Origin: a virus
Taxonomy: Duplodnaviria > Caudoviricetes
Reading direction: 5' to 3' (one strand)
Virus record (IMG/VR): IMGVR_UViG_3300015214_000004
Location: 1 to 64,000 of that record
Length of the DNA stretch: 64,000 bases
Part shown: in pieces, positions 1 through 64,000 of the stretch
Layout of the letters: every line of letters begins with the position of its first letter
Numbering within the stretch: position 1 is the stretch's first letter
The notes under the pieces: generated by a model
Database searches by the model: none
Told to the model about the DNA's origin: nothing
What the model saw: the letters and a program-made list of their open reading frames with translations, nothing else
Position numbers and translations under genes: made by a program

Positions 1-43
1 CATTTTTGATGCAAATTTCTTCACTCACCAATTACCAACAGCG

Positions 44-235
44 ATGAGAACTTTACAGGAAAAAAATCCTGAATGGTTTCAAAATGGTGTAAATATCATA
101 AACGATATTAAACGCACTAATAATACTAATGACTTTTCTCAATTGATGGAACTTATTGATAAAGGTTTTCCAACTTATCAAATAGAGCTTGGAAAAATTG
201 ATGCAAAGATTGACTTTATGGCAGGGCTTGTTTAA
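44..235 (+). CDS. Hypothetical cassette-borne protein, possibly 5'-truncated by the window edge
   Basis: ORF stops a few nt before the core site GCATAAC (242-248) of attC-like site A. Confidence 0.5.
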   Translation: MRTLQEKNPEWFQNGVNIINDIKRTNNTNDFSQLMELIDKGFPTYQIELGKIDAKIDFMAGLV

Positions 236-241
236 GCTGTT

Positions 242-373
242 GCATAACGTTACGCAGGTATGGTTAGTTTGCCATACAAAGTACAAATGATTATTAACAG
301 ATAAAATTAAATAAAATGAGTAAACTTGGATTAAACGCAGAAAACGGCAAATTAACTATACCTGATGTTATAA
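242..373. other. attC-like hairpin site A
   Basis: Left arm GCATAAC-GTTACG-CAGGTATGGTTAGTTTGCC (242-273) pairs with right arm GGCAAATTAACTATACCTG-AT-GTTATAA (346-373), with two G.T wobbles and a 72-nt loop. Confidence 0.8.
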
Positions 374-531
374 GCCGTTTATTGGCAATGAAAAATGGTG
401 AAGACTTGCCAGAATTTGACCCTAGTCAAGCAGGTGATACAACCTACTGTGTTGAATGGGGTATCAAAAAAGGTGAATGGATTACTGATGGAATTATTGA
501 TAGGTATATCGAAGAGCTAAATGGCTTATAA
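316..531 (+). CDS. Hypothetical protein of cassette 1 (367-532)
   Basis: ATG lies in the loop of site A and the stop TAA lies inside the core TTATAAC. Cassette ends GTTATAAGCC and GGCTTATAAC are perfect reverse complements. An internal Met start is also possible. Confidence 0.6.
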   Translation: MSKLGLNAENGKLTIPDVISRLLAMKNGEDLPEFDPSQAGDTTYCVEWGIKKGEWITDGIIDRYIEELNGL

Positions 532-1367
532 CGGATACGTGTAGAAGCAGTACGGCGCAAAGCACAAAAGTTGATTAAATGAACAAAAGTAATTTTTTAA
601 AAAGCCTAACGAAATGCCTAAAAAGAGAATTTTAATAGGATGTGAATTTTCTCAAATTGTAACATCGGCTTTTATTGAAAAAGGATATGATGCTTATTCA
701 TGTGACATATTACCATGCGAGGGTAAATATCCTGAAAAACATTTAAGAATGGATATTCACAAAGCTATTGATTTTATTGGATGGGATTTTATTGGACTAC
801 ATCCGCCATGTACTAAAATTACTCTCTCCGGAAATAGGCATTATGCAGAAGGTAAACCAAGACATAATGAAAGAAAAGAAGCTATTGAATGGACCATTGA
901 CTTATGGAACCACGCTTGTATGAAAGCAAGCAAAGTATATATGGAAAATCCTTTAGGTGCAATGAATAATGATGACAGATTGCCTAAGCCTCAAATTATA
1001 CAACCTTATTATTTTGGTGATAATATTCCAAAAAAAACATGTTTATGGTTGAAAAATTTGAATTATTTGATATGGTCTGATTACAATACATTATTTGAGG
1101 CAAAAACAAGTGTAGAACCGGAATATGTAATTTATAATTCGAAGAAAAACAAGAACGGTAAAAGTAAATATTCTGTTTTTGGAAAATTGGGCAAAGGACA
1201 CGGGCATGAAAGATCGGTGTTTTTTCCTGGAGTTGCAAAAGCAATGGCCGAACAATGGGGTTTTGATTTATATAACGATATGTCAATGGCTTTTTTAAAA
1301 AATGGCGAAAACCTACAAACCAAAATCGAAGCACATGAATAGTATTGCTTTTACACGGTGTTGTATG
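523..1367. other. attC-like site B with a gene in its 788-nt loop
   Basis: Left arm TAAC-GGATA-CGTGTAGAAGCAGTAC (529-553) pairs with right arm GTATTGCTTTTACACG-GT-GTTG (1342-1363). Confidence 0.75.
614..1342 (+). CDS. Small phage-type DNA cytosine-C5 methyltransferase
   Basis: N-terminal SAM-binding variant IGCEFSQ..AYSCD, catalytic HPPC, ENP motif and C-terminal AKAMAEQWG. Confidence 0.75.
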   Translation: MPKKRILIGCEFSQIVTSAFIEKGYDAYSCDILPCEGKYPEKHLRMDIHKAIDFIGWDFIGLHPPCTKITLSGNRHYAEGKPRHNERKEAIEWTIDLWNHACMKASKVYMENPLGAMNNDDRLPKPQIIQPYYFGDNIPKKTCLWLKNLNYLIWSDYNTLFEAKTSVEPEYVIYNSKKNKNGKSKYSVFGKLGKGHGHERSVFFPGVAKAMAEQWGFDLYNDMSMAFLKNGENLQTKIEAHE

Positions 1368-1439
1368 GCGAAGCGAACAGTTGCGCCGGACTGTTGGCTT
1401 CAGATTAAAGAAAAGATTTCCGGCGCAATTGCATACAAC
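1360..1439. mobile_element. 80-bp ORF-less cassette 2
   Basis: Ends GTTGTATG and CATACAAC are complementary. Internal inverted repeat TTGCGCCGGA (1381-1390) / TCCGGCGCAA (1419-1428). Confidence 0.7.
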
Positions 1440-1532
1440 GGCTGGCGGTATGGTTATGTAAGCCCTACCACATCGCTATCCAATTACAATAAAACTTTAT
1501 AGGGCTTATTAACTATACCGCTTGTTAGCGTT
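1431..1532. other. attC-like hairpin site C
   Basis: CAAC-GGCTG-GCGGTATGGTTA-TG-TAAGCCC pairs with GGGCTTA-T-TAACTATACCGC-TT-GTTA; loop about 34 nt. Confidence 0.8.
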
Positions 1533-1569
1533 TCGTTTTTGAGCGTTGGCGGTACAAAACTTAAATAAA

Positions 1570-1851
1570 ATGAATAATATTTTAGATGAAATTAATGACA
1601 ATTTGCTTGAAAAAGCAATTTATGACGAAACCGATAATGAGTTTAAAAATGGTAAGGTTTTATTTTCAGATATCGTAAATGAATTAGATAAACACAGGGT
1701 GAATAACACCTATGAAAATGCGGTTAAACCATTAATGAAATGGTTGGCTGAAAATTGTCATCCACATACAAAAGCAATAGTTGAAAGTAATCTCTCTGAA
1801 TTAGTTGAAGGAGTTAAATCTTTTAATACAGATGAATTTTTGGTTGATTGA
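1570..1851 (+). CDS. Hypothetical protein of cassette 3 (1524-1873)
   Basis: ATG at 1570 after an A-rich leader. Cassette ends are GTTAGCGTT / AACGCTAAC. The ORF is flanked by direct repeat TTGAGCGTTGGC (1539-1550, 1848-1859). Confidence 0.7.
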   Translation: MNNILDEINDNLLEKAIYDETDNEFKNGKVLFSDIVNELDKHRVNNTYENAVKPLMKWLAENCHPHTKAIVESNLSELVEGVKSFNTDEFLVD

Positions 1852-1863
1852 GCGTTGGCAAAT

Positions 1864-1962
1864 GAACGCTAACGGTCGAGTGTATGAGAAGGTTTGCTTA
1901 GATGAACTTTCAAATTACCACAAATGCTGATAGCAAACTTTCTTATACACCTTGTTATAAAC
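1864..1962. other. attC-like hairpin site D
   Basis: TAAC-GGTCGA-GTGTATGAGAAGGTTTGC pairs with GCAAACTTTCTTATACAC-CTT-GTTA as an 18-bp stem with two G.T wobbles; 35-nt loop. Confidence 0.8.
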
Positions 1963-2123
1963 TGTATTGGCGATTATGTATACGAGGTGAAAAGTATCAT
2001 AAGCCTATTGTGAATAGAGCAACCTCACGCCCTAACCACTATGGCAGCATACACAATAAGACTGAGAATAGCTTAGGAAACGCAGAAGTGTTCCACGATA
2101 CGGCAGCCAATATGGTTTATAAC
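1954..2123 (+). ncRNA. Cassette 4, candidate structured ncRNA cargo
   Basis: Ends are GTTATAAAC / GTTTATAAC. Nested stems TATTGGC/GCCAATA, TATTGTG/CACAATA and CTGAG/CTTAG, plus a possible GAGGT/ACCTC pseudoknot. Confidence 0.4.
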
Positions 2124-2570
2124 GGTCAGCAATATGCTGTCGTGGCATGAATTACGTACTAACTTTGATACGAAGAACAAATAAAATTAATTTATGAAAA
2201 GAAAATATAATAAAAAAATAAAGTGGGTGTATATGATTGTTCTTGTCTTATTAAATATATTAATTGTAATGTTATACAATGCTATTAATTTAATAGATTG
2301 GCCTTTTAATAGTTTATATATAAAAATTATTCTACATATAGTAATATGCTGGATTATTTTTTTATTATATATAGACAGGGATTCATCGATTAATTATGAT
2401 CATAAAGGACAATTCTTAACTAAAGAATTAATAGATGAATATAGAAAACAAAATGAAATGGATAATGAAAGCTGTTTTGATCAATGTAATTAATTTCATT
2501 TAATGAATAACACAGACGTTCAATCGAAGCCACTACCAAGCCATGCAGTATATTGCATGTTGTGGTGGCG
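2114..2570. other. attC-like site E with a gene in its 393-nt loop
   Basis: TAAC-GGTCA-GCAATATGCTGTCGTGGC (2120-2146) pairs with GCCATGCAGTATATTGC-AT-GTTG (2540-2562). Confidence 0.75.
2194..2493 (+). CDS. Small membrane protein (two predicted TM helices) in the loop of site E
   Basis: Basic N-terminus followed by two hydrophobic stretches. Flanked by direct repeat AATTAATTT (2185-2193, 2488-2496). Confidence 0.6.
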   Translation: MKRKYNKKIKWVYMIVLVLLNILIVMLYNAINLIDWPFNSLYIKIILHIVICWIIFLLYIDRDSSINYDHKGQFLTKELIDEYRKQNEMDNESCFDQCN

Positions 2571-2618
2571 AAGCGAACGTTTTAATGCACTACAACTATT
2601 ATATGTAATTTACATTTG
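2559..2618. promoter_or_regulatory. 38-bp mini-cassette, attI-like site and integrase promoter box
   Basis: GTTGTGGTGG..GCACTACAAC (2559-2596), then TA-TTATATGTA, near-palindrome ATGTAATTTACAT and TACATTTG (2611-2618, TAnnTTTG box). Confidence 0.6.
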
Positions 2619-2647
2619 AAATGTATTAATATATAAATAATTATGAT

Positions 2648-3481
2648 ATGAACATCGGAAAATACACATCACAACTTTCCGAATATATGGAATATAAGAA
2701 ATATGCTGTAAATAGCATTGAAAATTATATTTCGTCATTAAAAATATTTTTAGAATACTTTAATGTGAAAGCCACAAAACCAAGTGAAATATCAAAAAAT
2801 GATATTATATCATTTCTAAAGGAAATAAAATCAGTTAATACTCATAAAGCATATTTATGTGCTATTAAGTTATTTTATACTAAAATTATTAACCAACCTG
2901 AAAAATGCGCTAAAATAGAACAACCAAGAAGTAACAAAAAATTACCAATCGTCCTTACACAAGAAGAAGTTCAACGTATGTTTAATGTCTGTAATAATTT
3001 AAAACATAAGGTAATATTGAGTTTATTATATGGTTGTGGTTTAAGGGTATCCGAATTGATTAATATACAATGGTCTAACATTGACAGGTCTGCAATGATA
3101 TTGAACGTAATATCTGGAAAAGGGAAAAAAGACAGGCAAGTTGATTTACCGGATAATATTATACCATTACTTGAAAAATATTATCGTGAATACAGGTGTA
3201 AGCCATTTATATTGTCAGGGCAACTTAAAAACAAATATACGCAAGGAAGTATTCTAAAGGTTGTTAAGAAATATGCTGATTTAGCTGGCATATCAAAAAG
3301 AACATATACACACCTTATGAGGCATTGCTCATTTACGCACATGGCAGAAAACGGAGTTGATTTAGGATATATCCAGAGATCGGCAGGGCATGAAAGCCCA
3401 ATAACTACAACAAGATATATACATATGAGCCATAACCTTGTAAAAATGGCAAAATCACCATTAAACAATATAAAATTATAA
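2648..3481 (+). CDS. Tyrosine recombinase, integron-integrase-like but lacking the IntI-specific insertion
   Basis: Motifs KKLPIVLTQEEV, LLYGCGLRVSE, GKGKKDR, HLMRH, AGHES..TTRY and C-terminal KSPL. About 65 aa separate GKG from HxxR. Confidence 0.9.
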   Translation: MNIGKYTSQLSEYMEYKKYAVNSIENYISSLKIFLEYFNVKATKPSEISKNDIISFLKEIKSVNTHKAYLCAIKLFYTKIINQPEKCAKIEQPRSNKKLPIVLTQEEVQRMFNVCNNLKHKVILSLLYGCGLRVSELINIQWSNIDRSAMILNVISGKGKKDRQVDLPDNIIPLLEKYYREYRCKPFILSGQLKNKYTQGSILKVVKKYADLAGISKRTYTHLMRHCSFTHMAENGVDLGYIQRSAGHESPITTTRYIHMSHNLVKMAKSPLNNIKL

Positions 3482-3485
3482 TAAT

Positions 3486-3821
3486 ATGGAAATAGGATTA
3501 ATAGAATTAGAAATATCAAAAAATGAACATGACGGTTCACTTGCAGAGAAGATATTAAAAGCAAGGAGGTGGAAAGAAGAAAGGATTGGTTTTATTCAGG
3601 ACTGTTTAAAATACAATGTAATGACGCCAAAACAATTTTGTGACCTTACAGGCATGGTAGAATCAAATGTTACATATCTGTTAAAGCCGAACAATAAAAA
3701 AGGTTGTTTAGATACGGAGCTTGACCATTGTTATCCGTTCAGGAACAGGAAAACACCTGGTCCCCGGTTTATTGTAATTAATGAAAAGTGTATTGAATAT
3801 TTAATCAAGAAAAACAAATAG
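3486..3821 (+). CDS. Hypothetical protein, possible HTH DNA-binding domain
   Basis: MTPKQFCDLTGMVESNVTYLL is HTH-like; operon-coupled to the integrase. Confidence 0.4.
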   Translation: MEIGLIELEISKNEHDGSLAEKILKARRWKEERIGFIQDCLKYNVMTPKQFCDLTGMVESNVTYLLKPNNKKGCLDTELDHCYPFRNRKTPGPRFIVINEKCIEYLIKKNK

Positions 3822-3823
3822 TC

Positions 3824-4315
3824 ATGTACAACTCGCACATACATCATATTATTAAAATGTATCTCGAATCAAAATTTTATAAAAAATCAAAAGTCATGAA
3901 AATAACAGAAGAAACAAAGATTAAAGAACTTATCCCGGAAGGATGGAAATTAGATTCAACAATAAGAACAACAGACTCCATTAGAGACGAAGGAGAAAGT
4001 ATTCAATGTATTAAAATAGTTACTATTCCTATAAAAAAGAAACAAGAAAAAGACTTTGAGTGGTATGTGAATGAATACTATAAAAAGAACATTTGTTTAG
4101 GACGATTAAATCAGGAAAAAGATACAATTCCATCTAAAGATTGGATGGATTGGAAATTTGAATACCGCATAGGGCTGTTTAAGTTTATTTGTGATGATTT
4201 AAATTTATCTGGATATGGATATTGGAAATTATTAGACTCGATGTGTTTTGGGACGCCTGTGAAAAAAATAATGTCAATTTGTCCCATAGCATTCATTCAT
4301 TCACTATTAAAATAA
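3824..4315 (+). CDS. Hypothetical protein
   Basis: Operonic ORF with no recognised motif. Confidence 0.5.
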   Translation: MYNSHIHHIIKMYLESKFYKKSKVMKITEETKIKELIPEGWKLDSTIRTTDSIRDEGESIQCIKIVTIPIKKKQEKDFEWYVNEYYKKNICLGRLNQEKDTIPSKDWMDWKFEYRIGLFKFICDDLNLSGYGYWKLLDSMCFGTPVKKIMSICPIAFIHSLLK

Positions 4316-4321
4316 AATATT

Positions 4322-4606
4322 ATGAAAGAACATATTGACATCACAAAGGAAATTTTATCCCACAAAGAATCATTAATACAAGGTTTAGGTAAAATGTATT
4401 ACGAAGAAAAGATACATGAGGCAAAGTGGTATCTTTTAAAAATGAAAAGAGAATTAAACCACACAGATGATTTTACATACGTTGTTTATGAAAAAATAAA
4501 CTGGAACAATGAAAACTACAATAATTTATTAAAAGAAGAACTTCCAATAGAAAACATGTTATGGTTAATTGCAGGAATTGAGCTTGATAATGAAATTAAC
4601 AAATAG
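4322..4606 (+). CDS. Hypothetical protein
   Basis: Operonic ORF. Confidence 0.5.
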   Translation: MKEHIDITKEILSHKESLIQGLGKMYYEEKIHEAKWYLLKMKRELNHTDDFTYVVYEKINWNNENYNNLLKEELPIENMLWLIAGIELDNEINK

Positions 4607-4615
4607 GAAAAATGT

Positions 4616-5299
4616 ATGGATGAAAAGGATTTAATGATGGAATGGTTTAATTTCTGTTACAAGAATAATTTAAAAATAAGCCCTATTCATACGGCTTTAT
4701 ATTCGTTTTGTCATGCAACATATAAAAAATCGAATACCAGTGCATTTAGATTGGATACAAATTTGGCAATGCTGACATTAGGGATTAAAAACTATAAGAC
4801 ATTTAAAAAAGCGTTTGATGAATTGGTTTCGTTTAATAAAATATTTCTAATAGAAAAGCAAAAAAACCAATTTTCATCTAATATAATTGCTTTGGTAAAA
4901 AACGGCAAAGCAACTGGCAAAGCAATTGGCAAAGCAAAAAAAGAAGAAAAAGCGCAACGAATTAAAACAGTGTCAGTTAACAATAAATATTATTCATCAT
5001 TTTACGAATTTTGGAATTTGTACAATGGCATAAAAAGACAATGTAAAACAGAGTACGAATATCTAAAGAAAACGCATAATGATTGGAAAATATTCATTCC
5101 TGAATTAAAGGACAAATTCAAGGCGCATTTAAGGAACAATTCTGAAAAAAGGCAAAGAGGGGAGTTTGTCCCGGAGCCAAAGAGCATGAAAAACTACCTT
5201 ACAGACCGGTGTTGGGAGGAAATACAAGATGTTCCTTTAAGCAATGAAACAACAAGCGCTACATTTAGAAGGTTGGATTTAGATGATAATATTGAATAA
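4616..5299 (+). CDS. Phage replication initiator / replisome organizer
   Basis: N-terminal WFNFC..KISPIHTALY resembles Bacteroidota phage initiators. It has internal iteron-like repeats and lies directly upstream of dnaB, as in the lambda O/P arrangement. Confidence 0.7.
   Translation: MDEKDLMMEWFNFCYKNNLKISPIHTALYSFCHATYKKSNTSAFRLDTNLAMLTLGIKNYKTFKKAFDELVSFNKIFLIEKQKNQFSSNIIALVKNGKATGKAIGKAKKEEKAQRIKTVSVNNKYYSSFYEFWNLYNGIKRQCKTEYEYLKKTHNDWKIFIPELKDKFKAHLRNNSEKRQRGEFVPEPKSMKNYLTDRCWEEIQDVPLSNETTSATFRRLDLDDNIE
4887..4936. repeat. Iteron-like repeats, putative origin inside the initiator gene
   Basis: TGCTTTG-N11-CAAAGCA inverted pair, plus GGCAAAGCA at 4904, 4916 and 4928 (12-bp period). Confidence 0.65.
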
Positions 5300-6738
5300 T
5301 GGCAAAGAAAACAAACATATCGGAAATAACAGATTTTGGGAAAATTCCACCGCAGTGCATTGAAATAGAAGAAAGTTTTTTAGGTATTTTAATGGATTCG
5401 TGTGAAGTTTGGTATGATGTAAATTTAATAGTAAAGCCAGAATCATTTTATAATGATTCGCATCAGAAAATTTACGATTCGTTTACAAAGGTTATGATTG
5501 AAAGTAAAAAGTGTGATTTATTAATGCTTACTGAAAGGTTAAGGAGAGATAAAATACTTGACGAAGTTGGAGGTCCATTTTATGTTACACAATTATTGGG
5601 AAAGTCAAAATCGCAATCATACGCAGTTGATTATGCTATGATAATAAGAGATAAGTATATAAAAAGGGAACTTATAAGATATTCGAATGATATTATAACG
5701 ATGGCGTTTGATGATTCATCAAATACAAATGATTTGGTAGAATATGCTGAATCGGGTATATTTTCGATTACAAAACAAGAATCGACAAAAGAGGCAAAAC
5801 ATTTAAAAGAGCATATAAAAGAGAACATAAAAGAGATCAAGAAAGCTGTAAATAGTGAAAAGCATGTGATGGGAATACCTTCGGGTCTAAAAAAACTTGA
5901 CCGTATAACCAATGGTTGGAAAAAAGGGACATTTATATTAATAGCGGCAAGGCCAGGTATTGGTAAAAGTAGTTATATGTTGATGTTTGCAAAATCAGCC
6001 GCATTGCATGGGTATAAACCGGCTGTATTTTCTCTTGAAATGCCTGGAGATGAATTATCAATGAGATTATTGAGCACGGAAGTAAATATATCCCCTATTA
6101 TACTAAACTCAGGAAGGTTTCATAAGGATAAAATTGGTTTTATTGAAAGAAAAGCAAGTGAATTGTATTCAGTAGATATTTATATAGACGATACTCCGGG
6201 CTTAAATATTATAAATTTACGATCTAAAATAAAAAGGCTTATTCTTAAATATGGCATAGGTATTATATTTATTGATTATGTGCAATTAATGAAAGTGTTG
6301 TTAAAATATAGCAATTATAACAGGGGCGATGAAATAAGTGAAATAAGCAGGGAGTTAAAACTAATATCAAAAGAGCATGATATGCCTGTTGTAGCCCTTT
6401 CTCAGTTAAACAGATCAATTGAACTACGTTCAGGTGAAAAAAGGCCGCAATTATCCGACCTAAAACAAAGCGGTTCTTTAGAAGAAGATACGGATATGGT
6501 AATATTTATACATAGGCCGGAACTATATAATATAAAGACATATCAAGACGGCACGGATACACAAGGCACTACAAACCTAATAATAGCAAAACATAGAGGT
6601 GGGGCTATTGGTGATATTATTGTTTACAATAATGAATCAATGACAAAGATTGCCGACAACAAAGAAGAATTGGATATGCTAAATACAGGCCAACAGCCTA
6701 TATTATTCGATGCAGAAGATGAAAGTTTACCATTTTAA
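5299..6738 (+). CDS. dnaB: Replicative DNA helicase
   Basis: KIPPQCIEIE N-terminus, Walker A AARPGIGKS, FSLEM, IFIDYVQL, ALSQLNRSIE..RPQLSDLKQSGSLEED. Confidence 0.97.
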   Translation: MAKKTNISEITDFGKIPPQCIEIEESFLGILMDSCEVWYDVNLIVKPESFYNDSHQKIYDSFTKVMIESKKCDLLMLTERLRRDKILDEVGGPFYVTQLLGKSKSQSYAVDYAMIIRDKYIKRELIRYSNDIITMAFDDSSNTNDLVEYAESGIFSITKQESTKEAKHLKEHIKENIKEIKKAVNSEKHVMGIPSGLKKLDRITNGWKKGTFILIAARPGIGKSSYMLMFAKSAALHGYKPAVFSLEMPGDELSMRLLSTEVNISPIILNSGRFHKDKIGFIERKASELYSVDIYIDDTPGLNIINLRSKIKRLILKYGIGIIFIDYVQLMKVLLKYSNYNRGDEISEISRELKLISKEHDMPVVALSQLNRSIELRSGEKRPQLSDLKQSGSLEEDTDMVIFIHRPELYNIKTYQDGTDTQGTTNLIIAKHRGGAIGDIIVYNNESMTKIADNKEELDMLNTGQQPILFDAEDESLPF

Positions 6739-6749
6739 AATTAAATATT

Positions 6750-7016
6750 ATGAAAGACGAAAAACAAAAATTAGGACATGAACCGGCGTTCCCAGATGCA
6801 TTACTTGAATTTGATGAAGATAATAATGCAAATGTGAAAGAACATCACGCAGGCATGTCAAAACGGTTTTATGCTGCTTGTGCGGCTATGCAAGGAATAT
6901 GCGTTAATGCTGGTAGAAATGGAAAAACATTTGGTAATCCTTTTGAAATAGTAAGAACCGCTTATTCTATTGCAGATGAACTACTAAAACAAGAAAATGG
7001 AACAACAGATAAATAA
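6750..7016 (+). CDS. Small conserved phage protein
   Basis: EPAFP..GMSKRFYAACAAMQG..AYSIADELL resembles a common phage motif. Confidence 0.55.
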   Translation: MKDEKQKLGHEPAFPDALLEFDEDNNANVKEHHAGMSKRFYAACAAMQGICVNAGRNGKTFGNPFEIVRTAYSIADELLKQENGTTDK

Positions 7017-7410
7017 CTACTCAGCAGCAAGGACATTGGATTGGTTTTACACAAATTACGTAGAACCGATACATGAACGTATCAAATCGGCCAATGAACT
7101 GTTAAAGCCTGGGAACCCGCAGAATAAAATGACAGCGACAGAGCAGGAAAAGGCAGAGAAAGCACTTGAATCGTTGAGAAAAAAAAGTGTTGACTACGGT
7201 CATTTACATGCAAATATGAAAACCTTGATAACACAGCATGAAGGGCTTGTAAGCAAATTATGCGACATGTACTATCAATGGAAGGAAAATATATCCTATG
7301 AAGGGAGACAGCCTGTTGAGATGATGCAGTCACAGGCAGATATGTTGACCGGTATATTTACTGAATTGGGAAAGATATTGGAACCTTTAAAATTGGAAGA
7401 AAATGAATAA
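6997..7410 (+). CDS. Hypothetical coiled-coil protein
   Basis: Operonic ORF with overlapping stop/start codons. Confidence 0.5.
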   Translation: MEQQINNYSAARTLDWFYTNYVEPIHERIKSANELLKPGNPQNKMTATEQEKAEKALESLRKKSVDYGHLHANMKTLITQHEGLVSKLCDMYYQWKENISYEGRQPVEMMQSQADMLTGIFTELGKILEPLKLEENE

Positions 7411-8536
7411 AAACTTGCAACTATACAGAATACCATATGGACATGACCTATGGTATAAATTCAGGACGGTAGGGCTTACAGAAGAAGAAGCAAAGCAATT
7501 TGGACAAAAAGCGTTTGCCGGTGGAATAGGTGGAAGCGAGGCCGGTGTAATATGTGGGTTTGATAAACAATATGACAGCCCTATATGGCCATATCACCTT
7601 AAAATAGGAGACATAGACAGGAAAAAGGAAGAAAACGTAAGGATGATAACCGGAAGGGAAATAGAAGATACAGTAGCCCGTTTCTGGTCTCATTGGGGGG
7701 GCGATGAACAAAGTTTTATACAGAACATGTCAACCGCAACCATAATCAGGAAATGCCGTAATTTAAATGCTTATGTAGTAAACCCGAAATATCCGTGGTT
7801 ATTTGCATCTGTTGACAGGCTTATAAATGCAAAAGGAGGGATTAACCTGATAACAGGGGAGATGTTAAAAACAGAAGCTATATTGGAATGTAAGGCAATG
7901 GGACATTTCCGGTACACATCATTGGAAAATGGTGTTTCAAAAGCACACCTTGCCCAGATACATGTATATATGCTAATAATGGAAACAGACTATGCTGAGA
8001 TAGCCATGTTGGTAGATTCCGGTAAATTTATAGTCGAACCGATACAGAGAGACGAAACGTTCATGAAAGAAGTAATAGACACCACTAAATCGTTTTGGTA
8101 CGATAAAGTATTGCCCGGAAGAAAAGCATATGAAATGAAACAGAAATGCCTTTTAATGGGAGATTATCAAGGATCAGAGGCAAATGATGCAATAATACAA
8201 CAGATGGAACCGGAACCGGACAGTTCCCCGGCTTATAGGGAATATCTTGAAGAAAGGTATCAGAGGAACGCAGAGACACATGAAGGTTCATTTGAGGCTT
8301 TTGATTGGGCAAAAGAGGACAGGTTCTATTTGTCATTAAAAAACAAAATTGACGAAAAACAATCTTTGTTAAGGAACCGCCTGATAAAAGAAATGTCAGT
8401 AAATGCTGTAAAAAGGATTGACTTTGGAAGTTCAGGGAGTGTGGCGTGTGACAAGAAGTTCACAAACGGGCTAAAGGAAAAGCCGGACGATAAGTTTATA
8501 CAACAAGAGTTTAATAAATTGTCATGGAGGTATTGA
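7403..8536 (+). CDS. YqaJ / lambda-exonuclease family recombination nuclease
   Basis: GIGGSEAG, GREIE, HP-like NPKYPWLFASVD, ILECK and QIHVYM motifs. Confidence 0.85.
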   Translation: MNKNLQLYRIPYGHDLWYKFRTVGLTEEEAKQFGQKAFAGGIGGSEAGVICGFDKQYDSPIWPYHLKIGDIDRKKEENVRMITGREIEDTVARFWSHWGGDEQSFIQNMSTATIIRKCRNLNAYVVNPKYPWLFASVDRLINAKGGINLITGEMLKTEAILECKAMGHFRYTSLENGVSKAHLAQIHVYMLIMETDYAEIAMLVDSGKFIVEPIQRDETFMKEVIDTTKSFWYDKVLPGRKAYEMKQKCLLMGDYQGSEANDAIIQQMEPEPDSSPAYREYLEERYQRNAETHEGSFEAFDWAKEDRFYLSLKNKIDEKQSLLRNRLIKEMSVNAVKRIDFGSSGSVACDKKFTNGLKEKPDDKFIQQEFNKLSWRY

Positions 8537-8540
8537 TAAA

Positions 8541-8978
8541 ATGAGCATTAGTTTAACAGTGTACGGAGAGCCACAAGCGCTTAAAAGACATAGGTCGCAT
8601 CTTGTCGAGACAAAAGATGGAAGGAAATTCAATGTAGAATATGATCCGTCAAAAAAAGATAAGAAAAACTTTTTATATGCTGCAATTTATGACAATAAAC
8701 CAGAATGTCCATTTGAAGGACCGATAGAAACAGTTATGGTATTTTATATGCCCCGGCCAAAGAACCATTATGGTACAGGCAAAAATTCAGGCATATTAAA
8801 AAAGATAGTTGATTTCTTTCACTGGAAAAAGCCGGACGGGGACAATTTGCAGAAGTTTGTATGGGATGCTTTGAATGGAATATACTGGAAGGACGATTCA
8901 CAGATAGCAAAATGGTCAGGGATGAAGCTGTATACAGATTTACAGCCAAGAACTGAAATAGTAATTAGTCAATTATAA
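8541..8978 (+). CDS. rusA: Holliday junction resolvase, RusA family
   Basis: KKPDGDNLQKFVWDALNGIYWKDDSQI. Confidence 0.92.
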   Translation: MSISLTVYGEPQALKRHRSHLVETKDGRKFNVEYDPSKKDKKNFLYAAIYDNKPECPFEGPIETVMVFYMPRPKNHYGTGKNSGILKKIVDFFHWKKPDGDNLQKFVWDALNGIYWKDDSQIAKWSGMKLYTDLQPRTEIVISQL

Positions 8979-8998
8979 ACATTTAAACAAACAAAAAA

Positions 8999-9211
8999 AT
9001 GGAACTAAAAGTAAATTCAATTAAGTACAAAACTAAAGTGGACATTTCTATTTTATTAGAAGACGAACATGAAATTACAGCTTTAAAGAATGTATGTAGT
9101 ATTGCAGAACAGGCAATGGATGAGTGGATTAAAACTGCGGACAAAAAAAATGAATATGAAATCATTAAAAAGATATTTGAGGCAATAGGACGATCAGCGG
9201 AAAACATATAA
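8999..9211 (+). CDS. Hypothetical protein
   Basis: Operonic ORF. Confidence 0.45.
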   Translation: MELKVNSIKYKTKVDISILLEDEHEITALKNVCSIAEQAMDEWIKTADKKNEYEIIKKIFEAIGRSAENI

Positions 9212-9212
9212 T

Positions 9213-9797
9213 ATGAGTTCAGGACAAAAAATACCATTAGAAATAGCCTTAGAATATGGGAATAGATTTATGGACAAAATCAAACCCCATATCCTAAAGG
9301 GAGAGATTGCCGGGTCTATACGTAGACAATGCAAAGCAGTTGGGGATATCGAGATTGTCTGTGTCGAGAACAAAGAAAACCCATTATCTAATTTATTTGT
9401 ACCTGGTTATCCAGGAATGGTAAAAAACGGAGAAAGGATGAAAAGTTTCAAATATCCGAATAAAGGGCTTAGCTTTGAATTGTACATTGCACAACCGCAT
9501 GATTATGGAAGGATACTGGCGATAAGGACTGGATCAAGTTTTTTCAGCCATCACCAATTGGCAACTGCATGGAACAGGAGGGGTTTTTGTGGAACCGTTG
9601 ACGGTCTAAGGAAAAAATCGGAATGTGACCACAAAGGAAAAATATGGAAGATAAAACCGGAATACAAAGACAATCCAACATTGCCACCGGTTTTTGAAAC
9701 GGAAATAGACTTCTTTAACTTCCTTCAAATTGAATGGGTATTGCCAATTGACAGGAATTGGGTAAGTGATAAAAAGGAATTAAATTATAGCTTATGA
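9213..9797 (+). CDS. Minimal DNA polymerase X-family nucleotidyltransferase
   Basis: IAGSIRR..VGDIEIV and LAIRTGS match PolX palm motifs; no 8-kDa or PHP domain is present. Confidence 0.75.
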   Translation: MSSGQKIPLEIALEYGNRFMDKIKPHILKGEIAGSIRRQCKAVGDIEIVCVENKENPLSNLFVPGYPGMVKNGERMKSFKYPNKGLSFELYIAQPHDYGRILAIRTGSSFFSHHQLATAWNRRGFCGTVDGLRKKSECDHKGKIWKIKPEYKDNPTLPPVFETEIDFFNFLQIEWVLPIDRNWVSDKKELNYSL

Positions 9798-10234
9798 AAA
9801 CAATTGAATTAAAATTATTATTATCAGATGACCATTACAAATATCTTGAAAAAACAGCAAGTATATTACATATTTCATTAAATACACTGCTTAGAAATAT
9901 AATTTGGAGGCATTGTTCTGAAAATACAGGATCATCCGATATTGAGAAAAATCGTGAATCTATGAGAAATGACATTATTTCACCAGAAGAATGTTTTTCT
10001 CAGGATGACATTGATAGTGTTCATGTATACTCACGAGGATTGGTTTGTTGCTCTGTATGCTCCCCAAAAGAAATGACAATAGATGACTTGACAAAAATTG
10101 TCAACATTAAAAACCCTGCCGGGGAAAACCTTAAATGGGAACTATCAAAAGATGAAACATTCAAACAGGGAAACACAAATCCATGTGAATGTGATCAGGA
10201 TAAAAACAGGTTACACTATTTATTTAATTGTTAA
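9794..10234 (+). CDS. Hypothetical protein, possible N-terminal ribbon-helix-helix
   Basis: KTIELKLLLSDDHYKYLEKTA..SLNTLLRNII. Confidence 0.4.
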   Translation: MKTIELKLLLSDDHYKYLEKTASILHISLNTLLRNIIWRHCSENTGSSDIEKNRESMRNDIISPEECFSQDDIDSVHVYSRGLVCCSVCSPKEMTIDDLTKIVNIKNPAGENLKWELSKDETFKQGNTNPCECDQDKNRLHYLFNC

Positions 10235-10369
10235 ATCATTATATTTGCATTGTCCAATATTTAGATTTAAAATGAAAATATTTAAAATCATAGCCCCGGC
10301 AGAAAGTTTATTCATATCTCCTGATCTGAATATTGGACACCTTTCTCCGGGGTTTTTAAATTTAATATA

Positions 10370-11017
10370 ATGAGCAAAAGAATTGAATATAAAGAAAATG
10401 ATGTGATTAATGGGTTTGTCTTTATTAAAGATACAGAATATAGAGATAAGCGCAGGTTTGCAATATTTAAATGCCCTAAATGTAACAACGAGTTTGAAAC
10501 AAGAATAGATAGGATATTTAAAATAGAAACATGTGGGTGTTATAGATGGAATAAAAAACATGGATTATCGGGAACGAGGCTTCATATTATTTGGAGGAAT
10601 ATGATGGATAGGTGTTATAAATCTAATCATATTGAATATAAAAGATATGGAAATAGAAATATATCTGTTTGTAAAGCATGGTGTTCTTTTGAATGTTTTC
10701 ATGATTGGGCTATAAATAATGGTTATACAGATCAAAATACACTTGATAGAATTAATAATAATTTAGGTTATTTTCCTGATAATTGTAGGTGGACGGATAA
10801 ACATACTCAATCTGCAAACAGAAGAAAATTTAATAATAAATCATCGAAATATATTGGTGTTAGTTACCACGTGCGAAAAAGAAAATGGCAAGCAAGAATA
10901 CAGAGCAGGGGTAGAACTATATTTTACGGCACGTATGAATCAGAAATACAAGCCGCATTTGAAAGAGATAAGTTTTTAGTAAACAATAATTTATTAGAAT
11001 ATACACTTAATTTTTAA
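10370..11017 (+). CDS. HNH-like homing endonuclease with AP2 domain
   Basis: RLHIIWRNMMDRC, TLDRINNNLGYFPDNCRW, and SKYIGVSYH..KWQARI (AP2). Confidence 0.85.
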   Translation: MSKRIEYKENDVINGFVFIKDTEYRDKRRFAIFKCPKCNNEFETRIDRIFKIETCGCYRWNKKHGLSGTRLHIIWRNMMDRCYKSNHIEYKRYGNRNISVCKAWCSFECFHDWAINNGYTDQNTLDRINNNLGYFPDNCRWTDKHTQSANRRKFNNKSSKYIGVSYHVRKRKWQARIQSRGRTIFYGTYESEIQAAFERDKFLVNNNLLEYTLNF

Positions 11018-11021
11018 AATT

Positions 11022-12512
11022 ATGGAACAAGAAAAACAATCATTAGTAAGAAGTAATGTTAAGTTACCTGGAATCGTTGAAAATGCATACGATTCTATTG
11101 AAAAAATGAATCAATTTGCTGACATATTATTGGATAGCAAATTAGTTCCCGACCATTTCTACGAAAAAGGGGTAGATAAAAAACCTGATTATTCTAAAGG
11201 AAAAAGGTCGTCTGTGGCAGTTGTGCTTATTCATGCGCAACAATTAAACCTTCCTCCTATGACAGCGTTACAGCACATTATCCCTGTTAATGGTAGGCTT
11301 AGTATTAATGGAGAATTGGCCAAGACTATGATATTTAGTTCTGGTAAATTAAAACCAGGTTCATGGAAAGAAGAAGAAACAGGAAGTTTGGAAAAAGGTG
11401 ATTATGTTGTGAGTATTACAGCTGCAAGAAGTGATAATGGGGCGACATTAACAAGGTCTTTTGGTATTTCAGATGCTAAACGTGCCGGATTATGGATTGA
11501 CGAGGCTAAAACAATTGGTCAGGATGGTTGGAAGTGGAAACAATCAGCTTGGTGGAAATTTCCAAAGCGAATGTGTGGGTGGCGGGCGTTAGGCTTTCTC
11601 GCAAAAGACTTGTTTAGTGATGTTTTGATGAACACAATCACAACGGAAGAAGCGATGGACATCCCTCATGAAGATGTAACAAATATAGACCTTCCGAATG
11701 GCCAGAAAATAACAATCCCCGACAAAGAGTTCAATGCTGAACGTTCAAGGCAGCTTACCCAAAAAGCTGCCGAAGAAATAAAAAACAATAGCGATAAAGA
11801 ACAGAGAGTTGACCAGGAAAGCGGTGTTTTAGCAGGAGCATCAGAACAGGGTTATGACATAACAGCAACCCCCCCCGCGGATACCATAAAATATGAAGAA
11901 CATCTAAACGAACCGCAGGAGAAAAAGTACGTAATCAACAATTACACGATGGACGATTTACGGGAAATGGATGCTCCTGCATTGTCAGGTATACTTGATC
12001 AATACCAATTATTAAAAGAGGCCAAAGAAATCCTTCCCAAAAATAACACTGTTAAAAAGATGTTACGGATAGTCGAACTGTTTGATCAGGGTGAATTGGC
12101 AAAAGTCATTGATGAACATAAAGACAAACAGGCACAAGATAAACCTGTCAACGAAGGAATGAAAGGCATTTCAAAAGAAGAACTGAACTTTCAGGAAGAA
12201 ACCCCTGTAAACAACAATGACATTGCACCAAGCGATTTTGACAATGAAACATCAAAGAATGTATCAGGAGGAAACAATAAGTTTGGCATATCTTTCCCTG
12301 ACGTATCAGAAAGAAGCATAAAGGACGGCACAGGGTTTAAGAAGAAAAAAGAACTGTACGACAAGATGTTCAACGAAGCGTCATTGGATGCAAGGAAGTA
12401 TTCAATTATGTTGGACAAACTGCCTGAACTTCAAAAATACCGTAATCTTGAAGAATTCTGTGGGAACGCTACAAACGAAGAAGTAAATTTATTATTAAAC
12501 TCTTTGGATTGA
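11022..12512 (+). CDS. RecT-like single-strand annealing protein with long acidic C-terminus
   Basis: LNLPPMTALQHI.PVNGR and WWKFPKRMCGWRALGFLAKDLFSDVL; a YqaJ partner is in the same operon. Confidence 0.7.
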   Translation: MEQEKQSLVRSNVKLPGIVENAYDSIEKMNQFADILLDSKLVPDHFYEKGVDKKPDYSKGKRSSVAVVLIHAQQLNLPPMTALQHIIPVNGRLSINGELAKTMIFSSGKLKPGSWKEEETGSLEKGDYVVSITAARSDNGATLTRSFGISDAKRAGLWIDEAKTIGQDGWKWKQSAWWKFPKRMCGWRALGFLAKDLFSDVLMNTITTEEAMDIPHEDVTNIDLPNGQKITIPDKEFNAERSRQLTQKAAEEIKNNSDKEQRVDQESGVLAGASEQGYDITATPPADTIKYEEHLNEPQEKKYVINNYTMDDLREMDAPALSGILDQYQLLKEAKEILPKNNTVKKMLRIVELFDQGELAKVIDEHKDKQAQDKPVNEGMKGISKEELNFQEETPVNNNDIAPSDFDNETSKNVSGGNNKFGISFPDVSERSIKDGTGFKKKKELYDKMFNEASLDARKYSIMLDKLPELQKYRNLEEFCGNATNEEVNLLLNSLD

Positions 12513-12523
12513 TAAGTAAGGAC

Positions 12524-12560
12524 AAAAACACCCTATACAATATGTATTTGGGTGTTTTTT
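12524..12560 (+). terminator. Intrinsic terminator
   Basis: AAAAACACCC..GGGTGTTTTT hairpin after the recT-like gene. Confidence 0.7.
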
Positions 12561-12590
12561 ATATAAAATAATAAAATATATTAAGAAATA

Positions 12591-12623
12591 TTTGGAGATA
12601 ATAATAAATAATACTTATCTTTG
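12591..12623 (+). promoter_or_regulatory. Bacteroidota primary-sigma promoter for the RNA array
   Basis: TTTG (12591-12594), a 21-nt spacer, then TATCTTTG (12616-12623). Confidence 0.7.
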
Positions 12624-12655
12624 TCAAGAAGTTCTTTGATAAAATTCTTAAAACA

Positions 12656-13122
12656 AGAATCCGAACAGCAAAATATAAAAAACATAATTAAGGTTTATGC
12701 GAAAAAACCGGATTCTGTAAAAGGTATGAAACAGCAATATAAACGACCTGTCACGTCCGAGGCACTGGTTCGAATCCGGTACTGCTAAATGCGGTTGGTG
12801 TAGTGGTTAGCATGCGTAAAATACAATCCTGTAAAAGAACCGCAACAGCAAATAATCATTGTGTCATTGGTTCGATTCCAATTTCTTACTTTGTCGGAAT
12901 ACCTCAGGTGGTAGAGGAAATGAATAAAAATGCGGTTCTGTATAAGATCAGTTCAGCAAATTAAAAAAGATTCCGCGATTTGGAATTATAGTTTAATAGG
13001 TAGAATGCTAAATTAATAATTTAGAGGTTTCGGTTCGAATCCGTCTTAAAAGCTGATCTGTTTAAAGGGGGCGCACAGCAATTAAAAACAACAACCTGTT
13101 AAATTGTGAACATGTCCCCTGT
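12656..13122 (+). ncRNA. Tandem array of five Y-RNA-like (YrlA-like) units
   Basis: Units 12656-12718, 12722-12832, 12836-12941, 12945-13061 and 13066-13122. Each reads stem-(A/T)CAGCAA-insert-complementary stem-GT. Units 2-4 contain GGTTCGA(A/T)TCC T-arms and D-arms. Confidence 0.75.
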
Positions 13123-13152
13123 TTTATTGCTTTAATTTTAAAATTATATATT

Positions 13153-14823
13153 ATGTTCACAAACAAACAAAAATCATTATTCGAAGTACCTGTAAAACCA
13201 GGACAGTCAAAATCAAGCAATGCATTTGTCAATGCAGGTTTAAAAAAATCAGCCAAAACTTTATCTGGTAATATGGCTTTGAAGTATTCAACGACAGGCA
13301 ACCACTTTGTTGATCAATTTGGAAAATTAGGGGCATACAAATCCCCCCGGTCATTTAATGAAATATCTTCTGATACTCAGTTGCTATGGTCTTCAAACCC
13401 ATTTATTACTGTTTGTTTTATATTTTTTATCCGTATTGTAACAAGGATTGTTACATTATTTACCGGAGAAAAAACATCAACAGTACAAAGGGGCGCAGGG
13501 CTGAAACATGAAGGCATTATGAGGATGATATGGTTACACATCAATCATTCTGAAACATTTTGGAAAAATATTAAGTTGTATATTTCTATATCTTCATGGA
13601 AAGATATATTCAAAATGTTACAATATGACCTTGAATATAATGGATGGGATGGGCGCGTTTTGAATTGGAATGAGTTTGGTAACCTTATATTGGCAGGGCT
13701 TGAAAATCCTAATACGGTGAATTTGGTCAAAAAATATTTGCCTCAAATACAGGCCAGGAGCAAATGTACTACATTGAATTCGCAGTCAGATACCATGATA
13801 GGCAAGTGGATATGTTCGTTATTGAGTATTAATTATAAAGAATACCGTAAATTAAAAACATCTGGCAAGGCGCATGAATGGCAAAAGTTAATTTCTAATA
13901 AATTGTTTGATAAAATAGATTTCAATTCAATACACGGCAGGGCATTAGCCCTTATTGTTTCATCAAAGTTCATATCAAACCATAAATTAGAAGATAAGTA
14001 TGAATCATGGATAAAATCGCAGCCCGTTGCTAAGTTTACCGGATATGTACATGAATTGATGGCGAAAGTAACCCATAATATGAAAACGTATATGTCAGAA
14101 ACAATCAATAAGCAATTTTATGGGTTAGTTGAAACAGGAAAGAAAAATGCCAAAACAGAATCAGGCATTATTATTGTTCGGGACACATCAGGCTCTATGA
14201 CATCAACAGCAACAGGGACAAATGTTTCATGCTATAACATAGCTAAAGCGCTTGCATTATATTTTAGTGAATTTTTAACAGGTTATTTTGCGGATAGTTG
14301 GATAGAATTTAATACAAGTGCAAAAATGCATAAATGGGTTGGTAAATCTCCTGTCGAAAAATGGTTAAATGACAGGTCAGGCGTAATAGGGTCTACAAAT
14401 TTTCAATCTGTTATACTCCTATTTGTCAATATAAAAAGACAGGGCGTTAATGAAAGTGAATTTCCTTCCGGGATAGTGTGCATTTCAGATGGTGAATTTA
14501 ACCCATCCCAATTAGGTATAACAAATGTCCAGCAAGCATTGATTACATTAAAAGATGGGGGGTTTTCCGATGAATATATTAAAAATTTTAAGATAATACT
14601 CTGGAACCTACAATCAAATTATTATGGGCGTGGAACAGGTGAGAAATTTGAAACATATAGCAATGTTGATAATGTGTATTATTTCTCCGGTTACGATGGT
14701 TCTATAATATCGTTTTTAACAGGTGTTGATGGTAAAAGTGATAATATTAAGGAGCCTAAAAACGCAGAGGAACTATTTAATTTGGCTATGAATCAAGAAA
14801 TAATGAATAGGATTCAAATTTAA
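13153..14823 (+). CDS. Ro60/TROVE-like RNA-binding protein with vWA domain (DUF2828-type)
   Basis: LKYSTTGNHFVDQF N-terminus, helical repeat region, MIDAS RDTSGSM and ISDGEF, and a tRNA-like array immediately upstream. Confidence 0.75.
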   Translation: MFTNKQKSLFEVPVKPGQSKSSNAFVNAGLKKSAKTLSGNMALKYSTTGNHFVDQFGKLGAYKSPRSFNEISSDTQLLWSSNPFITVCFIFFIRIVTRIVTLFTGEKTSTVQRGAGLKHEGIMRMIWLHINHSETFWKNIKLYISISSWKDIFKMLQYDLEYNGWDGRVLNWNEFGNLILAGLENPNTVNLVKKYLPQIQARSKCTTLNSQSDTMIGKWICSLLSINYKEYRKLKTSGKAHEWQKLISNKLFDKIDFNSIHGRALALIVSSKFISNHKLEDKYESWIKSQPVAKFTGYVHELMAKVTHNMKTYMSETINKQFYGLVETGKKNAKTESGIIIVRDTSGSMTSTATGTNVSCYNIAKALALYFSEFLTGYFADSWIEFNTSAKMHKWVGKSPVEKWLNDRSGVIGSTNFQSVILLFVNIKRQGVNESEFPSGIVCISDGEFNPSQLGITNVQQALITLKDGGFSDEYIKNFKIILWNLQSNYYGRGTGEKFETYSNVDNVYYFSGYDGSIISFLTGVDGKSDNIKEPKNAEELFNLAMNQEIMNRIQI

Positions 14824-14826
14824 CTT

Positions 14827-14851
14827 AAAAGGGGATATGTCCCCTTTTTTT
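14827..14851 (+). terminator. Intrinsic terminator
   Basis: AAAAGGGGA-TATG-TCCCCTTTTTT. Confidence 0.8.
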
Positions 14852-14863
14852 AATTGTATAATT

Positions 14864-15010
14864 ATGGCAAAGAAAAACACAAGCATATCAATAGAAGAAG
14901 AAGTGCTGACACAAGCAGAAGAACAATGCAAAAAAGAGAAAAGGAGTTTTAGCAGCATGGTAGAACTTTTAGTGGAAAAATATCTTAACTACATAAATAA
15001 CAAAAAATAA
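14864..15010 (+). CDS. Small ribbon-helix-helix regulator (48 aa, not in the ORF track)
   Basis: MAKKNTSISIEEEVLTQAEEQCKKEKRSFSSMVELLVEKYL. Confidence 0.65.
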   Translation: MAKKNTSISIEEEVLTQAEEQCKKEKRSFSSMVELLVEKYLNYINNKK

Positions 15011-15011
15011 T

Positions 15012-15197
15012 ATGTGGATATTTGTAAAGGACACTGCTATAATGGCTACGGCGCAGAAGGAACAGACAGCAAAAAGAATAGCGATGAAGATAAAAGGAAA
15101 AGGGTATAAGGTAATCCATGCAGATGAAATACTTCCAGTTGAAGATGTTTGGGATTTGGATTTACGGTTGCAAATGAGCCATTTAAAACGAACTTAA
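15012..15197 (+). CDS. Hypothetical protein
   Basis: Operonic ORF ending just before attC-like site F. Confidence 0.45.
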   Translation: MWIFVKDTAIMATAQKEQTAKRIAMKIKGKGYKVIHADEILPVEDVWDLDLRLQMSHLKRT

Positions 15198-15200
15198 ATT

Positions 15201-15890
15201 GAAATAACGGTGGGTATATGGTGCGTGGCGTTCAATTACGCACTGAATTAGATACGAAGAACTGAACTAGTAATTTATTTTTTTGCGATGGCAAAATTAA
15301 ATGGAATTGGATCTCACCAATCGGCTAATATGAAAAACGACGAATGGTTAACTCCTCCCGAATTAATTAAAAAATTAGGGCCTTTCGACTTGGATCCTTG
15401 CGCTCCAATTAATAGACCATGGGAAATGGCTAAAAAACATTTCACTATAAATGATAATGGTTTATTGCAACCTTGGAATGGTTTTGTTTGGTGTAATCCT
15501 CCATACGGATTAGAGGCGGCAAAATGGTTAGAAAAATTAGCCAATTATGGAAATGGAATTGCTTTGATATTTGCCAGGACTGAAACAGATATGTTTTTTA
15601 GGTGGGTTTGGAATAAGGCATCTTCATTACTATTTATTGAAGGTAGATTGTATTTTCATTACGTTGATGGATCCAAAGCAAAAGCAAATAGTGGGGCACC
15701 TTCTGTTTTGGTAGCTTATGGATCCGAAGCTACGGATAGGCTTAAAAACTCAGGAATTAACGGAATGCACATTTATCTTAACAGTTTTGAAAAAACTGAA
15801 GCGCGTGGGCAAAAAATAAATTACGGTCAATCTGTGATAAACTTTGAAACGGAGCACGGATAGCCATGCACTATATACCGTGTTATGTTG
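15201..15890. other. attC-like site F with a methyltransferase gene in its loop
   Basis: GAAATAAC-GGTG-GGTATATGGTGCGTGGC pairs with GCCATGCACTATATACC-GT-GTTATG. The loop start shares AATTACG.ACT..TT.GATACGAAGAAC with site E. Confidence 0.75.
15288..15863 (+). CDS. Phage DNA N6-adenine methyltransferase (Dam-like family)
   Basis: DEWLTP, FDLDPCA, WCNPPYG, LIFARTET and SGAPS motifs. Confidence 0.9.
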   Translation: MAKLNGIGSHQSANMKNDEWLTPPELIKKLGPFDLDPCAPINRPWEMAKKHFTINDNGLLQPWNGFVWCNPPYGLEAAKWLEKLANYGNGIALIFARTETDMFFRWVWNKASSLLFIEGRLYFHYVDGSKAKANSGAPSVLVAYGSEATDRLKNSGINGMHIYLNSFEKTEARGQKINYGQSVINFETEHG

Positions 15891-15921
15891 TCGTTTTAAT
15901 GCAACATAACAGTTATATGTA
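15882..15921. other. 29-bp mini-cassette followed by a second attI-like site
   Basis: GTTATGTTG..CAACATAAC (15882-15910), then AG-TTATATGTA, the same spacing as at 2594-2607. Confidence 0.6.
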
Positions 15922-16092
15922 TTTATCAACAGATCAGGATACATAAAGTAATCCGGTTGTTAAATAAAATACAAGGCTTAAATAATAATTTGGAGCAACA
16001 CAGTATAAGATATTCCCATGCCATAAAAGCAATGGAGGAATTAAAAGATTATATTGAATCCGTAACAACTAATAAATAGCTTACATCAAAAA

Positions 16093-16488
16093 ATGAAAAC
16101 ACAACAAGAGTATCCAACAGACACAGGGCAAGGCTGCATAATATGGGCAATAGTATTTATATTGCTTGCGGTATGGGCTTTGTCAGCCAGTTCACAAACA
16201 ACGTTTAACCCGGCAGAATGGGAGAAAGCCAACAGGCTTGAAAACACTCTTACACTGATACAGTATGGGTGTGTTGGCCTCTCATTTTATGGATTAGAAA
16301 CACATGAAAGTTCATTGATATGGGCTGGTTTTTTGTTTTCCCTGTCAGTAGAACTGTTTAAGATTGATATTGAAAAACGCAATTTAAGGCTTTATTTTGA
16401 GCCAATGTATCAAGAAGCTGTAATCGCTATACCGATAAACAGAAAACACGTTAAACGTAACAAAAAGCATAAATATGAAGATAATTGA
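16093..16488 (+). CDS. Hypothetical membrane protein
   Basis: Hydrophobic segments. Confidence 0.5.
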   Translation: MKTQQEYPTDTGQGCIIWAIVFILLAVWALSASSQTTFNPAEWEKANRLENTLTLIQYGCVGLSFYGLETHESSLIWAGFLFSLSVELFKIDIEKRNLRLYFEPMYQEAVIAIPINRKHVKRNKKHKYEDN

Positions 16489-16846
16489 CATAAAGAAGAT
16501 AATTGAAAAATCAAAAGAATCAGGGGAATTGCCTGACAGGACATTGTCAGTGATAGAAAAGATGATTAATTCAGATGGAGCGATTGTACAGGCTATACAG
16601 GAAGGGTATAATGAAATGAAGGAAAGCGGGGTAATGGAACAAATAAACAATGAAATAGATGATTTTTATGAGCACAAAGAACAAATTTATGTAGAGATGG
16701 TAAAATGTGCTTTTCAGATATATATTGGACGTGGTAAAGATGAAATGATAAAATACTTAGATGACAATTTTGACATATATCCAATTAGTGACCGGGAGAA
16801 AAAAGAAAGGGGAGAACTTTTAAAGTTACAATTTAAAGCTAAATGA
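16475..16846 (+). CDS. Hypothetical protein
   Basis: Operonic ORF. Confidence 0.5.
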   Translation: MKIIDIKKIIEKSKESGELPDRTLSVIEKMINSDGAIVQAIQEGYNEMKESGVMEQINNEIDDFYEHKEQIYVEMVKCAFQIYIGRGKDEMIKYLDDNFDIYPISDREKKERGELLKLQFKAK

Positions 16847-16991
16847 CAGAAGTTTTATTTCATAGGATCAGGAAGGCGGAGGAAATGTTTGTCTTGCTAA
16901 AGGATAAAAGTTCTATATTAAAAGAATTGTATGAAAAGGAATTAGGCGATTTGTATAATGAATTAATGTTTGATCAAAAAATAAAGGAATT

Positions 16992-17429
16992 ATGAAGTTG
17001 ACACAACCAAAGGTATTTGACATTGTTTGGAAATTATCTGGGGGAAGATCATTTATATCCGGGCTCCCGCTTACACAATATTACTGTGGAAAGTTTCATT
17101 ACAATATATTTGCCCATTGCCTTAGCAAATCCAAAACAAAATACCCTTTCTTTGAATTGTATATTGGAAACGTTTTTCCAATTACGCCCAGGGAGCATAA
17201 AATAATAGATCATGGACATGCAGGTCTCCTGGAAATGTATTCCAGAGAGATAAAAAATAAATATAATGGTAGATATGTTGTGGACTGGAACAAATGGGAC
17301 GAAAAAGAATCTGAGTTAATTGAACTATACAACCAATTGTTCCCTAAAATGAAAAACGGGATAATATGGAAGTATTCAAATCAAGAAGTTATGGATGTGA
17401 TTACTGAATTAAATAAAGGGTTTATTTGA
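16992..17429 (+). CDS. Hypothetical protein
   Basis: Last plus-strand ORF before the bidirectional terminator. Confidence 0.5.
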   Translation: MKLTQPKVFDIVWKLSGGRSFISGLPLTQYYCGKFHYNIFAHCLSKSKTKYPFFELYIGNVFPITPREHKIIDHGHAGLLEMYSREIKNKYNGRYVVDWNKWDEKESELIELYNQLFPKMKNGIIWKYSNQEVMDVITELNKGFI

Positions 17430-17452
17430 TATATCAAATGTATTTAAACAAA

Positions 17453-17483
17453 AAAAAGGGATACTGTAATAGTATCCCTTTTT
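17453..17483. terminator. Bidirectional terminator between convergent blocks
   Basis: AAAAAGGGATACT-GTAAT-AGTATCCCTTTTT. Confidence 0.85.
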
Positions 17484-17910
17484 ATTTATCAAACAAATAG
17501 CTGTAATTATACCTTCCTATCTCGTCCAAGAATTGAATAATGCCTGTGATGATTGACAGTTCAACAGGATTGTAACATTTATGATGTTTTGTTTTCCAGT
17601 AGCTTTTCATACCGAATAACAACCTGCTTACATACAAAGCATAGTTGTTTTCTCGGTGTTGTTTCCATATTAATGGAGGGTATTTTAAAATCATAATGTA
17701 CCCATCAAAAGAATACGGATAATGTTTCACTGGAAATAAACATTTACATGCAAACATAATTGGACATTTTGCTTCCAATAGTGTTTTCATTGCAGAATAT
17801 TTTTTTTCAAAATTGATATCAAGGAGAAAATCCATAATATCCATTTCTGTTTTTACCTCTACCATTAACGTTTCTGTTACTGGTAGCCTGATCCCTCCGA
17901 ATTCTTTCAT
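17482..17910 (-). CDS. Hypothetical protein
   Basis: Part of an overlapping minus-strand operon. Confidence 0.5.
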   Translation of the reverse strand: MKEFGGIRLPVTETLMVEVKTEMDIMDFLLDINFEKKYSAMKTLLEAKCPIMFACKCLFPVKHYPYSFDGYIMILKYPPLIWKQHRENNYALYVSRLLFGMKSYWKTKHHKCYNPVELSIITGIIQFLDEIGRYNYSYLFDK

Positions 17911-18179
17911 AAGTGTTTTTTAATAAACGAAAACAATTCGTCTAAAGTAAACCGTTTAATAAAGATATTTGAACTATCAGATAGTTCTATCCTTATTGTA
18001 CCAGATTCGTCTTCCTCGAAGACTATTTGTTTTGCACCTGATTTTAATTCTAACCAAAAACATGGTTTTCTATCTGTTATTTGACCTTTGTTGCTCCTTT
18101 GTGTCCTAATATGCATCGTTTTTGGCAATACCCTGCATTCGGGTGTTTTGCCTAAAATTTCATTATAAACTTTTGTCAT
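17907..18179 (-). CDS. Hypothetical protein
   Basis: ATGA-type overlaps with neighbours. Confidence 0.5.
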   Translation of the reverse strand: MTKVYNEILGKTPECRVLPKTMHIRTQRSNKGQITDRKPCFWLELKSGAKQIVFEEDESGTIRIELSDSSNIFIKRFTLDELFSFIKKHL

Positions 18180-18385
18180 AATACTGTTATTTTAGTTATG
18201 TAATTTGCTTTTGGCTCTGCTTTTGCAGATGTTACAATAACAAGCCTTTCGGTTGTTATCTTTCGTTTATGGTTACTTGCAATTGCAGTTATTTCCCTGT
18301 CTTGTTTATCAGAGTAAAAAACAGTACCGGGCTTTGCATTTGCAATTGCCCAGGCTTCGTATGTTATTATCTGTCCTTTTTTCAT
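18176..18385 (-). CDS. Hypothetical protein
   Basis: ATGA-type overlaps with neighbours. Confidence 0.5.
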   Translation of the reverse strand: MKKGQIITYEAWAIANAKPGTVFYSDKQDREITAIASNHKRKITTERLVIVTSAKAEPKANYITKITVL

Positions 18386-18612
18386 AATAATTCCAATTGT
18401 TTTGATTTTTGTTTAGAATGATATCTTTTATAAACGCAAGCTGCAATATATCCCTTGCAGCAGGACAAGAAGTTAAATTCCTTTCGTGGAATGTTCATGC
18501 CGGTAACAATAGCAATATATTTATCATTTATAAATACTATTGACCCAATTTTAAGGCCTGATTTATTGTCTATCAAGTCTATTCTATTGTTATATTTCTG
18601 TTCTGTGTACAT
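18382..18612 (-). CDS. Hypothetical protein
   Basis: ATGA-type overlap. Confidence 0.45.
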   Translation of the reverse strand: MYTEQKYNNRIDLIDNKSGLKIGSIVFINDKYIAIVTGMNIPRKEFNFLSCCKGYIAACVYKRYHSKQKSKQLELL

Positions 18613-18700
18613 AATAAAACAAAAAAAAACAGCCCGGTTCTACAAAATTATTGAATAACCTAAATAATCGGTTATGTTAATTTATCCGGACTGTATGTTT

Positions 18701-18901
18701 TTAATTTAATTCCATTACCGAATAACTGTCGCTCATCCTGACTACCTCGTTCTCCAACCATTCAACCATTTTAATGGCTTTTGGAAAACCAGAATCAATT
18801 GCATCGGCAACTATTTCAATTTTATTTTCAAGCTGGGAAAGAAATTCATTGTTCAAAATTGCCAATGCAACTATTTTAAAACGTTTTTCTAATGTTTTCA
18901 T
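18701..18901 (-). CDS. Hypothetical protein
   Basis: ATGA-type overlap. Confidence 0.5.
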   Translation of the reverse strand: MKTLEKRFKIVALAILNNEFLSQLENKIEIVADAIDSGFPKAIKMVEWLENEVVRMSDSYSVMELN

Positions 18902-19305
18902 TTTTTATTTTCATTTAATGTTTCAATTTCATTCCTTAAATAATTTATCTCACGTTGCAAATCGTCAATGGCATCACGTAGGTTTATTTTTTCATTCTGA
19001 AAGAAATTTAAATCAGAATAACCAAACACACGGTTAAACTTAACAATATCATCTCTTCGTCCGGTTATTACACATTTATTGACATGTGATTTGTCTTCAC
19101 CTATTATCTTTGCCGGTTCTTTTGAATAATCCATCTCGTTTTGATATTCCATTATATCAATAGACAATGGTTCATTATCAACAGCTATTGTTATTATGCC
19201 GTCATCATAAACAAAAATATTTTCATGTCCAACAACCGCAATCCTAACACCACATTCATGGTGTGATTTTTTAAATGATAAAATTTCGTATTTCATAACT
19301 TTCAA
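18898..19305 (-). CDS. Hypothetical protein
   Basis: Minus-strand operon ORF. Confidence 0.5.
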   Translation of the reverse strand: MKVMKYEILSFKKSHHECGVRIAVVGHENIFVYDDGIITIAVDNEPLSIDIMEYQNEMDYSKEPAKIIGEDKSHVNKCVITGRRDDIVKFNRVFGYSDLNFFQNEKINLRDAIDDLQREINYLRNEIETLNENKK

Positions 19306-19383
19306 TTTAATTGGTTAATAGCCCGCTAACCTCAACCGAATGAGCGTTTAATCTTGTTTCAAATAAAATTAGCGGAGAAAAAA

Positions 19384-19659
19384 TTATTCATAATGCATAT
19401 GATATAATGCATTATAATGTAATTGTTTTTCTGAATAAACAGTAAATCCTTCTTTCTCAAATTCTTTGATAAATTTATTTGCCTGTTTATTAGAGCGAAG
19501 GGGGCGAAATGAGTAGTTATTTCCTTTAATAGACTGTTTGCCTTTAGTTTTTAAATGACTAACAGGTATATATCTATTATACCACCACCCACCTTCTTCT
19601 GGACCACCGTACACACGTTCAATAGTGTAAGCTGTTAAATAAAATGATTGTGGTTTCAT
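19384..19659 (-). CDS. Hypothetical phage protein
   Basis: YGGPEEGGWWY motif, seen in small phage proteins. Confidence 0.55.
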   Translation of the reverse strand: MKPQSFYLTAYTIERVYGGPEEGGWWYNRYIPVSHLKTKGKQSIKGNNYSFRPLRSNKQANKFIKEFEKEGFTVYSEKQLHYNALYHMHYE

Positions 19660-19929
19660 AATTATAGTATTAATAAATAATTGTGCATTGCCTCAATCGA
19701 ATGATAACAACCCATGTTCCAGGTTGAACAATGCATGCAAATGCGCCATATCCTTTAGCCAGTTTAGCCATTAAATTATTGCTTCTTTCCATTGTCTCTC
19801 ACAATAAGCGATTAACTTACTCTTTCTGTTCGAGCATATTCAGACTTAGTGACATTGCTTGTAATCGCAGCCAGTGACCTCTATACTTTCAGGCTTGTTT
19901 CACAGACATTCAAAGAACAATTATATGTA

Positions 19930-20600
19930 AATCCTCTACAAATGTAAAACCAATAAAATTAATCTCCAAATAATTTTGAAAAAAAATTCAAATAAAATTG
20001 AAAATAGTTTTGTAAGCCTTGATAGATAAGCAATACAGAAAGCATAAAAAAATACAATAATACAATATAAAAGAGAGAAAGGGAGGGAAGAAAGGGAAAG
20101 GACCAGGGAAATATAATTAAACAATCAAGGAAAAAGAAATTAAGCAAAGAACCCAGGAAAGAAACCAAATATTAAAACCTCGTTGAGTTAATTGTTATAA
20201 TAAATAACAAATCTTGAAAGAAATAATAACAATTGCTATAAACAATAACATTTAAACATACAAAAAACGAACATGCAAAATAAGCCCATTTAAATGCGAT
20301 TTAAAGAACTTAGACAAAAAACCACACTATCTATCCAAAATAAACAAGCAAATCAAATACAAGCCAAATAACATATAATCAAGAAAAAGAAAAAAGGAAG
20401 AAAAGGGAGGGGGGGGGAGAATAAAAAAATGAAAGGCAAACTATATTACAAACATAGTTACTAATAAACAAAATTATTTATTAATTTCTAAACGTGTTAA
20501 TTATCAATATTATAAAAATTGTAACAATTCATATTAGTTTAGTAGGGATTAAATTAGATTATTTTTGTGTGTCCGTGTTAGAAATTATAGCAAAATATTG
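19930..20600. other. Long non-coding, A/purine-skewed low-complexity region
   Basis: Polypurine tracts at about 20070-20165 and 20380-20420; the ORFs in the track here are compositional artefacts. Confidence 0.6.
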
Positions 20601-20607
20601 CAAGAAA

Positions 20608-21165
20608 TTATTGCAATGTTCCGTTTTTAAGTGATAACAGCCTGTAAATAGAAGGTTTAGGAATGTTTAAATTTGTAGCAATGTAGTCTATTGTGTGCCT
20701 TTGTTTGCGTAATTTCATCACTTCTTTGATTGTTTTTTCTGTCCATTTGAAAGGAGGGCCAAGTTTTACACCCCTTGCTTTAGCCGCCTTTAAACCTGCT
20801 TTTGTGCGTTCAGATATTAAATTACGTTCAAACTCAGCAAATGCGGCAAATACTGTAAATATAAGTGTTCCCATTGCTGTTGTTGTATCAATATTATCTG
20901 TTACAGATATGAATTGAACGCCTTTATCCCTGAACATATTTATAATATTGATCAATTCTATTGTAGAACGTCCTAAACGATCTAATTTATATACCTTTAC
21001 AATGTCACCGCATTTTACTCTGTTAAGTAGTTTATTAAGCTCAGGACGATCTTTATGTTTACTACTTATTTTCTCTTGATACACTATATCACAGCCTTTT
21101 AAACTGTTCAATTGTAAATCTAAATTTTGCATTTCCGTAGAAACACGCGCATATCCGTAAATCAT
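20608..21165 (-). CDS. Serine recombinase (resolvase/invertase family)
   Basis: YGYARVST (catalytic Ser), DRPEL, KLDRLGRS, AEFERNLISERTKAGL and a C-terminal HTH. Confidence 0.95.
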   Translation of the reverse strand: MIYGYARVSTEMQNLDLQLNSLKGCDIVYQEKISSKHKDRPELNKLLNRVKCGDIVKVYKLDRLGRSTIELINIINMFRDKGVQFISVTDNIDTTTAMGTLIFTVFAAFAEFERNLISERTKAGLKAAKARGVKLGPPFKWTEKTIKEVMKLRKQRHTIDYIATNLNIPKPSIYRLLSLKNGTLQ

Positions 21166-21595
21166 ATCATTATTTATTTATTGCAAATATATCATAAATT
21201 GTTAATATACAACGCTAATACATTAATAATTATACAATATATCTTCATTTATGATAATTTGAACCCTGCTATTAATATACTGATCAAGGATGATAAAGCC
21301 CTGTAAATGCCAATAAATAAAAGGAAAATTAATAATTGAAAAGACAGGGGGTGGGGTCGGTAAATCGGGTTTTCCTTTGAGATATAGCCCCCCGAAATAG
21401 TAGCATTAAACTCCCTCTTACCCATGTGAGTGTACGATACGTGTGTGTATAAGCTAACATGTTACTGGTAGATAATTACCGTATTTGTAATAATGTGATT
21501 GTTATATTAATTAGGTATTGATTATTGTAAAAAAGTATAGATAAAGTTTGGAAAATAGAAAAAATAGGTTTTAATTTGTATCAAAAACGAACCAA

Positions 21596-21811
21596 ATGGT
21601 AGACAAGGACACCGGTAAGATAAACCGAATGGTTAAATTAGTAGAAATTAGGAAGCAACAAAAGCGGACGATATCGGATATTGCTTATGAGATAGGGGTG
21701 AACCCGGTAAGTTTATCGAGATATGAGAGGGGGATAAGGGAGGTTCCTTATAGTGTATATTTGAAGTATGCTGGGGTATTGGGATATGAAGTAAGGGAGA
21801 TATTAAAATAA
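21596..21811 (+). CDS. XRE-family HTH regulator
   Basis: IRKQQKRTISDIAYEIGVNPVSLSRYERG. Confidence 0.85.
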   Translation: MVDKDTGKINRMVKLVEIRKQQKRTISDIAYEIGVNPVSLSRYERGIREVPYSVYLKYAGVLGYEVREILK

Positions 21812-21824
21812 TAAATAAACGATT

Positions 21825-22172
21825 ATGAAAACTGATTTGCAAAATAACCTTATTGAATTGACAAAAAAAGAGATAACAGATTGTGAGAAAAAGTTATATG
21901 CCTTAAATCGATTATTATCGTTGTACACAAACGATTATTTAAAGGTTGATAATATCGTTAAGCGCTCAAATGCAGGAAGAAAGGCCAAATATGATTTTAG
22001 GGGCATGAAAGTTGGGGACAGGATTGTTTTAAGCAACAGTTACAGCCGGTATGATCATGCGAAATATGGAAATTATGCACGTAATTTTGCAAGAAAAAGC
22101 CCTGATTGTAAGCATTATAAATTTAGCACGATAAGGGAAGGTGATAAAATTATAACAATAAGGATTGCTTAG
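21825..22172 (+). CDS. Hypothetical protein
   Basis: KYDFRGMKVGD motif resembles small phage DNA-binding proteins. Confidence 0.5.
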   Translation: MKTDLQNNLIELTKKEITDCEKKLYALNRLLSLYTNDYLKVDNIVKRSNAGRKAKYDFRGMKVGDRIVLSNSYSRYDHAKYGNYARNFARKSPDCKHYKFSTIREGDKIITIRIA

Positions 22173-22292
22173 CGTAATTGAAATAATTAAAAAACAAAAT
22201 AACATGAATAAAATGGCAATAACAGAGAAGTTAAAACAGGCTATTACAGAGACGGTAAGGGAGATGTACTTATATCATTAATAAAATAAATT

Positions 22293-22862
22293 ATGGAAAA
22301 CTGGAAAGTATTGCCATTGTATGAGCCATATGCCACATTAGTAGTTCATGGTATTAAAAAAATAGAGACAAGGCCGTCAGCGACATCATGGGTTTATAAA
22401 AAAGATATTTATGGGAATGTTGTCAGTGGCAATTACCTGATATATTCTGCAAAGAAATGGGCAAGCGTACAGGAAAGGATATGTTACAGTGATTATTTTG
22501 CTGATGCTTTGCTTAAGTTGGGTATAATTGAGAAAAAAAGCACAGGATTGAGGTTAAACAAGGGGATGTTTAATTTTGGCAACATAATAGGGGCAGTTAA
22601 TGTAATTGAATGTAAAAAAATACACATTACTGATGGTCCGTTAAAATTAAACCCGCATTATTTTAACGGGCTTGACGAAAATAATAAAGTAAGCATTACT
22701 TACATCCATGAGCCAGAACTTTCATTTGGAGATTATCGGGGAGGAAGGTATGCATGGCTGCTGCAAAACGCAAGGATACTTGAAAAACCAATCCCTTACA
22801 AAGCACAACAGGGATATTATCAGAATTATCATGGTGATGTTTCGCAGTTAATATTTAAATAA
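22293..22862 (+). CDS. ASCH/PUA-like domain protein
   Basis: LYEPYATLVVHGIKKIETR, GNIIGAV, GRYAWLL and PIPYKAQQG. Confidence 0.85.
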   Translation: MENWKVLPLYEPYATLVVHGIKKIETRPSATSWVYKKDIYGNVVSGNYLIYSAKKWASVQERICYSDYFADALLKLGIIEKKSTGLRLNKGMFNFGNIIGAVNVIECKKIHITDGPLKLNPHYFNGLDENNKVSITYIHEPELSFGDYRGGRYAWLLQNARILEKPIPYKAQQGYYQNYHGDVSQLIFK

Positions 22863-23231
22863 AAATGGAGGATTACCTTATATTACAAAAAGAAGCTGAA
22901 TATTATTATAGGCAATACCGTGATGAAATACGTAAAAACGGTAGGAACGACATATCTGATGATTGGCATGACAAATACCATTATAGTAAAGTAAAAATGG
23001 GTTATATTAAAATTATGAATAATTTAGTATTTGAACTGTTATGAAAGAGAAGTCATTTAATGAAAACCTGACAGAACTGCAATGTGAGGATTGTGGTAGG
23101 TGGATATGGGAGAACGACCCGTATTATTTAATTGACGGTGATAAAATAGTATGCACTAATTGTGCGATGGATTATAAATAGAATCAATCAATTGATCTTA
23201 TATTTAGAAAACAATTAAAATAAAGAAAATT

Positions 23232-23786
23232 ATGTGGAAATATGTTGTAACGTGGTGTATTGCATACACATCAATAACAAGCCCCCCTCCTTCTTATGAC
23301 CAATGGGGCAGAATGTTAAACAATAATAGTTTAGTTTTGAATACTGAAATAAATTATGATTGTAATAATAAGAAAGCATTTTATGATCATGATAGTGCGT
23401 ATTTATTTTATCAAGAAACATTAAATGAAATTGATCGTAATCCTGGATTTCCGAATTTGTTTATTTACTCAGATTATGATGGAATAATAAGTAGTTGTAA
23501 AATTGATAGTGAATATGTAGACACGTCACTATATGGTGTGTTAATGGGAAACGATTCATTGTTTCTATCTATATTATGGGACACATTATCTTTCTATTCA
23601 TTACGCATCGATATACAACCGGACACATTAAAAGCAGAAATATTGATATCATGCAAGCCTGTTGTTTGTGTTATAGACGGGTACATTATTGATGGATGGG
23701 ACGGATATGTGTTTTATGACGAAAACTGGAATGAAATAGAGGAATATAAAATTTGGGATTATAAAATAAATTATGAGGTCAAATGA
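23232..23786 (+). CDS. Hypothetical, probably exported protein
   Basis: Hydrophobic N-terminus and four D-S/T-(A/L) motifs. Confidence 0.45.
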   Translation: MWKYVVTWCIAYTSITSPPPSYDQWGRMLNNNSLVLNTEINYDCNNKKAFYDHDSAYLFYQETLNEIDRNPGFPNLFIYSDYDGIISSCKIDSEYVDTSLYGVLMGNDSLFLSILWDTLSFYSLRIDIQPDTLKAEILISCKPVVCVIDGYIIDGWDGYVFYDENWNEIEEYKIWDYKINYEVK

Positions 23787-24150
23787 CTGGTATAATAAAC
23801 ATCGTTGGAGGTTAAAGCATGGATATGCTGAAACGGATAATTATTTAATAGCTGAATTAATTGACACGCAATGGAGTGAAAGGTTTGAACATCTGATGAG
23901 AAACAGGCTTGTAATGGGCGCACTTAGATACAGTCGTTTGTTGGGCAGTAATGAACCGAACAGGACAGGCTTAAAGTGGGTAGAATCTGCTATTAAAAGG
24001 CTAAACAACTACATGATAAGCGGTAACACAGAAAACCTTGTAGATGCAGCAAACCTATGCCTTTTAGAATTTGAAAAAGGAATACACTATAAAAAACATT
24101 TCTTGAGCATAGACGATGGAGATCATGTTGAAGTTGTACAAATAATGTAG
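23773..24150 (+). CDS. Hypothetical protein, possibly MazG-like all-alpha NTP pyrophosphohydrolase
   Basis: ENLVDAANLCLLEF helix; the assignment is weak. Confidence 0.35.
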   Translation: MRSNDWYNKHRWRLKHGYAETDNYLIAELIDTQWSERFEHLMRNRLVMGALRYSRLLGSNEPNRTGLKWVESAIKRLNNYMISGNTENLVDAANLCLLEFEKGIHYKKHFLSIDDGDHVEVVQIM

Positions 24151-24169
24151 TTCAATAAATATTATTTAT

Positions 24170-24721
24170 ATGATAGACATTTCACAAAAATTAATCGAGA
24201 CAACTATTAAAAATAGCTATTTTGAAAAGAAAAGGGACTATGTTTCAATGTCAAACGCATCCCTTTCAGTTGATGAACTGATAAGCCAATATTTTAATGG
24301 ATTTGAATATTCTGAAAATATAGCTTTAAAATGTTATAAAGGTTATCAAATGGAATCAGACCTAAGGACCAGGATAATGTCATGTTTCCATGAAGAATGC
24401 CTGTTGGGATATGAACTTAAGGCATTTGACGGGATTGTCAAGGGCCATCCAGATTTATGGATATTCAATATGCCAGGTGACATAAAAAGTGTCCTTATGG
24501 ATGAATGGATGCCGAAAAACGGTAAATTGCCCAAAAAAGTATACTGGCAGATGCAAGCATACATGCTTTTTTCTAATAGGAATCAATCAGTTGTTGTTTA
24601 TGAATCAAGGGAAACTGGTTTGATAAATCATTTTTATCTGCGTGAGAACAAAATCGTACAGAAGGAAATATATGATAAATTTGAAACAGTAGTAAAAACA
24701 ATAAAAAACAATAACCAATGA
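24170..24721 (+). CDS. Cas4-like PD-(D/E)xK exonuclease
   Basis: KGHPDL..DIKS..WQMQAYM, located next to ssb. Confidence 0.75.
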   Translation: MIDISQKLIETTIKNSYFEKKRDYVSMSNASLSVDELISQYFNGFEYSENIALKCYKGYQMESDLRTRIMSCFHEECLLGYELKAFDGIVKGHPDLWIFNMPGDIKSVLMDEWMPKNGKLPKKVYWQMQAYMLFSNRNQSVVVYESRETGLINHFYLRENKIVQKEIYDKFETVVKTIKNNNQ

Positions 24722-25164
24722 ACAAAGCAATTTTAGTAGGAAGGGTAGGTACAGACCCGGATGTTAGATACCTGCAAAACGACAACATGGTGGCCAATTT
24801 TTCGCTTGCCACATCAGAAACGAAAAAAGACGCATCAGGGACAAAGTATCAGGAAACCGACTGGCATAAAATTGTCTTATGGAAACATCTGGCAAAACTG
24901 GCAGAGCAGTTTGTCCATAAAGGTGATTTGATAAGCATAACCGGAATGATCAAATACAGGTCATATGAAGGAAAAGACGGTATAAAAAAATACACGACAG
25001 AGATAGTGGCCAACGAACTGGAATTCCTTGGGAAGTCAAAAGAAAATGGAGGTTCAAAAGAGACAAAACCACAGATATCGCCTGAGAACGAATATGCCTC
25101 CGGGTATAACACTGGTAAAAAAGATGATTATATTGATGATGGAGATGATCTACCTTTTAATTAA
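24718..25164 (+). CDS. ssb: Single-stranded DNA-binding protein
   Basis: NKAILVGRVGTDPDVRY, ETDWH and acidic tail DDLPF. Confidence 0.97.
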   Translation: MNKAILVGRVGTDPDVRYLQNDNMVANFSLATSETKKDASGTKYQETDWHKIVLWKHLAKLAEQFVHKGDLISITGMIKYRSYEGKDGIKKYTTEIVANELEFLGKSKENGGSKETKPQISPENEYASGYNTGKKDDYIDDGDDLPFN

Positions 25165-25245
25165 GGGTTTAGCGTAATCCCGTAAAAACAAAACGCTACC
25201 ATTTTAAATTACCGTTTTAAATTGTTTTATTTGCAATAAAAAATC

Positions 25246-25764
25246 ATGAAGATATGTTTTAAATGCAATGAGTTAAAGCCGTTATCTGAATATTATGTTC
25301 ATAAACAAATGAGTGATGGCCATTTGAATAAATGTAAAGAATGTACTAAAAAAGATGCTGATAAGAGAGAGAAGGAGTTAAGAAAAAATCCAGAATGGGT
25401 TAAATGTGAAAAAACAAGGTCAAGAGAAAAGTATCATCGTTTAAATTACAAAGAAAAACATAAACCAAATAAGGCATATAAAAGACAGGTTATAGATTGT
25501 TACAAAAATAAATATCCAGAAAAATATAAAGCACATATAAAAAGCCAAAGGATTAAAACCCCAGATGGAAAAGAAAAACATCATTGGTCTTATAATGATA
25601 ATCACTTGACTGATATAATTTATTTAACCAACATTGAGCATAATAAAGCTCATAGGTATATGATATATGACCAAGAACGAAAAATGTATAGAAAATTAGA
25701 TGGTGTTTTGTTAGACACAAAAGAAAAACATATTTATTATATAAATAATTTACCAGATGATTAA
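25246..25764 (+). CDS. Zn-finger/HNH endonuclease-like protein
   Basis: CFKC..CKEC zinc motif and HHWSYN..EHNKAH. Confidence 0.75.
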
Positions 25765-25806
25765 ATAGTTTATTAACAACTTTATTAACAAATTAAATTA
25801 AAATTT

Positions 25807-26241
25807 ATGAAACGTGAACAAATCACAATCTTAGGATGCAAAGTAGGAAAAAGCATAAGCATGACTTACTTCCACATTGCAGAAAGCAAAAACTACACAG
25901 TAGAAAACGATGAAACGCCACACCCGGATTTAATGAAAGCGCTACATGCGTTTAACGTTGACCTGGCCGAATCGTTCCATGTGTCCGGTAACGATGTTGA
26001 CAATTATAAAGCCACTGGTTTTATAATACATGAAAAGAAAGGAAATTTCTATGTTACAATAACTGGAAAAGTTGTCACTGCGCACGAAGCGACTGTTGGC
26101 ATATCGTCTGGACAGATACCGTACAATGCCAATGGGGACATTATGAACAATGAAATGGAAGAAAAGCTGCTTGATATGAGGGAAGCCTTGTTCCAATACA
26201 TGTTTGAAGGTGTTGGTGCGCAACAAAAAATTCCTTTCTAA
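25807..26241 (+). CDS. Hypothetical protein
   Basis: Clean ORF with A-rich leader. Confidence 0.55.
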   Translation: MKREQITILGCKVGKSISMTYFHIAESKNYTVENDETPHPDLMKALHAFNVDLAESFHVSGNDVDNYKATGFIIHEKKGNFYVTITGKVVTAHEATVGISSGQIPYNANGDIMNNEMEEKLLDMREALFQYMFEGVGAQQKIPF

Positions 26242-26385
26242 GAAGAAAAAAAAGAAAAAACTAAAAAATAACTTGACTTATATGTAACAATTATCGTAAA
26301 TTTACGTTGTTATATGTATGGATTTTTTTTCATGGTTTAGTTAGTAGCAGGTTTTTTAAAGTTATCAGTATTTAATTAAGGGTCT

Positions 26386-26420
26386 GGGGCGGTAACAAAA
26401 TTACCGCCCCCTTCTTTTTT
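26386..26420 (+). terminator. Intrinsic terminator
   Basis: GGGGCGGTAA..TTACCGCCCC followed by a T-run. Confidence 0.75.
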
Positions 26421-26459
26421 GCAAAAAATTGATTATATTTGAATTATAATGTTCGTTGA

Positions 26460-26755
26460 TATTAAATAGAAAGTATGTTTGGACGAGGGTTCGATTCCCT
26501 CCGGCTCCACCATGCCATTTAAGATGATGCTGGGTAGCGCCCAGATGATTTTAGGAGATTTCGGGGAAGCCTAAAAGAGAACAACAAAAATAGACGAGGG
26601 GGCAAAAAAATGCGTTTTACCTCATCTGCCCGTCCAGGGGCCGACATGGTTTTGACAGCGTATAAGTATGTTTGAAGTAGAACATTATAGCCTATAAACG
26701 GCAAAACAATTGAAATGTTTAACCAACAGCTTAGAGCAGTGGGTTAACAAGTCCT
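26460..26755 (+). ncRNA. ssrA: Circularly permuted (two-piece) tmRNA
   Basis: The acceptor piece (GGAC-GAGGGTTCGATTCCCTC-CGGCTCC-A-CCA, ending 26512) comes before GGGGCCG..TTTTGAC (from 26637). G3.U70 pair present. Tag frame 26700-26747 encodes GKTIEMFNQQLRAVG. Confidence 0.85.
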
Positions 26756-26782
26756 CCGGGGAACTAAATCCCCGGTTTTTTT
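26756..26782 (+). terminator. tmRNA terminator
   Basis: CCGGGGA..TCCCCGG followed by a T-run. Confidence 0.8.
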
Positions 26783-27399
26783 GTATATGCCCATTGTTGC
26801 ATATTTCAAATTATCTGTTTATATTTGCGCTTCTTCCATTTCAAAGAACATGACAGTAAATCCTTAAAACAGCTTCCGCCAGGGGGCTGTTTTTTTTATA
26901 AAAAATTTATATATTTGCAATAATTGTCATATATTTGCATGACCACAAAACAATATGAAAGTAGAATATATTACACATCAAGATATTTGCGGAGCTGATT
27001 GCTCCCTTGATAGTCGTTCTCTATTAGTGTTTTGTGGTCAAAAATACAAAATAGGGAGCTTTCACCCCGCAACTTCCAAAACTGATTTCATCGAGTTTAA
27101 AACAAAAGTGGGAGGCTGGTATTTAGGCCAGTCTATGTCGAAATTATCATCAACAAAACAATTTAAAATTAAGTGCTGGCAATGTCCTAAACTGACAACC
27201 AGTGACCTGAACTATGTTTTGTTGATAGGTCAAAATATTATAAATAGAAGTATTTATAATTACGTAGGAATAGCGTAGGGATACCGATTGATAATAATTC
27301 GACTTGTTTGATATCTTAAATGAATGAATAAATAATTAAATTTATAAGTTCAGGGATATAAAGACTTTATTTATATATAATTAAAAAATAATTAAAAAA

Positions 27400-27747
27400 A
27401 TGGAAGAAAATAACATTTTTAACAGAATTATCTTAATCATTAAAAACATTAAAGCGTATAAGTATTGGAAAGCAAAAAGAAAAGGAAAAAAGTTCTGTGA
27501 ACATGAAAGGGGTTGTGGATATTATTTGACGCTTGGATTACTTGGTCATAATGTAAAAGGCCAAAAATGGGAAACGGAAATGCAAAGCGGTAAAACAGGC
27601 ATATATGAATTGGTAGGTTATGAAAGTTTCGGAGACCCTCATGATATGGTAAAGAAAAGCTGGTGGAATTTTATAGGTTATAAAGGGATTAAACCAATAA
27701 AAGAATGTAGTTTTAATGAATTTTTATCTATTTACTGCAAAAAATAA
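27400..27747 (+). CDS. Hypothetical protein
   Basis: Clean ORF with A-rich leader. Confidence 0.55.
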   Translation: MEENNIFNRIILIIKNIKAYKYWKAKRKGKKFCEHERGCGYYLTLGLLGHNVKGQKWETEMQSGKTGIYELVGYESFGDPHDMVKKSWWNFIGYKGIKPIKECSFNEFLSIYCKK

Positions 27748-27753
27748 TCAGAG

Positions 27754-27937
27754 TGCTTTGGTATGTGCTTTGCCATTATTTACCAAAGCATTTTAAAAAT
27801 AAAAAAACGAAAAAAAATGAATCAAAAAACAGAAACACAAGTAATTAACAAAAATGCTTTGCCAGTTGCTTTGGTAAAAAATACCAAAGCATTTTTACAA
27901 AAAAAATATTAGTGCTTTGGTAAAAAATACCAGGGCA
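27754..27937. repeat. Intergenic cluster of initiator-type iterons
   Basis: TGCTTTG at 27754, 27766, 27855, 27867 and 27913; CAAAGCA at 27784 and 27885; three TGCTTTG-N11-CA(AA/GG)GCA pairs. Confidence 0.75.
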
Positions 27938-27965
27938 AAACATAAAAACTAAAATATGGAAAACA

Positions 27966-28394
27966 ATGGAAAGAGAAATTAAATTCCGTGCATGGGACAA
28001 TAAAAACAAAAAATGGTTATTGGGATATGAATATCCAAACCTGAGAGGTTTTTCTTTAACTGGTGAATGTGTAATGCTTGGTGAATGGGCAAGTGTATTT
28101 GAAATGTTCCTGTTTGAGAAAAACGGCTTAAAATGGGATGATTTAAAGATTATGCAATATACTGGATTGAAAGATAAAAATGAAAAAGAAACATATGAAG
28201 GCGACATAGTAAAAACAGGATATGGTGTTGGATCGGTTATTTTCGTAAATAGCTGTTTTATGATACAATGGTTAGATGATAAAGAATCATACGTTGAATT
28301 ATTGATATCAAGGAAATTTCCACATGTAAGAAAAGATGATGATATGTTTGAGGTTATTGGAAATATTTACGAAAACAATGAATTATTAAAATGA
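27966..28394 (+). CDS. YopX family protein
   Basis: REIKFRAWD, IMQYTGLKDKNEKETYEGDIV and EVIGNIYEN. Confidence 0.9.
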   Translation: MEREIKFRAWDNKNKKWLLGYEYPNLRGFSLTGECVMLGEWASVFEMFLFEKNGLKWDDLKIMQYTGLKDKNEKETYEGDIVKTGYGVGSVIFVNSCFMIQWLDDKESYVELLISRKFPHVRKDDDMFEVIGNIYENNELLK

Positions 28395-28564
28395 CAACAT
28401 TTGTAGTACCGATAGCATATAAAAAAATAATTATTAAAATTATATGTTATATCATAATAAATTTATAATATTGTACAGTAAACAAATAAAAAAACACATG
28501 AACTACACGCCAAACGAAAAAAAAGTATATAATATACCATCTATGTTTAAATTATATTGAATTT

Positions 28565-28798
28565 ATGTCAAATGAAACAGACATAAAAATAATATCGACC
28601 AAAATAACAAACATGGCGTTTACTAATGTAGGTTATTGTGAATTAAGGCAATTTATAATAAATTCAATAACAGAAATAGCTGTTGCATCATATAACAAAG
28701 GGTCTAAAGACAAACAAGAAACAATCACAAAGATAAAAGAAGCGCAGGATAGGATTATTAAGAATAAATTTAAAAAGATACTTAATGGATATATGTGA
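28565..28798 (+). CDS. Hypothetical protein
   Basis: Short ORF converging on the next gene. Confidence 0.45.
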   Translation: MSNETDIKIISTKITNMAFTNVGYCELRQFIINSITEIAVASYNKGSKDKQETITKIKEAQDRIIKNKFKKILNGYM

Positions 28799-28850
28799 CA
28801 AAAAAAATGCCCAAGTAATGGGCATTAGTTTTTTAGCGGCAATGGTTTTT

Positions 28851-29114
28851 TTAATCATCCAATGCTTCAATAGTTTCTACTGTTGCTGTAACCCAGCATT
28901 TGATCATAGTTCCGTGTTCGCCTGCCCCATATCCGGTACGAACCCAAATCTCAGAATTGACCAATCCATCAGAAACACCATCTTTATCGCAAACAGATGG
29001 AAAAGCAAGCATTCCAACAGTGTCAAAAGCCATAGTAACAGAATCATAATCTACCGGTTTTCCGGCGCCAGACCCTTTCCTTATTCGTCTGACTACAAAA
29101 TTTTCTAATGCCAT
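28851..29114 (-). CDS. Small isolated minus-strand protein, possibly a virion accessory protein
   Basis: Less AT-biased, structural-gene-like composition. Its upstream TATATTTTTGT is identical to the box before the scaffold gene. Confidence 0.5.
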   Translation of the reverse strand: MALENFVVRRIRKGSGAGKPVDYDSVTMAFDTVGMLAFPSVCDKDGVSDGLVNSEIWVRTGYGAGEHGTMIKCWVTATVETIEALDD

Positions 29115-29167
29115 GATATTATAAATTTTAAAAAAGTTAATAATTGTAACAAAAATATAGTAAAAAA

Positions 29168-30133
29168 ATGAGAAAAATCAAAAACATCCTTCTCTACATA
29201 GACAGTGAGAAAAGCGTGTGCAATTATTGGCGAGGTACAGGTGTGTTCAACGAACTGGAAAGGGACGGCCATGTAAAGACAAAAATATCAGATTGGAAAG
29301 AATCGTTGATAACATTAAGGAAACATGACATTGCGTATTTTCAAAGACCGATGTTTGGCCATTGCTTGCAACAGGTATTGATGGCGAAAGACTGCGGATT
29401 GAAGGTATGGGTAGACCTTGACGATTGGATGTCGTTACCTGACAACCACCCGGCAAAAAAGACTTACGATTCCAATTTTGACCTAAAAGCATTTAAGACT
29501 ATAATGATGGCGGCAGACATAGTGTCTGTAACAAACGATAAAATGAAGGAATCATATTTAAGGTTCAATACCAATATAGTTGTAATACCAAATGCAATAA
29601 ACGACAGGTTGTTCAAGCAAAGGCCGCAATCAACAAATAAAGTTTTGTTATGGAGGGGGGGGGTGAACCATATTAACGACATAAGGACAGAAACAGAATC
29701 AATAAAATACATCCTTGAAACGCATAACGACTGGAATTTTGTAACTATTGGAGAAAGGCTGCCAGAATATGACAGGGTAAAGAACCATCAACATATTGGC
29801 AGGTTAAGTATGCATGATTATTTTGGTTTTATGTTACAATTAAACCCGGCCATTGTAATCGCCCCACTTGAAGAAAACAAGTTCAATATGTTAAAAAGCA
29901 ATATCGTTTGGCAAGAAGCAACTATTTCTGGTGCAGTATGTGTCACACCTGAATTTTCATCTTGTTGTGATGGTATTAAATATTGCTATTCTATCAGGGA
30001 CGAACTTGATAGGATAATGAAAAACAGAAGGCTGATATATGAAAACTTTAAATCTTCCGTTGTGTCATTGAGAAAAAACTATTATTTGTCCAATATTAAC
30101 AAACTTAGATTAAAAATAATAAAGTCGCTATGA
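29168..30133 (+). CDS. Glycosyltransferase (GT-B / GT4-like)
   Basis: AYFQRP, WVDLDD, ADIVSVTN..VIPNAI, LLWRGG and KSNIVWQEA. Confidence 0.8.
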   Translation: MRKIKNILLYIDSEKSVCNYWRGTGVFNELERDGHVKTKISDWKESLITLRKHDIAYFQRPMFGHCLQQVLMAKDCGLKVWVDLDDWMSLPDNHPAKKTYDSNFDLKAFKTIMMAADIVSVTNDKMKESYLRFNTNIVVIPNAINDRLFKQRPQSTNKVLLWRGGVNHINDIRTETESIKYILETHNDWNFVTIGERLPEYDRVKNHQHIGRLSMHDYFGFMLQLNPAIVIAPLEENKFNMLKSNIVWQEATISGAVCVTPEFSSCCDGIKYCYSIRDELDRIMKNRRLIYENFKSSVVSLRKNYYLSNINKLRLKIIKSL

Positions 30134-31179
30134 TAAAATACGAAGATCAAGTAGAACTTGTAAGGCCGTGGTGGAACCATAAAAAGTTCCATGAGGACAA
30201 ATTGAAAGATGTCACGGTCCTTATATGCCAAAGGAAAACGAAAGAATTAATAACCTTGTGCCTTGAGAGCCTTTTGAATTTTTACCATGACATAAACGTT
30301 TTAGTGGTGGACGGTGATAGTCAAGACGATTCTTTATTGTATCTAAAGTTTAAAGCTGCGATGTACCCGAACGTGAAGGTATGGGAGAGGAAAGGGATAA
30401 ACTCTCATGGGGTAACTATGGACGAAGCTATAAAACAACACATAAAAACAAAATATGTCCTTTTGATGGATTCAGATGTCATTACAATCCGGGGCGGATG
30501 GATAGAAGAAATGTTGGCAAGCATGAAAATGGGGGCATATGCGACTGGGGCACTGATGCTGGTCACACGATCGAATTATGCCATTGGACTTCCAAAAGAC
30601 GAGGACGATGTTTTAAGGTATGTCCACCCGTCAACAGGTATGTATGACGTTGAACAGTACAAAAAAATGGAACCATTTGCAGATCATGGTGCTCCTTGCG
30701 TTTTTAACATGTTGGATGCAGAGAAAAAAAACCTTATTGTCGATTATTATCCAATTGACAGGTATGTCGCCCATTTGAGCGGAGCAAGCTGGTGTGTCCC
30801 GAAACCAATATGGCCACATGGGTTCAATGTTAGGCCGGTCTATTTCATGACAATAATACCATACGGGACAGAGCAAATGTACGAATCATTATATTGTCAG
30901 AAATATCAATGGTTTGATATTGTATTTGAAGGCGTATATGTTAAGGAACATATTATAATGCACCAATTTGGGGAAAGGAACGTAGGAAATTCAAATTATC
31001 AAAACAGGATGCTTGTAAATGGCGAATATGTTTGTGAAATAAATGAATGCGTCTCTGCGACATTTGAAGAAAAATTTATAAATTACATTATAGAGAACGG
31101 GGCTGTTGATGAATTGGAAATAGATAATATTAAAATTGTAAAACGCAATAAATGGCAACAGGAGAACGCATTGAGATAA
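30130..31179 (+). CDS. Glycosyltransferase family 2 (GT-A)
   Basis: VTVLI, VLVVDGDSQD and YVLLMDSD (DxD). Confidence 0.85.
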   Translation: MIKYEDQVELVRPWWNHKKFHEDKLKDVTVLICQRKTKELITLCLESLLNFYHDINVLVVDGDSQDDSLLYLKFKAAMYPNVKVWERKGINSHGVTMDEAIKQHIKTKYVLLMDSDVITIRGGWIEEMLASMKMGAYATGALMLVTRSNYAIGLPKDEDDVLRYVHPSTGMYDVEQYKKMEPFADHGAPCVFNMLDAEKKNLIVDYYPIDRYVAHLSGASWCVPKPIWPHGFNVRPVYFMTIIPYGTEQMYESLYCQKYQWFDIVFEGVYVKEHIIMHQFGERNVGNSNYQNRMLVNGEYVCEINECVSATFEEKFINYIIENGAVDELEIDNIKIVKRNKWQQENALR

Positions 31180-31835
31180 ACATATTTTGGCACATACTAT
31201 TGAAAAACCATGCCATTGAAATAATCCGGGAACAATTACGCTGCATGAAAGAAAGCGGGCTTTTCGACAGGGCAAACAATATATTTATTGGGCTTATAGT
31301 TGTGGATTTTACTTTATTAAAAGAATTTCAATTAATAATTTCATCAATAAAAACAAATATTGTTGCGGAAAGCGTAAATGAACTGGATTATGAATTTTTA
31401 ACACTTGATTATGTTTATGAAAAATGTTGCAAAGAGAACCCATTTTATGGTCTTTACATACACACTAAGGGGGTAAGTTATCCCGGAAATGAGGGAGGGA
31501 AATTTTGGCTTGATTATATGAACCATTATAACATTACAAGATGGAAAGAAGCGGTTGACAAATTGGACAAAGGATATGATTTATTTGGCGTAAATATGTT
31601 GACAGAAAATAATATCCCAGCAAATAGAAGGCATTATTCAGGAAATTTTTTTTGGTTTTGGTCTGATTATATATCAACGCTTACAGATCCTAAATTACTT
31701 GACAGGAGAAACAGGGGAGAAGCAGAGATGTGGGCATGTTCCAATTATCCCATAGCGGCTACCGGATGCCAGGTATTTGTTGATTATAACACAAAAGGAA
31801 AATTTGAACCATTTAAAATAAATAGCAACATATGA
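31152..31835 (+). CDS. Putative glycosyltransferase of a viral family
   Basis: YIHTKGVS, HYSGNFFW and EAEMW motifs; located in the GT cluster. Confidence 0.6.
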   Translation: MATGERIEINIFWHILLKNHAIEIIREQLRCMKESGLFDRANNIFIGLIVVDFTLLKEFQLIISSIKTNIVAESVNELDYEFLTLDYVYEKCCKENPFYGLYIHTKGVSYPGNEGGKFWLDYMNHYNITRWKEAVDKLDKGYDLFGVNMLTENNIPANRRHYSGNFFWFWSDYISTLTDPKLLDRRNRGEAEMWACSNYPIAATGCQVFVDYNTKGKFEPFKINSNI

Positions 31836-32617
31836 ACTACGTACATTCGCTTTGTTGGAACCTTCCCTGGGAAGTAAAAGAAGCCACAAAATCGTTATAT
31901 GAACTAAACGACAAAAAAGATTTTGTCCATATAATCGTTGATTTGGGTTTTCCGTTGATTAAAGATGTGGTTCCAAAAGATATTGAAGAAACAAAAAAAC
32001 AACAATCACAATTATTGCAAGGAATAGCAAAGCAATTTGGTTCTGTCTATTTGCAATTGCCAAACGTTGGAGTTTCACAAAACTGGACCGCTGTCTATGA
32101 ATGGTTAGTGGCATATCATGGTTTTACTGAAAAGGACAACCTTATCTGTGCAGACCCTGACGAAAGGCCAAGGCCCAGGAATTGGGTACAGGCCATTGGT
32201 GATGTTTTGAGATCAGAAGAAAAATACGGATGGGTTTCATTGTCGCTCCCAGAACATTTTCCGATATTGAACAAGTCAAATACCATAGAAAAAAAAATAT
32301 CCGGCCATAGGGTATGGGAAATAATAGGTAACCTTAATTGGGCGCAAGGTGGGTTTTCAGGAAAATTCCTGTCAGAAGAAGGGGGCATACCATACCTGGA
32401 AGAAATGCCTATTTATGGAGGCATTGAACATGCATCATTGATTGTGATGAAAGAATTAGGGTACAAATGGTGCATGTTGCCTGATTATATTGTAGACCAC
32501 ACCGATTATGAAAAAGGGACAGAAGGAGCTTCAAGATTGTTAAGGGAATGGAAAAATGATATAATCTTTAATTTAAAACAACAAATAACATTTGAAGAAT
32601 GGCTAAAAAGGTTTTAG
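31832..32617 (+). CDS. Putative GT-A glycosyltransferase
   Basis: HIIVDLG, GVSQNW and ICADPDE (DxD). Confidence 0.6.
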   Translation: MNYVHSLCWNLPWEVKEATKSLYELNDKKDFVHIIVDLGFPLIKDVVPKDIEETKKQQSQLLQGIAKQFGSVYLQLPNVGVSQNWTAVYEWLVAYHGFTEKDNLICADPDERPRPRNWVQAIGDVLRSEEKYGWVSLSLPEHFPILNKSNTIEKKISGHRVWEIIGNLNWAQGGFSGKFLSEEGGIPYLEEMPIYGGIEHASLIVMKELGYKWCMLPDYIVDHTDYEKGTEGASRLLREWKNDIIFNLKQQITFEEWLKRF

Positions 32618-33477
32618 TTCTTGGTGCTGCTGGGTTTATAGGTAGCAATATTGCTAAATCGTTAAATGAAAACGGATATGTTGTTGCCGGTGTTGACAAC
32701 ATGAGTTTTGGAAGCGAGAAAAACGTACCTGATATTGTTTTTGGCCGTCAATGTATATCAACATTGGAAAAAGATTTGTTAAATACATTTGATGTAATAG
32801 TATCTTCTTATTGTTCAAACATAATATATGCAATGGACAATATGGTTGAGACATATATCAATAATATTGTAAATGGTATAAAATGTTTTTCAAAATTCAA
32901 TGGAAAAATAATATATCTTAGTACATCGTCTGTTTATGGAAATCAAAAAGAATATCCTACAAAAGAAGATGCTGAGATAAATTTACACGGGGCATACGCT
33001 ATCTCGAAACATGTTATGGAACAATATCTAAAGCAGAGGGGAAACTTCACCACGCTTAGGCTGTCAAATGTATATGGCTATAACCATAGGCCTGAAAACC
33101 CTTATTGTGGTGTAATAAACAAGTTTATATATAATAAATTGACAAATAATGTCAATAAAATATCAGGTGGATATAGTTCATCAAGGGACTATACGTTTGT
33201 TACCGATGTTGTAAATGCTTTAATAAAATGCATTCAATTACCAGCATTTAATCAAGAGATCAATATTGGGACATCGACAGAAACAACTATCTTTGAATTG
33301 GCAAAGATGATAGGCGGTGACTATGAGGTTATTAAAAAAAGAGAGATTGATGTGATAGAAAGAAGGTGTTTGGATATAAGCAAGGCTAAAAAACTTCTTG
33401 GATGGGAACCAAAGGTATGTTTGGAAGAAGGCTTGAAATTGACAGAACAATGGATCAAAGAAAACTATGTTAAATAA
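32599..33477 (+). CDS. NAD-dependent epimerase/dehydratase (extended SDR)
   Basis: GAAGFIG, STSSVYG, YAISK (YxxxK), LRLSNVYG and SRDYTFVTDVV. Confidence 0.93.
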   Translation: MAKKVLVLGAAGFIGSNIAKSLNENGYVVAGVDNMSFGSEKNVPDIVFGRQCISTLEKDLLNTFDVIVSSYCSNIIYAMDNMVETYINNIVNGIKCFSKFNGKIIYLSTSSVYGNQKEYPTKEDAEINLHGAYAISKHVMEQYLKQRGNFTTLRLSNVYGYNHRPENPYCGVINKFIYNKLTNNVNKISGGYSSSRDYTFVTDVVNALIKCIQLPAFNQEINIGTSTETTIFELAKMIGGDYEVIKKREIDVIERRCLDISKAKKLLGWEPKVCLEEGLKLTEQWIKENYVK

Positions 33478-33808
33478 TTTACGCAACATACACGCATACG
33501 TGAAACCGGAAGGTTTTGTCCTTTTGCCGGACGAATCTTTTATTTTAGACAAAGCAACAAACAGGAACCAAAAAAGGCTGTTAATGAAATATGTCAGGAA
33601 AATTCATGCCAATATAGCAGAATTAGAAAACTATTTCTACGACAGCCTTTTTATTGACGAAAAAGGATACAATGAAGCGTATACGGAATGTCTTGATAAG
33701 TACCATGAAATATGTGAGCGGTTCAGGTGGGTCCGTGGAATAAATATGGATGAATATTATTTTGTTAAACTATTTAAACCATTGGAAAATGAAGCCGATT
33801 GTATTTGA
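33467..33808 (+). CDS. Hypothetical protein
   Basis: Operonic ORF. Confidence 0.5.
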   Translation: MLNNLRNIHAYVKPEGFVLLPDESFILDKATNRNQKRLLMKYVRKIHANIAELENYFYDSLFIDEKGYNEAYTECLDKYHEICERFRWVRGINMDEYYFVKLFKPLENEADCI

Positions 33809-34301
33809 CAACGAAATGACCACTCATAATATAGTGTCTTTAATGGAATCAATACATGATTCAATTAGTAAGGAAAAAATCATTTTATATTTTAGCGGGC
33901 ACGGAATAAATATATCAGGGGAGAAGATGTTGATAAACTTTATAAATAATTTGGATTTAAACAATGTTCAAATAGAAATAATTGCATTTAACCATTTGTT
34001 TGAAAGTGCATTTAATGTTTTTTTTAAATGTTGTCCGCAAAAGTCAATTTTAAAGACTGTAATAGGTATGATAAGGTTGCCGCAAGACCCTGCCGCTTTA
34101 AAAGAAATTAGGGTTGAAAACAGGTTTTTATACGATGTGGCAAAAAAAGATAATGAAACATTTTTAAAATGGATAAGCCCTGTAAATTTTACAGAAAGGG
34201 AAGCAAGAAAGATAAAGTCTGGAAAACAATTAATGTTGGACAACAACAGGCTTATGACAATATTACACGGATATTATAACATATTATCAGAACCGGTGTA
34301 A
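33789..34301 (+). CDS. Degenerate ClpP-fold protein
   Basis: ILYFSGHG, IIAFNHLFESAF and GMIRLP align by eye with ClpP motifs LYINSPGG, xASxG and MIHQP. The stop codon lies within the IS right end. Confidence 0.5.
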   Translation: MKPIVFDNEMTTHNIVSLMESIHDSISKEKIILYFSGHGINISGEKMLINFINNLDLNNVQIEIIAFNHLFESAFNVFFKCCPQKSILKTVIGMIRLPQDPAALKEIRVENRFLYDVAKKDNETFLKWISPVNFTEREARKIKSGKQLMLDNNRLMTILHGYYNILSEPV

Positions 34302-35545
34302 ACTACCCACCCACAGCTAACGCTGATGGGATGGGCTTTAAACAATAAACAAGATGCGTATTACAACACAAAATACTCTGTTTTTCAGGCTGGCTTACAA
34401 CACAGCCCCATGCGGCAATATTCTTAGCAGCGTTATGATCTGCATCAGAAATATTACCACAATTTTCACATCTAAAGTGTTTGCCATTTCTTTTGCCAAT
34501 ATGCAAACATTCGCTACACGTTTGAGAAGTGTAAGCTGGCGGAATAGCGAACAACTTAATCCCATTAAGTTTAGCATTATATTCCAAAAACTGACGAAGT
34601 TGGTAAAAACTCCAACGGTTCAATTCGGTTTTAAGTGCTTTGCTTTTTGGCTTTGCTGTTTTGCGTATGCCTCTCAAATCTTCAATAGCTATGCCTTTAT
34701 TTTCTTTTTTGGCTTTAGCTACTATTTGTTTACTTATTGTGTGGTTGTTTATGGTAACAAACCTTCGTTCTCTGCCACTCAACCGTTTCAGCAGCTTGCG
34801 GCTGCTTCTTGTGCCTTTAGCCTGAACGCTGGCTCTCACTTTAGAATATTTTTTACGAAGTTTTTTAAGTTGTTCAGAATTATAGTTAGTTCCATCACTC
34901 AATGTAACGATATCCGATTGCCCAAAATCGCAACCAATAAATTCTTCTACATCCTCAACATCTTCTTCGGGAACGTCAACTGTTTGAAAAAGGTAAAACT
35001 TGCCTTTCTTGTAAACCAAATCGGCTTCTCCTTTAATGTAAGGAATGTAGCTTGGATTATGGCAAACAAAGTCAATCTTTTGCCTACCACCAATACACCA
35101 CAAAGAAACCACATTGTTAGGCTTGTAGGTCATTATCCTACTGTCATAAGCAATACTTCCAAGTGGCTTGAAGGTGCGTTTGGTTTTCTTGTCCAACTTA
35201 TAAGCATCAGCAACTTTAGCTATTTGCCTAATAAGTATTTGGGAAGAAAGTTGAAATGTAGCTTTATACGAATGGTAAACTCGGTGGTGAAGTTTAAAGT
35301 TATTGAAAATCTTTTCTTGCCAAGCCACATCAGAAATAGCATTGCAAACAGCATTAGCTTCCTTCATTGTTTCGAGAAGCAAGTCAGCCTGCTGGTCAGT
35401 AGGCAAAAGTTTTATTTTCAACGTCAACTTCATGCCATGAATATACAAAATATTTCTGATATAAGAAAATTGTTTAACTTTGGTAATGCGAAAGCAGGCG
35501 CATTCCTCCCATCGGCACTTCGTGACCAATGGGTTTCCTGCGCTT
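34298..35545 (-). mobile_element. Non-autonomous IS200/IS605-family element (TnpB only)
   Basis: Right-end hairpin at 34306-34335, ending GTAGTTTAC on the minus strand. Left-end hairpin at about 35494-35543. No tnpA. The left boundary is approximate. Confidence 0.85.
34303..35433 (-). CDS. tnpB: TnpB RNA-guided endonuclease
   Basis: Start MKLTLKIKLL, RuvC motifs GCDFG, AIEDL and DADHNAAKNI, and Zn ribbon CSEC..CENC. Confidence 0.95.
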   Translation of the reverse strand: MKLTLKIKLLPTDQQADLLLETMKEANAVCNAISDVAWQEKIFNNFKLHHRVYHSYKATFQLSSQILIRQIAKVADAYKLDKKTKRTFKPLGSIAYDSRIMTYKPNNVVSLWCIGGRQKIDFVCHNPSYIPYIKGEADLVYKKGKFYLFQTVDVPEEDVEDVEEFIGCDFGQSDIVTLSDGTNYNSEQLKKLRKKYSKVRASVQAKGTRSSRKLLKRLSGRERRFVTINNHTISKQIVAKAKKENKGIAIEDLRGIRKTAKPKSKALKTELNRWSFYQLRQFLEYNAKLNGIKLFAIPPAYTSQTCSECLHIGKRNGKHFRCENCGNISDADHNAAKNIAAWGCVVSQPEKQSILCCNTHLVYCLKPIPSALAVGG

Positions 35546-35552
35546 AGATTTT

Positions 35553-36329
35553 ATGAAAGACGAGATAGAATATATAAGGTTATCGAGAGAAGAACTGGAA
35601 AAAATAAAACTTGTTCCTGGAAACAATAAGGTATTGCTGAAAAAACTTACCAATAATCAAAACCAAAGGACAAAAAGCGGTATATGGATAGCGCCAAAAC
35701 CATTGATACAAAATGTTATTGACCATATAGACAGGGTATTCGAAGTTGTACAGGCTCCTGTTAAATTAAGATATGAACCAGCACATATGAGGGGATGGGT
35801 AGATAAATGGCACAAATATTTCTGGACGCCTCCTTGGAAAGCACAGATAGAAATACAAAAGGGTGACATAGTAATTTCTGCTAAAATACAGATACCAAAA
35901 AGCGTTCATGTAAAATGTGAAGATGAAATATATTTATTTCTGGACTACCATGAACTTTATTTGGCATTTAGGCCGGGAGACGGTGAAAAGGAAATAATGG
36001 GAAGGAGCATAAAAGAGATAATACCTTTAAATGGATTTGTAGTTTGTAAAACGATAAAAGATTGTTTACATTCTAAAGTAATATGGTTGCCAAAAAATCC
36101 CAATGATAAAATAAAAAGAGGCGAAGTGGTGCTTGTTGGAAAACCAAACTTAGTATATTCAAATAAGTCAGATACAGATGAAGGGTTTGAGAATTTAAAA
36201 CCAGGAATGATTATTATGAAAAAAAGCACGCTTGTGCACCGGGACTTGGAAAATGTAATGCACGCTGTATTTGATGGCGACAATGAACACTTTGTAATTC
36301 AACGGAAAGATATAATACATGCTGAATAA
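35553..36329 (+). CDS. Tandem-domain GroES-like co-chaperonin
   Basis: Two copies of the GroES pattern: KLVPGNNKVLLK..TKSGIWI..KGDIV and IPLNGFVVCK..RGEVVLVG..KPGM. Confidence 0.7.
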   Translation: MKDEIEYIRLSREELEKIKLVPGNNKVLLKKLTNNQNQRTKSGIWIAPKPLIQNVIDHIDRVFEVVQAPVKLRYEPAHMRGWVDKWHKYFWTPPWKAQIEIQKGDIVISAKIQIPKSVHVKCEDEIYLFLDYHELYLAFRPGDGEKEIMGRSIKEIIPLNGFVVCKTIKDCLHSKVIWLPKNPNDKIKRGEVVLVGKPNLVYSNKSDTDEGFENLKPGMIIMKKSTLVHRDLENVMHAVFDGDNEHFVIQRKDIIHAE

Positions 36330-36988
36330 TGGGAAAAGTAAACTTAGATAGTATAAACACAGAAAAATTTTATTTTAATCCAAAGAAACCTGATTTTGTC
36401 AGGGAATCATTTAAATATAAAGAATTTGATTTGAAAGATTTTCCAGAACTCAGGGAAAACTTATTAACATACATAATTGTTTTGTACGACAAAGAATCAC
36501 CTATAAGGAAGGACAAAGACGCCCAATTTGTACAAAAGAAAAGACATGCCGCTGAAATATCGGGATTAATGGACAGGGGCAAGATAATAGAAAAAGTGGT
36601 TGATGTCCTTTTGGGGGCAAATGACCAGTTCAATAAAGCAATGGCCAAGTACCTCACATTTCAGCATAGCCTCGAACTGACAAGGGTTGCTATATTGGAA
36701 CTTGCACAAGAGAAGGCTATTATAAACACCATGAGGGACGGTGACGCAAAGTCAATAGATTTGGCCATGAGGACAACAAAAGACCTTGAATCTGCTTTGA
36801 ACGAAGTATCTGGTGGAAGCGAATGGTATAAGATGCGGGAAGCGATACAGGAAGAAGCGTCAAAGATGATTGACGGGATAAGGGTTGAAGACCATGTTGA
36901 GATACACGAGAAAGGAGAACTTGAAAGCCCTTATCCAAATTATAAACAAAAAGACGTCAAATTTATATCACACAGAAAACCGGAATAG
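36329..36988 (+). CDS. Hypothetical protein, possible terminase small subunit
   Basis: Helical protein directly upstream of the large terminase. Confidence 0.4.
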   Translation: MGKVNLDSINTEKFYFNPKKPDFVRESFKYKEFDLKDFPELRENLLTYIIVLYDKESPIRKDKDAQFVQKKRHAAEISGLMDRGKIIEKVVDVLLGANDQFNKAMAKYLTFQHSLELTRVAILELAQEKAIINTMRDGDAKSIDLAMRTTKDLESALNEVSGGSEWYKMREAIQEEASKMIDGIRVEDHVEIHEKGELESPYPNYKQKDVKFISHRKPE

Positions 36989-37046
36989 TGACAAATCAAA
37001 AGTAGTCATGAAAAAAATATAAATTTGTAGCTCATAAACAGGGATT

Positions 37047-39410
37047 ATGAGCATATTGAATAAAGTACCAGAGAGAATTGATTATAAAGACTACTTGCCA
37101 GCAGATAAATACGTAGGAATAAACGAGGACGATTCAGTCCTGACACCAATATACCTATCACTTCCAGAACCTCCAAAATTACAATATATTGACGGATACG
37201 GTAAAAACCCATTAGAACAAAAATGGAAACGCCTTGAAACACCAAAAAGACTTGAACAACTTGAAATAAAAGCAATAGAACAATTGACAGAAGAACAGCG
37301 TGTAAACAAACACGAGACTGTAACTGCATTTAAAATACAAGAACGTTTTTGGGAACTGCTGTATGCGCAAAAAGAACATTATGAAGAAGAAATTAAATTC
37401 ATTAAAAGAATACATTATTATTTACGGTACGGTTATTGGTGTTTTATAAAAGGAAAACCTACATGGATACCACCGTTTTATTTTTTCTTTTTACAGTATT
37501 GTTTTATGCCGGAAGAAGAAATCCATTATCCTGAATTTAGGGATGCCCATAGAAAATCTGAAATATTTGAACATTATTCATATACGACCAAAGAGACGTT
37601 TGTAAATATAGACAAAGATGGGAAAGCTGTCCCTGACGAATTTGGTGATTTGTATATGCAGGAGATGAACGACCGTGTATCATATGGTGACCAAGAATCA
37701 AAAAGAAGAAGGTTTGGGGTGTCTATGAGAAGCATATGCAAATTGTTTGTAATAGCAATTACAGGTAAAGGGAGAAAATGTATAATAACATCATTTACCC
37801 CGGAGGAAGCAAAAGAGAAATTATGGGACCCGATAGTTATTCCAATATGGCAAAACCTACCGTTATTCCTAAAACCTGTCAACAACATGACAGACAATCC
37901 TGAATACTCATTAGTCTTTAATAAGCCGAGAAATTCGTTTACAAAAAAATTTCTAAATAGCCGCATAATAATGGCTGAAAACTCAAAACTGACAGCAAGT
38001 GATGGTGGCAAATCACATGGCAGGCTTGATGATGAGCAAGGAAAAATAAAAATTGTAAACACAGAAAAAAGATGGGACATAAATAAACTTACCATGTCGC
38101 AAGGTGCAAGGATATTTGGGTACGCCAAACACCCTTCTACTGTTGAAGAATTAAACGAGGGAGGAAGGGAATTTCAGAAAATGTGGGAATATTCTAATTT
38201 TTATATAAGAAAACCGAATGGACAGACATTCTCTGGGTTGTTTAGACAGTTTTGGAAAGCATGGGACGGGTATGATGGATTTATAGACCCTTGGGGGTAT
38301 TCAGTAATAGAAACGCCTACAAAAGAACAATTGCAATATGCCCCAAAAAGCGCAACATATAAATCAAAGAAAATAGGGGCGAAACAGTATATAATTGAAA
38401 ACAGGGAAATACTAAAAGCTAAAGGAGATCAGGATTCCTTAGATAAATATAGGGAGACTATACGAAAAGAGCCAATTGATTCCACGGAATGTTTTATGGG
38501 TTCCAGTGGAAGTATAGGGTTTGACATACAGATATTGGACGCAAGGATAAAAGAACTTGAATCTATGAAAAAGCAAACCGTTTCTGGTAATTTTAGGTGG
38601 GTTGCGGAAAGATTTGGCAGGGTAGAATGGGATCCGTCAGAAAACGGCAAATTTGAAAAGTCATTTGATTTGAACCCAAACGAAACAAATAGGAGATTGC
38701 CAGGGGAAACATATTCTGTAATACAAGGAAAAATGATACCTTCATGGAGGCCTGAGCATCCAAATAAGTTTATTATAGGAGTAGACCCTATTGAATATAC
38801 CAACAAGTCAGAGGCTAAATTACTTGACAAAAAAATAAGGCAAAGTGATTTTGCGTTAGCGTTAAAAATAAGAAAATTAAAAACAGACATCGATCTTGAT
38901 AAAAGAAAATGGGAGGGGTGTCTTGCTGGGTTGACGTATAGGTATAGGACTGAATCAATAGATGAAATGTGCGAAGACGTTTTAATGGCAGCTATATGGT
39001 CTGAATCTCTTATATTTTTTGAACGAAACAAAGGAACAACACTTTGGAGAAACATAATTGAATGGGGGTTTGCCGGGTATCTTGGATATGGTACATCCCC
39101 TGACGGGAAGGTAAACGATTCACCGGGAACATATATTCAGGGAACAAATAAAAACGAAGGGTTCGAATTGACAAGCGACCATATAAAATTTAGGGGGCAT
39201 AAGGAAAACCATATAGCGCTATTAAAAGAATTTAGAGAAATACCTGGTCCCGAAATGTTAAAAAAATATGACCTTGTTGCAGCATGGATACAATGTGAAT
39301 TAGGGGAGAGGTCTGGATATGTTGATTACCTTGAACAGGTAAATACAGAAAGCTCTTTGGACATAAGTGTATTTATGGAATATATGAATTCTCAAAATTA
39401 TTTATCGTAA
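37047..39410 (+). CDS. terL: Terminase large subunit
   Basis: Walker A-like KRRRFGVS, Walker B LDDEQGK, nuclease IGVDP..SD and FFERNKG; upstream of the portal. Confidence 0.85.
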   Translation: MSILNKVPERIDYKDYLPADKYVGINEDDSVLTPIYLSLPEPPKLQYIDGYGKNPLEQKWKRLETPKRLEQLEIKAIEQLTEEQRVNKHETVTAFKIQERFWELLYAQKEHYEEEIKFIKRIHYYLRYGYWCFIKGKPTWIPPFYFFFLQYCFMPEEEIHYPEFRDAHRKSEIFEHYSYTTKETFVNIDKDGKAVPDEFGDLYMQEMNDRVSYGDQESKRRRFGVSMRSICKLFVIAITGKGRKCIITSFTPEEAKEKLWDPIVIPIWQNLPLFLKPVNNMTDNPEYSLVFNKPRNSFTKKFLNSRIIMAENSKLTASDGGKSHGRLDDEQGKIKIVNTEKRWDINKLTMSQGARIFGYAKHPSTVEELNEGGREFQKMWEYSNFYIRKPNGQTFSGLFRQFWKAWDGYDGFIDPWGYSVIETPTKEQLQYAPKSATYKSKKIGAKQYIIENREILKAKGDQDSLDKYRETIRKEPIDSTECFMGSSGSIGFDIQILDARIKELESMKKQTVSGNFRWVAERFGRVEWDPSENGKFEKSFDLNPNETNRRLPGETYSVIQGKMIPSWRPEHPNKFIIGVDPIEYTNKSEAKLLDKKIRQSDFALALKIRKLKTDIDLDKRKWEGCLAGLTYRYRTESIDEMCEDVLMAAIWSESLIFFERNKGTTLWRNIIEWGFAGYLGYGTSPDGKVNDSPGTYIQGTNKNEGFELTSDHIKFRGHKENHIALLKEFREIPGPEMLKKYDLVAAWIQCELGERSGYVDYLEQVNTESSLDISVFMEYMNSQNYLS

Positions 39411-39434
39411 TCAATAACTTTGTATAAAAAAAAG

Positions 39435-41783
39435 ATGTACAGGGACGAAAAATATGTCAATGGCACTTTTCTTATGCCAGATTTTGAAAACACACCTTTT
39501 GAAGAAAAGAAGAAAAAAGAATTCTGCATATCGGTAGGAAAGTGGCTATATCATTTACATTTGAATGACAAAACGGCAATACCAGCTTCGCTTGAACCAT
39601 TGTTTCAATTGGCAAGGTTATATGGGGAAGGAAAGCAGCCTAAAGAAATATATGAAAAAACACCAAATAAAAGCAGTTCAACCGGCACAACAAATTATTT
39701 TGACAGAGAGGTAAGAAGAAAAGGGCTTGCCAATCAAAATGACAGGATAGTATCGTTGATGCCTAAGATAAAATCTATTATTATCCCAATGTTAAAAAAT
39801 ATAGATTTTGATGTTAGGTGTGATGCTGTTGACCCGGTGTCTGGATCAGAAGAAGAAGATAAGATGATGAGGGTATGGATGCGGTCACATCTTGGCGGTG
39901 TCCTTGATGAAATAGCATTAAGGGCTGGCCTTCCTATAACAAACGATGAGATATTCCCGGAAGATTCAAACGACTTAAAGCAATTAAGAATGGAAGGTAT
40001 GTTCAAGCCAGAACATACAATTGAAGTGGAGGAAATAATAAAGCATATACTGAACATATCAAAATGGGACGAAGAGCTTAGTGAAAAGTTTTCAAACGAA
40101 GCGTTGGACACGGGATATATCTGCGGATATTGTGATTATGACTATGAAGACAAATCAGAAAAAATACATTTTTCATACCCGGAAGACACAATAAAACAAT
40201 ATTCAAAATCAAGGATGTATGCTGATTCAGATTTTGAAGGTGTAATAATTGATTATCCTATTTCAATTTTAAGATTAATATTACCTGATGTAAGTTTAAC
40301 GGAATGGATGAATTTGGCCAAAAAATTTCAAGGGTATAAAGGGAATCAAAATATAGCTGATTTTAACAGGTGGTCAGACACGTATTCAGGTTATGGGTCA
40401 CCGTGGGACGAATTTAATGTCCCTGTGTTTTGTTATAATTGGACAGATGTTGAAAAACAAGAAAAAGTAAAATATACTACCAAAAAAGGCAAAAAAGTAA
40501 TTTCAGATAAAGACAGGACAATAGAATCGCTTCATACAAAAGACAACTTGTTTACACACAGAAGAAGGTTAAAAATGGGATGTAAATGGATATTATGTAC
40601 AGACCTTGCATGGGATTATGGTCCATATCCGAACCAACCACACAAAATGACCAGGCCGTTGTCATCTGTATTTATATATCGGTTCCCCTATGAATCTCTT
40701 ACTATACGTTGTATGCCTTTAATGGACGATTTACAGTTTGCTTGGAAGAAATATAATGATGCAATGGCCAAAGCGTTTCCTGGGGCGGTGGCCATAGATA
40801 TAAGCATGTTAAATAACATTAGCGATAACAAGAGCCCTGGAAGGAAATTAGATTGGACGGAAAACATAAAAAACATGTACAATACAGGGATATTGGCATT
40901 TATGCCAAACCCTATAAATGTACATGTCACCGCAAGCGGTGGAGGGATACCAATACACGAAATACCGTCAACTGTATTGAAAGCATTGTCAGAATACTTA
41001 TCTGTCATAAACCAGATAGTGTTGTTATTTGAAACATTTACGGGGTTTAGTCCTGTGTTTTTAGGAGGTACGCCAACAGACAAACAAGCGGTAAAGAATA
41101 CGGAATTATCTTACAATTCTACATTAAAATCATTACAACATGTTGTAGACGGTAAAGGTCTTTTTAAACAAGCGGCAGCGGAATATTGCGCTGAACGCAT
41201 GAGGATAATACTTGAAATAGATGAAGACGCAAGAAAAGTATATGAAAGCATTATAGGTGTTGAAGGCGTATCTCTTATTAGAATGGCTAAAAAAAGAGGC
41301 GCACAATACGGGTTTAAAATGGCTGCACGTCCGTCAGACCAAGACAAACAGGCTGTAATAGAACAAGCAACATTATCATATCAAGCGCATCAACAAGGAC
41401 AGCCAGGATTAAATGAAGGGCAAAGGACACGTATTATATTTATGGTAAACAGCGGTGTCAATCTTGGGAATGTGTCAAGGTATATGGATATGTGGATACG
41501 TAAAGACAGAAAAGAAAAAGAAATAGCCCAAATACGTATGGTACAGGCACAAAGCCAAGAGGTACAAAAACAAGACCAAACAAGGGGCGCTATAAAAGAA
41601 GCGGAAGATAAACGGGCGTATCAGGACAAAGTAAATTTTGACAAAATAGAAACCGATAATAACATTAGGGAAATAGTTGTACAGAAAGACTGGGAAAGGA
41701 AAATAAAACAGGCTGAAAGGAACGCACAATATAAACAATCATTAAAAGAAGAAATAAATGCCGGGGCTTCATCCAAAATCTAA
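39435..41783 (+). CDS. Portal protein
   Basis: About 780 aa following terL. It begins with a K..EF...V..W..GKQ..Y pattern like Bacteroidota phage portals and has a coiled-coil C-terminus. Confidence 0.75.
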   Translation: MYRDEKYVNGTFLMPDFENTPFEEKKKKEFCISVGKWLYHLHLNDKTAIPASLEPLFQLARLYGEGKQPKEIYEKTPNKSSSTGTTNYFDREVRRKGLANQNDRIVSLMPKIKSIIIPMLKNIDFDVRCDAVDPVSGSEEEDKMMRVWMRSHLGGVLDEIALRAGLPITNDEIFPEDSNDLKQLRMEGMFKPEHTIEVEEIIKHILNISKWDEELSEKFSNEALDTGYICGYCDYDYEDKSEKIHFSYPEDTIKQYSKSRMYADSDFEGVIIDYPISILRLILPDVSLTEWMNLAKKFQGYKGNQNIADFNRWSDTYSGYGSPWDEFNVPVFCYNWTDVEKQEKVKYTTKKGKKVISDKDRTIESLHTKDNLFTHRRRLKMGCKWILCTDLAWDYGPYPNQPHKMTRPLSSVFIYRFPYESLTIRCMPLMDDLQFAWKKYNDAMAKAFPGAVAIDISMLNNISDNKSPGRKLDWTENIKNMYNTGILAFMPNPINVHVTASGGGIPIHEIPSTVLKALSEYLSVINQIVLLFETFTGFSPVFLGGTPTDKQAVKNTELSYNSTLKSLQHVVDGKGLFKQAAAEYCAERMRIILEIDEDARKVYESIIGVEGVSLIRMAKKRGAQYGFKMAARPSDQDKQAVIEQATLSYQAHQQGQPGLNEGQRTRIIFMVNSGVNLGNVSRYMDMWIRKDRKEKEIAQIRMVQAQSQEVQKQDQTRGAIKEAEDKRAYQDKVNFDKIETDNNIREIVVQKDWERKIKQAERNAQYKQSLKEEINAGASSKI

Positions 41784-42384
41784 ATTAGAGATAATTGAGA
41801 ATATAGAGAAAAAGAATGTTGATGACATAGATTATATTGATGTCATGGACAAAATTGAATCTATGATGGAAAAATATTCTACTGTTGACACGGGGGATGA
41901 AACATTAGAATCCTTTGATTATTCTGTTTTAAAAGGCATGTCCCCTAAAAGCATAACTGATTTTGTTTATGACAACAAAGAAGCATTAGAAAAAGAATAT
42001 GGAATAACAAATGAAAACATTGATAAATTTATATCAGGCATTAACAAAGCAAATATAATTCCATATAAGGCACGTAAATCTGGTGGAATTAAGGATGAAT
42101 ATGGAAATATAATAAATACTGGACAGAAATGGGGGTTTTATAAAGAAATAGATCGTTATGAAAAAGCAAACGACCGTCAAAACAAACCTATATATTTAAG
42201 ATATTACAAAGATGGCACATATGATGTTTTAGATGAACCAACATTTAATGATGAAAAATATTTTAACCTATTGCCAGAAAACATGAAAAATAAAACAGCA
42301 ATACCGATAAATGAAGGGGAAATGGAAAAATCACAAAGAGAATTAATGTATGACCGTATATTGTCGCATCAATCTAAGCTGTAA
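41758..42384 (+). CDS. Hypothetical protein between portal and scaffold
   Basis: AT-rich ORF with no recognised motif. Confidence 0.45.
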   Translation: MPGLHPKSKLEIIENIEKKNVDDIDYIDVMDKIESMMEKYSTVDTGDETLESFDYSVLKGMSPKSITDFVYDNKEALEKEYGITNENIDKFISGINKANIIPYKARKSGGIKDEYGNIINTGQKWGFYKEIDRYEKANDRQNKPIYLRYYKDGTYDVLDEPTFNDEKYFNLLPENMKNKTAIPINEGEMEKSQRELMYDRILSHQSKL

Positions 42385-42450
42385 GTCACTTTTTGAAAAA
42401 TGAAAAATTTAATATATATTTTTGTAAGGAACAAATAACAAACAAACATT

Positions 42451-43635
42451 ATGGCAGATGAAAATTTAAACAGCAACGCAGAAACAGTTGAAACAGGAGG
42501 CCGGGCTACAACAGAAGGCCAACCAGTAGAAAATAAGTCAAGTATTGACATTGAAAGTTTAAATACGTTCCTTGAAATACCAGAAGACAAAAGGTTTAAA
42601 TCGGCAGATGAATTTAAGTCCACTTATTCAGACATGCACGGCAGATATGACCAGTATAAAGATGTAGAAAGGGTAAAAAAAGAATTGGGTGAGAAGCAAT
42701 CTGAGTATGAAACCCATATGAAGGAGGTAGAAGCCCTTTACCAAGAAGCAAACCCGGAGAAAATATTTGGAAGCAAAGAGGCGTACAAAAATTATTTGAT
42801 ACGCCAACAAATAACACAGGACGGGTCAAAAGATGCCGGTGTTGTTGACACAATATTAAACAACGACATAAGCAAGTTTGATGAATTGGAGCTTATCTTT
42901 TACAATAAAATGATGAATATCCCAGGATTAGATATGAACGAAGCGATTGGTGATATCATATTTAATGATTTAAGAAAAAGCGAAGATGATTTTGTTGACG
43001 AAGATGGCAATAAAATCCCATTGGACAAAATTAACAAAGCCGAATTATTCAAGATTTTGAAACCTCATGAAGTTGGCAAATTGAAAGCAATGGCTGCAAA
43101 TGCAAAGAAAGAACTATTGTCCATAAAGAACACTGACGTTCAGGCGGACAATAATTATTTCACATCGTTTCAGGCAAAACGTGATGCTGAAAAGAAAGCC
43201 AAAGAGGACAAAATAAATTCTTTAAAGGAATCATGGAAACCGGTGTACGATTCTTTTAAAGACATTAAAAGCGTTCAATTGACAGAGAAAGACAAAGAAG
43301 GAAACGAACAAGTTATTTTTGACTTCCCGATTGACAGTGGGGTATTGTCAAAGATGGACAAAATCGCAGAGGAGTATGTCGTATTTCATAACATTGAACG
43401 GACTGACGAGAACATCCAAAAGGTGAAGGATGATCTTATTGATGGGTACGCAAGTAAAAATTGGAGGAAACTTGTTACGGCTGCACTTACCCAGTCTGCG
43501 CAACGGGAAGTGGAGAAAAACATTTCTGAAAGGGAAAACAGGCAACCCATGAACACCAGGTTAAACACCGAACAGCCTACAACGGATGTAGCCAAAATTA
43601 ACGATGAAAGGCTCCGAAAGGCAGGTTTTATTTAG
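42451..43635 (+). CDS. Putative capsid scaffolding protein
   Basis: Acidic, helical protein directly upstream of the capsid candidate. Confidence 0.6.
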   Translation: MADENLNSNAETVETGGRATTEGQPVENKSSIDIESLNTFLEIPEDKRFKSADEFKSTYSDMHGRYDQYKDVERVKKELGEKQSEYETHMKEVEALYQEANPEKIFGSKEAYKNYLIRQQITQDGSKDAGVVDTILNNDISKFDELELIFYNKMMNIPGLDMNEAIGDIIFNDLRKSEDDFVDEDGNKIPLDKINKAELFKILKPHEVGKLKAMAANAKKELLSIKNTDVQADNNYFTSFQAKRDAEKKAKEDKINSLKESWKPVYDSFKDIKSVQLTEKDKEGNEQVIFDFPIDSGVLSKMDKIAEEYVVFHNIERTDENIQKVKDDLIDGYASKNWRKLVTAALTQSAQREVEKNISERENRQPMNTRLNTEQPTTDVAKINDERLRKAGFI

Positions 43636-43657
43636 TAACAATTAAAATTTAAAAAAA

Positions 43658-45181
43658 ATGGCTTTAACAACAAATATTACAATGCCCGAATCCGGCGTAA
43701 GGCAGGGGGCGTTTCGTTCAGCGTGGATAAATTCCTCGTTTTTGGACGACCAGACATTCCGTAAAATGTTCAATCAAGCGGGCAATGTACCGTTAATGGT
43801 TGACTTTCTTGATAAACCTGAAAGCAAAATTTATATTGCAAACCAGGATATGGATATTTATGAAAAACAATATCCTGAAATGGCGTTATTATTAGCTGCC
43901 GATATTACTGCCGGTGCAGCAGGTGCTACAATTAATGCAGTAGTGGATTCATCACAGATTACCGGAGGAAAACATGCGTTCAGGGTAGGCAAATCATTGT
44001 TTGTACCGGCTGAATATATGCCAGCAGGAGTTGTTATACCACAGGAATATATCATTGAATCACTTGCAACTACCAATAGTGCAAATGATACATGTGTTTG
44101 CCGTCCTGTAAATGCAACTGGAACATATTCAACAGCAGCCCAGATTACATCAACTATACCGGCAGGTGAATACCTTTCATTAGGGGCTGGTGCATCTGGT
44201 CCTGAAACAGGTCAACCAGAAGGATTGACATATAGTTGGGCAAAAAAGACATTTAGTCCACGTGTCATCAAAGAAACCGGTAAGTTAGGTGTAGGTGTTG
44301 CCGCAAAACAATGGCTTGAACCGATCAAACTTGACCTTATTGGCGGTGGAGAAGGTATATTAAGCAGGATACGTGTTGATTTGGAAAAAAGGTTGCGTAA
44401 ACAATCTGACCTTTCATTTATAGCCGGTCAAAGGGATGACAATGCTGCATTAGTTGCAACGTCTGACTTTGGTGATTCAAACCTGATAAAATCAAGTGAC
44501 GGTATTGGACATTTGGCTGCACAGTATGCGCAGAATGTTATAATGCCTTCAAGTGGCGACATAGTGATTGACGACTTTGACAATCTTGCTGAGGTATGGG
44601 AATCAGTAGGCATGGAGGCCCGAAACGCAATTGCATACATGTCTCCTGTTGTAAACAGGATGCTGCAACGTTCAGGTCTTGATATAATCAAAGATTATTC
44701 AGGAGGTTCAGACCTATTAAACCGTGAAAAAACAAGGCTTGGTATAACATTGCAAGGCATTACCCGTGGAGGCATCAATTATACGTTTTATCCATTGGCT
44801 ACATTGACCGATCCGGCAGGTCTTGGCGCTAAAAAGTCAAATGGTACATATATGTATCCACAATATGCCGAGATGATGCTTATTGTACCTGAAATGGACA
44901 TTGAAATGAAAATGGCAGGCTCATATGCTAATTATTCATCAGGAGAAAGATATTCAGCAGGGACAGTTGGTAAATTTCCTAACATGTTTTTAGGTGTTAT
45001 CGAGAACAATGGCGAATCACTTGAAAGATGGGGAGGTATTTATGAAGGACCTAATGGATTTAGCGGTCCTGACGGTAAAGTTTCTACCGACAAAGCAAAA
45101 ATTGAAGTATATCACAACACCTCAATAATGCTTATCTGGGGAGAAATCAATAAGTGTATTTACGTAAGAAGGAAACATTAG
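43658..45181 (+). CDS. Major capsid protein
   Basis: 507 aa in the capsid position, with Gly/Ala-rich composition and a strong terminator downstream. Confidence 0.75.
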   Translation: MALTTNITMPESGVRQGAFRSAWINSSFLDDQTFRKMFNQAGNVPLMVDFLDKPESKIYIANQDMDIYEKQYPEMALLLAADITAGAAGATINAVVDSSQITGGKHAFRVGKSLFVPAEYMPAGVVIPQEYIIESLATTNSANDTCVCRPVNATGTYSTAAQITSTIPAGEYLSLGAGASGPETGQPEGLTYSWAKKTFSPRVIKETGKLGVGVAAKQWLEPIKLDLIGGGEGILSRIRVDLEKRLRKQSDLSFIAGQRDDNAALVATSDFGDSNLIKSSDGIGHLAAQYAQNVIMPSSGDIVIDDFDNLAEVWESVGMEARNAIAYMSPVVNRMLQRSGLDIIKDYSGGSDLLNREKTRLGITLQGITRGGINYTFYPLATLTDPAGLGAKKSNGTYMYPQYAEMMLIVPEMDIEMKMAGSYANYSSGERYSAGTVGKFPNMFLGVIENNGESLERWGGIYEGPNGFSGPDGKVSTDKAKIEVYHNTSIMLIWGEINKCIYVRRKH

Positions 45182-45188
45182 TCAATAT

Positions 45189-45214
45189 AAGGGGGATTTA
45201 TTTCCCCCTTAACT
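45189..45214 (+). terminator. Terminator after the capsid gene
   Basis: AAGGGGGA..TCCCCCTT. Confidence 0.8.
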
Positions 45215-45247
45215 TTTATAATTTAATAAATAAACAAACAAAGAATT

Positions 45248-46393
45248 ATGCTTTTAGTAAACATGAAACAAATTGACGATAACTCTAAAATCGGTCAATT
45301 TATGAACGCAAAAGTTGCCAAATACCAGGCAATGGATAAACCAATCGAGTTTGAAAGTTATTTACAGAAGATCAGAAAAAGGTTTTTGGTAGATGAGACA
45401 GGTTCTCCTACCGGAATGAGGGAGAGGACACAGGGATTATGGATAGGTACACAGGAAAGATATGTTGTTCCGGGAGTAGGAAGTGTTATTGTAAATTATG
45501 TCGATAACCTTCCAAATGTAAAACCAGACGGAACTTATGATGTAAAAAAAGGTTTAATTGGCATAACAAACGGAATATTAAGGATTGTTCCGAGCGAAAA
45601 CCCGGACAAAGCCTTTTTTCTATGTGAAATATCAAGTATAACAAAAGACGGTGAAATATCTATTGTTGACAGGGTATCAGAGGACAAACAGGAGAATGAT
45701 AAGATTGCAGATGCCAGTATGGTAGATTTTATGGTCAGCCATAAAAGTTCACCAATATCGCCTGAGACAATAGGAAGTGAAAACATAATCAGGGACTTAG
45801 CGGCAGCGTGGGGCGTCTCTGACAGTGAGAACAAACCATTGCCTACCATAAGGAAAGAATTGAGGTTAAACGTCCATAACAGCCACAAGAAAAAACAAAC
45901 AACAAAACGTGGTTATGATGAATTTTTTAGGGACATTAACGATGCCCAAAGAGGTGGCAATGCAGAGATAAAAATGAGAAAAGACATACAACTTGCCATT
46001 GAGAAAAACAAAATATCTCATGTTGAAACAAGGGTAGTATTATTTCCAGGCACAACAGTTGAAAGGGAATTGTTAAGGCATCGCCCAACAGAATCCGATG
46101 TATGGATCGATAAATTATTGACATATTTATTGGCCAACCCCGACACGCTGAAAGAATTACGTGATGAACTGTATTTTGTTGAATCAATGACCCAAGAAGA
46201 AAAAGGCCGGAATTTTGATATATTGAACATACAGGACAAAATTGAACAGGTTGGAAAGATGAAAGCATGGACGCAGGTATTAAAATTGTACAAAGAAGAA
46301 TGCGGCTTGTCAGAAGACGATATACCGGAAGCAAACAAAATGGCTTACGTTAAAGAAAAGATTATTGAGTATTATAAAAATACCGGAAATTAA
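45248..46393 (+). CDS. Hypothetical morphogenesis-region protein
   Basis: Follows the capsid gene and is followed by a terminator at 46418-46449. Confidence 0.5.
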   Translation: MLLVNMKQIDDNSKIGQFMNAKVAKYQAMDKPIEFESYLQKIRKRFLVDETGSPTGMRERTQGLWIGTQERYVVPGVGSVIVNYVDNLPNVKPDGTYDVKKGLIGITNGILRIVPSENPDKAFFLCEISSITKDGEISIVDRVSEDKQENDKIADASMVDFMVSHKSSPISPETIGSENIIRDLAAAWGVSDSENKPLPTIRKELRLNVHNSHKKKQTTKRGYDEFFRDINDAQRGGNAEIKMRKDIQLAIEKNKISHVETRVVLFPGTTVERELLRHRPTESDVWIDKLLTYLLANPDTLKELRDELYFVESMTQEEKGRNFDILNIQDKIEQVGKMKAWTQVLKLYKEECGLSEDDIPEANKMAYVKEKIIEYYKNTGN

Positions 46394-46493
46394 TTCCTGT
46401 TTGTTTATTTGTTTAATGCCCCGTTTCACGTATGTGTTCGGGGTTTTTTAATTTCAAAGAATTTAATATATTAAATTTGTTAAAAAAAAAAGG

Positions 46494-47117
46494 ATGCATA
46501 TAGGGGACATAACAAAGACCGTTGCAACAATAGCTGAATCTTATGGTAAATTTATACTGTGGAATGTAGATCAATTGAACCATGTTTATAAGTTGGTGAA
46601 TTATGATGTTTTAAAACTGCTTATAAGGAAAGCAGAAATAGACAAAATAGTATCAGCATCTTTATTGCCTTTTCAGTCTGACCCTGTAACTATAAATTTA
46701 ACATCCGGTACTGGTACGCTTCCTTCGGATTTTTATCAAAAAGCTAAAGTAACTGCAAATGGAAGGTCTGTGGACATACTTACCCAGATGGAGGACGAAG
46801 AAAGGGAAACAAGTCCTGTAAGAATGGCATCAACAAGGTATCCGACAGCAATAATATATGATGGACAAATTAGGGTAAAGCCTACAACTATTGCAAACAT
46901 ATCAATGGTATATTGGAAACGTCCGACAGACCCGGTATATGCCGTTACAGAGACAAACGGTATATTAGCATATAGCCCGTCAAGCGTACAATTTGATTAT
47001 AATGAAGAAAATTATTCTGACATAATAAGGTTTACATTAGAATATATGGGCATTGTTGTCAAGAATGAAGAAATAATCCCTTTTGTACAAAGTAAAAAAA
47101 TAGAACAACCTGTATGA
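46494..47117 (+). CDS. Tail ring / head-tail connector protein, paralog 1
   Basis: GTGTLPSDF..IRVKPTTI..YWKRPTDPVY. Confidence 0.6.
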   Translation: MHIGDITKTVATIAESYGKFILWNVDQLNHVYKLVNYDVLKLLIRKAEIDKIVSASLLPFQSDPVTINLTSGTGTLPSDFYQKAKVTANGRSVDILTQMEDEERETSPVRMASTRYPTAIIYDGQIRVKPTTIANISMVYWKRPTDPVYAVTETNGILAYSPSSVQFDYNEENYSDIIRFTLEYMGIVVKNEEIIPFVQSKKIEQPV

Positions 47118-47773
47118 ACGTCAGTCAAGCATATTATATAGTAAATACGCTCAGAAAGGATAAATTTAATGTCCCTGAGATCATAAAAGAAGAATTTAAT
47201 GACCTTCTTTTGTTTTCTAATGATTCATATTTTACAAGATTATTTGCACAAAAAAAAGCAGAAGCCGAAAAGATGTCAATTACATTTGAAGAATATCTGT
47301 CAAAAGATGAAGATTTCAGGCCATTAAAAAAGACCGAGACAATAGCGCTTACAACTGGGGTTGGAAACCTCCCTTCCGATTACCATAAATACATCTATGT
47401 AAGAAACGCATCAATAGGGGCAACTGTGGTACAAAGCCATGTAGATATTGTAAGCGACAAAGAACTTATAGAGGGGGCGTATAATGTTTTTGGTTTAATG
47501 GAATATCATCCAAAAATCGTAATTGATGGTGCTTCTATAAAAGTATTACCAAGTAATATAACAAGTATTGGACTTACATATATTAAAAACCCGGCTACAC
47601 CGGTATACGGTGAAGCATACAATGCGACATCTGGGCTTAACGAATATGCTGCCGGAAGTTCTACGCAATGGGAATGGGGGGAAAGGAACCATGTAAACAT
47701 ATTGCTTGAAATATTTAATTTAATGAATTTGTCTGTATCGTTGGACGATGTTAAAAAATACGTAGAGAAATGA
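47114..47773 (+). CDS. Tail ring / connector protein, paralog 2
   Basis: GVGNLPSDY..IKVLPSNI..YIKNPATPVY. Confidence 0.6.
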   Translation: MNVSQAYYIVNTLRKDKFNVPEIIKEEFNDLLLFSNDSYFTRLFAQKKAEAEKMSITFEEYLSKDEDFRPLKKTETIALTTGVGNLPSDYHKYIYVRNASIGATVVQSHVDIVSDKELIEGAYNVFGLMEYHPKIVIDGASIKVLPSNITSIGLTYIKNPATPVYGEAYNATSGLNEYAAGSSTQWEWGERNHVNILLEIFNLMNLSVSLDDVKKYVEK

Positions 47774-48510
47774 CATTAGCGCAAATATATAAACTTATAA
47801 ACCTTGTCTCATTAAAAGAGAACAATGGCAACCTGTTTAAGATATATGACATGAACAATGCCATTATAGGTATTGATAGTGAATTTCTCTTAGATAATAT
47901 TAAAGAATATGAAAAATACCAAGACAACCCTAAAGTAAAACAATCTGTACTTGCCGGGAAGTCAATAAACGAATTAATAACACCAAGTGACATTATTATG
48001 ACATTAGGGGCAGGTACATTGCCTTCAAATTACGGTTATTTTAAATCAGCAACCGGTATATACAATGGTTCGTTAAGGGAAGTGGAATTGGTAACAGAAG
48101 AAGAAAAATCACACAGGCTAACAAACAGGTTCTCAAAATTAGTTGAAAGATACCCTATTTGTACTATCCGGGGCACATCAATAAACGTATGGCCTAAAAC
48201 AATTACACCTTTAAGCATACTGTATTACAGAAAACCGACAACGCCATATTTAGATTATTACATAAATTCAAATGACAGGGAAACTGTATTGGCAGTTGGG
48301 ACAAGCCATTTGTTGACCACAAACGAAGAAGGGTCTGAAGGACAGACGGCGGGGACAACCGTAAATTCACTTACAGTAGAGTTAAGTTACCATGAAGACC
48401 TTCATATGAAATATGTGTATAAAATATTATCTATGTTAGGAGTAAGGATAAATTATCCACAATTGGTACAGTATTCAGAAGCAATGCAACAAAAATCTAA
48501 AGAAGAATGA
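47770..48510 (+). CDS. Tail ring / connector protein, paralog 3
   Basis: GAGTLPSNY..INVWPKTI..YYRKPTTPY. Confidence 0.6.
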   Translation: MTLAQIYKLINLVSLKENNGNLFKIYDMNNAIIGIDSEFLLDNIKEYEKYQDNPKVKQSVLAGKSINELITPSDIIMTLGAGTLPSNYGYFKSATGIYNGSLREVELVTEEEKSHRLTNRFSKLVERYPICTIRGTSINVWPKTITPLSILYYRKPTTPYLDYYINSNDRETVLAVGTSHLLTTNEEGSEGQTAGTTVNSLTVELSYHEDLHMKYVYKILSMLGVRINYPQLVQYSEAMQQKSKEE

Positions 48511-49130
48511 CAATAGAGCAGACTGTTGACATATTGAGTTCAAGATTAAAAGAAATTGATGAAACATCGCAATTTCATCCTGAGACAATTAGGATTGCAA
48601 TGTCGTTTATATGGGGACAACAAATATCTGATATAATTGCAAAAGGAGATATTAACAATCTTGATTATTATGCAAAAGAACATACTAATCAAATAGCCTC
48701 ACTTGATAATATTACAGGGGAATACTACATAGAACTTCCCGTTTCAATTGTACCTACCATAAATGACAAAGACATTCAAAAAGCAGTACGAAATTTAAAT
48801 TTTGTTGGGGGTAGAGGCCTTAATTTTATACCTGTGTCATCAAAACAGTATTCATTATATTCTGGCCAAGACGTTTTAAGTATTATTTCTAATAAGATGT
48901 TTTATGTAGTAAGGCATGACAAAATTATATTTGTAGGAGGCGTTTCAACTGCAAATGCCGCAATATTGACAAGTACAGGTATTAGATACGATCTTGTACA
49001 GTCATTGGACAATTACGGTTATACCGAAAACTTCATGGCGCCAGGTGGAAAATTTGAGGATTTTCTTTTAAAGACTATTAATTATCTTATGGGGACACCG
49101 CCGAAAGATTTATTAAACAATAATGCATAA
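48507..49130 (+). CDS. Putative tail/adaptor protein
   Basis: Position in the ring-gene operon. Confidence 0.45.
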   Translation: MTIEQTVDILSSRLKEIDETSQFHPETIRIAMSFIWGQQISDIIAKGDINNLDYYAKEHTNQIASLDNITGEYYIELPVSIVPTINDKDIQKAVRNLNFVGGRGLNFIPVSSKQYSLYSGQDVLSIISNKMFYVVRHDKIIFVGGVSTANAAILTSTGIRYDLVQSLDNYGYTENFMAPGGKFEDFLLKTINYLMGTPPKDLLNNNA

Positions 49131-49852
49131 TGGCACACATAACAGCATATAAAACATTAGATGATATTATTAAAACTGCATTGGACAGGGCAGAGGAAGA
49201 CATATCAAAATATATAAAATATTATGATTTAGCCGTAGAATGCTATACAAATTTACGGCTGAACCATATAAAAGAAGGTGATGTAGTAGAAAAGTTAAGT
49301 GTTAATTCCAATTTAAAAACAGTTGATTTCCCTGACGATATGGTTGACTATATTGCCATTGGTATACCAATAAACGGAGAATTGTGGACATTTACAAAAA
49401 AACATGGGCTTATAAAAACCACATCATATGCCAATGGCCAGTATTACTATGATACAGATATTGGAGAAGGGGAAGATATCTTGCAAGACAATGATGATGG
49501 GTATAGCGCAAGGGGTGGCGTAAATACAGAGGGGTATTTTGATGTTGATTTCAAAGAAAAAAGATTTGTGCTAAAAAACACTACCGCAACGACAGTTTGG
49601 TTGGCGTATATTACCAGGGGTATTGACCTTAGCCAGACGGAACAATATATCAATATAAAATATGAAAAATGTATTATATCATATATAATATGGCAATCAG
49701 AAGTATATGTTAAAGGAGTGGCCGCAAACCGGTTATTGCATTTGGAACGTCAATATGAGCAACAATTAAAAGATTTAAGAAATTCTGAGATCAATTTAGG
49801 TGCAATATTAGATTTGTTTTATGAATTATATCATTTACAGCGTAGGTTATGA
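49130..49852 (+). CDS. Putative tail/adaptor protein
   Basis: TVDFPDDMVDY motif related to the ring proteins, and operon position. Confidence 0.45.
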   Translation: MAHITAYKTLDDIIKTALDRAEEDISKYIKYYDLAVECYTNLRLNHIKEGDVVEKLSVNSNLKTVDFPDDMVDYIAIGIPINGELWTFTKKHGLIKTTSYANGQYYYDTDIGEGEDILQDNDDGYSARGGVNTEGYFDVDFKEKRFVLKNTTATTVWLAYITRGIDLSQTEQYINIKYEKCIISYIIWQSEVYVKGVAANRLLHLERQYEQQLKDLRNSEINLGAILDLFYELYHLQRRL

Positions 49853-52800
49853 GGCAAATAGTCGATAAAATACAGTTTGTACAAGGACGGTTAAACAGTG
49901 ATGTTGATGTAGAACTTATGCCAAAAGGGGACAGTCCGGTAGACCCGTCACAGCAAAATTCAGGTAGGCTTAACCTTGCACATTTAGATGGCAATTTAGG
50001 GGTGTTGTCAACATTAAAAGGATCAACACAGATCAGCATATCTGGAATATTTTACGTTTCAATTATGGGGAGCAAATATTACGAAGAAGATAATTCACTT
50101 ATAGTATTTTTAAACGATTTTAGCCGTGGTGTAATTGTGAAAATATCTAATTCGGGAGTGGTCAGTGTAATATATAATGCTACATCCGTTGGTGGCCAAT
50201 CATTAAATTTTACAACAGATGTTATAAAAAACATTATAATAATAGGAAGTGGGGATGATGCTCAGTTAATATGGATAAGCAAAGTAAACCCTCCGAGATG
50301 TATAAATATAGCACAAATAATAGCAAACCCTACGACAACACCAATAGACCTTGCTTTAGATTCACCGGTAACATTGCCGGGTGTAACAATAGGAAGTGAT
50401 ACGCTTATAGGGACAAATAACCTTTATAACAAAGGATATCAATTTTCTATTAAGTATGTTTATTTTGACGGGAAAGAAAGTTCTTGGTCTGATTGGACAG
50501 AACCGGTGTACCCTGCATTTGTATATGAAGGGTATAATGGAGTAGCCAATAATAACCTTACAGCATACAACAAACTTATCATAACACATACAGGCATACC
50601 GATAGGCGTTGTCTCTGTAAAAATAGCATATAGGTATGTGGATATAGGAAACGGCGTAGCGGGTGCGTGGTATTTGTATGATACTGTTGATGTGGTTGGA
50701 TCATCTATTACTTATGATTTTTATGACAATAAAATAAAAACACCGGTAGATGTAGACGATATATTTACACAATACTATGATGTGCCTTTGTATGGTTCTG
50801 ATATACAGATTTTAAAAGATAATAAATTAGCCATATCAGATCCGGTATTGGGATATGACAATGTTGATATTAACATATCGCTTGTTACGCTATACAAAGA
50901 AATATCGCAACAAGTAATATATAGTAATTCATATTATATATATGACGGGACATCACAAAATGTCAGCATATCATTAACAGCAAACACATCGGTAATTTTT
51001 ATATTTTATTTAGATGAGGGCGCTACTGCAAATAGTTTTCATGTAGTAATAAATGTAGGGGACATAAATAATGATTATTCATATCAATTAGCTAAAGCGG
51101 TAAATGAATCTGCGTTAAACGTTGGTGTAACAGCCACAAGGATGTCCAAAAATGTTGTCAGGTTTACAACAAGTGCGATATACGACACAACAGTAAGACA
51201 ACTTGTTATAAGAAATTCATCATTAAGAAATAAGTCACAAAAAACCGGGGCTATTCATTATTTTGCATTGGCATACACATATGATAATAAAAACAGAAAA
51301 GGAAGGGCAAATATATCATCAAGTTCATACATATCTATACCATACTGGCCTGATCTTAATTTACCATTAACATATGATGGCTATCATATAGCTGTTGGTT
51401 ATGAAATAATAAATACTGCCCCAACGGGCGCTACCGCATGGGAATTATTATACGGAGGTTCAAATATAGCCGCATATTATTCATTGCCTGTGGTGTGTAA
51501 TTCAGTTGATTCAGGAGATATAGCGGATATTACATATGATGGTGGGTTTATTTATATAGATGTAAATGCTGCTGACAACAGGATATTAGCTGAAAATACA
51601 AAATATAGCACACTAATTACATTTGATGCAAGAAAAGGGGACCGGGTAAGGTTTAAGGCTAAAGGGTATAGGGAAATAGGAAGTTTAATAGATGACATGG
51701 ATTTGTTTACAAACAATATAGACCTTGAAATAATAGATGTTGATGAAAATGGTGTGATCAAAATAGAATCAAATGTTGTAGATGAAATATCAAATGAATT
51801 AAATGATATTATTGGAGACGGTAGTTACGATGTAATAACAATAGAAGTTTACAGAATAGATAAAGAAATATCGGCGGATAACCTTGAATATGTTTCAATA
51901 GGGCATAAAGGTATTGTGTCGGGAGGATATCATTATCATGATTCAGAAAGCGGTACATGGTACAGAAATTCAGACCAAACAGTGTTTACTCCAAGAAACC
52001 AAACAGCATCGTTGTCATGTAGGGGAATAGTTATATGTGACAATTTTCATTTGTTTGGAAACATGTATCCTATGTACCAAAGTGGTGACATAAAAACAAT
52101 GTCTCTTGTTCGGTCAGGCATAGAAACCAACAAAGCATCGTTATCATATAATTCAAGATATCAGGGAGGTAAAGTAAACTATGTCGATTCACAGGCAAAA
52201 CAAAGGACAATAAGAGGGGTAAAGTTTGGGGGGGCATATAGCGAAGATGGATTAATATATAATGAACTAAACAAATTTATGCCTGACACTGATTTGGTTG
52301 ACCTGACAGATAGTTATGGAGATGTGTGCGGATTGGAACTTGTAGGGTTTACATTAAAGGCATTTCAGCAATCAAAAGTTACATCAATAGGAAACAGGGT
52401 AAATGAGAATTTCAATGCAGATGGAACCAGTTACCAGGTAGCTATAAATGAGACATTGGGAGAGCCAAGACAAATGATAGATGACTATGGTACTGTGTTT
52501 TCAAAATCAATAGTCAAAAAAGACAGCTATGTTTATTTTTATGACATTCACAATTATTGCCCAGTAAGGAATGCCCCAAACGGGAACCAAGAGATAACAT
52601 ACGGAATGTCAAATTTCTGGAAGGCAAGGTCAAAAGCATTGCTTGCTTCCGGGATAAGTAATTTAAAAGTACACGCTGTTTATGATTATATACTTGACAT
52701 GTATGTCTTGACAGTAATAGACAACGCCAATTCATCAAATAGTTTTACATTGGGGTTTTGTGAAGCGAACAGTAGATGGGGCAACACATTGCCTGGGTGG

Positions 52801-53337
52801 TATTCATTTTTTAGTTATCTTCCAGATGGTTATGCGAATATGTCCAGGAACAGGATGTTCTTTTGGAAGAACAATATATTTCATGAAATGCATGTAAACA
52901 GTGTAAGAAATAATTTCTTGACAGAACAGTCATCGTCATATATTACAATAGTATCAAACGAGGCATTGGGCATAATGAAGGTGTTTGAATCAATATGGAT
53001 AAACAGTAATAGTTCATTATGGGAATCGCCAAATAACACAGACATTATCATACATGAAGACGGAGGTACATACAGAGACCAAGATGGACGTACAAGACAT
53101 AAAATAAAAATGCAATCAAGGTTAAAATCTACATTGTTTAAACCAATAGAAGGAATGTTTAAAGCAGGGTATTTGAAGAACCTTATTTCATCAAGTTCAA
53201 CGCCAAAACAATCTGATTTGTACCGTGGTGATGTTTTAAGGGGCAGGTATTTAAAACAGACACTAAGGAATACAGCGACAACGGGAGTCCATTTAAGGGA
53301 CGTGACTATAATTTCAAGTGCAAGCGAAGGAAATTAG
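49849..53337 (+). CDS. Tail stabilization / nozzle-type protein (P22 gp10-like)
   Basis: N-terminal GRLNSDVD..LMPKG, beta-rich composition and C-terminal GDVLRGRYL. Confidence 0.65.
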   Translation: MRQIVDKIQFVQGRLNSDVDVELMPKGDSPVDPSQQNSGRLNLAHLDGNLGVLSTLKGSTQISISGIFYVSIMGSKYYEEDNSLIVFLNDFSRGVIVKISNSGVVSVIYNATSVGGQSLNFTTDVIKNIIIIGSGDDAQLIWISKVNPPRCINIAQIIANPTTTPIDLALDSPVTLPGVTIGSDTLIGTNNLYNKGYQFSIKYVYFDGKESSWSDWTEPVYPAFVYEGYNGVANNNLTAYNKLIITHTGIPIGVVSVKIAYRYVDIGNGVAGAWYLYDTVDVVGSSITYDFYDNKIKTPVDVDDIFTQYYDVPLYGSDIQILKDNKLAISDPVLGYDNVDINISLVTLYKEISQQVIYSNSYYIYDGTSQNVSISLTANTSVIFIFYLDEGATANSFHVVINVGDINNDYSYQLAKAVNESALNVGVTATRMSKNVVRFTTSAIYDTTVRQLVIRNSSLRNKSQKTGAIHYFALAYTYDNKNRKGRANISSSSYISIPYWPDLNLPLTYDGYHIAVGYEIINTAPTGATAWELLYGGSNIAAYYSLPVVCNSVDSGDIADITYDGGFIYIDVNAADNRILAENTKYSTLITFDARKGDRVRFKAKGYREIGSLIDDMDLFTNNIDLEIIDVDENGVIKIESNVVDEISNELNDIIGDGSYDVITIEVYRIDKEISADNLEYVSIGHKGIVSGGYHYHDSESGTWYRNSDQTVFTPRNQTASLSCRGIVICDNFHLFGNMYPMYQSGDIKTMSLVRSGIETNKASLSYNSRYQGGKVNYVDSQAKQRTIRGVKFGGAYSEDGLIYNELNKFMPDTDLVDLTDSYGDVCGLELVGFTLKAFQQSKVTSIGNRVNENFNADGTSYQVAINETLGEPRQMIDDYGTVFSKSIVKKDSYVYFYDIHNYCPVRNAPNGNQEITYGMSNFWKARSKALLASGISNLKVHAVYDYILDMYVLTVIDNANSSNSFTLGFCEANSRWGNTLPGWYSFFSYLPDGYANMSRNRMFFWKNNIFHEMHVNSVRNNFLTEQSSSYITIVSNEALGIMKVFESIWINSNSSLWESPNNTDIIIHEDGGTYRDQDGRTRHKIKMQSRLKSTLFKPIEGMFKAGYLKNLISSSSTPKQSDLYRGDVLRGRYLKQTLRNTATTGVHLRDVTIISSASEGN

Positions 53338-53360
53338 TAAATTTGTAAAAATTAAAAGAT

Positions 53361-54605
53361 ATGCCATTAGATCGTTCATTATTTGGAACAAGGGTAAGCA
53401 AAGGACATGTTTATGAAACATGGGAAGATTTATATAGCGCAATAGAACGAGGTGAAATAAATCCTCATACTGAATATTATGATATATATCAAAGAGGACT
53501 TATTAATAAAAAAACAAAAGAACAAGAAGCGAAAGCAAGGTATGACAAATACGAAGCAAGACAAAACCAAGAAAAAGAAATAGACAAAAGGGAAGCTAAA
53601 CAAGATGCTGCTGATGCTGCAATAAATAAAATATTTGAAAACTTTCCTCAATTAGCAGACAACCAACCATTCATAGATGAACTTCAAAAAGGGCTTGAAA
53701 AACAAGGAAAAACATTAGCTGATGTTTACACTAACATACAAAAGGAAGGCGGCACATATCTTGACCGTTTAGCAAAATCAGTAGGGTCGTCAAAACAAGA
53801 ATTAAAAAGAAGCGAAACAACGGCACAGCAGGGTATAGATAAAGGCCTTGACATATACCGTAACCTTGCAAAAAGAACAACTGTTCCCGGAGAACAAAAT
53901 ATACGTGACACTATTTCTGAAAGTAGCGCATCTGCAATTTCCGATATAAAAAAATACGGAGGCGGTAGAGGGTTAAGTGCGCTTACAGAAGTATATAAAA
54001 ATAAAATGGCGCAAGAAAGGGAGTTGGGCATTCAAAATGCAAATTATCAGACACAAATGGATTTGCAGTTAGCGGGAGCAGAAACGTCTGCCGGGATGTC
54101 TATGGCAGATATAATAGCCCGGAATGCAATATCAAGCACTAATTTGTCGTCAACATTATATGGTGCGCAAAGCGATTATTTAAATAAGTTGTCTACCGCA
54201 AAAACAAATATTGCACAACAAGAAGGCAATATGGCCACAACAATGTATGGGGTAAACACAGAAAACCAAATGAACCAGTTTATGTATGGTAAAGATGGGA
54301 TGGCAAAGACACAAGCCCAATTAGGATGGGAACAAACAAAATATCAAATAAATGACCCATTTTCAGCACGTATGCAGATGTTCGGTGAAGATATGGGGTT
54401 TGCGTATGCAGAAATGATGAGGGCTATACAGCAAAGAAATGCAAATAACAAATTGCTTACAGATACTTTATTAGGTGGTTTAAAGCTAATAGACCCATCA
54501 AAAGTAAGTAGTTTTTTAAATTTTAATTCAAATCAATCAGGTAAAATAATACCTTATGATTATACATTACCGGGAAACAATAATCAAGATATATTACCAA
54601 CATAA
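53361..54605 (+). CDS. Putative internal virion (ejection) protein
   Basis: Gln/Ala/Met-rich helical protein after the tail genes. Confidence 0.55.
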   Translation: MPLDRSLFGTRVSKGHVYETWEDLYSAIERGEINPHTEYYDIYQRGLINKKTKEQEAKARYDKYEARQNQEKEIDKREAKQDAADAAINKIFENFPQLADNQPFIDELQKGLEKQGKTLADVYTNIQKEGGTYLDRLAKSVGSSKQELKRSETTAQQGIDKGLDIYRNLAKRTTVPGEQNIRDTISESSASAISDIKKYGGGRGLSALTEVYKNKMAQERELGIQNANYQTQMDLQLAGAETSAGMSMADIIARNAISSTNLSSTLYGAQSDYLNKLSTAKTNIAQQEGNMATTMYGVNTENQMNQFMYGKDGMAKTQAQLGWEQTKYQINDPFSARMQMFGEDMGFAYAEMMRAIQQRNANNKLLTDTLLGGLKLIDPSKVSSFLNFNSNQSGKIIPYDYTLPGNNNQDILPT

Positions 54606-55876
54606 TGGCATATACACCTATACAACCGCTTCCAATAACCGAAAACCCGTTGCTTAAAATAGCATCGGAGGGACTTTCATATATCCGCCAAGTCAATGAG
54701 ATCAAGAGACAGGAAAACCAAAAAAGGCAGGAAGAAATAATAAAGTTATTGCGTGATGTTGACTTTCCAACAGCAATGGAGATGGTCAATAAAAAAAAGC
54801 AGATGGAAATATTTAAAGCAGGTGAAAATGCTTTGATGTCTACGCTTGCAAAGTCTGCAAAAAACAATGGAATGATAAGTATGCAAGACCGGTTGGAGCA
54901 AGAAAGGATTGTAAGGACATTAGAACAGGAACTAACATCTATTAAACAAGGAGAAGACAAGTTTAAAAAAAAGATGGAGGAAATTGCAAAATCTCCGGGG
55001 CAGTATACTTTGGAAAGCATGAATAAGTTTAATGACCTATATTTAAAAGAAGGAGAATATAGGGAAGACATATTACAATATACCCCTGTCCCATTTTCTG
55101 TAGTTGAAAACGGGTTTTATACAATGTTTAAAGACGGAGTAAAGGATGTACAGACAGTTGAAAATGGAAAAGAAGTTACGAGGCAAATAATTGATATGCC
55201 AGATAGTGAAAAGCAGGCAAATTATGAAGCTATAAGAAATAAGATGCCTGGTGTTGCAGAATATGAAATACAGACATTCCGTGCATTGAAAGAAAATGAC
55301 CCTGCCATGTACAACAAGTACAAACAAGAAGGCATAGACGAAAAGACAGCAGCAAATATGTGGGCAATGGATGAAGTGGCAACTAAATTAGGTACAGGAA
55401 GGGTAACGGATATTAGGCCGTATGAGCCGAAAAAAACTAACGATGAAAACGATAGACCATTATTAAAAATGACTGAAAGAGAAGATGGTTTTAAAGTATG
55501 GCATGGAGGAACACAAGCAAAACCATTTAACGGAACAATAACAACTATTGATGGTAAAAAAGAGATTGTAAGCAATGGAAGGCTTACTGAAGTTTATCAA
55601 GGAAGCGATGGAAAATCATACGCTGTTATCATAAACAATAAGAAAGGCGTTGCTGAACCAAAATTAACAGGTGATCCTGATACGGATAAAACTATACGTG
55701 CATTGACGGCTGCTTTTGGTGGCAAAGAAACAACTATAACAGAAGAAATAATTATCCCATACGAAGGTAATCAGGAGCTTATAAAAGGAGCTTATAATTT
55801 AGAAAATGCTTATCTGCTTGATAAACAAACCTCATCTTCAACTAAATTTAAAGGTGTCCCAAAAGGAGGGTTTTAA
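54605..55876 (+). CDS. Putative internal virion protein
   Basis: Helical protein ending KFKGVPKGGF, just before the large cargo gene. Confidence 0.5.
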   Translation: MAYTPIQPLPITENPLLKIASEGLSYIRQVNEIKRQENQKRQEEIIKLLRDVDFPTAMEMVNKKKQMEIFKAGENALMSTLAKSAKNNGMISMQDRLEQERIVRTLEQELTSIKQGEDKFKKKMEEIAKSPGQYTLESMNKFNDLYLKEGEYREDILQYTPVPFSVVENGFYTMFKDGVKDVQTVENGKEVTRQIIDMPDSEKQANYEAIRNKMPGVAEYEIQTFRALKENDPAMYNKYKQEGIDEKTAANMWAMDEVATKLGTGRVTDIRPYEPKKTNDENDRPLLKMTEREDGFKVWHGGTQAKPFNGTITTIDGKKEIVSNGRLTEVYQGSDGKSYAVIINNKKGVAEPKLTGDPDTDKTIRALTAAFGGKETTITEEIIIPYEGNQELIKGAYNLENAYLLDKQTSSSTKFKGVPKGGF

Positions 55877-55878
55877 TT

Positions 55879-58800
55879 ATGCCAAATAATCAAATATATA
55901 ATTTTTTAAAAGAAAATGGTCTTACAGAAAAGAGTGAGACTGATTTCATAAATGAATATTCTAACCCGAACAAAGCAAATGAACTATATTTGTTTTTTAA
56001 AGAAAATAATCTTACACAAAAAAATAGCGATGAGTTTTATAATGAATATTTAAAAAAAAAAGAAGATGGTTTCCGTACTGTGGCAGAAAAAGGGGCAACG
56101 CAAAAAGAACTTGAAAAAAATATTGGTGCAGAATTTGAAAAACCTATTGAGATTCTTGAAGCAGAATCAAATATACTTACAGCTAAAAACAAAGATTTAA
56201 ATTTTGTAAAACGGGCGACAGAACCAGACAAATACCCTTCATTACAAACGGAAGATGGGAAAGAGAAAACGCATAAACTTGAATGGGGCGATGATGGAGT
56301 TGGTAATTATTATGTATATCCCACGATAATACAAGATAAAAAAACAGGCGAATTAAAAGAACTTAATAGTAAAGATGCTTTTAATTATGCTATGGAAAGT
56401 GGTGAATATATAAAAACAGATTCTCCGCAAACAGCAGAATATTATAAAAACAATGGGTTGTTAAATAGAGAACAATTGCCCGAACAGTCAGATACGTCAG
56501 AAGGGTTTAGAACAATACATGAAAAAATAAACGCACCAAATGTAAATGATAAAATTGAGGCAACAGATATCCCAGAATATATTACGACTATAAAAAATAA
56601 GTATAAAGAATATGAAAGTGGCGAATTTCAGAAAAAGGCAGAAAAAGGTGAAATAGATAAACCGCCCAAAATAGAAGGTGATATTAAGATAATGGATGAC
56701 AAACAAATCCCATTATCAGCAGAGGTATTTGATTATGAAGATAAGTCAAAACAAAAACCAGGAAGTTCCCTTGAATATATTTTAGAAAAAGGATATAACC
56801 AATCTATGATAGGATTGGCAGATGCCATACACAACAAAAATTACCGTATAAACCCTGAATATCTTGAAAAATATGATGCGAATACATTAGAGAACACATT
56901 AGCAACAGCGTTTGGATTTATACTTGATGCTCCGTTTTTTTGGATGGGGGGCAAAGCAGGGTCAACGGCTGCTAAGCCCATTGTGAATAAAATAGTAAAT
57001 AACGGCACGCAAAAACTTGTCAATTCAGGTATTGAACGAAAAGTGGCTGAACAGATAGCAAAAAAATCAATGGCAAAATTAACAGGGGCTATAAATAGCA
57101 TGGCTTCATCTGGTGTTGCATTAGGTTCTTATGGCTTTACTATGGGCGCAATGGAACAATGGGCTGACCCTGAAAATGATTTTAAAGATATAGAATGGTC
57201 ACAAGCATTGGCAAGAGGGGGTAAAGATTTTTTATTAGGCACATCGGTAGGATTGATTGGTTCACAATTTGCAAATTTGGGTAAAGCTGCACAAAGAATA
57301 GAATCTCCAATAACAAGGAAAACAATTCAGACAGCATTAGTTCCTACTGCAATTACAGCAGAAAATACAGTATTTATTTATGGGGGGGCTTTATTGGATG
57401 GCCGTAAATTAAGCGATGTTACTGCAAAAGAGTTTTTAGAAGGCGAATTATTATTGGGAGTATTGAAAGCTAAAGAACCTATAAAATTTGCCAAAGATTT
57501 TAAACGTTCATTAAAATACGAAAATGAAAAAGCAGGGAAGGGCATTTATGAAATAGATTTAACGCAATCTGAATTGAATGATCTGAAATATAAAAACTAT
57601 GATGAAGCGATAACAGACCTTTCAAAAAATGATGCAAAACTTACAGAGGTTTTTAAGGATAAAGATATTCCTGCTATAACAAAGGCAAAATTATTATGGG
57701 GATCAAGAGGTATTAAATGGGAAAAGAATTTTTATGCAGATTATACATATGCGGAAGGGAATGAAGTAAAAACATTTAATAAAGAAGGGGTTTTGTTAGA
57801 TAAAGAAGCATTTACATCAAAAGAAGAAGCAAACAGCATTGCTATGGAAAGGCAGTCAATGATTGAAAATTCAAAGAAATTGCAGCAAGCAGCGTCATTG
57901 ACAGAAAGTGACAAGGCTAAAGTGATAAACAATATAAGCGTTGAAGCAGAACCTTTGAACGATGCTTTAAGGAAAAGCCCGCAACAAAGGACTGCCGAAG
58001 AAAGAAAAATGGTAAGCGATTTTAATAAAGAAGTTGATAAGATAATTGTAGATGCACAGAAAAAAGGGTTGTACGAACCGATTCCAGAGTTAAGATTAAG
58101 CGATGAAACATTATACACATTAAATAAAATAGAAGACAAAGAACCTGTAATTAACCAAAGAATTAAAGATGCGGCAAATGAATTGTTCAGGGAATATCAA
58201 AGGATTGGTAAATTAAAAGAAATACCTGGTAGAAAAAATACAATTGAACAATTAAATGAAAGCCGTGCGTTTCTTGAAAAAGAAATTACCCGATTAGACA
58301 ATATGGTGAAAGAACAAGAGAACACAAGAAAGTTTGTTAAAGATGATATGAATGAAACTTTTAATAAACAAGAAAAACCAAAAGAAATAAAGAAAGATGA
58401 GATTAAGTTCGAAGAAAAGACAGAAGTTAAAGGAGTTGAAAAGCCTGTTGATATAATTAGAAAGCCAGATGCAAAAACAGAAACATTAAAAGAAGAATTA
58501 GTCCAATTTGGTGATGAAATGCCAGCTAAAAAATCAATGGTCAATTTCTTAAAATCTGATCCTGAGAATACATTTACAACACCAATTGTGAAAAACGGTG
58601 AAAAAATAGGTGACATTACCATTGATAAAAAAGACAAGACATGGGACGTAAAGTGGATAGAAATAGACCCTGATAAACGTGATCATGGCAACGGGAAAGA
58701 TACATACAGGAAAATGAACGAACTTGCCCAAAAAGAAGGAAAGGTGCTTCAATCAGACACGAAACCAAAGTTAAATACAGAGACGGCAGGATATGTATGG

Positions 58801-61800
58801 GAATCATTGGTCAAGTCAAAAGAAGCAATAAAGACAGAAGATGGCAGATACCAGATGTTGCCATTAAAAGAAACTGCGCAACCAGGTGTTGAGGCAGCAA
58901 CGAAGCCGTCTACTGAAAAAGAGGCGGTTTCTGAACCTTTAAAAACAGAACAAAATGAACCAACAATTAAGCCCACAGAAACTAAAGAAGCTAAAAAGCC
59001 TGAACCAAAAGAAGTAACATTTGAGTTTATAGGTGAGCCAAGAAAAGGTATTATTACGGAACAAGGTGATGGGTTTGTAAAAGTAAAAGATAGCCGGGGA
59101 ATAAACCATACCATAAAAGAAGGAGATACAAAGTATCGAAATGTAAAAATGGAAGGGATGGAATTTAAAGAGACGGTTTCTGCTGCTCAAATATTAGATA
59201 AAGAAATAGCAAAGACACGTAAAGAAAAACTAACAGAAAAAGAACAGGAGGTAAAAAATAGACTGGCAGAAAGGTTACAAAAACTTAGCGGAGCTAAATT
59301 TATAACCATCGAAGAAAAGTCAAATAATCTGAAAGAAATATATGGTGTTATAAATGACCTTGCTGAATTAGGGCTTATTAAAATTGAAAAAGGAATTGAT
59401 CATGTAATGTCTGAACTAAAAAAATATTTTCCAGATAAAGATATAGATAAATATAAAACAGACATTGAAGAAAATATATTTGGGAAACAAGAAAAACCAA
59501 AAGCAGAAAATTATGATAATGTATTAAAATCTATTGAAGAAAGAAAAATTGCCGAAAAATCTTTTAGGGAAAAAACAAGGAAAAAAATAAAATCACAATT
59601 TAATAAATTGGTGGTTGATAAGTCAGAGAATTTTAGGCAGAAAATATTGTCAATTGATAAAGAAGAAGGCCAGAGGGCTGTCAACTATTTTAATTTACAG
59701 GCAGGGTCATCAAGCAAATCAAAAATGGATTTTGACAAGGCAAGGCGTAAAATATTTGGAGGAGTTGGGAAAATAATGGACATAAGGGAACAGGAGTTAT
59801 TGGGAGAATACATAGACAAAAAAAGGATTGTAGAATTAGATAATCTGTATGACAAAAGAAAACAGGAAAGGTTAAAACATGAAGGTGGTGTTACTGGTGA
59901 AGAAGCTCAATTGTTTTTAGATGCTATAAAAAATAAAGACCAAAAATTATTAGACAAGTTTAATTTATCAGATGTAGATGCCAAGAAATTAGAAAATGCC
60001 GCAAACGAATATTATGATGTGATGCGGAATAATTTAAAACGGTTATATGATGAAGGGATTATTTCTGAACAGTCTTATAATAAATTAGCAGAAGAACAAC
60101 CATTCTATTCAAAGCGAATGTACATAGACCATATAAACAGCATAGATGGCAACGGTAAATTAAGTGGTATAGAATCATTAAAAGAGGGAAGTGAATCAAG
60201 TAAGGTTGTTGATGTACAGACATTATTGGGCGACAATATAACAAGGACAGACCGGATCATATTTGCCAATAGGGCTAAAAAAGCATTGAACGATGTTGCA
60301 GTAAAATTCCCTGAAAATGGATATATAGCAGAAGCGGAATATTCTAATGAATATTTTAACAAACTGGCAAAGGAACTTGAAAAGCCTGAAAAAGACAGGC
60401 AGTTTATAGAACCGTCCTTTAAAGAAGCTCCAAAAGGTTTTACTATTGTCGAATTTATGGACAATGGCAAAAAGAAAGGTTTCTATTTAGAAAATGAACT
60501 GTATAAAGAATATGAATTTAATCCTGACCCTGAATGGCTTGATTTAACAAAAAACATTATAGGGTGGGCAAGTGGAACAAAATTATTGAAAGCAGGGGCT
60601 ACTGGGTACAATCCTGAATTCGCCATTAAGAATGTTCCATTAGATATGTTGCACATAATGACATCTACCGAGGAGTATTCATCTACATATGCTATTGCCA
60701 CACCACAGATGTTAAACGATATGCGAAAAGTGTTTAAAGATGCCTCAACGAGGTCAGGCCGGTTTATTGATTATATGGAGCAAGGTGGTGGAATGGATTA
60801 TCTTACAACGCAAGGAAGTTTGTCACCAAGAAAATATAAAAAATATAATAATCTGAACAACGGACTTAAAGCATTGTCGGATGTGGCTTCATATATGGGA
60901 AATACCAGTGAGATATTGACACGTTTGGCATTAAGGGAAAGATATATTGACAATAGGTTAAACGCACTTAAAAAGGAAGGTATTACCCCTACAAAAGAAA
61001 ATATAAAAGAAATAGAATTTGCGGCAACAGCTTATGCGAGAAATTATTTAGATTTTGCACAAGGGGGGAAAGCTATAAAACTTATGGATGCCGGGATACC
61101 ATATCTAAATGCTGGAATACAGGTTACAAGAGGGACTTTACGGGCGGCGGCGAGAAATAAGAAAGCATTTTGGTACAAGTTTGGTCAATTAGGATTGACC
61201 GCAGCAGCAATAACAGCGTATAATATGGGGGTATTTAGTAGAGGTGACGATGAAGAAAAAAACGAACGTGCCGAATATTATAAAAATGAGATATCTGACA
61301 GGAACAAAGCCAATAACTTCATTATAATGACTGGTCTCAATTATATAGATAAACAAGGAAACAAAAGGTATTTATATATCAAAATACCAAAAGACCAGAC
61401 ACAACAATTAGTGACAGGGCTGTTTGAAGATTTATATTTAAAATATGTACATGGAGACTCAGAACACCAAATATTAAACGACAGAAGGTTTATGGAGCTG
61501 AAAGCATTGACAAAGAATGTTGGTGATGTAGCTGGTATGCCTCCAATGATTACTGCTATTACAGGATATAAAAACAATGTGAATTTATTTTATCAAGAAG
61601 CAATATGGTATGGAGACGAACTTGGAAAAGACAAGTCAGAAGAATATTACATAGGAAGAACCCCTGAAAGGTTTATTGAATGGGGAAAATTAACAGGAAT
61701 GTCACCGGAAAGAACAAGATATGCGACACAACAGTTTATTACAGGGTCAAACATGTTTGGGACTATATTGGGTGAAGGTCTTGATTATATGGTTGCCGAT

Positions 61801-62319
61801 TTGGATAAAGAAATAAAAACAGAATTAAATAAAACAACATCGGAGAAAGTAAAGAATATGCCGTTTGCCAGGAGGTTTATAGGGGAAACAAGCCCTTATT
61901 CAAGAGAATCATCAGCAAAAACAGCGCAACAAGAAATAAACAGAGAGCAGACAAAGAATGACCATGAACTTGATAGAATATTATTAAGTGATTCAAAACC
62001 AGATGATATAGTTGATTTTATTGTAAAACAAGAACCTTATGAAGCTAAAAGGCTTGTTGATAGATATTTTGACAAGTTAAAATTAGAAGGGGTCAACAAA
62101 CAGGTAAAAGATTTAATGTTTTATCCCCCGGAAGCAAGAGCAAAAGGTTTTTATGATATGATAAAAAATAAACCAGACAAAGAAGTGCAAAAGATAATGT
62201 CTGATGCTGTAAGGATAGGCGGTATAATAACAGAAGGAAGATTTATGGAAGAACTTATTAAGTTAAGTTTAGAGGACGGGAAGAAGATACAAGAAATCAA
62301 AGCAATAAAAAACAAATAA
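55879..62319 (+). CDS. Large polyvalent internal virion protein (GNAT-like module, LPD38-like C-terminal region)
   Basis: 2146 aa. WIEIDPDKRDHGNGKDTY..LQSD near 58600-58760, and AGIPYLNAGIQ..YIKIPKD in the C-terminal region. Confidence 0.65.
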   Translation: MPNNQIYNFLKENGLTEKSETDFINEYSNPNKANELYLFFKENNLTQKNSDEFYNEYLKKKEDGFRTVAEKGATQKELEKNIGAEFEKPIEILEAESNILTAKNKDLNFVKRATEPDKYPSLQTEDGKEKTHKLEWGDDGVGNYYVYPTIIQDKKTGELKELNSKDAFNYAMESGEYIKTDSPQTAEYYKNNGLLNREQLPEQSDTSEGFRTIHEKINAPNVNDKIEATDIPEYITTIKNKYKEYESGEFQKKAEKGEIDKPPKIEGDIKIMDDKQIPLSAEVFDYEDKSKQKPGSSLEYILEKGYNQSMIGLADAIHNKNYRINPEYLEKYDANTLENTLATAFGFILDAPFFWMGGKAGSTAAKPIVNKIVNNGTQKLVNSGIERKVAEQIAKKSMAKLTGAINSMASSGVALGSYGFTMGAMEQWADPENDFKDIEWSQALARGGKDFLLGTSVGLIGSQFANLGKAAQRIESPITRKTIQTALVPTAITAENTVFIYGGALLDGRKLSDVTAKEFLEGELLLGVLKAKEPIKFAKDFKRSLKYENEKAGKGIYEIDLTQSELNDLKYKNYDEAITDLSKNDAKLTEVFKDKDIPAITKAKLLWGSRGIKWEKNFYADYTYAEGNEVKTFNKEGVLLDKEAFTSKEEANSIAMERQSMIENSKKLQQAASLTESDKAKVINNISVEAEPLNDALRKSPQQRTAEERKMVSDFNKEVDKIIVDAQKKGLYEPIPELRLSDETLYTLNKIEDKEPVINQRIKDAANELFREYQRIGKLKEIPGRKNTIEQLNESRAFLEKEITRLDNMVKEQENTRKFVKDDMNETFNKQEKPKEIKKDEIKFEEKTEVKGVEKPVDIIRKPDAKTETLKEELVQFGDEMPAKKSMVNFLKSDPENTFTTPIVKNGEKIGDITIDKKDKTWDVKWIEIDPDKRDHGNGKDTYRKMNELAQKEGKVLQSDTKPKLNTETAGYVWESLVKSKEAIKTEDGRYQMLPLKETAQPGVEAATKPSTEKEAVSEPLKTEQNEPTIKPTETKEAKKPEPKEVTFEFIGEPRKGIITEQGDGFVKVKDSRGINHTIKEGDTKYRNVKMEGMEFKETVSAAQILDKEIAKTRKEKLTEKEQEVKNRLAERLQKLSGAKFITIEEKSNNLKEIYGVINDLAELGLIKIEKGIDHVMSELKKYFPDKDIDKYKTDIEENIFGKQEKPKAENYDNVLKSIEERKIAEKSFREKTRKKIKSQFNKLVVDKSENFRQKILSIDKEEGQRAVNYFNLQAGSSSKSKMDFDKARRKIFGGVGKIMDIREQELLGEYIDKKRIVELDNLYDKRKQERLKHEGGVTGEEAQLFLDAIKNKDQKLLDKFNLSDVDAKKLENAANEYYDVMRNNLKRLYDEGIISEQSYNKLAEEQPFYSKRMYIDHINSIDGNGKLSGIESLKEGSESSKVVDVQTLLGDNITRTDRIIFANRAKKALNDVAVKFPENGYIAEAEYSNEYFNKLAKELEKPEKDRQFIEPSFKEAPKGFTIVEFMDNGKKKGFYLENELYKEYEFNPDPEWLDLTKNIIGWASGTKLLKAGATGYNPEFAIKNVPLDMLHIMTSTEEYSSTYAIATPQMLNDMRKVFKDASTRSGRFIDYMEQGGGMDYLTTQGSLSPRKYKKYNNLNNGLKALSDVASYMGNTSEILTRLALRERYIDNRLNALKKEGITPTKENIKEIEFAATAYARNYLDFAQGGKAIKLMDAGIPYLNAGIQVTRGTLRAAARNKKAFWYKFGQLGLTAAAITAYNMGVFSRGDDEEKNERAEYYKNEISDRNKANNFIIMTGLNYIDKQGNKRYLYIKIPKDQTQQLVTGLFEDLYLKYVHGDSEHQILNDRRFMELKALTKNVGDVAGMPPMITAITGYKNNVNLFYQEAIWYGDELGKDKSEEYYIGRTPERFIEWGKLTGMSPERTRYATQQFITGSNMFGTILGEGLDYMVADLDKEIKTELNKTTSEKVKNMPFARRFIGETSPYSRESSAKTAQQEINREQTKNDHELDRILLSDSKPDDIVDFIVKQEPYEAKRLVDRYFDKLKLEGVNKQVKDLMFYPPEARAKGFYDMIKNKPDKEVQKIMSDAVRIGGIITEGRFMEELIKLSLEDGKKIQEIKAIKNK

Positions 62320-62351
62320 ATATATTTAGTAAATTTGAAAAAACAAAAGAC

Positions 62352-62828
62352 ATGAAAAAGATAGCGTTTTTAATAGGTTTTATGGTCACAATGATGTCCT
62401 TTGGGCAGTTTTCAGCGCCAAGGTTACATTATTATAAAGAAATAATAATTGACAGCGTATCCGGCACAGACAGTATATATGTTTACGAAGACGACAATGA
62501 AAGGACGCCTTTTAAAATAAAAAGCGGCTATGTCGGTATCATTGTAGAATATTATTCAGTAGATGACAATGATGCAACATTTGATATAGGCGTATCAAAT
62601 GGATATTCATTTAATTCTATTGACACGGCAAAACTTCCATTATTGTTAGATTTACAAAATGACAGCGCAAGCGTAAATGGTGTTTTAAAAGGAAATACAG
62701 CAGGGGTAACAGCAACAAAAACATGGAAATCAGATTATCCTGTACCGTATGAAAATTTAGCCTTTAAACTGATATTGAACAGCGTGTCTTCTGGAACAGT
62801 AAAACTTTGGATATATGGTTATGAATAA
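62352..62828 (+). CDS. Signal-peptide-bearing protein
   Basis: MKKIAFLIGFMVTMMSFG|Q, and sequons DSV, DSI, DTA and DSA. Confidence 0.6.
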   Translation: MKKIAFLIGFMVTMMSFGQFSAPRLHYYKEIIIDSVSGTDSIYVYEDDNERTPFKIKSGYVGIIVEYYSVDDNDATFDIGVSNGYSFNSIDTAKLPLLLDLQNDSASVNGVLKGNTAGVTATKTWKSDYPVPYENLAFKLILNSVSSGTVKLWIYGYE

Positions 62829-64000
62829 GATCAAATCATTAATAATATTATTGTTTACGTCATGTATCTTGGTTAATTCTCAGGTACAAGACGTTTATAA
62901 GAATTATTCATATGACAATTACACGTATTGGATAGGAAGGAGTTCGAGTAAGTTGGCAGAATTTGAACCAAACATGGTACAATTGGCCAATTATTATTGT
63001 ATTTACCTTATAGCGAATTATAATTCGGACACAGCAACAGCAGATAGTGCAAGGGCTATAATAAATGCTATATGGAACTCTAATTATTCAAGCACGGAAA
63101 TACCATCATTTCCTAATTTTAATACGTTGTATCAAAATGTATTAGATTCCATATCAAATAGCGCTGTGGATAGTTTAGTAACGACTGGATTGGCATCAGC
63201 AGACACATTACAATATTATTATTTGATAACAGTGGTAAATGACAGTCTTTCTGCAATAAGGGGTGATTTAGTCGGTGTTGTTACAGCCATGAACGATTAT
63301 GTTTTAACATCGGTATTTACATCTACGCTTACAGACAGTATGGCCGATATTAGGTCAGAATTATTATCAATAACAAATTCATTAAGCAATTACGTAACAA
63401 ATACTGTTTTATCTGATAGTTTAGCTTATTATGATGCAAAAGCACAAGCGTATGTTGATGATACCTTGCCGTCATATACACTATTGTCGGTATTTTTGGA
63501 CAGTGTTGGTGATTTAAGAGGGGATATATCCTTGTTTGTACCATCAACCGAATTGACAGATACATTAGCTTATTATTGGACAGGGGTGCGAACAAACGAC
63601 AGTATAAACGCAAAGATAGCCAGGGACGGGGGGGGAAACATTGATGATACATTGTCTTATTATTATTTAGGGGAAAGGGTTGATGACAGTATAGCGGCAG
63701 CAATAGCAGCGCTGACATATTTGGATTATACCGGGACACCGGCGCAATATTATATTCCTTTTATGTCAGATTTAAATACGATACAAACAAATTCACAATT
63801 CAGGTTTACTGGAAATACAAGATTAGTAGATGCGATATATTTAGGGACAAGTGACCCTAACAATTCAACAAGGATAAACTGGAACTACCATGTTTATGCA
63901 TATGAGATAAATTCTATAAATGGCCTAAATGTATATTATCCATTAGGCGCATCTGGAAGCCCGATAGAAATAACAACCCCGTCTTTAACAGCGACACAAA
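62821..64000 (+). CDS. Signal-peptide-bearing, sequon-rich protein, possibly a fibre/spike (runs off the window; absent from the ORF track)
   Basis: Open frame from ATG 62821 to the window end, starting MNKIKSLIILLFTSCILVNS|Q, with 14 D-S/T-(A/I/L/M/V) motifs. Confidence 0.7.
   Translation, partial: MNKIKSLIILLFTSCILVNSQVQDVYKNYSYDNYTYWIGRSSSKLAEFEPNMVQLANYYCIYLIANYNSDTATADSARAIINAIWNSNYSSTEIPSFPNFNTLYQNVLDSISNSAVDSLVTTGLASADTLQYYYLITVVNDSLSAIRGDLVGVVTAMNDYVLTSVFTSTLTDSMADIRSELLSITNSLSNYVTNTVLSDSLAYYDAKAQAYVDDTLPSYTLLSVFLDSVGDLRGDISLFVPSTELTDTLAYYWTGVRTNDSINAKIARDGGGNIDDTLSYYYLGERVDDSIAAAIAALTYLDYTGTPAQYYIPFMSDLNTIQTNSQFRFTGNTRLVDAIYLGTSDPNNSTRINWNYHVYAYEINSINGLNVYYPLGASGSPIEITTPSLTATQ

Follow-up and report, generated by a model that had tools for sequence, protein, structure and literature searches.

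The defining component of an integron is its integrase, to whose extra domain the ability to recombine folded, single-stranded attC sites is attributed. Integrons are considered bacterial devices, of which phages have no more than fragments. Bacterial integrons have recently been found to store anti-phage defence cassettes. Classical IntI uses its additional domain for folded attC (PMC4792948). Integrase-less clusters of attC sites (CALINs) have been reported in virulent phages and read as phage-borne parts of bacterial integrons (Qi et al., 2023; PMC9892861); one attC of the Polaribacter phage P12002L was recombined by IntI1, and one P12002L site passes both IntegronFinder and HattCI (PMC9892861). 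In the literature searched, no paper describing a recombinase-linked phage system was found.

The DNA considered here belongs to an uncultured phage (IMG/VR record IMGVR_UViG_3300015214_000004), and the window, that is the whole stretch analysed, comprises 64,000 nt (record positions 1-64,000). Its first part is likely to hold an integron-type gene-cassette platform encoded by a Bacteroidota phage, a reading reached without any direct observation of recombination. The array consists of seven cassettes, of which window positions 242-2596 cover only a part (Table 1); it crosses the artificial ends of the record, which has a terminal repeat of 123 nt, and its terminus lies 51 nt 5' of the gene for a 277-aa tyrosine recombinase. 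Beyond the five sites originally recognized, two more are located at record positions 74,063-74,175 and 74,470-74,582 (L004 10063-10175 and 10470-10582, window base 1 being L004 base 10716). No upstream R' partner was found for the R'' flank of the first site, and L004 10063 is therefore taken as the distal end of the array. A family search with the 106-aa ORF of the second cassette gave no match. Elsewhere in the window, a heuristic site match at 15,840-15,895 was rejected, as the covariance model gave it no support.

Table 1. Array features and recombinase gene (window positions unless stated otherwise).
Feature	Position	Strand	Remarks
Second cassette ORF, 3' part	2-235	+	Full ORF 106 aa, start L004 10630 = record 74,630; read across the terminal repeat
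Cassette unit A	246-532	+	Site A 246-369, arms 255-273 and 346-364
Unit A boxes and ORF	R' 367-381; R'' 518-532; ORF 316-531	+	71 aa, ATG within the hairpin loop
Cassette unit B	530-1439	+	Split site: AAC 530-532, spacer 533-538, 5' arm 539-548
Unit B site, 3' half	3' arm 1347-1356, spacer 1357-1359, GTT 1360-1362	+	Arms read directly
Unit B ORF	614-1342	+	242-aa DNA methyltransferase, inside the site 'loop'
Unit B connector	1360-1439	+	R'/R'', without ORF; folds at -20.8 kcal/mol, z -4.0
Cassette unit C	1437-1873	+	Site C 1437-1526, R' from 1524, R'' end 1873
Unit C ORF	1570-1851	+	93 aa, matches phrog_16206
Cassette unit D	1871-2123	+	Site D 1871-1956, arms 1880-1898 and 1932-1950
Unit D ORF	1902-2150	+	Start in loop; doubtful, given its 27-nt overrun past the unit end
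Cassette unit E	2121-2596	+	Split site: AAC 2121-2123, 5' arm 2129-2139
Unit E site, 3' half	3' arm 2541-2558, GTT 2559-2561	+	Arms read directly
Unit E ORF	2194-2493	+	99 aa, membrane-like, in loop; weak TIGR04570 two-transmembrane match
Unit E connector	2559-2596	+	R'/R''
attI-like junction	2594-2647	+	Last AAC, then TATTATATGTAATTTACA..., up to the recombinase start codon
Tyrosine recombinase	2648-3481	+	277 aa; Pfam PF13495 + PF00589; IntI lineage according to trees of limited sampling

Sites A, C and D are compact hairpins, while B and E are split, with arms ~800 nt (B) and ~400 nt (E) apart and a whole ORF between them. The covariance model R1, built from sites of other phages, scored sites A and D at 97.7 and 57 bits and, once its filters had been switched off, site C at 37.1 bits; at the split sites only the 5' halves were scored, B at 16 and E at 21.2 bits. 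The + strand folds at -14.5 kcal/mol in unit A and -14.8 in unit D, versus -9.1 and -9.8 for the - strand; for site C the folding energy is -17.2 kcal/mol (z -3.4). It counts against the integron-type reading that folding would have to bridge 400-800 nt at sites B and E. The ORF of unit B matches phrog_757 (E 8.7e-48), with an Atlas position among viral cytosine methyltransferase clusters. Contig depth is 106-147 in unit C, versus about 18 for the phage, and 234-290 in unit D; such depth spikes indicate that hairpin sequences are multi-copy in the community.

The original prediction, made from the letters only, described five hairpins with AAC and GTT cores that separate segments with self-complementary ends, and all five pairs were confirmed, in an array longer than had been seen. 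The ends match at 10/10 positions in 367-376/523-532 (15 nt when extended by repeat search), 8/8 in 1360-1367/1432-1439, 9/9 in 1524-1532/1865-1873 and 9/9 in 1954-1962/2115-2123, where the repeat search extends the pairing to 18 nt (1954-1971 with 2106-2123); the fifth pair, 2559-2567/2588-2596, matches at 8/9, the sole exception being a G opposite a T. Among relatives, 47 of 106 neighbouring site pairs are at least 7/10 complementary when the bases after GTT are compared with those before the next AAC. Control means are 3.7 for the two flanks of one hairpin, where the prediction had also described the bases outside AAC and GTT as not matching, and 3.4 for random pairs. This cassette-specific R'/R'' complementarity, in which pairing is restored only in a circular form, is read as the signature of a circular intermediate, an inference drawn from sequence alone.

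All the catalytic residues of the recombinase (R133, K158, H222, R225, H248 and Y257) are present, and they are invariant in the 31-sequence alignment A1. As predicted for an IntI-like enzyme without I2, the IntI-specific insertion of ~43 aa is missing, residues 177-201 corresponding to VchIntIA 179-246 in the alignment to 2a3v. Every NCBIfam match is below its cut-off: the IntI model TIGR02249 gave 147.7 bits versus a cut-off of 265 and matched in two pieces (model 3-178 and 241-314), the XerC and XerD models gave 150 and 134.8 bits versus cut-offs of about 330, and the best match was a XerA model (174.7 bits). In the trees, which had also been suggested for placing the enzyme against IntI and XerCD, the short family groups with IntI to the exclusion of XerC/XerD, with support of 100/100 and, in a second tree, SH-aLRT 100. 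Only eight closely related Bacteroidota IntI were sampled, taken from Bacteroidota genomes only; no canonical IntI was present among the control genomes, and the root was assumed and placed on XerC. As far as trees so sampled can tell, the recombinase belongs to the IntI lineage and not to generic Xer, and the short family is the closest relative of IntI. Host genomes G001-G003 each carry separate XerD and XerC genes, and no close relative of the recombinase was found in GenBank phages, the best match being 33% identical.

The same layout of array and recombinase is shown by ~80 IMG/VR phage contigs. A search of phage contigs by covariance model had been proposed originally; in these contigs, R1 returned 108 hits from 18 loci, without exception on the recombinase (+) strand, and 107 lie upstream of the gene. 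A strict hairpin detector counted 178 + strand sites in the 418 kb scanned upstream of the recombinase, 36 in the 765 kb downstream and 54 - strand sites over the whole 1.18 Mb; these strand-bias counts are inflated, because the detector allowed G-T pairs and a fixed spacer asymmetry. From 5' to 3', a site consists of AAC, a 5-6 nt spacer, stem, loop, stem, a 2-3 nt spacer and GTT, with arm stems of 15-19 bp; an asymmetry of 4-6 versus 2-3 nt had been predicted. The 21 modelled pairs are 85% paired, versus 40-46% with the partner slid, the covariation score is 0.54 versus 0.13, and double changes occur at 17 pairs. A G-U pair is kept in 32 of 34 aligned site sequences, in which no conserved bulged (extrahelical) bases were found, conserved G-T pairs standing at fixed positions instead. 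Counts in the stems are 204 for G-T, 31 for T-G, 30 for C-A and 18 for A-C, and folding favours the + strand at 108 of 126 sites (p = 5e-18), which also applies to sites A, C and D of the window. An RNA role would be equally compatible with sense-strand G-U pairs; an Rfam search of the locus and of L005 returned only chance microRNA-type matches, none relevant.

Of 97 long sites, 49 contain the start codon of the ORF that follows, and 88% of the ORF bases in the arrays lie on the recombinase strand, facing the recombinase, in keeping with the claim that the minus strand reads as intI-attI-array with ORFs pointing toward the integrase. A motif of the AAC/TAYTATATGTA type is found ~51-55 nt 5' of the start codon in most related loci, and arrays with different last cassettes converge at this attI-like junction, where entry of cassettes has not been observed.

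Comparison of related arrays shows that crossover takes place within TAAC/G, that units occur in different orders and genomes, and that sites are tied to the recombinase in position and strand. Among homology blocks of 200 nt or more, 19 extend from AAC to AAC and none from GTT to GTT, the hairpin being 5' of its ORF. Loci L065 and L063, whose recombinases are 98.8% identical, share cassettes that are 98-100% identical in a different order, and their homology breaks exactly at TAAC/G, with resolution limited to the shared TAACG. Rearrangements between related arrays are permutations, not inversions, and L022 carries one 334-nt cassette three times. Window cassette A (253-537) differs at 2 positions from a copy with other flanks in a wastewater metagenome contig. 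Recombination at the AAC and GTT core, as predicted, is thus supported by end complementarity, AAC-to-AAC units and the TAAC/G breaks, and the fixed cassette order in relatives that would have refuted it is not what L065 and L063 show.

For this particular phage, neither excision nor a circle nor insertion was directly observed, nor did any near-isogenic relative turn up whose array differs. A second landfill metagenome has the same array arrangement as the window, and the reads of run X2 contain only the window's own arrangement, runs X3 and X4 covering parts only. Two read joints, 268>1359 and 1550-1572>1848-1856, were not counted as excision products: their sides are 20-30 nt at 90% likeness, and they were discounted because they probably derive from other cassettes with common motifs.

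In a cargo census, counter-defence genes, orphan DNA methyltransferases among them, proved abundant in the cassettes, the kinds found being orphan DNA methyltransferases, DNA-modification enzymes, Tad3 and Lar. A shuffled store of counter-defence genes, with an apparent anti-restriction stock, may be inferred from these sequences.

In the proposed mechanism, the mobile unit would extend from one AAC to the next and comprise an attC-like hairpin, a unit-specific R', usually one small gene and a complementary R''. The recombinase would excise units as circles, where R'' and R' would pair and complete the site, and units would enter the array at the attI-like junction, 51 nt 5' of the recombinase start codon. 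The + (coding) strand would fold and be exchanged, like the bottom strand of classical attC (5'-RYYYAA/C...GTTRRRY-3'), and the genes facing the recombinase would be read with the phage early operon, many of them starting in the hairpin loop. That one folded single strand is the substrate is inferred from indirect evidence only, namely strand-biased wobbles and folding energies; single-strand recombination remains unproven, because the domain with which classical IntI handles folded attC is missing from the phage enzyme. A bolder reading, possible but less likely than not, holds that the short recombinases are an ancestral-type grade of the integron-integrase lineage, running attC-like arrays without I2, and that Bacteroidota and their phages share one cassette pool. 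Phage genes would have been turned onto the recombining strand, so that the site also carries start signals, resulting in a fast-reshuffled counter-defence bank at the head of the early operon.

The nearest rival keeps the platform but lets the recombinase act Xer-style on duplex core sites, each made up of the R'' box, a 6-nt spacer and the start of the 5' arm, the hairpins not being its substrate. In its favour are the Xer architecture without the IntI-specific domain, the ancestral double-strand activity that classical IntI retains (PMC4792948) and the failure to find conserved bulged bases. This reading is nevertheless unlikely: stems of 15-19 bp are kept by compensatory changes in otherwise unrelated sequences, whereas a 30-bp duplex site needs none, mismatches are skewed to G-T on one strand, and only circularization brings R' and R'' back into pairing. 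It is also improbable that the arrays are CALINs served by a canonical IntI of the host, with the neighbouring phage recombinase engaged in lysogeny, dimer resolution or the like. Of 401 genomes sampled from the phylum, 113 do have a canonical IntI above the TIGR02249 cut-off, IntI1 is able to use a flavobacterial-phage attC (PMC9892861), and P12002L has sites and no such recombinase. However, in most of the ~80 loci the arrays abut the recombinase at a conserved junction, always in one orientation, the lineage of the phage enzyme is the closest relative of IntI, and a Sediminibacterium chromosome with an array and a short recombinase has no canonical IntI.

Finally, the hairpins could be regulatory RNA, terminator-like or REP-like elements, shuffled through homologous recombination between hairpins. 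Shuffling of this kind has been proposed for the promoter-stem-loop modules of T4-type phages. Consistent with such a role, the hairpins are on the sense strand and contain G-U pairs, about half of the long sites contain the next start codon, and hairpin sequences are multi-copy in the community. This alternative, already named in the original prediction as one that could refute it, is very unlikely, since no terminator-like sites were found in 1-3700, boundaries are sharp at TAAC/G and not scattered across a shared hairpin, homologous exchange yields no cassette-specific complementary ends, and it would offer no explanation for the association with a recombinase gene.

If the preferred reading of an integron-type platform is right, this phage and about 80 others possess the whole platform, operated by a sister of IntI that has no extra domain, and the role and origin of that domain therefore become directly testable, cultured hosts included. 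It would also represent a dedicated phage mechanism for the exchange of counter-defence genes, the mirror image of the anti-phage defence cassettes of bacterial integrons, and would account for many 'hypervariable early regions' of Bacteroidota phages.

Among known systems, XerC, XerD and XerA resemble the phage protein in length, two-domain architecture and catalytic residues, but the latter is below their cut-offs, groups with IntI in trees and lies beside arrays rather than a dif site. Shufflons (Rci) and pdif modules likewise combine a tyrosine recombinase with many short segment-bounding sites; they need alternating site orientation, whereas the phage model hits are 108/108 in one orientation. 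The system is not restricted to phages, since related short IntI-lineage recombinases (32-39% identical, also without the insertion) occur with the same hairpin type and chained R boxes in Bacteroidota chromosomes. In the Sediminibacterium locus L153, the only one examined in detail, the array is downstream of the recombinase gene and the ORFs are opposite the modelled strand, which is the canonical cassette orientation, while the phage genes are inverted. Pedobacter ginsengiterrae JCM 17338 and Robiginitalea marina 2V75 are cultured hosts with chromosomal relatives.

In the CALIN of P12002L, sites of this type, their R boxes likewise chained, are found between the methyltransferase genes, and the cargo is also methyltransferase-rich; the cluster was reported without an integrase, whereas the array studied here ends at a dedicated recombinase. 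The claim of a distinct system is thus partly qualified, the site type being within the attC envelope and already reported in phages as integrase-less clusters (PMC9892861). On P12002L, R1 gave one weak match, and the sites of this phage, short-loop versions, were spotted only by eye, so R1 under-detects short sites. With classical integrons (class 1 and Vibrio chromosomal) the phage locus shares a tyrosine recombinase beside the array with a putative attI-type junction next to its gene, imperfect hairpins bounded by ...AAC and GTT... whose structure is conserved more than their sequence, cassette-specific R boxes, crossover at a conserved triplet, duplicated or reordered cassettes, ORF-less units and, when read on the minus strand, the canonical geometry. 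It differs in an enzyme without the I2/additional domain and below the TIGR02249 cut-off, in spacers of 5-6 nt versus 2-3 nt, and in conserved G-T wobbles in place of the bulged extrahelical bases by which strand choice is determined in a folded attC. Moreover, its genes occupy the equivalent of the attC bottom strand and are directed toward the recombinase, its hairpin is 5' of the ORF, where the canonical order is ORF then attC, pointing away from attI, start codons or whole ORFs may sit in the hairpin loop, and it is borne by a phage.

An integron-like cassette array, with sites A-E (hairpins bounded by AAC and GTT) next to a tyrosine recombinase gene, had been proposed from sequence alone in the original prediction, and all the coordinates and sequences quoted for it proved correct on direct reading. 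The source record is a 74,838-bp IMG/VR phage with a terminal repeat, of which the window, with a GC content of about 33% and nearly all genes on the + strand, represents the first 64 kb. The remainder (record 64,001-74,838) is locus L004; since its base 10716 is window base 1, the terminal repeat measures 123 nt and the locus runs across the record ends. The R' box, i.e., the bases after a site's GTT, is complementary to the R'' box preceding the next AAC, and in the window, segments that span a GTT to the following AAC are complementary at their ends over 8-18 nt. An R' partner was looked for, and not found, for the left flank of the first site beyond the record join, so the array is considered to comprise seven units. 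At sites B and E the conserved ends are those of the other sites, namely AAC, a spacer of 5-6 nt and a stem opening with GTGTAG or GCAATATG, followed by the stem, 2-3 nt and GTT. The array is preceded by a terminator-like hairpin and an AT-rich stretch, and 51 nt separate its end from the recombinase gene. The G+C-rich hairpin directly before the array (L004 9500-9545, record ~73,500) has a T run behind and the AT-rich stretch next, and therefore the array seems to head an early operon; no intrinsic-terminator-like sites were found in window 1-3700.

Features of the cassette array (window coordinates unless L004, the far end of the same record, is indicated)
Feature	Position	Strand	Description
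Upstream sites beyond the record join (two)	L004 10063-10175 and 10470-10582		R boxes chain into window 238-248
Site A	246-369	+	compact imperfect hairpin
Site B			arms split by whole ORF 614-1342
Site C	1437-1526	+	compact imperfect hairpin
Site D	1871-1956	+	compact imperfect hairpin
Site E			arms split by whole ORF 2194-2493
attI-like junction	2594		AAC/TATTATATGTAATTTACA

Both ORF-less R'/R'' connectors contain GGCGAAGCGAAC (window 1367-1378 and 2567-2578), including the heptamer GCGAAGC, the unusually stable DNA mini-hairpin; GCGAAG is also present in many 5' arms of other loci. In unit D, the cassette beginning with site D, the complementary ends are unusually long (18 nt). An 82-aa ORF (window 1902-2150) begins within the site D loop and ends 27 nt past the AAC of this unit, within the 5' arm of site E; possibly it is no gene at all, or else its C-terminus depends on the neighbouring cassette. 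The direct repeat TTGAGCGTTGGC is found at both ends of the unit C ORF region (window 1539-1550 and 1848-1859), and short metagenome contigs appear to link the two copies, with supporting sides of <30 nt.

The cassette ends were analysed by comparing the 10 nt that follow a site's GTT with the 10 nt, taken as reverse complement, that precede the AAC of the next site. At least 7 of the 10 positions matched in 47/106 neighbouring-site pairs, and 9/10 in 25 pairs, the low scores being mostly due to a missed intervening site; the flanks of a single hairpin matched no better than random pairs (3.7 vs. 3.4). An all-against-all array comparison reveals which hairpin moves with which gene: of the homologous stretches that were 200 nt or longer and had identifiable ends, 19 extended from AAC to AAC and none from GTT to GTT. 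In two loci with recombinase regions 98.8% identical (L065 and L063), four common cassettes (98-100% identity) are arranged in the orders c-d-e-...-f and e-...-f-d-c, respectively, and identity begins or ends within TAAC/G at every junction. Moreover, a single array (L022 2368-4095) carries three copies of one 334-nt cassette at 99.7-100% identity, and unit A (253-537) recurs with two differences in a wastewater-metagenome contig, with another R'' box on its left and another hairpin on its right. In the source metagenome, the depth reaches 106-290 at hairpins C and D vs. 18 for the phage and contigs break there; therefore, these hairpin sequences are inferred to be common to many other cassettes.

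The recombinase family is large (1,798 proteins matching at E <= 1e-30), and its profile recovered 80 IMG/VR loci at 48-59% identity. With a strict hairpin detector, 178 + strand sites were found in 418 kb upstream of the recombinase and 36 downstream, together with 54 - strand sites over the 1.18 Mb scanned; detected sites concentrate within 3 kb of the recombinase gene. In an alignment of 34 sites from different loci the ends AACG and TGTT are invariant, compensatory changes occur in 17/18 variable stem pairs, and the stem is 85% paired, vs. 40-46% with the partner slid, with a covariation score of 0.54 vs. 0.13. Since these sites had been pre-selected for pairing, the weight rests on covariation and positional enrichment rather than on the proportion of paired positions. 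A covariance model derived from these aligned sites yielded 108 matches in 18 loci; every match was on the recombinase strand, and only one was not upstream. A TAYTATATGTA-like sequence follows the final R''-AAC in most loci, 51-55 nt upstream of the start codon, and arrays with different last cassettes converge exactly at this junction.

On the + strand each site reads 5'-R''...AA/C-hairpin-GTT...R'-3', with the 5' triplet as the point of exchange, a form matching the bottom strand of a classical attC. The next ORF begins within the site in 49/97 long sites (105 nt or more) vs. 3/47 short ones, which explains the two site-length classes observed; the trend extends to whole ORFs in the loop (B and E). 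Among non-Watson-Crick stem positions, G opposite T on the + strand occurs 204 times, vs. T-G 31, C-A 30 and A-C 18. The + strand is the more stable in 108/126 sites (p = 5e-18), with + and - folding energies of -14.5/-9.1 (A), -17.2/-15.1 (C) and -14.8/-9.8 (D) kcal/mol. This bias is inflated by the detector rules, on which the G-U column of the alignment, conserved in 32/34 sites, does not depend. An alternative that remains possible is that the hairpins act in mRNA, which would fit the same strand data equally.

As regards the integron reading, the recombinase (277 aa, window 2648-3481) contains the Pfam domains PF13495 and PF00589, its catalytic residues are invariant, and its NCBIfam scores are all below cut-off (XerA 174.7, XerD 150, IntI 147.7 and XerC 134.8 bits). 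Its residues 9-177 and 201-273 align to 8-179 and 246-318 of VchIntIA, from which it is deduced that ~43 residues, the IntI-specific segment, are missing; this agrees with the shortened Lys-to-His distance originally counted, a claim that held. The IntI-specific domain has been described as serving the single-strand pathway (Escudero et al., 2016, PMC4792948). Trees calculated from 48-59 sequences after removal of the insertion columns group the short family, lacking this insertion, with canonical IntI against XerC and XerD (100/100 with LG+C20 PMSF; SH-aLRT 100 in a quick tree). Canonical IntI falls inside a grade of short forms with weak support, and the phage clade branches from within the short forms of Bacteroidota chromosomes. 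These trees include only eight closely related IntI, all from one phylum, and have an assumed root and several long branches. Three host-type genomes carry the array-linked short recombinase as a third gene, in addition to a true XerD and an XerC-like gene.

MAG contigs of Pedobacter, Chitinophagaceae, Flavobacterium and Saprospiraceae carry close recombinase homologues, which indicates hosts within Bacteroidota. Homologues at 32-39% identity are found in chromosomes, cultured strains included, with model matches in 33/80 such loci. A Sediminibacterium locus (L153), the only chromosomal one examined in detail, shows clearly chained R boxes; its array is located downstream of the recombinase gene, with ORFs on the opposite strand from the one modelled. 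No canonical IntI was found in that genome. One Bacteroidales genome (6.7 Mb) has four separate short-recombinase loci with model matches (L148, L149, L162 and L164), some on both gene sides. Of the 401 genomes sampled from the phylum, a set that may extend to Ignavibacteria, Chlorobia and similar classes, 114 gave a short-family match (E <= 1e-60) and 113 encode a canonical IntI over cut-off, the two lying at different loci. Integrons are nearly absent from Bacteroidetes in complete genomes according to IntegronFinder 2.0 (PMC9024848); full-length IntI over the TIGR02249 cut-off in 113/401 genomes is far above this near-absence in complete RefSeq genomes.

The cargo census covered 150 array ORFs no shorter than 72 aa. 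DNA methyltransferases account for 19 (10 N6_N4, 5 C5, 3 Dam and 1 EcoRI-type); two PAPS-reductase-like proteins, one TET-associated glycosyltransferase, one Tad3 Thoeris inhibitor and one Lar restriction-alleviation protein were also identified. Two nucleoside deoxyribosyltransferase families were matched by one member each, possibly the same ORF. The remaining ORFs are mostly without a family. A 242-aa ORF of the window, homologues of which occur in four other arrays, matches phrog_757 (DNA methyltransferase) at E 8.7e-48.

Integrase-less attC clusters have been reported in virulent phages, including Polaribacter phage P12002L, one site of which is recombined by IntI1 (Qi et al., 2023, PMC9892861). 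In this cultured phage, sites of the present type, with their R boxes chained, are seen on the minus strand at 29.1-31.3 kb and 38.0-39.3 kb, between methyltransferase genes; no relative of the window recombinase was found in it. In the full-text literature searched, no comparable phage platform linked to a recombinase was found described. Overall, the original prediction is supported and its finding is real: the system is likely a new variant of integron, the mechanism being inferred from comparative evidence without direct observation. Because the + strand sites have the attC bottom-strand form, the minus strand reads int, attI and cassette-attC units, the layout of a canonical integron. Unlike in the latter, the phage cassette genes are located on the "bottom" strand and point towards the recombinase, with 88% of the ORF bases in phage arrays on this strand; the ORFs of the Sediminibacterium locus have the canonical cassette orientation.

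Follow-up and report, generated by a model that had tools for sequence, protein, structure and literature searches.

Four genes at the tips of long hairpins in a phage genome (the window, the 64,000-nt stretch analysed) are flanked by direct repeats of 9-12 bp, which raises the question of whether such genes had been captured into empty hairpins with duplication of the target, as an initial annotation of this DNA proposed. How integron cassettes are first assembled is, to our knowledge, an open question for classical integrons. We consider it probable (roughly 0.75) that the region is an integron-like cassette array in a complete 74.8-kb phage genome, in which the short repeats are conserved parts of a frame flanking the cargo. 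The host is most likely of the Flavobacteria type, judged solely via relatives.

An integron-like array next to a recombinase gene

The array extends from the genome end, by way of the terminal repeat, as far as window position 2596 and is followed by a small Xer/IntI-like recombinase gene (Table 1). At least eight attC-like sites lie inside 3.4 kb spanning the terminal repeat and belong to the same sequence family as those of Polaribacter phage P12002L. The attC-type palindromes comprise sites A-F and two further sites at the genome end, and they carry the attC hallmark of an imperfect palindrome with outer RYYYAAC/GTTRRRY cores and inner L boxes, the arms being cognate and co-varying. By sequence relationship the array family is one already published as the CALIN of P12002L (PMC9892861), a phage sharing the hairpin, leader and M-like sequences of the window array, and this integron-like cassette family is widespread among Flavobacteria-type phages. 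Searching window positions 1-17000 against Rfam in E-value mode returned one tRNA and one chance match, with none at the cassette sites.

Table 1 Features of the cassette array and of the lone cassette F (window coordinates)
Feature	Position	Strand	Description
Site A	242..373	+	19 consecutive pairs; AAC box 242-248, left arm 255-273, right arm 346-364, GTT box 367-373
Site B	525..1367	+	Gene in hairpin loop; 16 consecutive pairs (538-553 with 1342-1357); AAC box 525-532, left arm 538-553, leader 554-613, right arm 1342-1357, GTT box 1360-1367
Site B AT-only inverted repeat	593-606/1288-1301	+	
Site B MTase ORF	614-1342	+	PHROG 757 DNA methyltransferase, 8.7e-48
Gene-less body	1360..1439	+	Flanked by complementary GTT/AAC boxes GTTGTATG / CATACAAC; read off the sequence
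Site C	1433..1532	+	Short hairpin, gene-less; terminal GTT box GTTAGCGTT at 1524-1532
Left frame of D	1533..1569	+	TCGTTTT, box M 1539-1550, 19-nt leader to ATG
Cargo ORF of D	1570..1851	+	93 aa; PHROG 16206, function unknown
Right frame of D	1848..1873	+	Box M' 1848-1859, AAATG, AAC box AACGCTAAC 1865-1873
Site D	1865..1962	+	Short hairpin; arms 1880-1898 and 1932-1950, 19 consecutive pairs; GTT box 1954-1962
Body between complementary boxes	1954..2123	+	Boxes 1954-1971 and 2106-2123 (I5, 18 nt, 89% complementary)
Site E	2117..2567	+	Gene in loop, box M absent; AAC box 2117-2123, left arm 2127-2149, leader 2150-2193, right arm 2541-2558, GTT box 2559-2567
Site E AT-only inverted repeat (I24)	2179-2192/2488-2501	+	
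Site E ORF	2194-2493	+	99 aa; hydrophobic-rich N-terminal half; weak match to a two-TM membrane-protein family, TIGR04570
Terminal mini hairpin	2559..2596	+	Variant with GCGAAGCGAAC ahead of the conserved CGTTTTAATG loop
Tyrosine recombinase, Xer/IntI-like	2648..3481	+	277 aa; PF00589 1.8e-32, PF13495
Lone cassette F	15202..15910	+	17 consecutive pairs (15213-15229 with 15863-15879); AAC box 15202-15208, left arm 15213-15229, then leader; right arm 15863-15879, GTT box 15882
Cassette F inverted repeat	15270-15286/15809-15824	+	
Cassette F boxes M and M'	15283-15296; 15801-15814	+	Dam ATG inside M
Cassette F Dam ORF	15288-15863	+	
Cassette F hairpins	about 15783-15800; 15882-15910	+	GAA-loop hairpin; mini hairpin

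Each cassette would close on itself twice, its GTT box pairing with its own AAC box and the inner arms L'' and L' pairing with each other, and this double closure would create two loops, either of which may hold the cargo ORF. In the ordinary type, represented by D, the gene sits between the GTT and AAC boxes, and in the other type (B, E and F) between the inner arms. The pairing partner of the D AAC box is the GTT box that ends site C, to which it is complementary. Site D is almost identical in one related locus, and its summed contig depth in landfill and biofilm runs is 290-480. At the left of the array, an ORF (316-531) starts inside the site A loop and reads out via the right arm, and the GTT box of this site (367-381) is complementary to 518-532 (inverted repeat I14). 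The GCGAAGCGAAC motif held by the gene-less body 1360-1439 recurs at 2566, and a doubtful ORF (1902-2150) overlaps the body 1954-2123. The terminal mini hairpin, 95.6% identical to that of Nonlabens phage P12024L, is followed by an attI-like TATTATATGTA. Its family was found in more than 118 contexts, 103 with 6/6 complementary stems, in a sample skewed to cassettes with a gene between the inner arms.

Hairpins that enclose whole genes

The location of cargo genes at hairpin tips was borne out, the genes lying between the L arms (B, E and F) or between complementary R boxes (D), an arrangement kept in relatives. Whole ORFs are enclosed by spans of 843 nt (B), 451 nt (E) and 683 nt (F), and 59 of 70 related sites are longer than 141 nt. 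Pairing of the distant arms is clearly conserved in homologs: own arms match at a mean of 15.7/16 positions in a search that required at least 15/16, whereas cross pairs have a mean of 8.0 with 0.7% reaching 15, and 113 G.T pairs versus 2 A.C pairs point to a single folding strand. The arms of site E form 11 pairs plus 4-5 more with a bulge. Folded as DNA, both stems of cassette F enclose the gene on the + strand (-89.5 kcal/mol, z -4.8; - strand -72.2). Gene-holding hairpins are common in relatives, whereas classical integron sites never show genes inside. In this phage family a cassette gene can occupy either loop of the folded site, so recombination sites with 0.4-0.8-kb loops are apparently tolerated.

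The cargo looks as if it were foreign to the frame, the ORFs appearing to have been put into a pre-existing one. Homology of the site B MTase to free MTases stops at residue 216 of 242, and homologues of the Dam protein (70-73% identity), which reside in ordinary operons, end at residue 164 of 191; both window proteins extend 26-27 codons into the frame trailer, where free-standing homologues stop earlier. The site B leader is homologous to the leaders of MTase cassettes in two related loci, and sites E and F have a leader in common. As cargo, the two orphan DNA methyltransferases (B and F) fit anti-restriction gene exchange among phages.

Origin of the direct repeats

The repeats lie where they had been placed, TTTTTTAAAAA at 593 and 1291 (B), AATTAATTT at 2185 and 2488 (E), TTGAGCGTTGGC at 1539 and 1848 (D) and, at site F, GCGATGGCAAAA at 15285 and GCGTGGGCAAAA at 15803, with an inner inverted repeat at 15270/15809. 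For each of 86 ORFs of the genome we compared the 85-nt windows at its two ends and recorded their longest shared exact repeat; the median length was 7, and 16 of the 86 ORFs had one of at least 9. The 12-mer of D is the genome maximum (shuffle P 0.002), and the 11-mer of B is tied second (P 0.0065) yet low-complexity and palindromic. The 9-mer of E is unremarkable (P 0.14), and the repeat at F has just 7 exact bases, or 10/12 with mismatches. The comparison with shuffled sequence suggested by the initial annotation therefore came out divided, two of the four repeats exceeding chance and only that of E lying at chance level.

The four repeats are of two kinds. Those of B and E follow automatically from the inverted repeats I21 and I24, the centres of which equal their own reverse complement, and TTTTTTAAAAA and AATTAATTT read as direct repeats because they are the self-complementary centres of AT-only inverted repeats. 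Those of D and F are copies of one fixed box, M, with consensus TGAGCG-W-TGGCAAA.

Box M is constant across unrelated cargo

Box M holds TGA and ATG/TTG in register: it carries the stop of the preceding ORF and, in many cassettes, the start of the following one, so that what varies from cassette to cassette is precisely one ORF. In D, the right box supplies, as its first codon, the TGA that stops the cargo ORF. To the left of an ORF M adjoins the GTT box, and to the right it adjoins the AAC box or the inner inverted repeat.

Across the contigs compared, M was shown to be constant while the cargo differs. The 22-mer at 1852-1873, which samples the one subfamily with AAC box AACGCTAAC, has exact matches in more than 119 metagenome contigs, preceded by 81 distinct protein tails, and in 68 of 90 contexts the ORF ahead of it shares its reading frame with M'. 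Among 60 complete cassettes picked solely by their right end, 42 also have the left end (window 1524-1550), with column identity of at least 90% in the left frame through M. Forty cassettes carry 31 unrelated ORF clusters, and in 37 of them M lies 16-19 nt from the ATG. The frame is found in phage contigs of brine, lake, ocean, sediment and landfill samples. One variable ORF between invariant boxes, with dozens of unrelated ORFs, is the layout expected of a plug-in system.

Cassette D can be described as a mini hairpin with its conserved loop (TCGTTTT / AATG) split by M-ORF-M, as are the cassettes at L218:7358, L079:54, L085:4131 and L251, and the AAC box of the D subfamily combines with M' into a 9-8-9 inverted-repeat site (window 1848-1873). 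In long elements picked irrespective of M, M' lies 73-88 nt ahead of the GTT box and M 69-76 nt past the left arm, and M is discernible on both sides in about half (11/22). Box M is absent from B and E and is therefore not obligatory. Scanning IMG/VR with a 15-mer of M gave mainly chance matches in unrelated GC-rich contigs along with ~35 family contexts, and the leader pattern GCGTTGGCGGTGCAAAAC gave two matches there, one of them by chance.

Gain and loss of cassettes

As read from their genomes, the cultured sister phages P12002L/S and P12024L/S were shown to gain or lose whole cassettes at the AAC/GTT boxes. P12002S has one whole additional cassette relative to P12002L, with the junction inside TAACGT. 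At the position where P12024S carries an MTase module flanked left and right by M, P12024L shows a plain mini hairpin lacking M, the difference being bounded by GTTGT and ACAAC. Gene-free alleles in these pairs were thus shown to be without M, and filled alleles to have two copies. The G/TT crossover characteristic of core sites was observed in relatives only.

More than 100 gene-less mini hairpins contain no M. A single-M empty site had no match in IMG/VR or, with the stems of D itself as query, in JGI metagenomes, and no gene-less inner-repeat/M/inner-repeat element occurs in 2.8 Mb of related loci. The 41-bp mini-cassette that would remain on removing one repeat plus the gene is arithmetically correct, but such an element was nowhere found in IMG/VR or the JGI metagenomes. 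Reads of two landfill runs containing the phage, one of them the probable source, include joints that leave out ORF 1570-1851 and a further one that leaves out 15229-15862, with sides of 20-30 nt and unknown intervening content; these are probably other cassettes with identical flanks and were therefore excluded from the count of empty alleles. Around site F, the sole relative of the 556-aa neighbour has no shared downstream synteny, and no allele was obtained.

Possible roles of box M

Tentatively, M may be the point where ORFs pass from one standard frame to another, or an accessory recombinase-binding box. Exchange at M would proceed by homologous or copy-choice recombination between co-infecting phages.

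About as likely is that M is an expression signal only, a stop-start linker at the transcript start with no role in DNA exchange. The left copy would then mark the region of transcript or translation start, and the right copy would give a stop and serve the next gene, M appearing as a direct repeat because every gene of the array needs one. The in-register TGA and ATG/TTG, the narrow spacing to the ATG and the frequency of upstream ORFs in frame with M' agree with this, as do a T-run ahead of left copies, short GNRA-type hairpins after them and the next ATG about 40-100 nt past M'. However, the Bacteroidota -33/-7 spacing does not match, and at site F the right copy is followed by an inverted repeat and the right arm rather than by a gene. 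We rejected M as part of a -33/-7 promoter, since the spacings are off and the T-run before M comes with no TTTG at the proper distance; a small uORF from the TTG of M, since frames are inconsistent among loci; and M' as a local stand-in partner of the AAC box, which fits the D subfamily (AGCGTT/AACGCT) and fails with other AAC boxes.

It is unlikely that the joint formed by M belongs to an ORF-precise loading step that makes new cassettes, in which a bare ORF, from start to stop codon, would be placed, by copying or recombination, between the two M boxes of a standard self-closing frame, in either loop; were it true, this phage family would reveal the birth of integron-type cassettes.

Quite unlikely, too, is a lambda-like site-specific recombination core at M, by which a circle of one ORF and one M would integrate via the Xer-like recombinase. 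An invariant repeat of 11-16 nt placed precisely at the boundary of constant and variable sequence would suit such a core, and the 9-8-9 site of the D subfamily is shaped like that of a tyrosine recombinase. Against it, the excision product, a single-M frame, is missing from IMG/VR, the JGI metagenomes and the related loci, natural gain and loss falls at the AAC/GTT boxes and not at M, co-variation of M' with the AAC box is missing from other subfamilies, and M is not palindromic.

The initial proposal, that a cut-and-fill or transposition-like process inserts ORFs into empty hairpin tips and duplicates a 9-12 bp target, is very unlikely and largely refuted. The D-type loops split by M-ORF-M speak for it, as do the extension of the L085:4131 repeat into the loop half CGTTTTT, as expected of a duplicated target, and cargo ORFs that run into the frame and have homologues outside such frames. 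It fails because the repeat is identical in dozens of cassettes with unrelated ORFs and because the gene-free alleles of P12002L/S and P12024L/S, like the gene-less mini hairpins, hold no copy; the databases and related loci searched lack a single-M site, and the repeats of B and E are centres of inverted repeats, that of E at chance level. We found neither a single copy in an empty allele nor a repeat sequence that depends on the site, and no empty allele of the flank-repeat-flank form, an absence named at the outset as telling against capture.

Comparison with known systems

Short direct repeats at the ends of inserted segments are familiar from the target-site duplications of transposons and from the 15-bp common core of lambda att, and either process leaves one copy at the empty site. 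Here, by contrast, empty alleles have 0 copies and the repeat sequence is independent of the insertion site. The Vibrio cholerae repeats (VCRs) of sedentary chromosomal integrons are conserved sites around many unrelated small ORFs, so a conserved flank with a variable ORF does not argue for recent duplication. VCRs keep their sequence inside a single host lineage, whereas the frame described here is common to phage contigs from many environments and adds a direct-repeat box on either side of the ORF.

In T4-type phages, PeSL (promoter-early stem-loop) regulatory cassettes have short conserved motifs and a stem-loop around non-essential ORFs, and their recombination leads to gene shuffling and mini-circles (PMC2839356, PMC4122927). 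By analogy M may act similarly, although PeSLs are promoter-terminator units without a dedicated recombinase or an attC-like double palindrome and show no relationship in sequence.

The recombinase gene comes after the array in the same orientation, 51 nt past the terminal mini hairpin, a layout repeated in four related loci, and in many loci retrieved purely by DNA motif a homologue stands directly behind the terminal mini hairpin. Its best match is the NCBIfam XerA/IntI-like model (174.7 bits, cut-off 220), ahead of the integron-integrase model TIGR02249 (147.7 bits in two stretches, cut-off 265) and NF011946 (101.7 bits, cut-off 435), so that the 277-aa protein does not pass the family models of an integron integrase with the IntI-specific extra domain. 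Nor does this array have the classical layout of a divergent intI with attI and Pc in between. Classical attC sites are 57-141 bp long (PMC3053210); sites C and D are of this length with the gene outside the palindrome, and B, E and F are not.

CALINs are integrase-less attC clusters in virulent phages including P12002L, one site of which was reportedly recombined by IntI1 (PMC9892861). The array described here differs from integrons in the size of its recombinase, its score below the integron-integrase cut-off and its downstream position; in sites that are mostly longer than 141 nt and often enclose whole genes; in cargo framed by box M; and in the P12002L/S crossover box, G/TT on the strand opposite the genes. 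It resembles integrons and CALINs in its arrays of single-gene units, its imperfect palindromes with outer AAC/GTT cores and inner arms, the good folding of just one strand, the complementarity of a unit's GTT box to its own AAC box, the linked tyrosine recombinase and cargo rich in DNA methyltransferases. A gene in either loop and one ORF between boxes add detail to a system published so far only in part, as a CALIN.

Array anatomy and the associated recombinase

The source IMG/VR virus record (74,838 bp, 34 % G+C, a 123-bp terminal repeat, complete according to CheckV), of which bases 1-64000 are analysed here, carries a series of imperfect palindromes, each on the + strand, that runs from record base ~74,040 across the terminal repeat to window position 2596. 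Each follows the order AAC box, GG, left arm, loop, right arm, T/TT and GTT box. The tyrosine recombinase gene beside this array gave sub-cut-off scores for XerA/IntI-like, XerD and integron-integrase models (NCBIfam), the last match being split into two stretches, which is compatible with an absent IntI insert. In many loci picked by DNA motif alone, a homologue of this recombinase lies directly 3′ of the terminal mini hairpin, so the small recombinase is part of the system. AAC, two bases and then TTATATGTA closes both the array (2594-2607) and lone cassette F (15908-15925), and this end looks like a candidate point of new-cassette addition. We also observed a perfect 14-bp inverted repeat (18813-18826/19990-20003), AAC/GTT-flanked and without the arm consensus of the cassette family, spanning 1.2 kb with minus-strand ORFs.

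Coordinates of features associated with the attC-like array
Feature	Position	Remarks
Inverted repeat I21	593-606/1288-1301	contains the site B repeat
Inverted repeat I24	2179-2192/2488-2501	contains the site E repeat
Tyrosine recombinase gene, 277 aa	2648-3481	same strand as array, downstream; Pfam Phage_integrase and SAM_4 domains
Lone cassette unit, site F	15202-15910	outside the main array

Genes inside hairpins

The initial annotation placed cargo genes in hairpin loops between short direct repeats; each of the four repeat pairs that it named, like its inner inverted repeat, is present at the coordinates given, and the arms of sites B, E and F do pair across whole ORFs. Sixteen consecutive pairs span the 729-nt methyltransferase ORF at B and 17 the Dam ORF at F, while the arms of E form 11 + 4-5 pairs. 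Folded as single-stranded DNA, 15200-15912 closes both its outer arms and an AT-only inner repeat round Dam, at -89.5 kcal/mol (z -4.8) for the + strand versus -72.2 (z -2.65) for the - strand. Among relatives each arm is specific to its partner: a search demanding at least 15 pairs returned own arms with a mean of 15.7 of 16 pairs, against 8.0 for cross pairs, 0.7 % of which reach 15. These arms include 113 G.T and 2 A.C pairs, so good folding is limited to the gene-sense strand, the strand on which the recombinase would act in folded form.

The mini hairpin downstream of the GTT box, composed of GTT, six bases, TCGTTTTAATG, the complement of those six bases and AAC, served to gather 108 contexts; its stems are perfect in 103/118. 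A cognate left arm was found upstream in 70 of the 108, with spans of ~110 nt (n = 11), 174-290 nt (n = 28), 317-484 nt (n = 14) and 507-1786 nt (n = 17). Despite the bias of this sample toward cassettes whose other loop is empty, these spans show gene-holding hairpins to be common among relatives.

At site A (242-373) a small ORF (316-531) begins in the loop and runs out through the right arm and GTT box. It shares this loop-start, arm-exit course with related loci L033, L021, L127, L022 and L077 of the ~190-nt hairpin class. Throughout the class the GTT box is always a valine codon (..PDVIS.. in the window, ..GVSN.. or ..DVSN.. elsewhere), and a crossover at this box would give an in-frame fusion of N-terminal and C-terminal coding segments. 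At 1368-1378, at 2568-2578 and in Nonlabens phage P12024L (L003:2186-2196), GCGAAGCGAAC stands in place of, or ahead of, the conserved loop of the mini hairpin. GCGAAGC is an unusually stable DNA mini-hairpin, and GCGAAGCGAAC at this position would fit a single-stranded DNA stage. The 82-aa ORF 1902-2150 starts 43 nt past the right copy of the D repeat, overlapping both site D and the body that follows; its first 19 residues match related locus L161 at 84 %, which may reflect hairpin-loop conservation rather than coding.

Repeats at the ORF boundaries

For 86 ORFs of the genome we compared 85-nt windows from the two ORF ends and recorded the longest exact repeat that they share; the median was 7, and 16 ORFs had repeats of at least 9. 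The 12-mer at D is the genome maximum and exceeds chance. The 11-mer at B is joint second, but is the palindromic centre of I21. The 9-mer at E, lying within I24, is ordinary. Since the centres of I21 and I24 (TTTTTAAAAA and AATTAATT) are their own reverse complements, each inverted repeat must double as a direct repeat. The F repeat amounts to 7 exact bases, or 10/12 allowing mismatches.

A conserved box frames the cargo

At D and F the repeat is a single conserved box, here termed M (right copy, M′). The pattern of a T-run, TGAGCG-W-TGGCAAAT, a short hairpin and ATG occurs in ~35 unrelated IMG/VR contigs, often behind a conserved leader starting directly after a GTT box and ahead of DNA methyltransferase genes. 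In long gene-holding hairpins of other phages a second M lies 73-88 nt 5′ of the GTT box, and behind it comes a sequence complementary to the AT-rich stretch ahead of the left copy, exactly the layout of site F. Both copies are identical over 15-16 nt at two related loci (L220 and L077), and M is recognisable on both sides in ~11 of 22 long elements picked regardless of M. It reads TGA GCG (A/T)TG GCA AAT, that is stop, three bases, start; M itself supplies both the ATG of Dam (15288) and the TGA that ends ORF 1570-1851.

Brine, lake, ocean, sediment and landfill metagenomes contain more than 119 contigs with an exact copy of the 22-mer 1852-1873 (M′, AAATG, AAC box). These give 90 distinct contexts, with 81 different protein tails ahead of the 22-mer. 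The ORF upstream shares its frame with GCG TTG GCA AAT GAA CGC TAA in 68 of the 90, the preceding triplet being NGW, which is TGA in 11 cases. The left frame (1524-1550; GTT box GTTAGCGTT, TCGTTTT, M) is also present in 42 of 60 complete-ORF cassettes with the 22-mer. Alignment columns of the 40 best cassettes stay at 90 % identity or more up to the end of M and drop to background beyond it, the distance from M to the ATG is 16-19 nt in 37, and the ORFs (43-142 aa) form 31 unrelated clusters. Most D-subfamily cargo proteins (metagenome loci L257-L375) share the frame-encoded last six residues ALANER, as mutation has often turned the TGA of M′ into a sense codon. Contigs similar to site D (1870-1958) reach a combined depth of 290-480 in landfill/biofilm runs versus ~20 for the phage, and therefore many other genomes in those samples carry near-identical sites.

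In cassette D, M-ORF-M is set into the mini-hairpin loop between TCGTTTT and AATG, as in 6-10 other cassettes with differing stems and genes. Dam homologues with 70-73 % identity are found in ordinary, hairpin-free operons and stop at residue 164 of 191, those of the B methyltransferase stop at residue 216 of 242, and both window ORFs extend into the trailer. This foreign cargo and the layout of D therefore indicate that ORFs were at some time put into standard frames; the repeat, however, is part of the frame or module, not of a duplicated target. A methyltransferase gene of Cellulophaga phage phi12:1 (L379) matches Polaribacter phage P12002L (L256, 30078-30848) at 88-91 % in two pieces confined to the gene's two ends, the phage being otherwise unrelated, which suggests mosaic exchange within cargo.

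Empty alleles and target duplication

Capture into empty hairpins with 9-12 bp target duplication, as initially proposed, needs one M at the empty site, and the empty alleles of cultured sister phages hold none. Polaribacter phage P12002S differs from P12002L by one whole extra cassette (hairpin, GTT box, leader, M, methyltransferase, AAC box). The junction falls within the AAC-box sequence TAACGT, which reads G|TT on the strand that does not carry the genes, and only ~5 nt are repeated. In P12024L a plain mini hairpin with 95.6 % identity to window 2558-2601 occupies the place at which P12024S carries 878 nt, among them a methyltransferase module flanked on either side by M; GTTGT and ACAAC bound the difference. 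The predicted single-M empty site had no match in IMG/VR, nor within 2.8 Mb of related loci, nor, with D's own stems, in JGI metagenomes. Together with the frame data above, these comparisons show cassette gain and loss at AAC/GTT boxes in relatives, empty alleles without M, and the constancy of M. The observation is partly confirmed: the anatomy is real, but capture with duplication is not supported.

M may act as a joint at which frames exchange ORFs, as an accessory binding box, or as a stop-start linker for expression. Reading M′ as a local partner is valid in the D subfamily only; as a recombination core site M lacks its predicted product, and as a promoter its spacing does not fit Bacteroidota.

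Comparison with known systems

Clusters of attC sites without an integrase have been described in virulent phages by Qi et al., including one in P12002L with methyltransferase cargo, one of whose sites was recombined by IntI1 (PMC9892861). Hairpin, leader and M-like sequences of the window array also occur in P12002L, and this type of array is therefore partly published. We found no earlier account of box M, its ORF-precise placement or the two alternative cargo loops. Classical attC sites measure 57-141 bp (PMC3053210), whereas the gene-holding hairpins described here reach up to 1786 nt in relatives.

What the first reader, a model, noticed from the sequence alone, without database searches (positions are those of the whole stretch)
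12656..14823. Ro60/TROVE-like protein with a five-unit Y-like RNA array carrying a novel repeated motif
Seen: after a clean TTTG-21-TATCTTTG promoter come five tandem units. Each is closed by its own stem (AGAATCCG/CGGATTCT, AGGTAT/ATAC..CCT, AGAACCGCA/TGCGGTTCT, AGATCAGTT/AGCTGATCT, AGGGGGCGC/ATGTCCCCT) with (A/T)CAGCAA after the 5' strand and GT after the 3' strand. The stems differ in sequence but keep pairing. Units 2 and 3 hold T-arm, closed acceptor hairpin, then D-arm; units 1 and 5 have no insert. The terminal CTGT is complementary to ACAG, allowing a pseudoknot or pairing between adjacent units. Established: bacterial Ro60 binds Y RNAs, and YrlA RNAs mimic tRNA in this T-acceptor-D order. 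Inference: a phage RNP with a modular Ro-binding scaffold unlike the canonical Y stem, perhaps acting as decoys for anticodon nucleases or tethering RNA repair/decay enzymes.
Basis: partly seen in the sequence, partly recalled or inferred. Interest (0 to 1): 0.84.

Follow-up and report, generated by a model that had tools for sequence, protein, structure and literature searches.

The report
Phage Ro60-like protein with partner RNAs
This phage carries a compact operon of five small RNAs, three of them tRNA look-alikes, followed by a ring-shaped Ro60-like protein. The shared "handle" of these RNAs matches the unexplained Class I RNAs of social amoebae, which I show also encode this protein, so a likely protein partner for those RNAs can now be tested.

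Summary
Five head-to-tail RNA units lie at 12655-13122, 2-3 nt apart. Each has the plan AAG, closing stem, (A/U)CAGCAA, variable body, stem, CUGU. They sit between a Bacteroidota-type promoter and a 556-aa gene that ends in a terminator.

The protein is DUF2828/DUF7788. It has no TROVE Pfam match, but its model superposes on Ro60 over its full length (Z 23.2).

A covariance model built from phage units found 144 matches in 80 related phage loci, all on the gene's strand. It found nothing away from the gene in about 15 Mb of control sequence.

The units lack the YrlA motif GNCGAA. They share every sequence and structure hallmark of Dictyostelium Class I RNAs; the DUSE promoter and Rfam's score threshold are not met.

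New here:
- All Dictyostelia groups encode a full-length homologue. In D. discoideum it is DDB_G0281913 (hhalign E 5e-31; Ro60-like fold, Z 21.7).
- The variable bodies of family members are strongly enriched in anticodon-arm mimics.

This scan noted the same protein-RNA family earlier on at least 19 other genomes. I found no publication describing it.

The parts
12527..12560 (+). Terminator-like hairpin of the upstream RecT-like gene (AACACCC...GGGUGUU followed by a U run). It marks the 5' boundary of the module.
   Evidence: Read from the sequence. The scan tool missed it because the loop is 16 nt. The upstream gene is RecT-like by PHROGs.
12591..12623 (+). Bacteroidota-type promoter-like site, TTTG-N21-TATCTTTG.
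   Evidence: Sequence checked. The match to the published -33/-7 consensus is from my own knowledge. Transcription was not tested.
12655..12718 (+). Unit 1. Handle (AAG, 8-bp stem, ACAGCAA at 12665-12671, CUGU) plus an inner 5-bp hairpin with the 7-nt anticodon-like loop UUAAGGU (12683-12699).
   Evidence: R1 56 bits, though it was in the training set. Rfam Dicty_Class_I_RNA 24.4 bits. Fold z -2.5. Loop type.
12721..12832 (+). Unit 2. Handle with a weak closing stem, carrying a circularly permuted tRNA-Asp mimic: anticodon arm (loop CUGUCAC, 12748-12754), T-arm, closed acceptor hairpin, D-arm.
   Evidence: When the two halves are re-ordered in silico, ARAGORN at a relaxed threshold calls tRNA-Asp(GUC). 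Rfam tRNA 19.2 bits. Not detected by R1.
12835..12941 (+). Unit 3. Handle with a 9-bp stem, a second stem UCAUU/AAUGA, then T-arm, closed acceptor hairpin and D-arm (YrlA-like, with no anticodon loop).
   Evidence: Rfam YrlA 32.7 bits over model positions 1-114, below the gathering score of 69. R1 20.8-31.8 bits; not in the training set. Its T-arm aligns with one in the L092, L002, L015, L007 and L020 arrays.
12944..13061 (+). Unit 4. Handle (UCAGCAA variant) carrying an extra hairpin followed by D-arm, anticodon arm (loop UUAAUAA, 13013-13019) and T-arm in normal tRNA order.
   Evidence: Rfam tRNA 39.8 bits, above the gathering score of 29, over model positions 5-66. R1 42.7 bits; not in the training set. 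ARAGORN at a relaxed threshold calls tRNA-Ile(AAU)-like.
13065..13122 (+). Unit 5. Short unit with a G+C-rich 8-bp stem followed by a U-rich tail. It contains the heptamer CUGUUAA (13096-13102). It may also act as a leaky terminator between the RNA array and the mRNA (inference).
   Evidence: R1 45.6 bits, though in the training set. Fold -18.3 kcal/mol, z -2.6. A last unit with a G+C-rich AAGGG... stem and C-rich ...CCCUGUU end precedes the gene in L002, L007 and L015 too.
13153..14823 (+). Gene for a 556-aa Ro60-like protein: a helical-repeat ring domain (DUF2828-type) followed by a vWA domain (DUF7788) with an intact MIDAS motif (D344, S346, S348, T415, D446).
   Evidence: Pfam. PHROG 850 'RNA-binding protein', E 3e-33. 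Invariant columns. Model and fold matches.
14827..14856 (+). Intrinsic-terminator-like hairpin with a U run that closes the operon.

Best explanation
This is a self-contained phage operon for a Ro60/Y-RNA-like ribonucleoprotein of a distinct lineage.

The protein belongs to the DUF2828/DUF7788 family. It is predicted to form a Ro60-type helical ring with a vWA/MIDAS domain.

The five RNAs share a 'handle': a terminal helix whose outer pairs are A-U and G-C, a single-stranded ACAGCAA a fixed 9-10 nt from the 5' end, and a 3' overhang G(U). I infer that this handle is what the protein binds.

Each RNA also displays a different cargo on the handle:
- unit 1, an anticodon-arm-like hairpin;
- unit 2, a permuted tRNA-Asp mimic;
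- unit 3, a YrlA-like T/acceptor/D body;
- unit 4, a tRNA-like body in normal order;
- unit 5, a short hairpin.

By analogy with Ro60-Y RNA particles, the RNAs would act as adaptors or decoys. They would bring the ring together with host enzymes that recognise tRNA, such as anticodon nucleases, modification or processing enzymes and exonucleases, or sequester those enzymes during infection.

Shown here: the anatomy, the predicted fold, the genomic linkage and the cargo types. Inferred: direct binding, processing into unit-length RNAs, and the decoy or adaptor role.
For: Fold.
- Z 23.2 to Ro60 over the full length, with all top ten hits Ro60-type.
- The MIDAS residues are invariant.

Linkage.
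- Model R1 finds 144 units at E <= 0.1 in 80 phage loci, all on the gene's strand. Sixty of the 80 loci have one within 3 kb.
- In five whole phage genomes (1.03 Mb) all 17 hits lie within about 13 kb of the gene.
- In five whole metagenome-assembled genomes (14.2 Mb) all 12 hits lie on the gene's contig.
- Of 17 genomes of one family, one has both gene and RNAs and 16 have neither.
- All five cultured phages examined carry the gene together with R1 matches (hosts Leptolyngbya, Campylobacter, Bacillus, Escherichia, Cronobacter); the E. coli phage SUSP2 matches are weak, 22 bits at best. In GAP32 the units lie 200 kb from the gene.

Structure.
- The closing stem covaries: 92 cells change on both sides against 30 in shuffles.
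- The G-C closing pair becomes U-A in phage CPX and A-U in phage Tsamsa.

Cargo.
- Of 98 predicted hairpins in the variable regions of 121 short units, 38 have 7-nt loops, against 5.3 +/- 2.7 in shuffles.
- Of these, 28 carry U at loop position 2 and a purine at position 6, against 1.1 +/- 1.3 in shuffles.
- Stems are mostly 5 bp, and the loops follow the natural tRNA rule linking positions 36 and 37.

Operon. Promoter-like site, five RNAs, gene and terminator form one block.
Against: - No direct evidence of transcription, processing or binding.
- The units used to build R1 were chosen for perfect stems, so the pairing statistics on that alignment are biased upward.
- Unit 2's closing stem is weak and R1 misses it.
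- Sequence profiles do not connect the protein to Ro60. The relationship rests on a predicted fold.
- The phage has no RtcB, RNA ligase or true tRNA gene, so any partner enzymes would have to be host ones.
- The related units are not independent, which inflates the anticodon-loop counts. Only 23 distinct stem-loops remain after removing duplicates.
Confidence: 0.75

Rival explanations
1. The RNAs and the protein belong to the same phage 'tRNA island' but do not bind each other. The handle would instead be recognised by another factor, such as a host RNA chaperone, a processing nuclease or an RRM-type protein like Dictyostelium Rnp1A. The Ro60-like protein would act on other RNAs, such as damaged tRNAs.
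For: In many relatives the units sit among tRNA genes rather than next to the gene, and in GAP32 they are 200 kb away. The only protein shown to bind a Class I RNA directly is the RRM protein Rnp1A/CIBP. The four proteins recovered in the published pull-down do not include the DUF2828 homologue.
Against: Strand and distance coupling are very tight across five bacterial phyla. The window has no tRNA island at all, yet keeps the RNAs and the gene in one operon. In 11 relatives a unit-like element encloses the gene's own start codon, which fits recognition by the gene's product.
Confidence: 0.13
2. The units are mainly cis-acting leader elements that control translation or termination of the Ro60-like gene, and are not free-standing small RNAs.
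For: In the window they lie in the 5' leader, with no clear terminator before the gene apart from unit 5's G+C-rich stem and U-rich tail. In 11 relatives a unit overlaps the start codon.
Against: Of the units in relatives, 118 of 144 lie downstream of the gene, often kilobases away and between tRNA genes. Dictyostelium Class I RNAs with the same plan are abundant stand-alone RNAs of about 60 nt.
Confidence: 0.07
3. The array is a canonical YrlA/YrlB-type Y RNA cluster next to a divergent but orthologous Ro60, so it is nothing new.
For: Unit 3 aligns end to end with Rfam YrlA. The order T-arm, acceptor hairpin, D-arm is the YrlA order. Phage Ro60 with Y-like RNAs is already known.
Against: The YrlA score is 32.7 against a gathering score of 69, and it comes from the tRNA-like part. 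The Rsr-recognition motif GNCGAAN0-1G is absent from all five units. The protein has no TROVE Pfam match at E <= 10 and belongs to a separate family with its own eukaryotic branch.
Confidence: 0.04
4. The units are decayed tRNA genes or chance repeats with no function.
For: Units 2-4 contain tRNA-like pieces, and the phage has no intact tRNA gene.
Against: The handle is conserved in hundreds of units with covarying stems, and only on the gene's strand. Units 1 and 5 have no T-arm, D-arm or acceptor stem; unit 1 carries only an anticodon-arm-like hairpin.
Confidence: 0.01

Closest known systems
Bacterial and phage Ro60 (Rsr/TROVE) with Y RNAs of the YrlA/YrlB type (Chen et al. 2014, PMC4201824; Rfam RF02553)
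   Same: A ring-plus-vWA protein is encoded beside several small RNAs on the same strand. At least one RNA carries a tRNA-like domain in the order T-arm, closed acceptor hairpin, D-arm. Each RNA is closed by a helix formed from its 5' and 3' ends.
   Different: The protein belongs to a different Pfam family (DUF2828/DUF7788, not TROVE). The proposed recognition element is ACAGCAA next to the helix, not GNCGAAN0-1G. Arrays hold up to at least eight matches in one locus. Cargo types include bare anticodon arms and tRNA bodies opened at different points. No unit reaches the YrlA gathering score.
Thermus phage phiLo Ro60 with Yrl1/Yrl2 (PMC12135203; PDB 9KOP, 9L5Y)
   Same: A phage-encoded Ro60-fold protein has its RNA partners encoded just upstream of the gene. 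The solved structure matches my model with Z 15-16. That protein is reported to recruit host PNPase.
   Different: phiLo Ro60 is a canonical TROVE protein, and its RNAs were identified by the CGAA motif. Here the handle and the protein family are different, and no host partner is known.
Dictyostelium Class I RNAs (Aspegren 2004; Avesson 2011; Kjellin et al. 2021, PMC7919456; Rfam RF01414)
   Same: The start is AAG and the end is CUGU. A short terminal stem is conserved in structure but not in sequence. The motif (CU)UACAGCAA follows the 5' strand. An A-rich variable body makes up the rest, for about 60 nt in total. Rfam's model hits phage units at 24-33 bits, and five Class I RNAs align with phage units. 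The organisms encode a full-length homologue of the phage protein.
   Different: Class I RNAs are single genes, each with its own DUSE promoter. Their stems are 5-6 bp rather than 8-9 bp. None is reported to carry a tRNA-like body. The phage units stay below Rfam's gathering score of 41.5. The published binding partner is an RRM protein, not the DUF2828 homologue.
Eukaryotic DUF2828/DUF7788 proteins (plants, amoebae, oomycetes, chytrids, diatoms, Naegleria). Some are auto-named 'TROVE domain-containing protein' in UniRef.
   Same: The two-domain architecture is the same, and homology covers the full length.
   Different: None has a described function or RNA partner. The window protein matches Pfam DUF2828 only weakly (18.8 bits).

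Membership tests
Ro60/TROVE proteins (Pfam PF05731 plus a vWA domain) | Sequence match to the TROVE domain model | tested here: not met
   No PF05731 match at E <= 10. An HMMER profile of the family finds no Ro60 among PDB sequences.
Ro60/TROVE proteins (Pfam PF05731 plus a vWA domain) | Helical-repeat ring followed by a vWA domain with a MIDAS motif (the fold) | tested here: met
   Z 23.2, rmsd 4.0 A, 410 residues aligned to 1yvp_A across both domains. DxSxS, T and D are invariant. The basis is a predicted model, not a solved structure.
Ro60/TROVE proteins (Pfam PF05731 plus a vWA domain) | Binds Y RNA and misfolded RNA | not testable with these tools
   Needs biochemistry.
DUF2828/DUF7788 family (PF11443 plus PF25043; PHROG 850) | Matches to both domain models in the correct order | tested here: met
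   PF25043 scores 31.2 bits, above the cut-off of 27.1. PF11443 scores 18.8 bits, below the cut-off of 29. PHROG 850 E 3e-33. hhalign to the eukaryotic branch gives probability 99.9 and E 4.6e-31 over 466 columns.
YrlA-type Y RNAs (Rfam RF02553; Chen et al. 2014) | Reaches the Rfam gathering score | tested here: not met
   Unit 3 scores 32.7 bits against 69. The other units have no hit.
YrlA-type Y RNAs (Rfam RF02553; Chen et al. 2014) | GNCGAAN0-1G motif near the 5' end | tested here: not met
   Absent from all five units.
YrlA-type Y RNAs (Rfam RF02553; Chen et al. 2014) | tRNA-like domain with T-arm, acceptor stem-loop and D-arm | tested here: met
   Present in units 2 and 3. Units 1 and 5 lack it.
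YrlA-type Y RNAs (Rfam RF02553; Chen et al. 2014) | Encoded beside a Ro60 orthologue on the same strand | tested here: inconclusive
   The units lie beside a protein with the Ro60 fold on the same strand, but that protein belongs to a different family.
Dictyostelium Class I RNAs (Rfam RF01414; Kjellin et al. 2021) | Short stem joining the 5' and 3' ends, conserved in structure but not in sequence | tested here: met
.
Dictyostelium Class I RNAs (Rfam RF01414; Kjellin et al. 2021) | Conserved 11-nt motif (CCUUACAGCAA) next to the 5' strand of the stem | tested here: met
   ACAGCAA is exact in 98 of 126 distinct phage units and CAGCAA in 119. The phage consensus is aCuuACAGCAAA. In the window, four units have ACAGCAA and one has UCAGCAA.
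Dictyostelium Class I RNAs (Rfam RF01414; Kjellin et al. 2021) | Conserved ends: AAG start and CUGU end | tested here: met
   All five window units have both. In the family, A 117, A 119 and G 119 of 126 at the 5' end. At the 3' end, C 117, U 119 and G 120, then U 67.
Dictyostelium Class I RNAs (Rfam RF01414; Kjellin et al. 2021) | Length of about 42-65 nt | tested here: met
   Units 1 and 5 are 64 and 58 nt, and the family median is 63 nt. Units 2-4 are 107-118 nt because of their tRNA-like inserts.
Dictyostelium Class I RNAs (Rfam RF01414; Kjellin et al. 2021) | Reaches the Rfam gathering score (41.5 bits) | tested here: not met
   Unit 1 scores 24.4 bits. Relatives score 27.8-32.7 bits.
Dictyostelium Class I RNAs (Rfam RF01414; Kjellin et al. 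2021) | Own DUSE promoter about 60 nt upstream | tested here: not met
   The units stand 2-3 nt apart behind a single promoter-like site, which leaves no room for separate promoters.
tRNA (Rfam RF00005) | Complete cloverleaf with a 7-bp acceptor stem and a free 3' end | tested here: not met
   Unit 4 matches model positions 5-66 only. ARAGORN at default settings finds no tRNA in the window.

The most novel reading that the evidence does not exclude
The ACAGCAA-handle RNAs and the DUF2828/DUF7788 protein form one ancient ribonucleoprotein, parallel to Ro60-Y RNA, that is shared by phages, bacteria and eukaryotes. On this reading the Dictyostelium Class I RNAs are the cognate RNAs of DDB_G0281913. 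They were discovered in 2004, are thought unique to social amoebae, and have no known mechanism. Their phage counterparts show what such RNAs do: they display anticodon arms and tRNA bodies to enzymes that act on tRNA.
Probability: 0.5. Interest if true: 0.92.

Novelty: new variant of a known kind. Interest (0 to 1): 0.85.

Why it matters
Ro60-Y RNA particles are the model for how a protein ring and a small RNA cooperate in RNA surveillance. This operon belongs to a second, much less studied lineage of such particles. That lineage is common in phages of at least five bacterial phyla and has a different RNA recognition element.

The handle carries interchangeable tRNA-like cargo. This points to a role in the contest over tRNAs between phages and bacterial defences.

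The same handle defines the Class I RNAs of Dictyostelium. I show that all dictyostelid groups encode the homologous protein, so an unexplained, abundant class of eukaryotic RNAs now has a concrete candidate partner. That candidate can be tested with one pull-down or one knockout. The protein family is also present in plants, oomycetes and chytrids, where no partner RNA is known.

Tried and rejected
- TROVE by sequence. There is no Pfam PF05731 match at E <= 10, no Ro60 match with an HMMER profile against PDB sequences, and no NCBIfam match. The link to Ro60 exists only at the level of the predicted fold.

- The pull-down protein. I suspected that DDB_G0281243, the protein of unknown function recovered with Class I RNA DdR-21, was the DUF2828 homologue. 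It is not. The D. discoideum homologue is DDB_G0281913. I could not read Avesson 2011, and the supplements do not mention that gene.

- ACAG:CUGU pseudoknot or pairing between units. The bases are nearly invariant, so they carry no information. The last U is variable (67 U, 24 A). In phage CPX the closing pair covaries to U-A, which keeps the helix and breaks the proposed pairing.

- Tethering of phage-encoded RNA repair enzymes. The complete genome has no RtcB and no Rnl-type ligase.

- A unit around the window gene's own start codon. It is not present here, although 11 relatives have one.

- Pfam DUF7788 as a genome probe. It missed a known positive, so I used the family alignment instead.

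- Close relatives for base-by-base comparison of the array. The metagenome scan gave nothing closer than 59% identity. The arrays of the nearest loci align only loosely.

No expression data could be examined.

- Literature. Searches for DUF2828, DUF7788, Ro60-like, TROVE-like and Ro60 with phage and Y RNA returned no description of this pairing.
Full report
**What is in the window**

Downstream of a RecT-like gene and its terminator-like hairpin (12527-12560) lies a Bacteroidota-type promoter-like site, TTTG-N21-TATCTTTG (12591-12623). Five head-to-tail units follow at 12655-12718, 12721-12832, 12835-12941, 12944-13061 and 13065-13122. They are separated by only AA, AA, AU and UUA.

Every unit has the same plan: AAG, a closing stem, (A/U)CAGCAA, a variable body, the other strand of the stem, then CUGU. 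The second A and the G of AAG pair with the U and C of CUGU. The closing stems differ in sequence. They have 8, 3+3, 9, 9 and 8 pairs, and unit 2 is clearly the weakest.

A 556-codon gene starts 30 nt after unit 5 (13153-14823). A terminator-like hairpin follows it directly (14827-14848). The record is a complete 74.8-kb phage genome with terminal repeats.

**The five bodies**

- Unit 1 holds a 5-bp hairpin with the 7-nt loop UUAAGGU.
- Unit 2 runs anticodon arm (loop CUGUCAC), T-arm, closed acceptor hairpin, D-arm. When I re-order its two halves in silico, ARAGORN at a relaxed threshold draws a tRNA-Asp(GUC) cloverleaf.
- Unit 3 matches Rfam YrlA end to end, but at 32.7 bits against a gathering score of 69.
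- Unit 4 holds a normal-order D, anticodon and T body that passes Rfam's tRNA threshold at 39.8 bits.
- Unit 5 is short, with a G+C-rich stem and a U-rich tail.

The genome has no true tRNA gene, no RtcB and no Rnl-type ligase.

**The protein**

Pfam gives DUF7788 at 31.2 bits and a sub-threshold DUF2828 match. There is no TROVE match even at E <= 10. PHROGs places the protein in family 850, 'RNA-binding protein'.

More than 2,300 homologues exist in the protein collection. The MIDAS residues of the vWA domain are invariant.

An AlphaFold2 model with pLDDT 87.6 finds Ro60-type structures as its top ten matches. Against Xenopus Ro60 1yvp_A it gives Z 23.2 and rmsd 4.0 A over 410 residues across both domains. 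Proteins with only a vWA domain follow at Z about 10. Sequence profiles alone do not reach Ro60. The protein therefore has the Ro60 architecture but belongs to a different sequence family.

**Are the RNAs linked to the gene elsewhere?**

I fetched 80 phage loci encoding relatives at 42-72% identity.

A simple pattern search for AG-stem-CAGCAA...stem-CUGU gave 72 hits, 70 of them on the gene's strand. From 33 short units I built covariance model R1.

Covariation in the closing stem is strong: 92 cells change on both sides against 30 in shuffles. These units were picked for perfect stems, so the pairing figures are biased upward.

R1 results were as follows.
- In the window it found units 1, 5, 4 and 3 and nothing else significant.
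- In the 80 loci it found 144 matches at E <= 0.1, all on the gene's strand. Sixty loci have at least one within 3 kb.
- In four loci with no match in the flank, the whole genome showed units 3-13 kb away on the same strand. Across 1.03 Mb of phage genome there was no match elsewhere.
- In five whole metagenome-assembled genomes (14.2 Mb), all 12 matches lay on the gene's contig.
- Of 17 genomes of one family, one had both gene and RNAs and 16 had neither.

All five cultured phages examined carry the gene together with R1 matches.
- Leptolyngbya phage Lbo-JY46 has five tandem units directly after the gene.
- Campylobacter phage CPX has two units between tRNA-Tyr and the gene.
- Bacillus phage Tsamsa has units between a 19-tRNA array and gp247.
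- E. coli phage SUSP2 has weaker matches, at most 22 bits, among its tRNA genes downstream of the gene.
- Cronobacter phage GAP32 has units 200 kb from the gene.

In CPX and Tsamsa the otherwise invariant G-C closing pair is replaced by U-A and A-U. That is independent covariation.

**What the handle resembles**

It is not the YrlA handle. The Rsr-recognition motif GNCGAAN0-1G (Chen et al. 2014) is absent from all five units.

The only other Rfam family that responds is Dicty_Class_I_RNA. It scores 24.4 bits on unit 1 and 27.8-32.7 bits on units in relatives, against a gathering score of 41.5.

Kjellin et al. 2021 define Class I RNAs by five features: an AAG start, a short terminal stem conserved only in structure, an 11-nt motif beside the 5' strand, a variable remainder, and a CUGU end. 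Their length is 42-65 nt. [quoted passage not shown]

The phage units share each of these features. Among 126 distinct units the median length is 63 nt. ACAGCAA is exact in 98, the consensus is aCuuACAGCAAA, and the ends are AAG and CUG(U). Five Class I RNAs taken from the paper's supplement align with phage units, with ACAGCAA and the terminal UG invariant.

**Does Dictyostelium have the protein?**

I searched with a 361-residue fragment of the Tsamsa protein and admitted only proteins longer than 632 residues. This excluded the phage homologues and exposed eukaryotic ones in plants, a diatom and the amoebozoan Cavostelium.

A second search with the Cavostelium protein listed homologues in all four dictyostelid groups: Cavenderia fasciculata, Heterostelium album, Acytostelium subglobosum, Tieghemostelium lacteum, Polysphondylium violaceum, D. 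firmibasis and D. dimigraforme. It also listed Physarum, Vannella, Naegleria, oomycetes and a chytrid.

The D. discoideum member is DDB_G0281913 (Q54T94, 509 aa). The evidence for homology is:
- It carries DUF2828 (200 bits) and DUF7788 (179 bits).
- It aligns with the window protein over about 490 residues.
- The two families match profile to profile with probability 99.9 and E 4.6e-31 over 466 columns.
- Its model also superposes on Ro60, with Z 21.7.

It is not among the four proteins reported from the Class I pull-down.

The protein's range is also wider than the reported range of Class I RNAs. Both facts count against a simple one-to-one pairing. Alternatively, partner RNAs elsewhere have been missed. 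One Arabidopsis candidate scores 40 bits in the authors' own table.

**What the cargo suggests**

I folded the variable regions of 121 short units. They give 38 hairpins with 7-nt loops, against 5.3 +/- 2.7 in shuffles. Of these, 28 have U at loop position 2 and a purine at position 6, the U33/R37 signature of anticodon loops, against 1.1 +/- 1.3 in shuffles.

The 23 distinct examples mostly have 5-bp stems. Their 'anticodons' include UUU and CUU (9 examples), UGU and CGU (6), UUG (3) and CAU (2). They follow the natural tRNA rule that U36 goes with A37 and G36 with G37.

Related units are not independent, so these counts are inflated. The pattern is still clear. Together with the tRNA bodies of units 2-4, it fits RNAs that present tRNA parts to tRNA-recognising enzymes.

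**Mechanism**

I consider a Ro60/Y-RNA-like particle most likely (confidence 0.75). In it the ring protein holds the handle and the cargo engages host tRNA-directed enzymes.

- Shown: the anatomy, the predicted fold, the linkage and the cargo types.
- Inferred: binding, processing at the 2-3-nt spacers, and the decoy or adaptor role.

**Limits**

All structures are predictions.

**Prior art**

Phage Ro60 with Y-like RNAs is known for canonical TROVE proteins. My searches found nothing on DUF2828/DUF7788 proteins with RNA partners, or on Class I-like RNAs outside Dictyostelia. This scan itself noted the same family on at least 19 other genomes. My reading of the Class I resemblance was reached independently.

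Noticed in passing
L001, L003, L005, L006, L014, L050 at 2997; L017 at 24; L027 at 2988; L093 at 3941; L094 and L099 at 3997: In 11 relatives a unit-like element begins about 4 nt before the Ro60-like gene's start codon. It reads AAG-AUG-UU(U/C)-(A)ACAGCAA ... ACAUCUG and scores 23-44 bits with R1. The AUG therefore lies in the 5' strand of the 'closing stem'. The segment it encodes is the disordered N-terminus of the protein. All these loci have their RNA arrays downstream. This suggests that the protein represses its own translation by binding a mimic of its RNA partner. The window's gene lacks the element.
   Followed up: partly
window 26451-26747 (+): A circularly permuted (two-piece) tmRNA. 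Rfam tmRNA_permuted scores 66.4 bits against a gathering score of 47, and ARAGORN also calls it, with tag peptide GKTIEMFNQQLRAVG.
   Followed up: partly
L088 (Tsamsa), L090 (CPX), L091 (SUSP2), L019, L034, L060, L065, L068: In many relatives the Ro60-like gene sits at the edge of a large tRNA gene array, often with a tmRNA nearby. The ACAGCAA units are interleaved with the tRNA genes in stretches that GenBank leaves unannotated.
   Followed up: partly
L007 1514-1599; L060 2553-2660; L019 1198-1235: Other structured RNAs lie within 3 kb of the module in relatives, all above their gathering scores: a hatchet ribozyme (68.6 bits), RAGATH-34 (77.9 bits) and an abiF RNA (50.1 bits).
   Followed up: no
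L089 (Cronobacter phage GAP32) 2333-5281: In GAP32 the DUF2828 gene directly follows an RNA ligase gene, while its four ACAGCAA units lie about 200 kb away (record positions 306996-311931).
   Followed up: partly
window 13096-13102 and 12748-12754: Unit 5 contains CUGUUAA and unit 2 contains CUGUCAC. From my own knowledge these are the anticodon-loop heptamers of tRNA-Asn(GUU) and tRNA-Asp(GUC), two of the four GUN tRNAs that receive queuosine. In unit 5 the heptamer is not the loop of the minimum-energy fold.
   Followed up: no
Kjellin et al. 2021, Supplemental Table S4: The authors' own outgroup screen lists one Arabidopsis candidate, ath_can_1, with a covariance-model score of 40. That is close to genuine Class I RNAs, which score 42-45. 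It has a 6-bp terminal stem, AUUACAGCAA and a CUG end. It was set aside for lack of the DUSE promoter. Plants encode DUF2828 proteins.
   Followed up: no
window 14837-15010 and 15288-15863: Directly downstream of the module lie a small Arc-like repressor gene (PHROGs) and a Dam-type N6-adenine methyltransferase gene (Pfam). Upstream lie HNH endonuclease and RecT-like genes.
   Followed up: no
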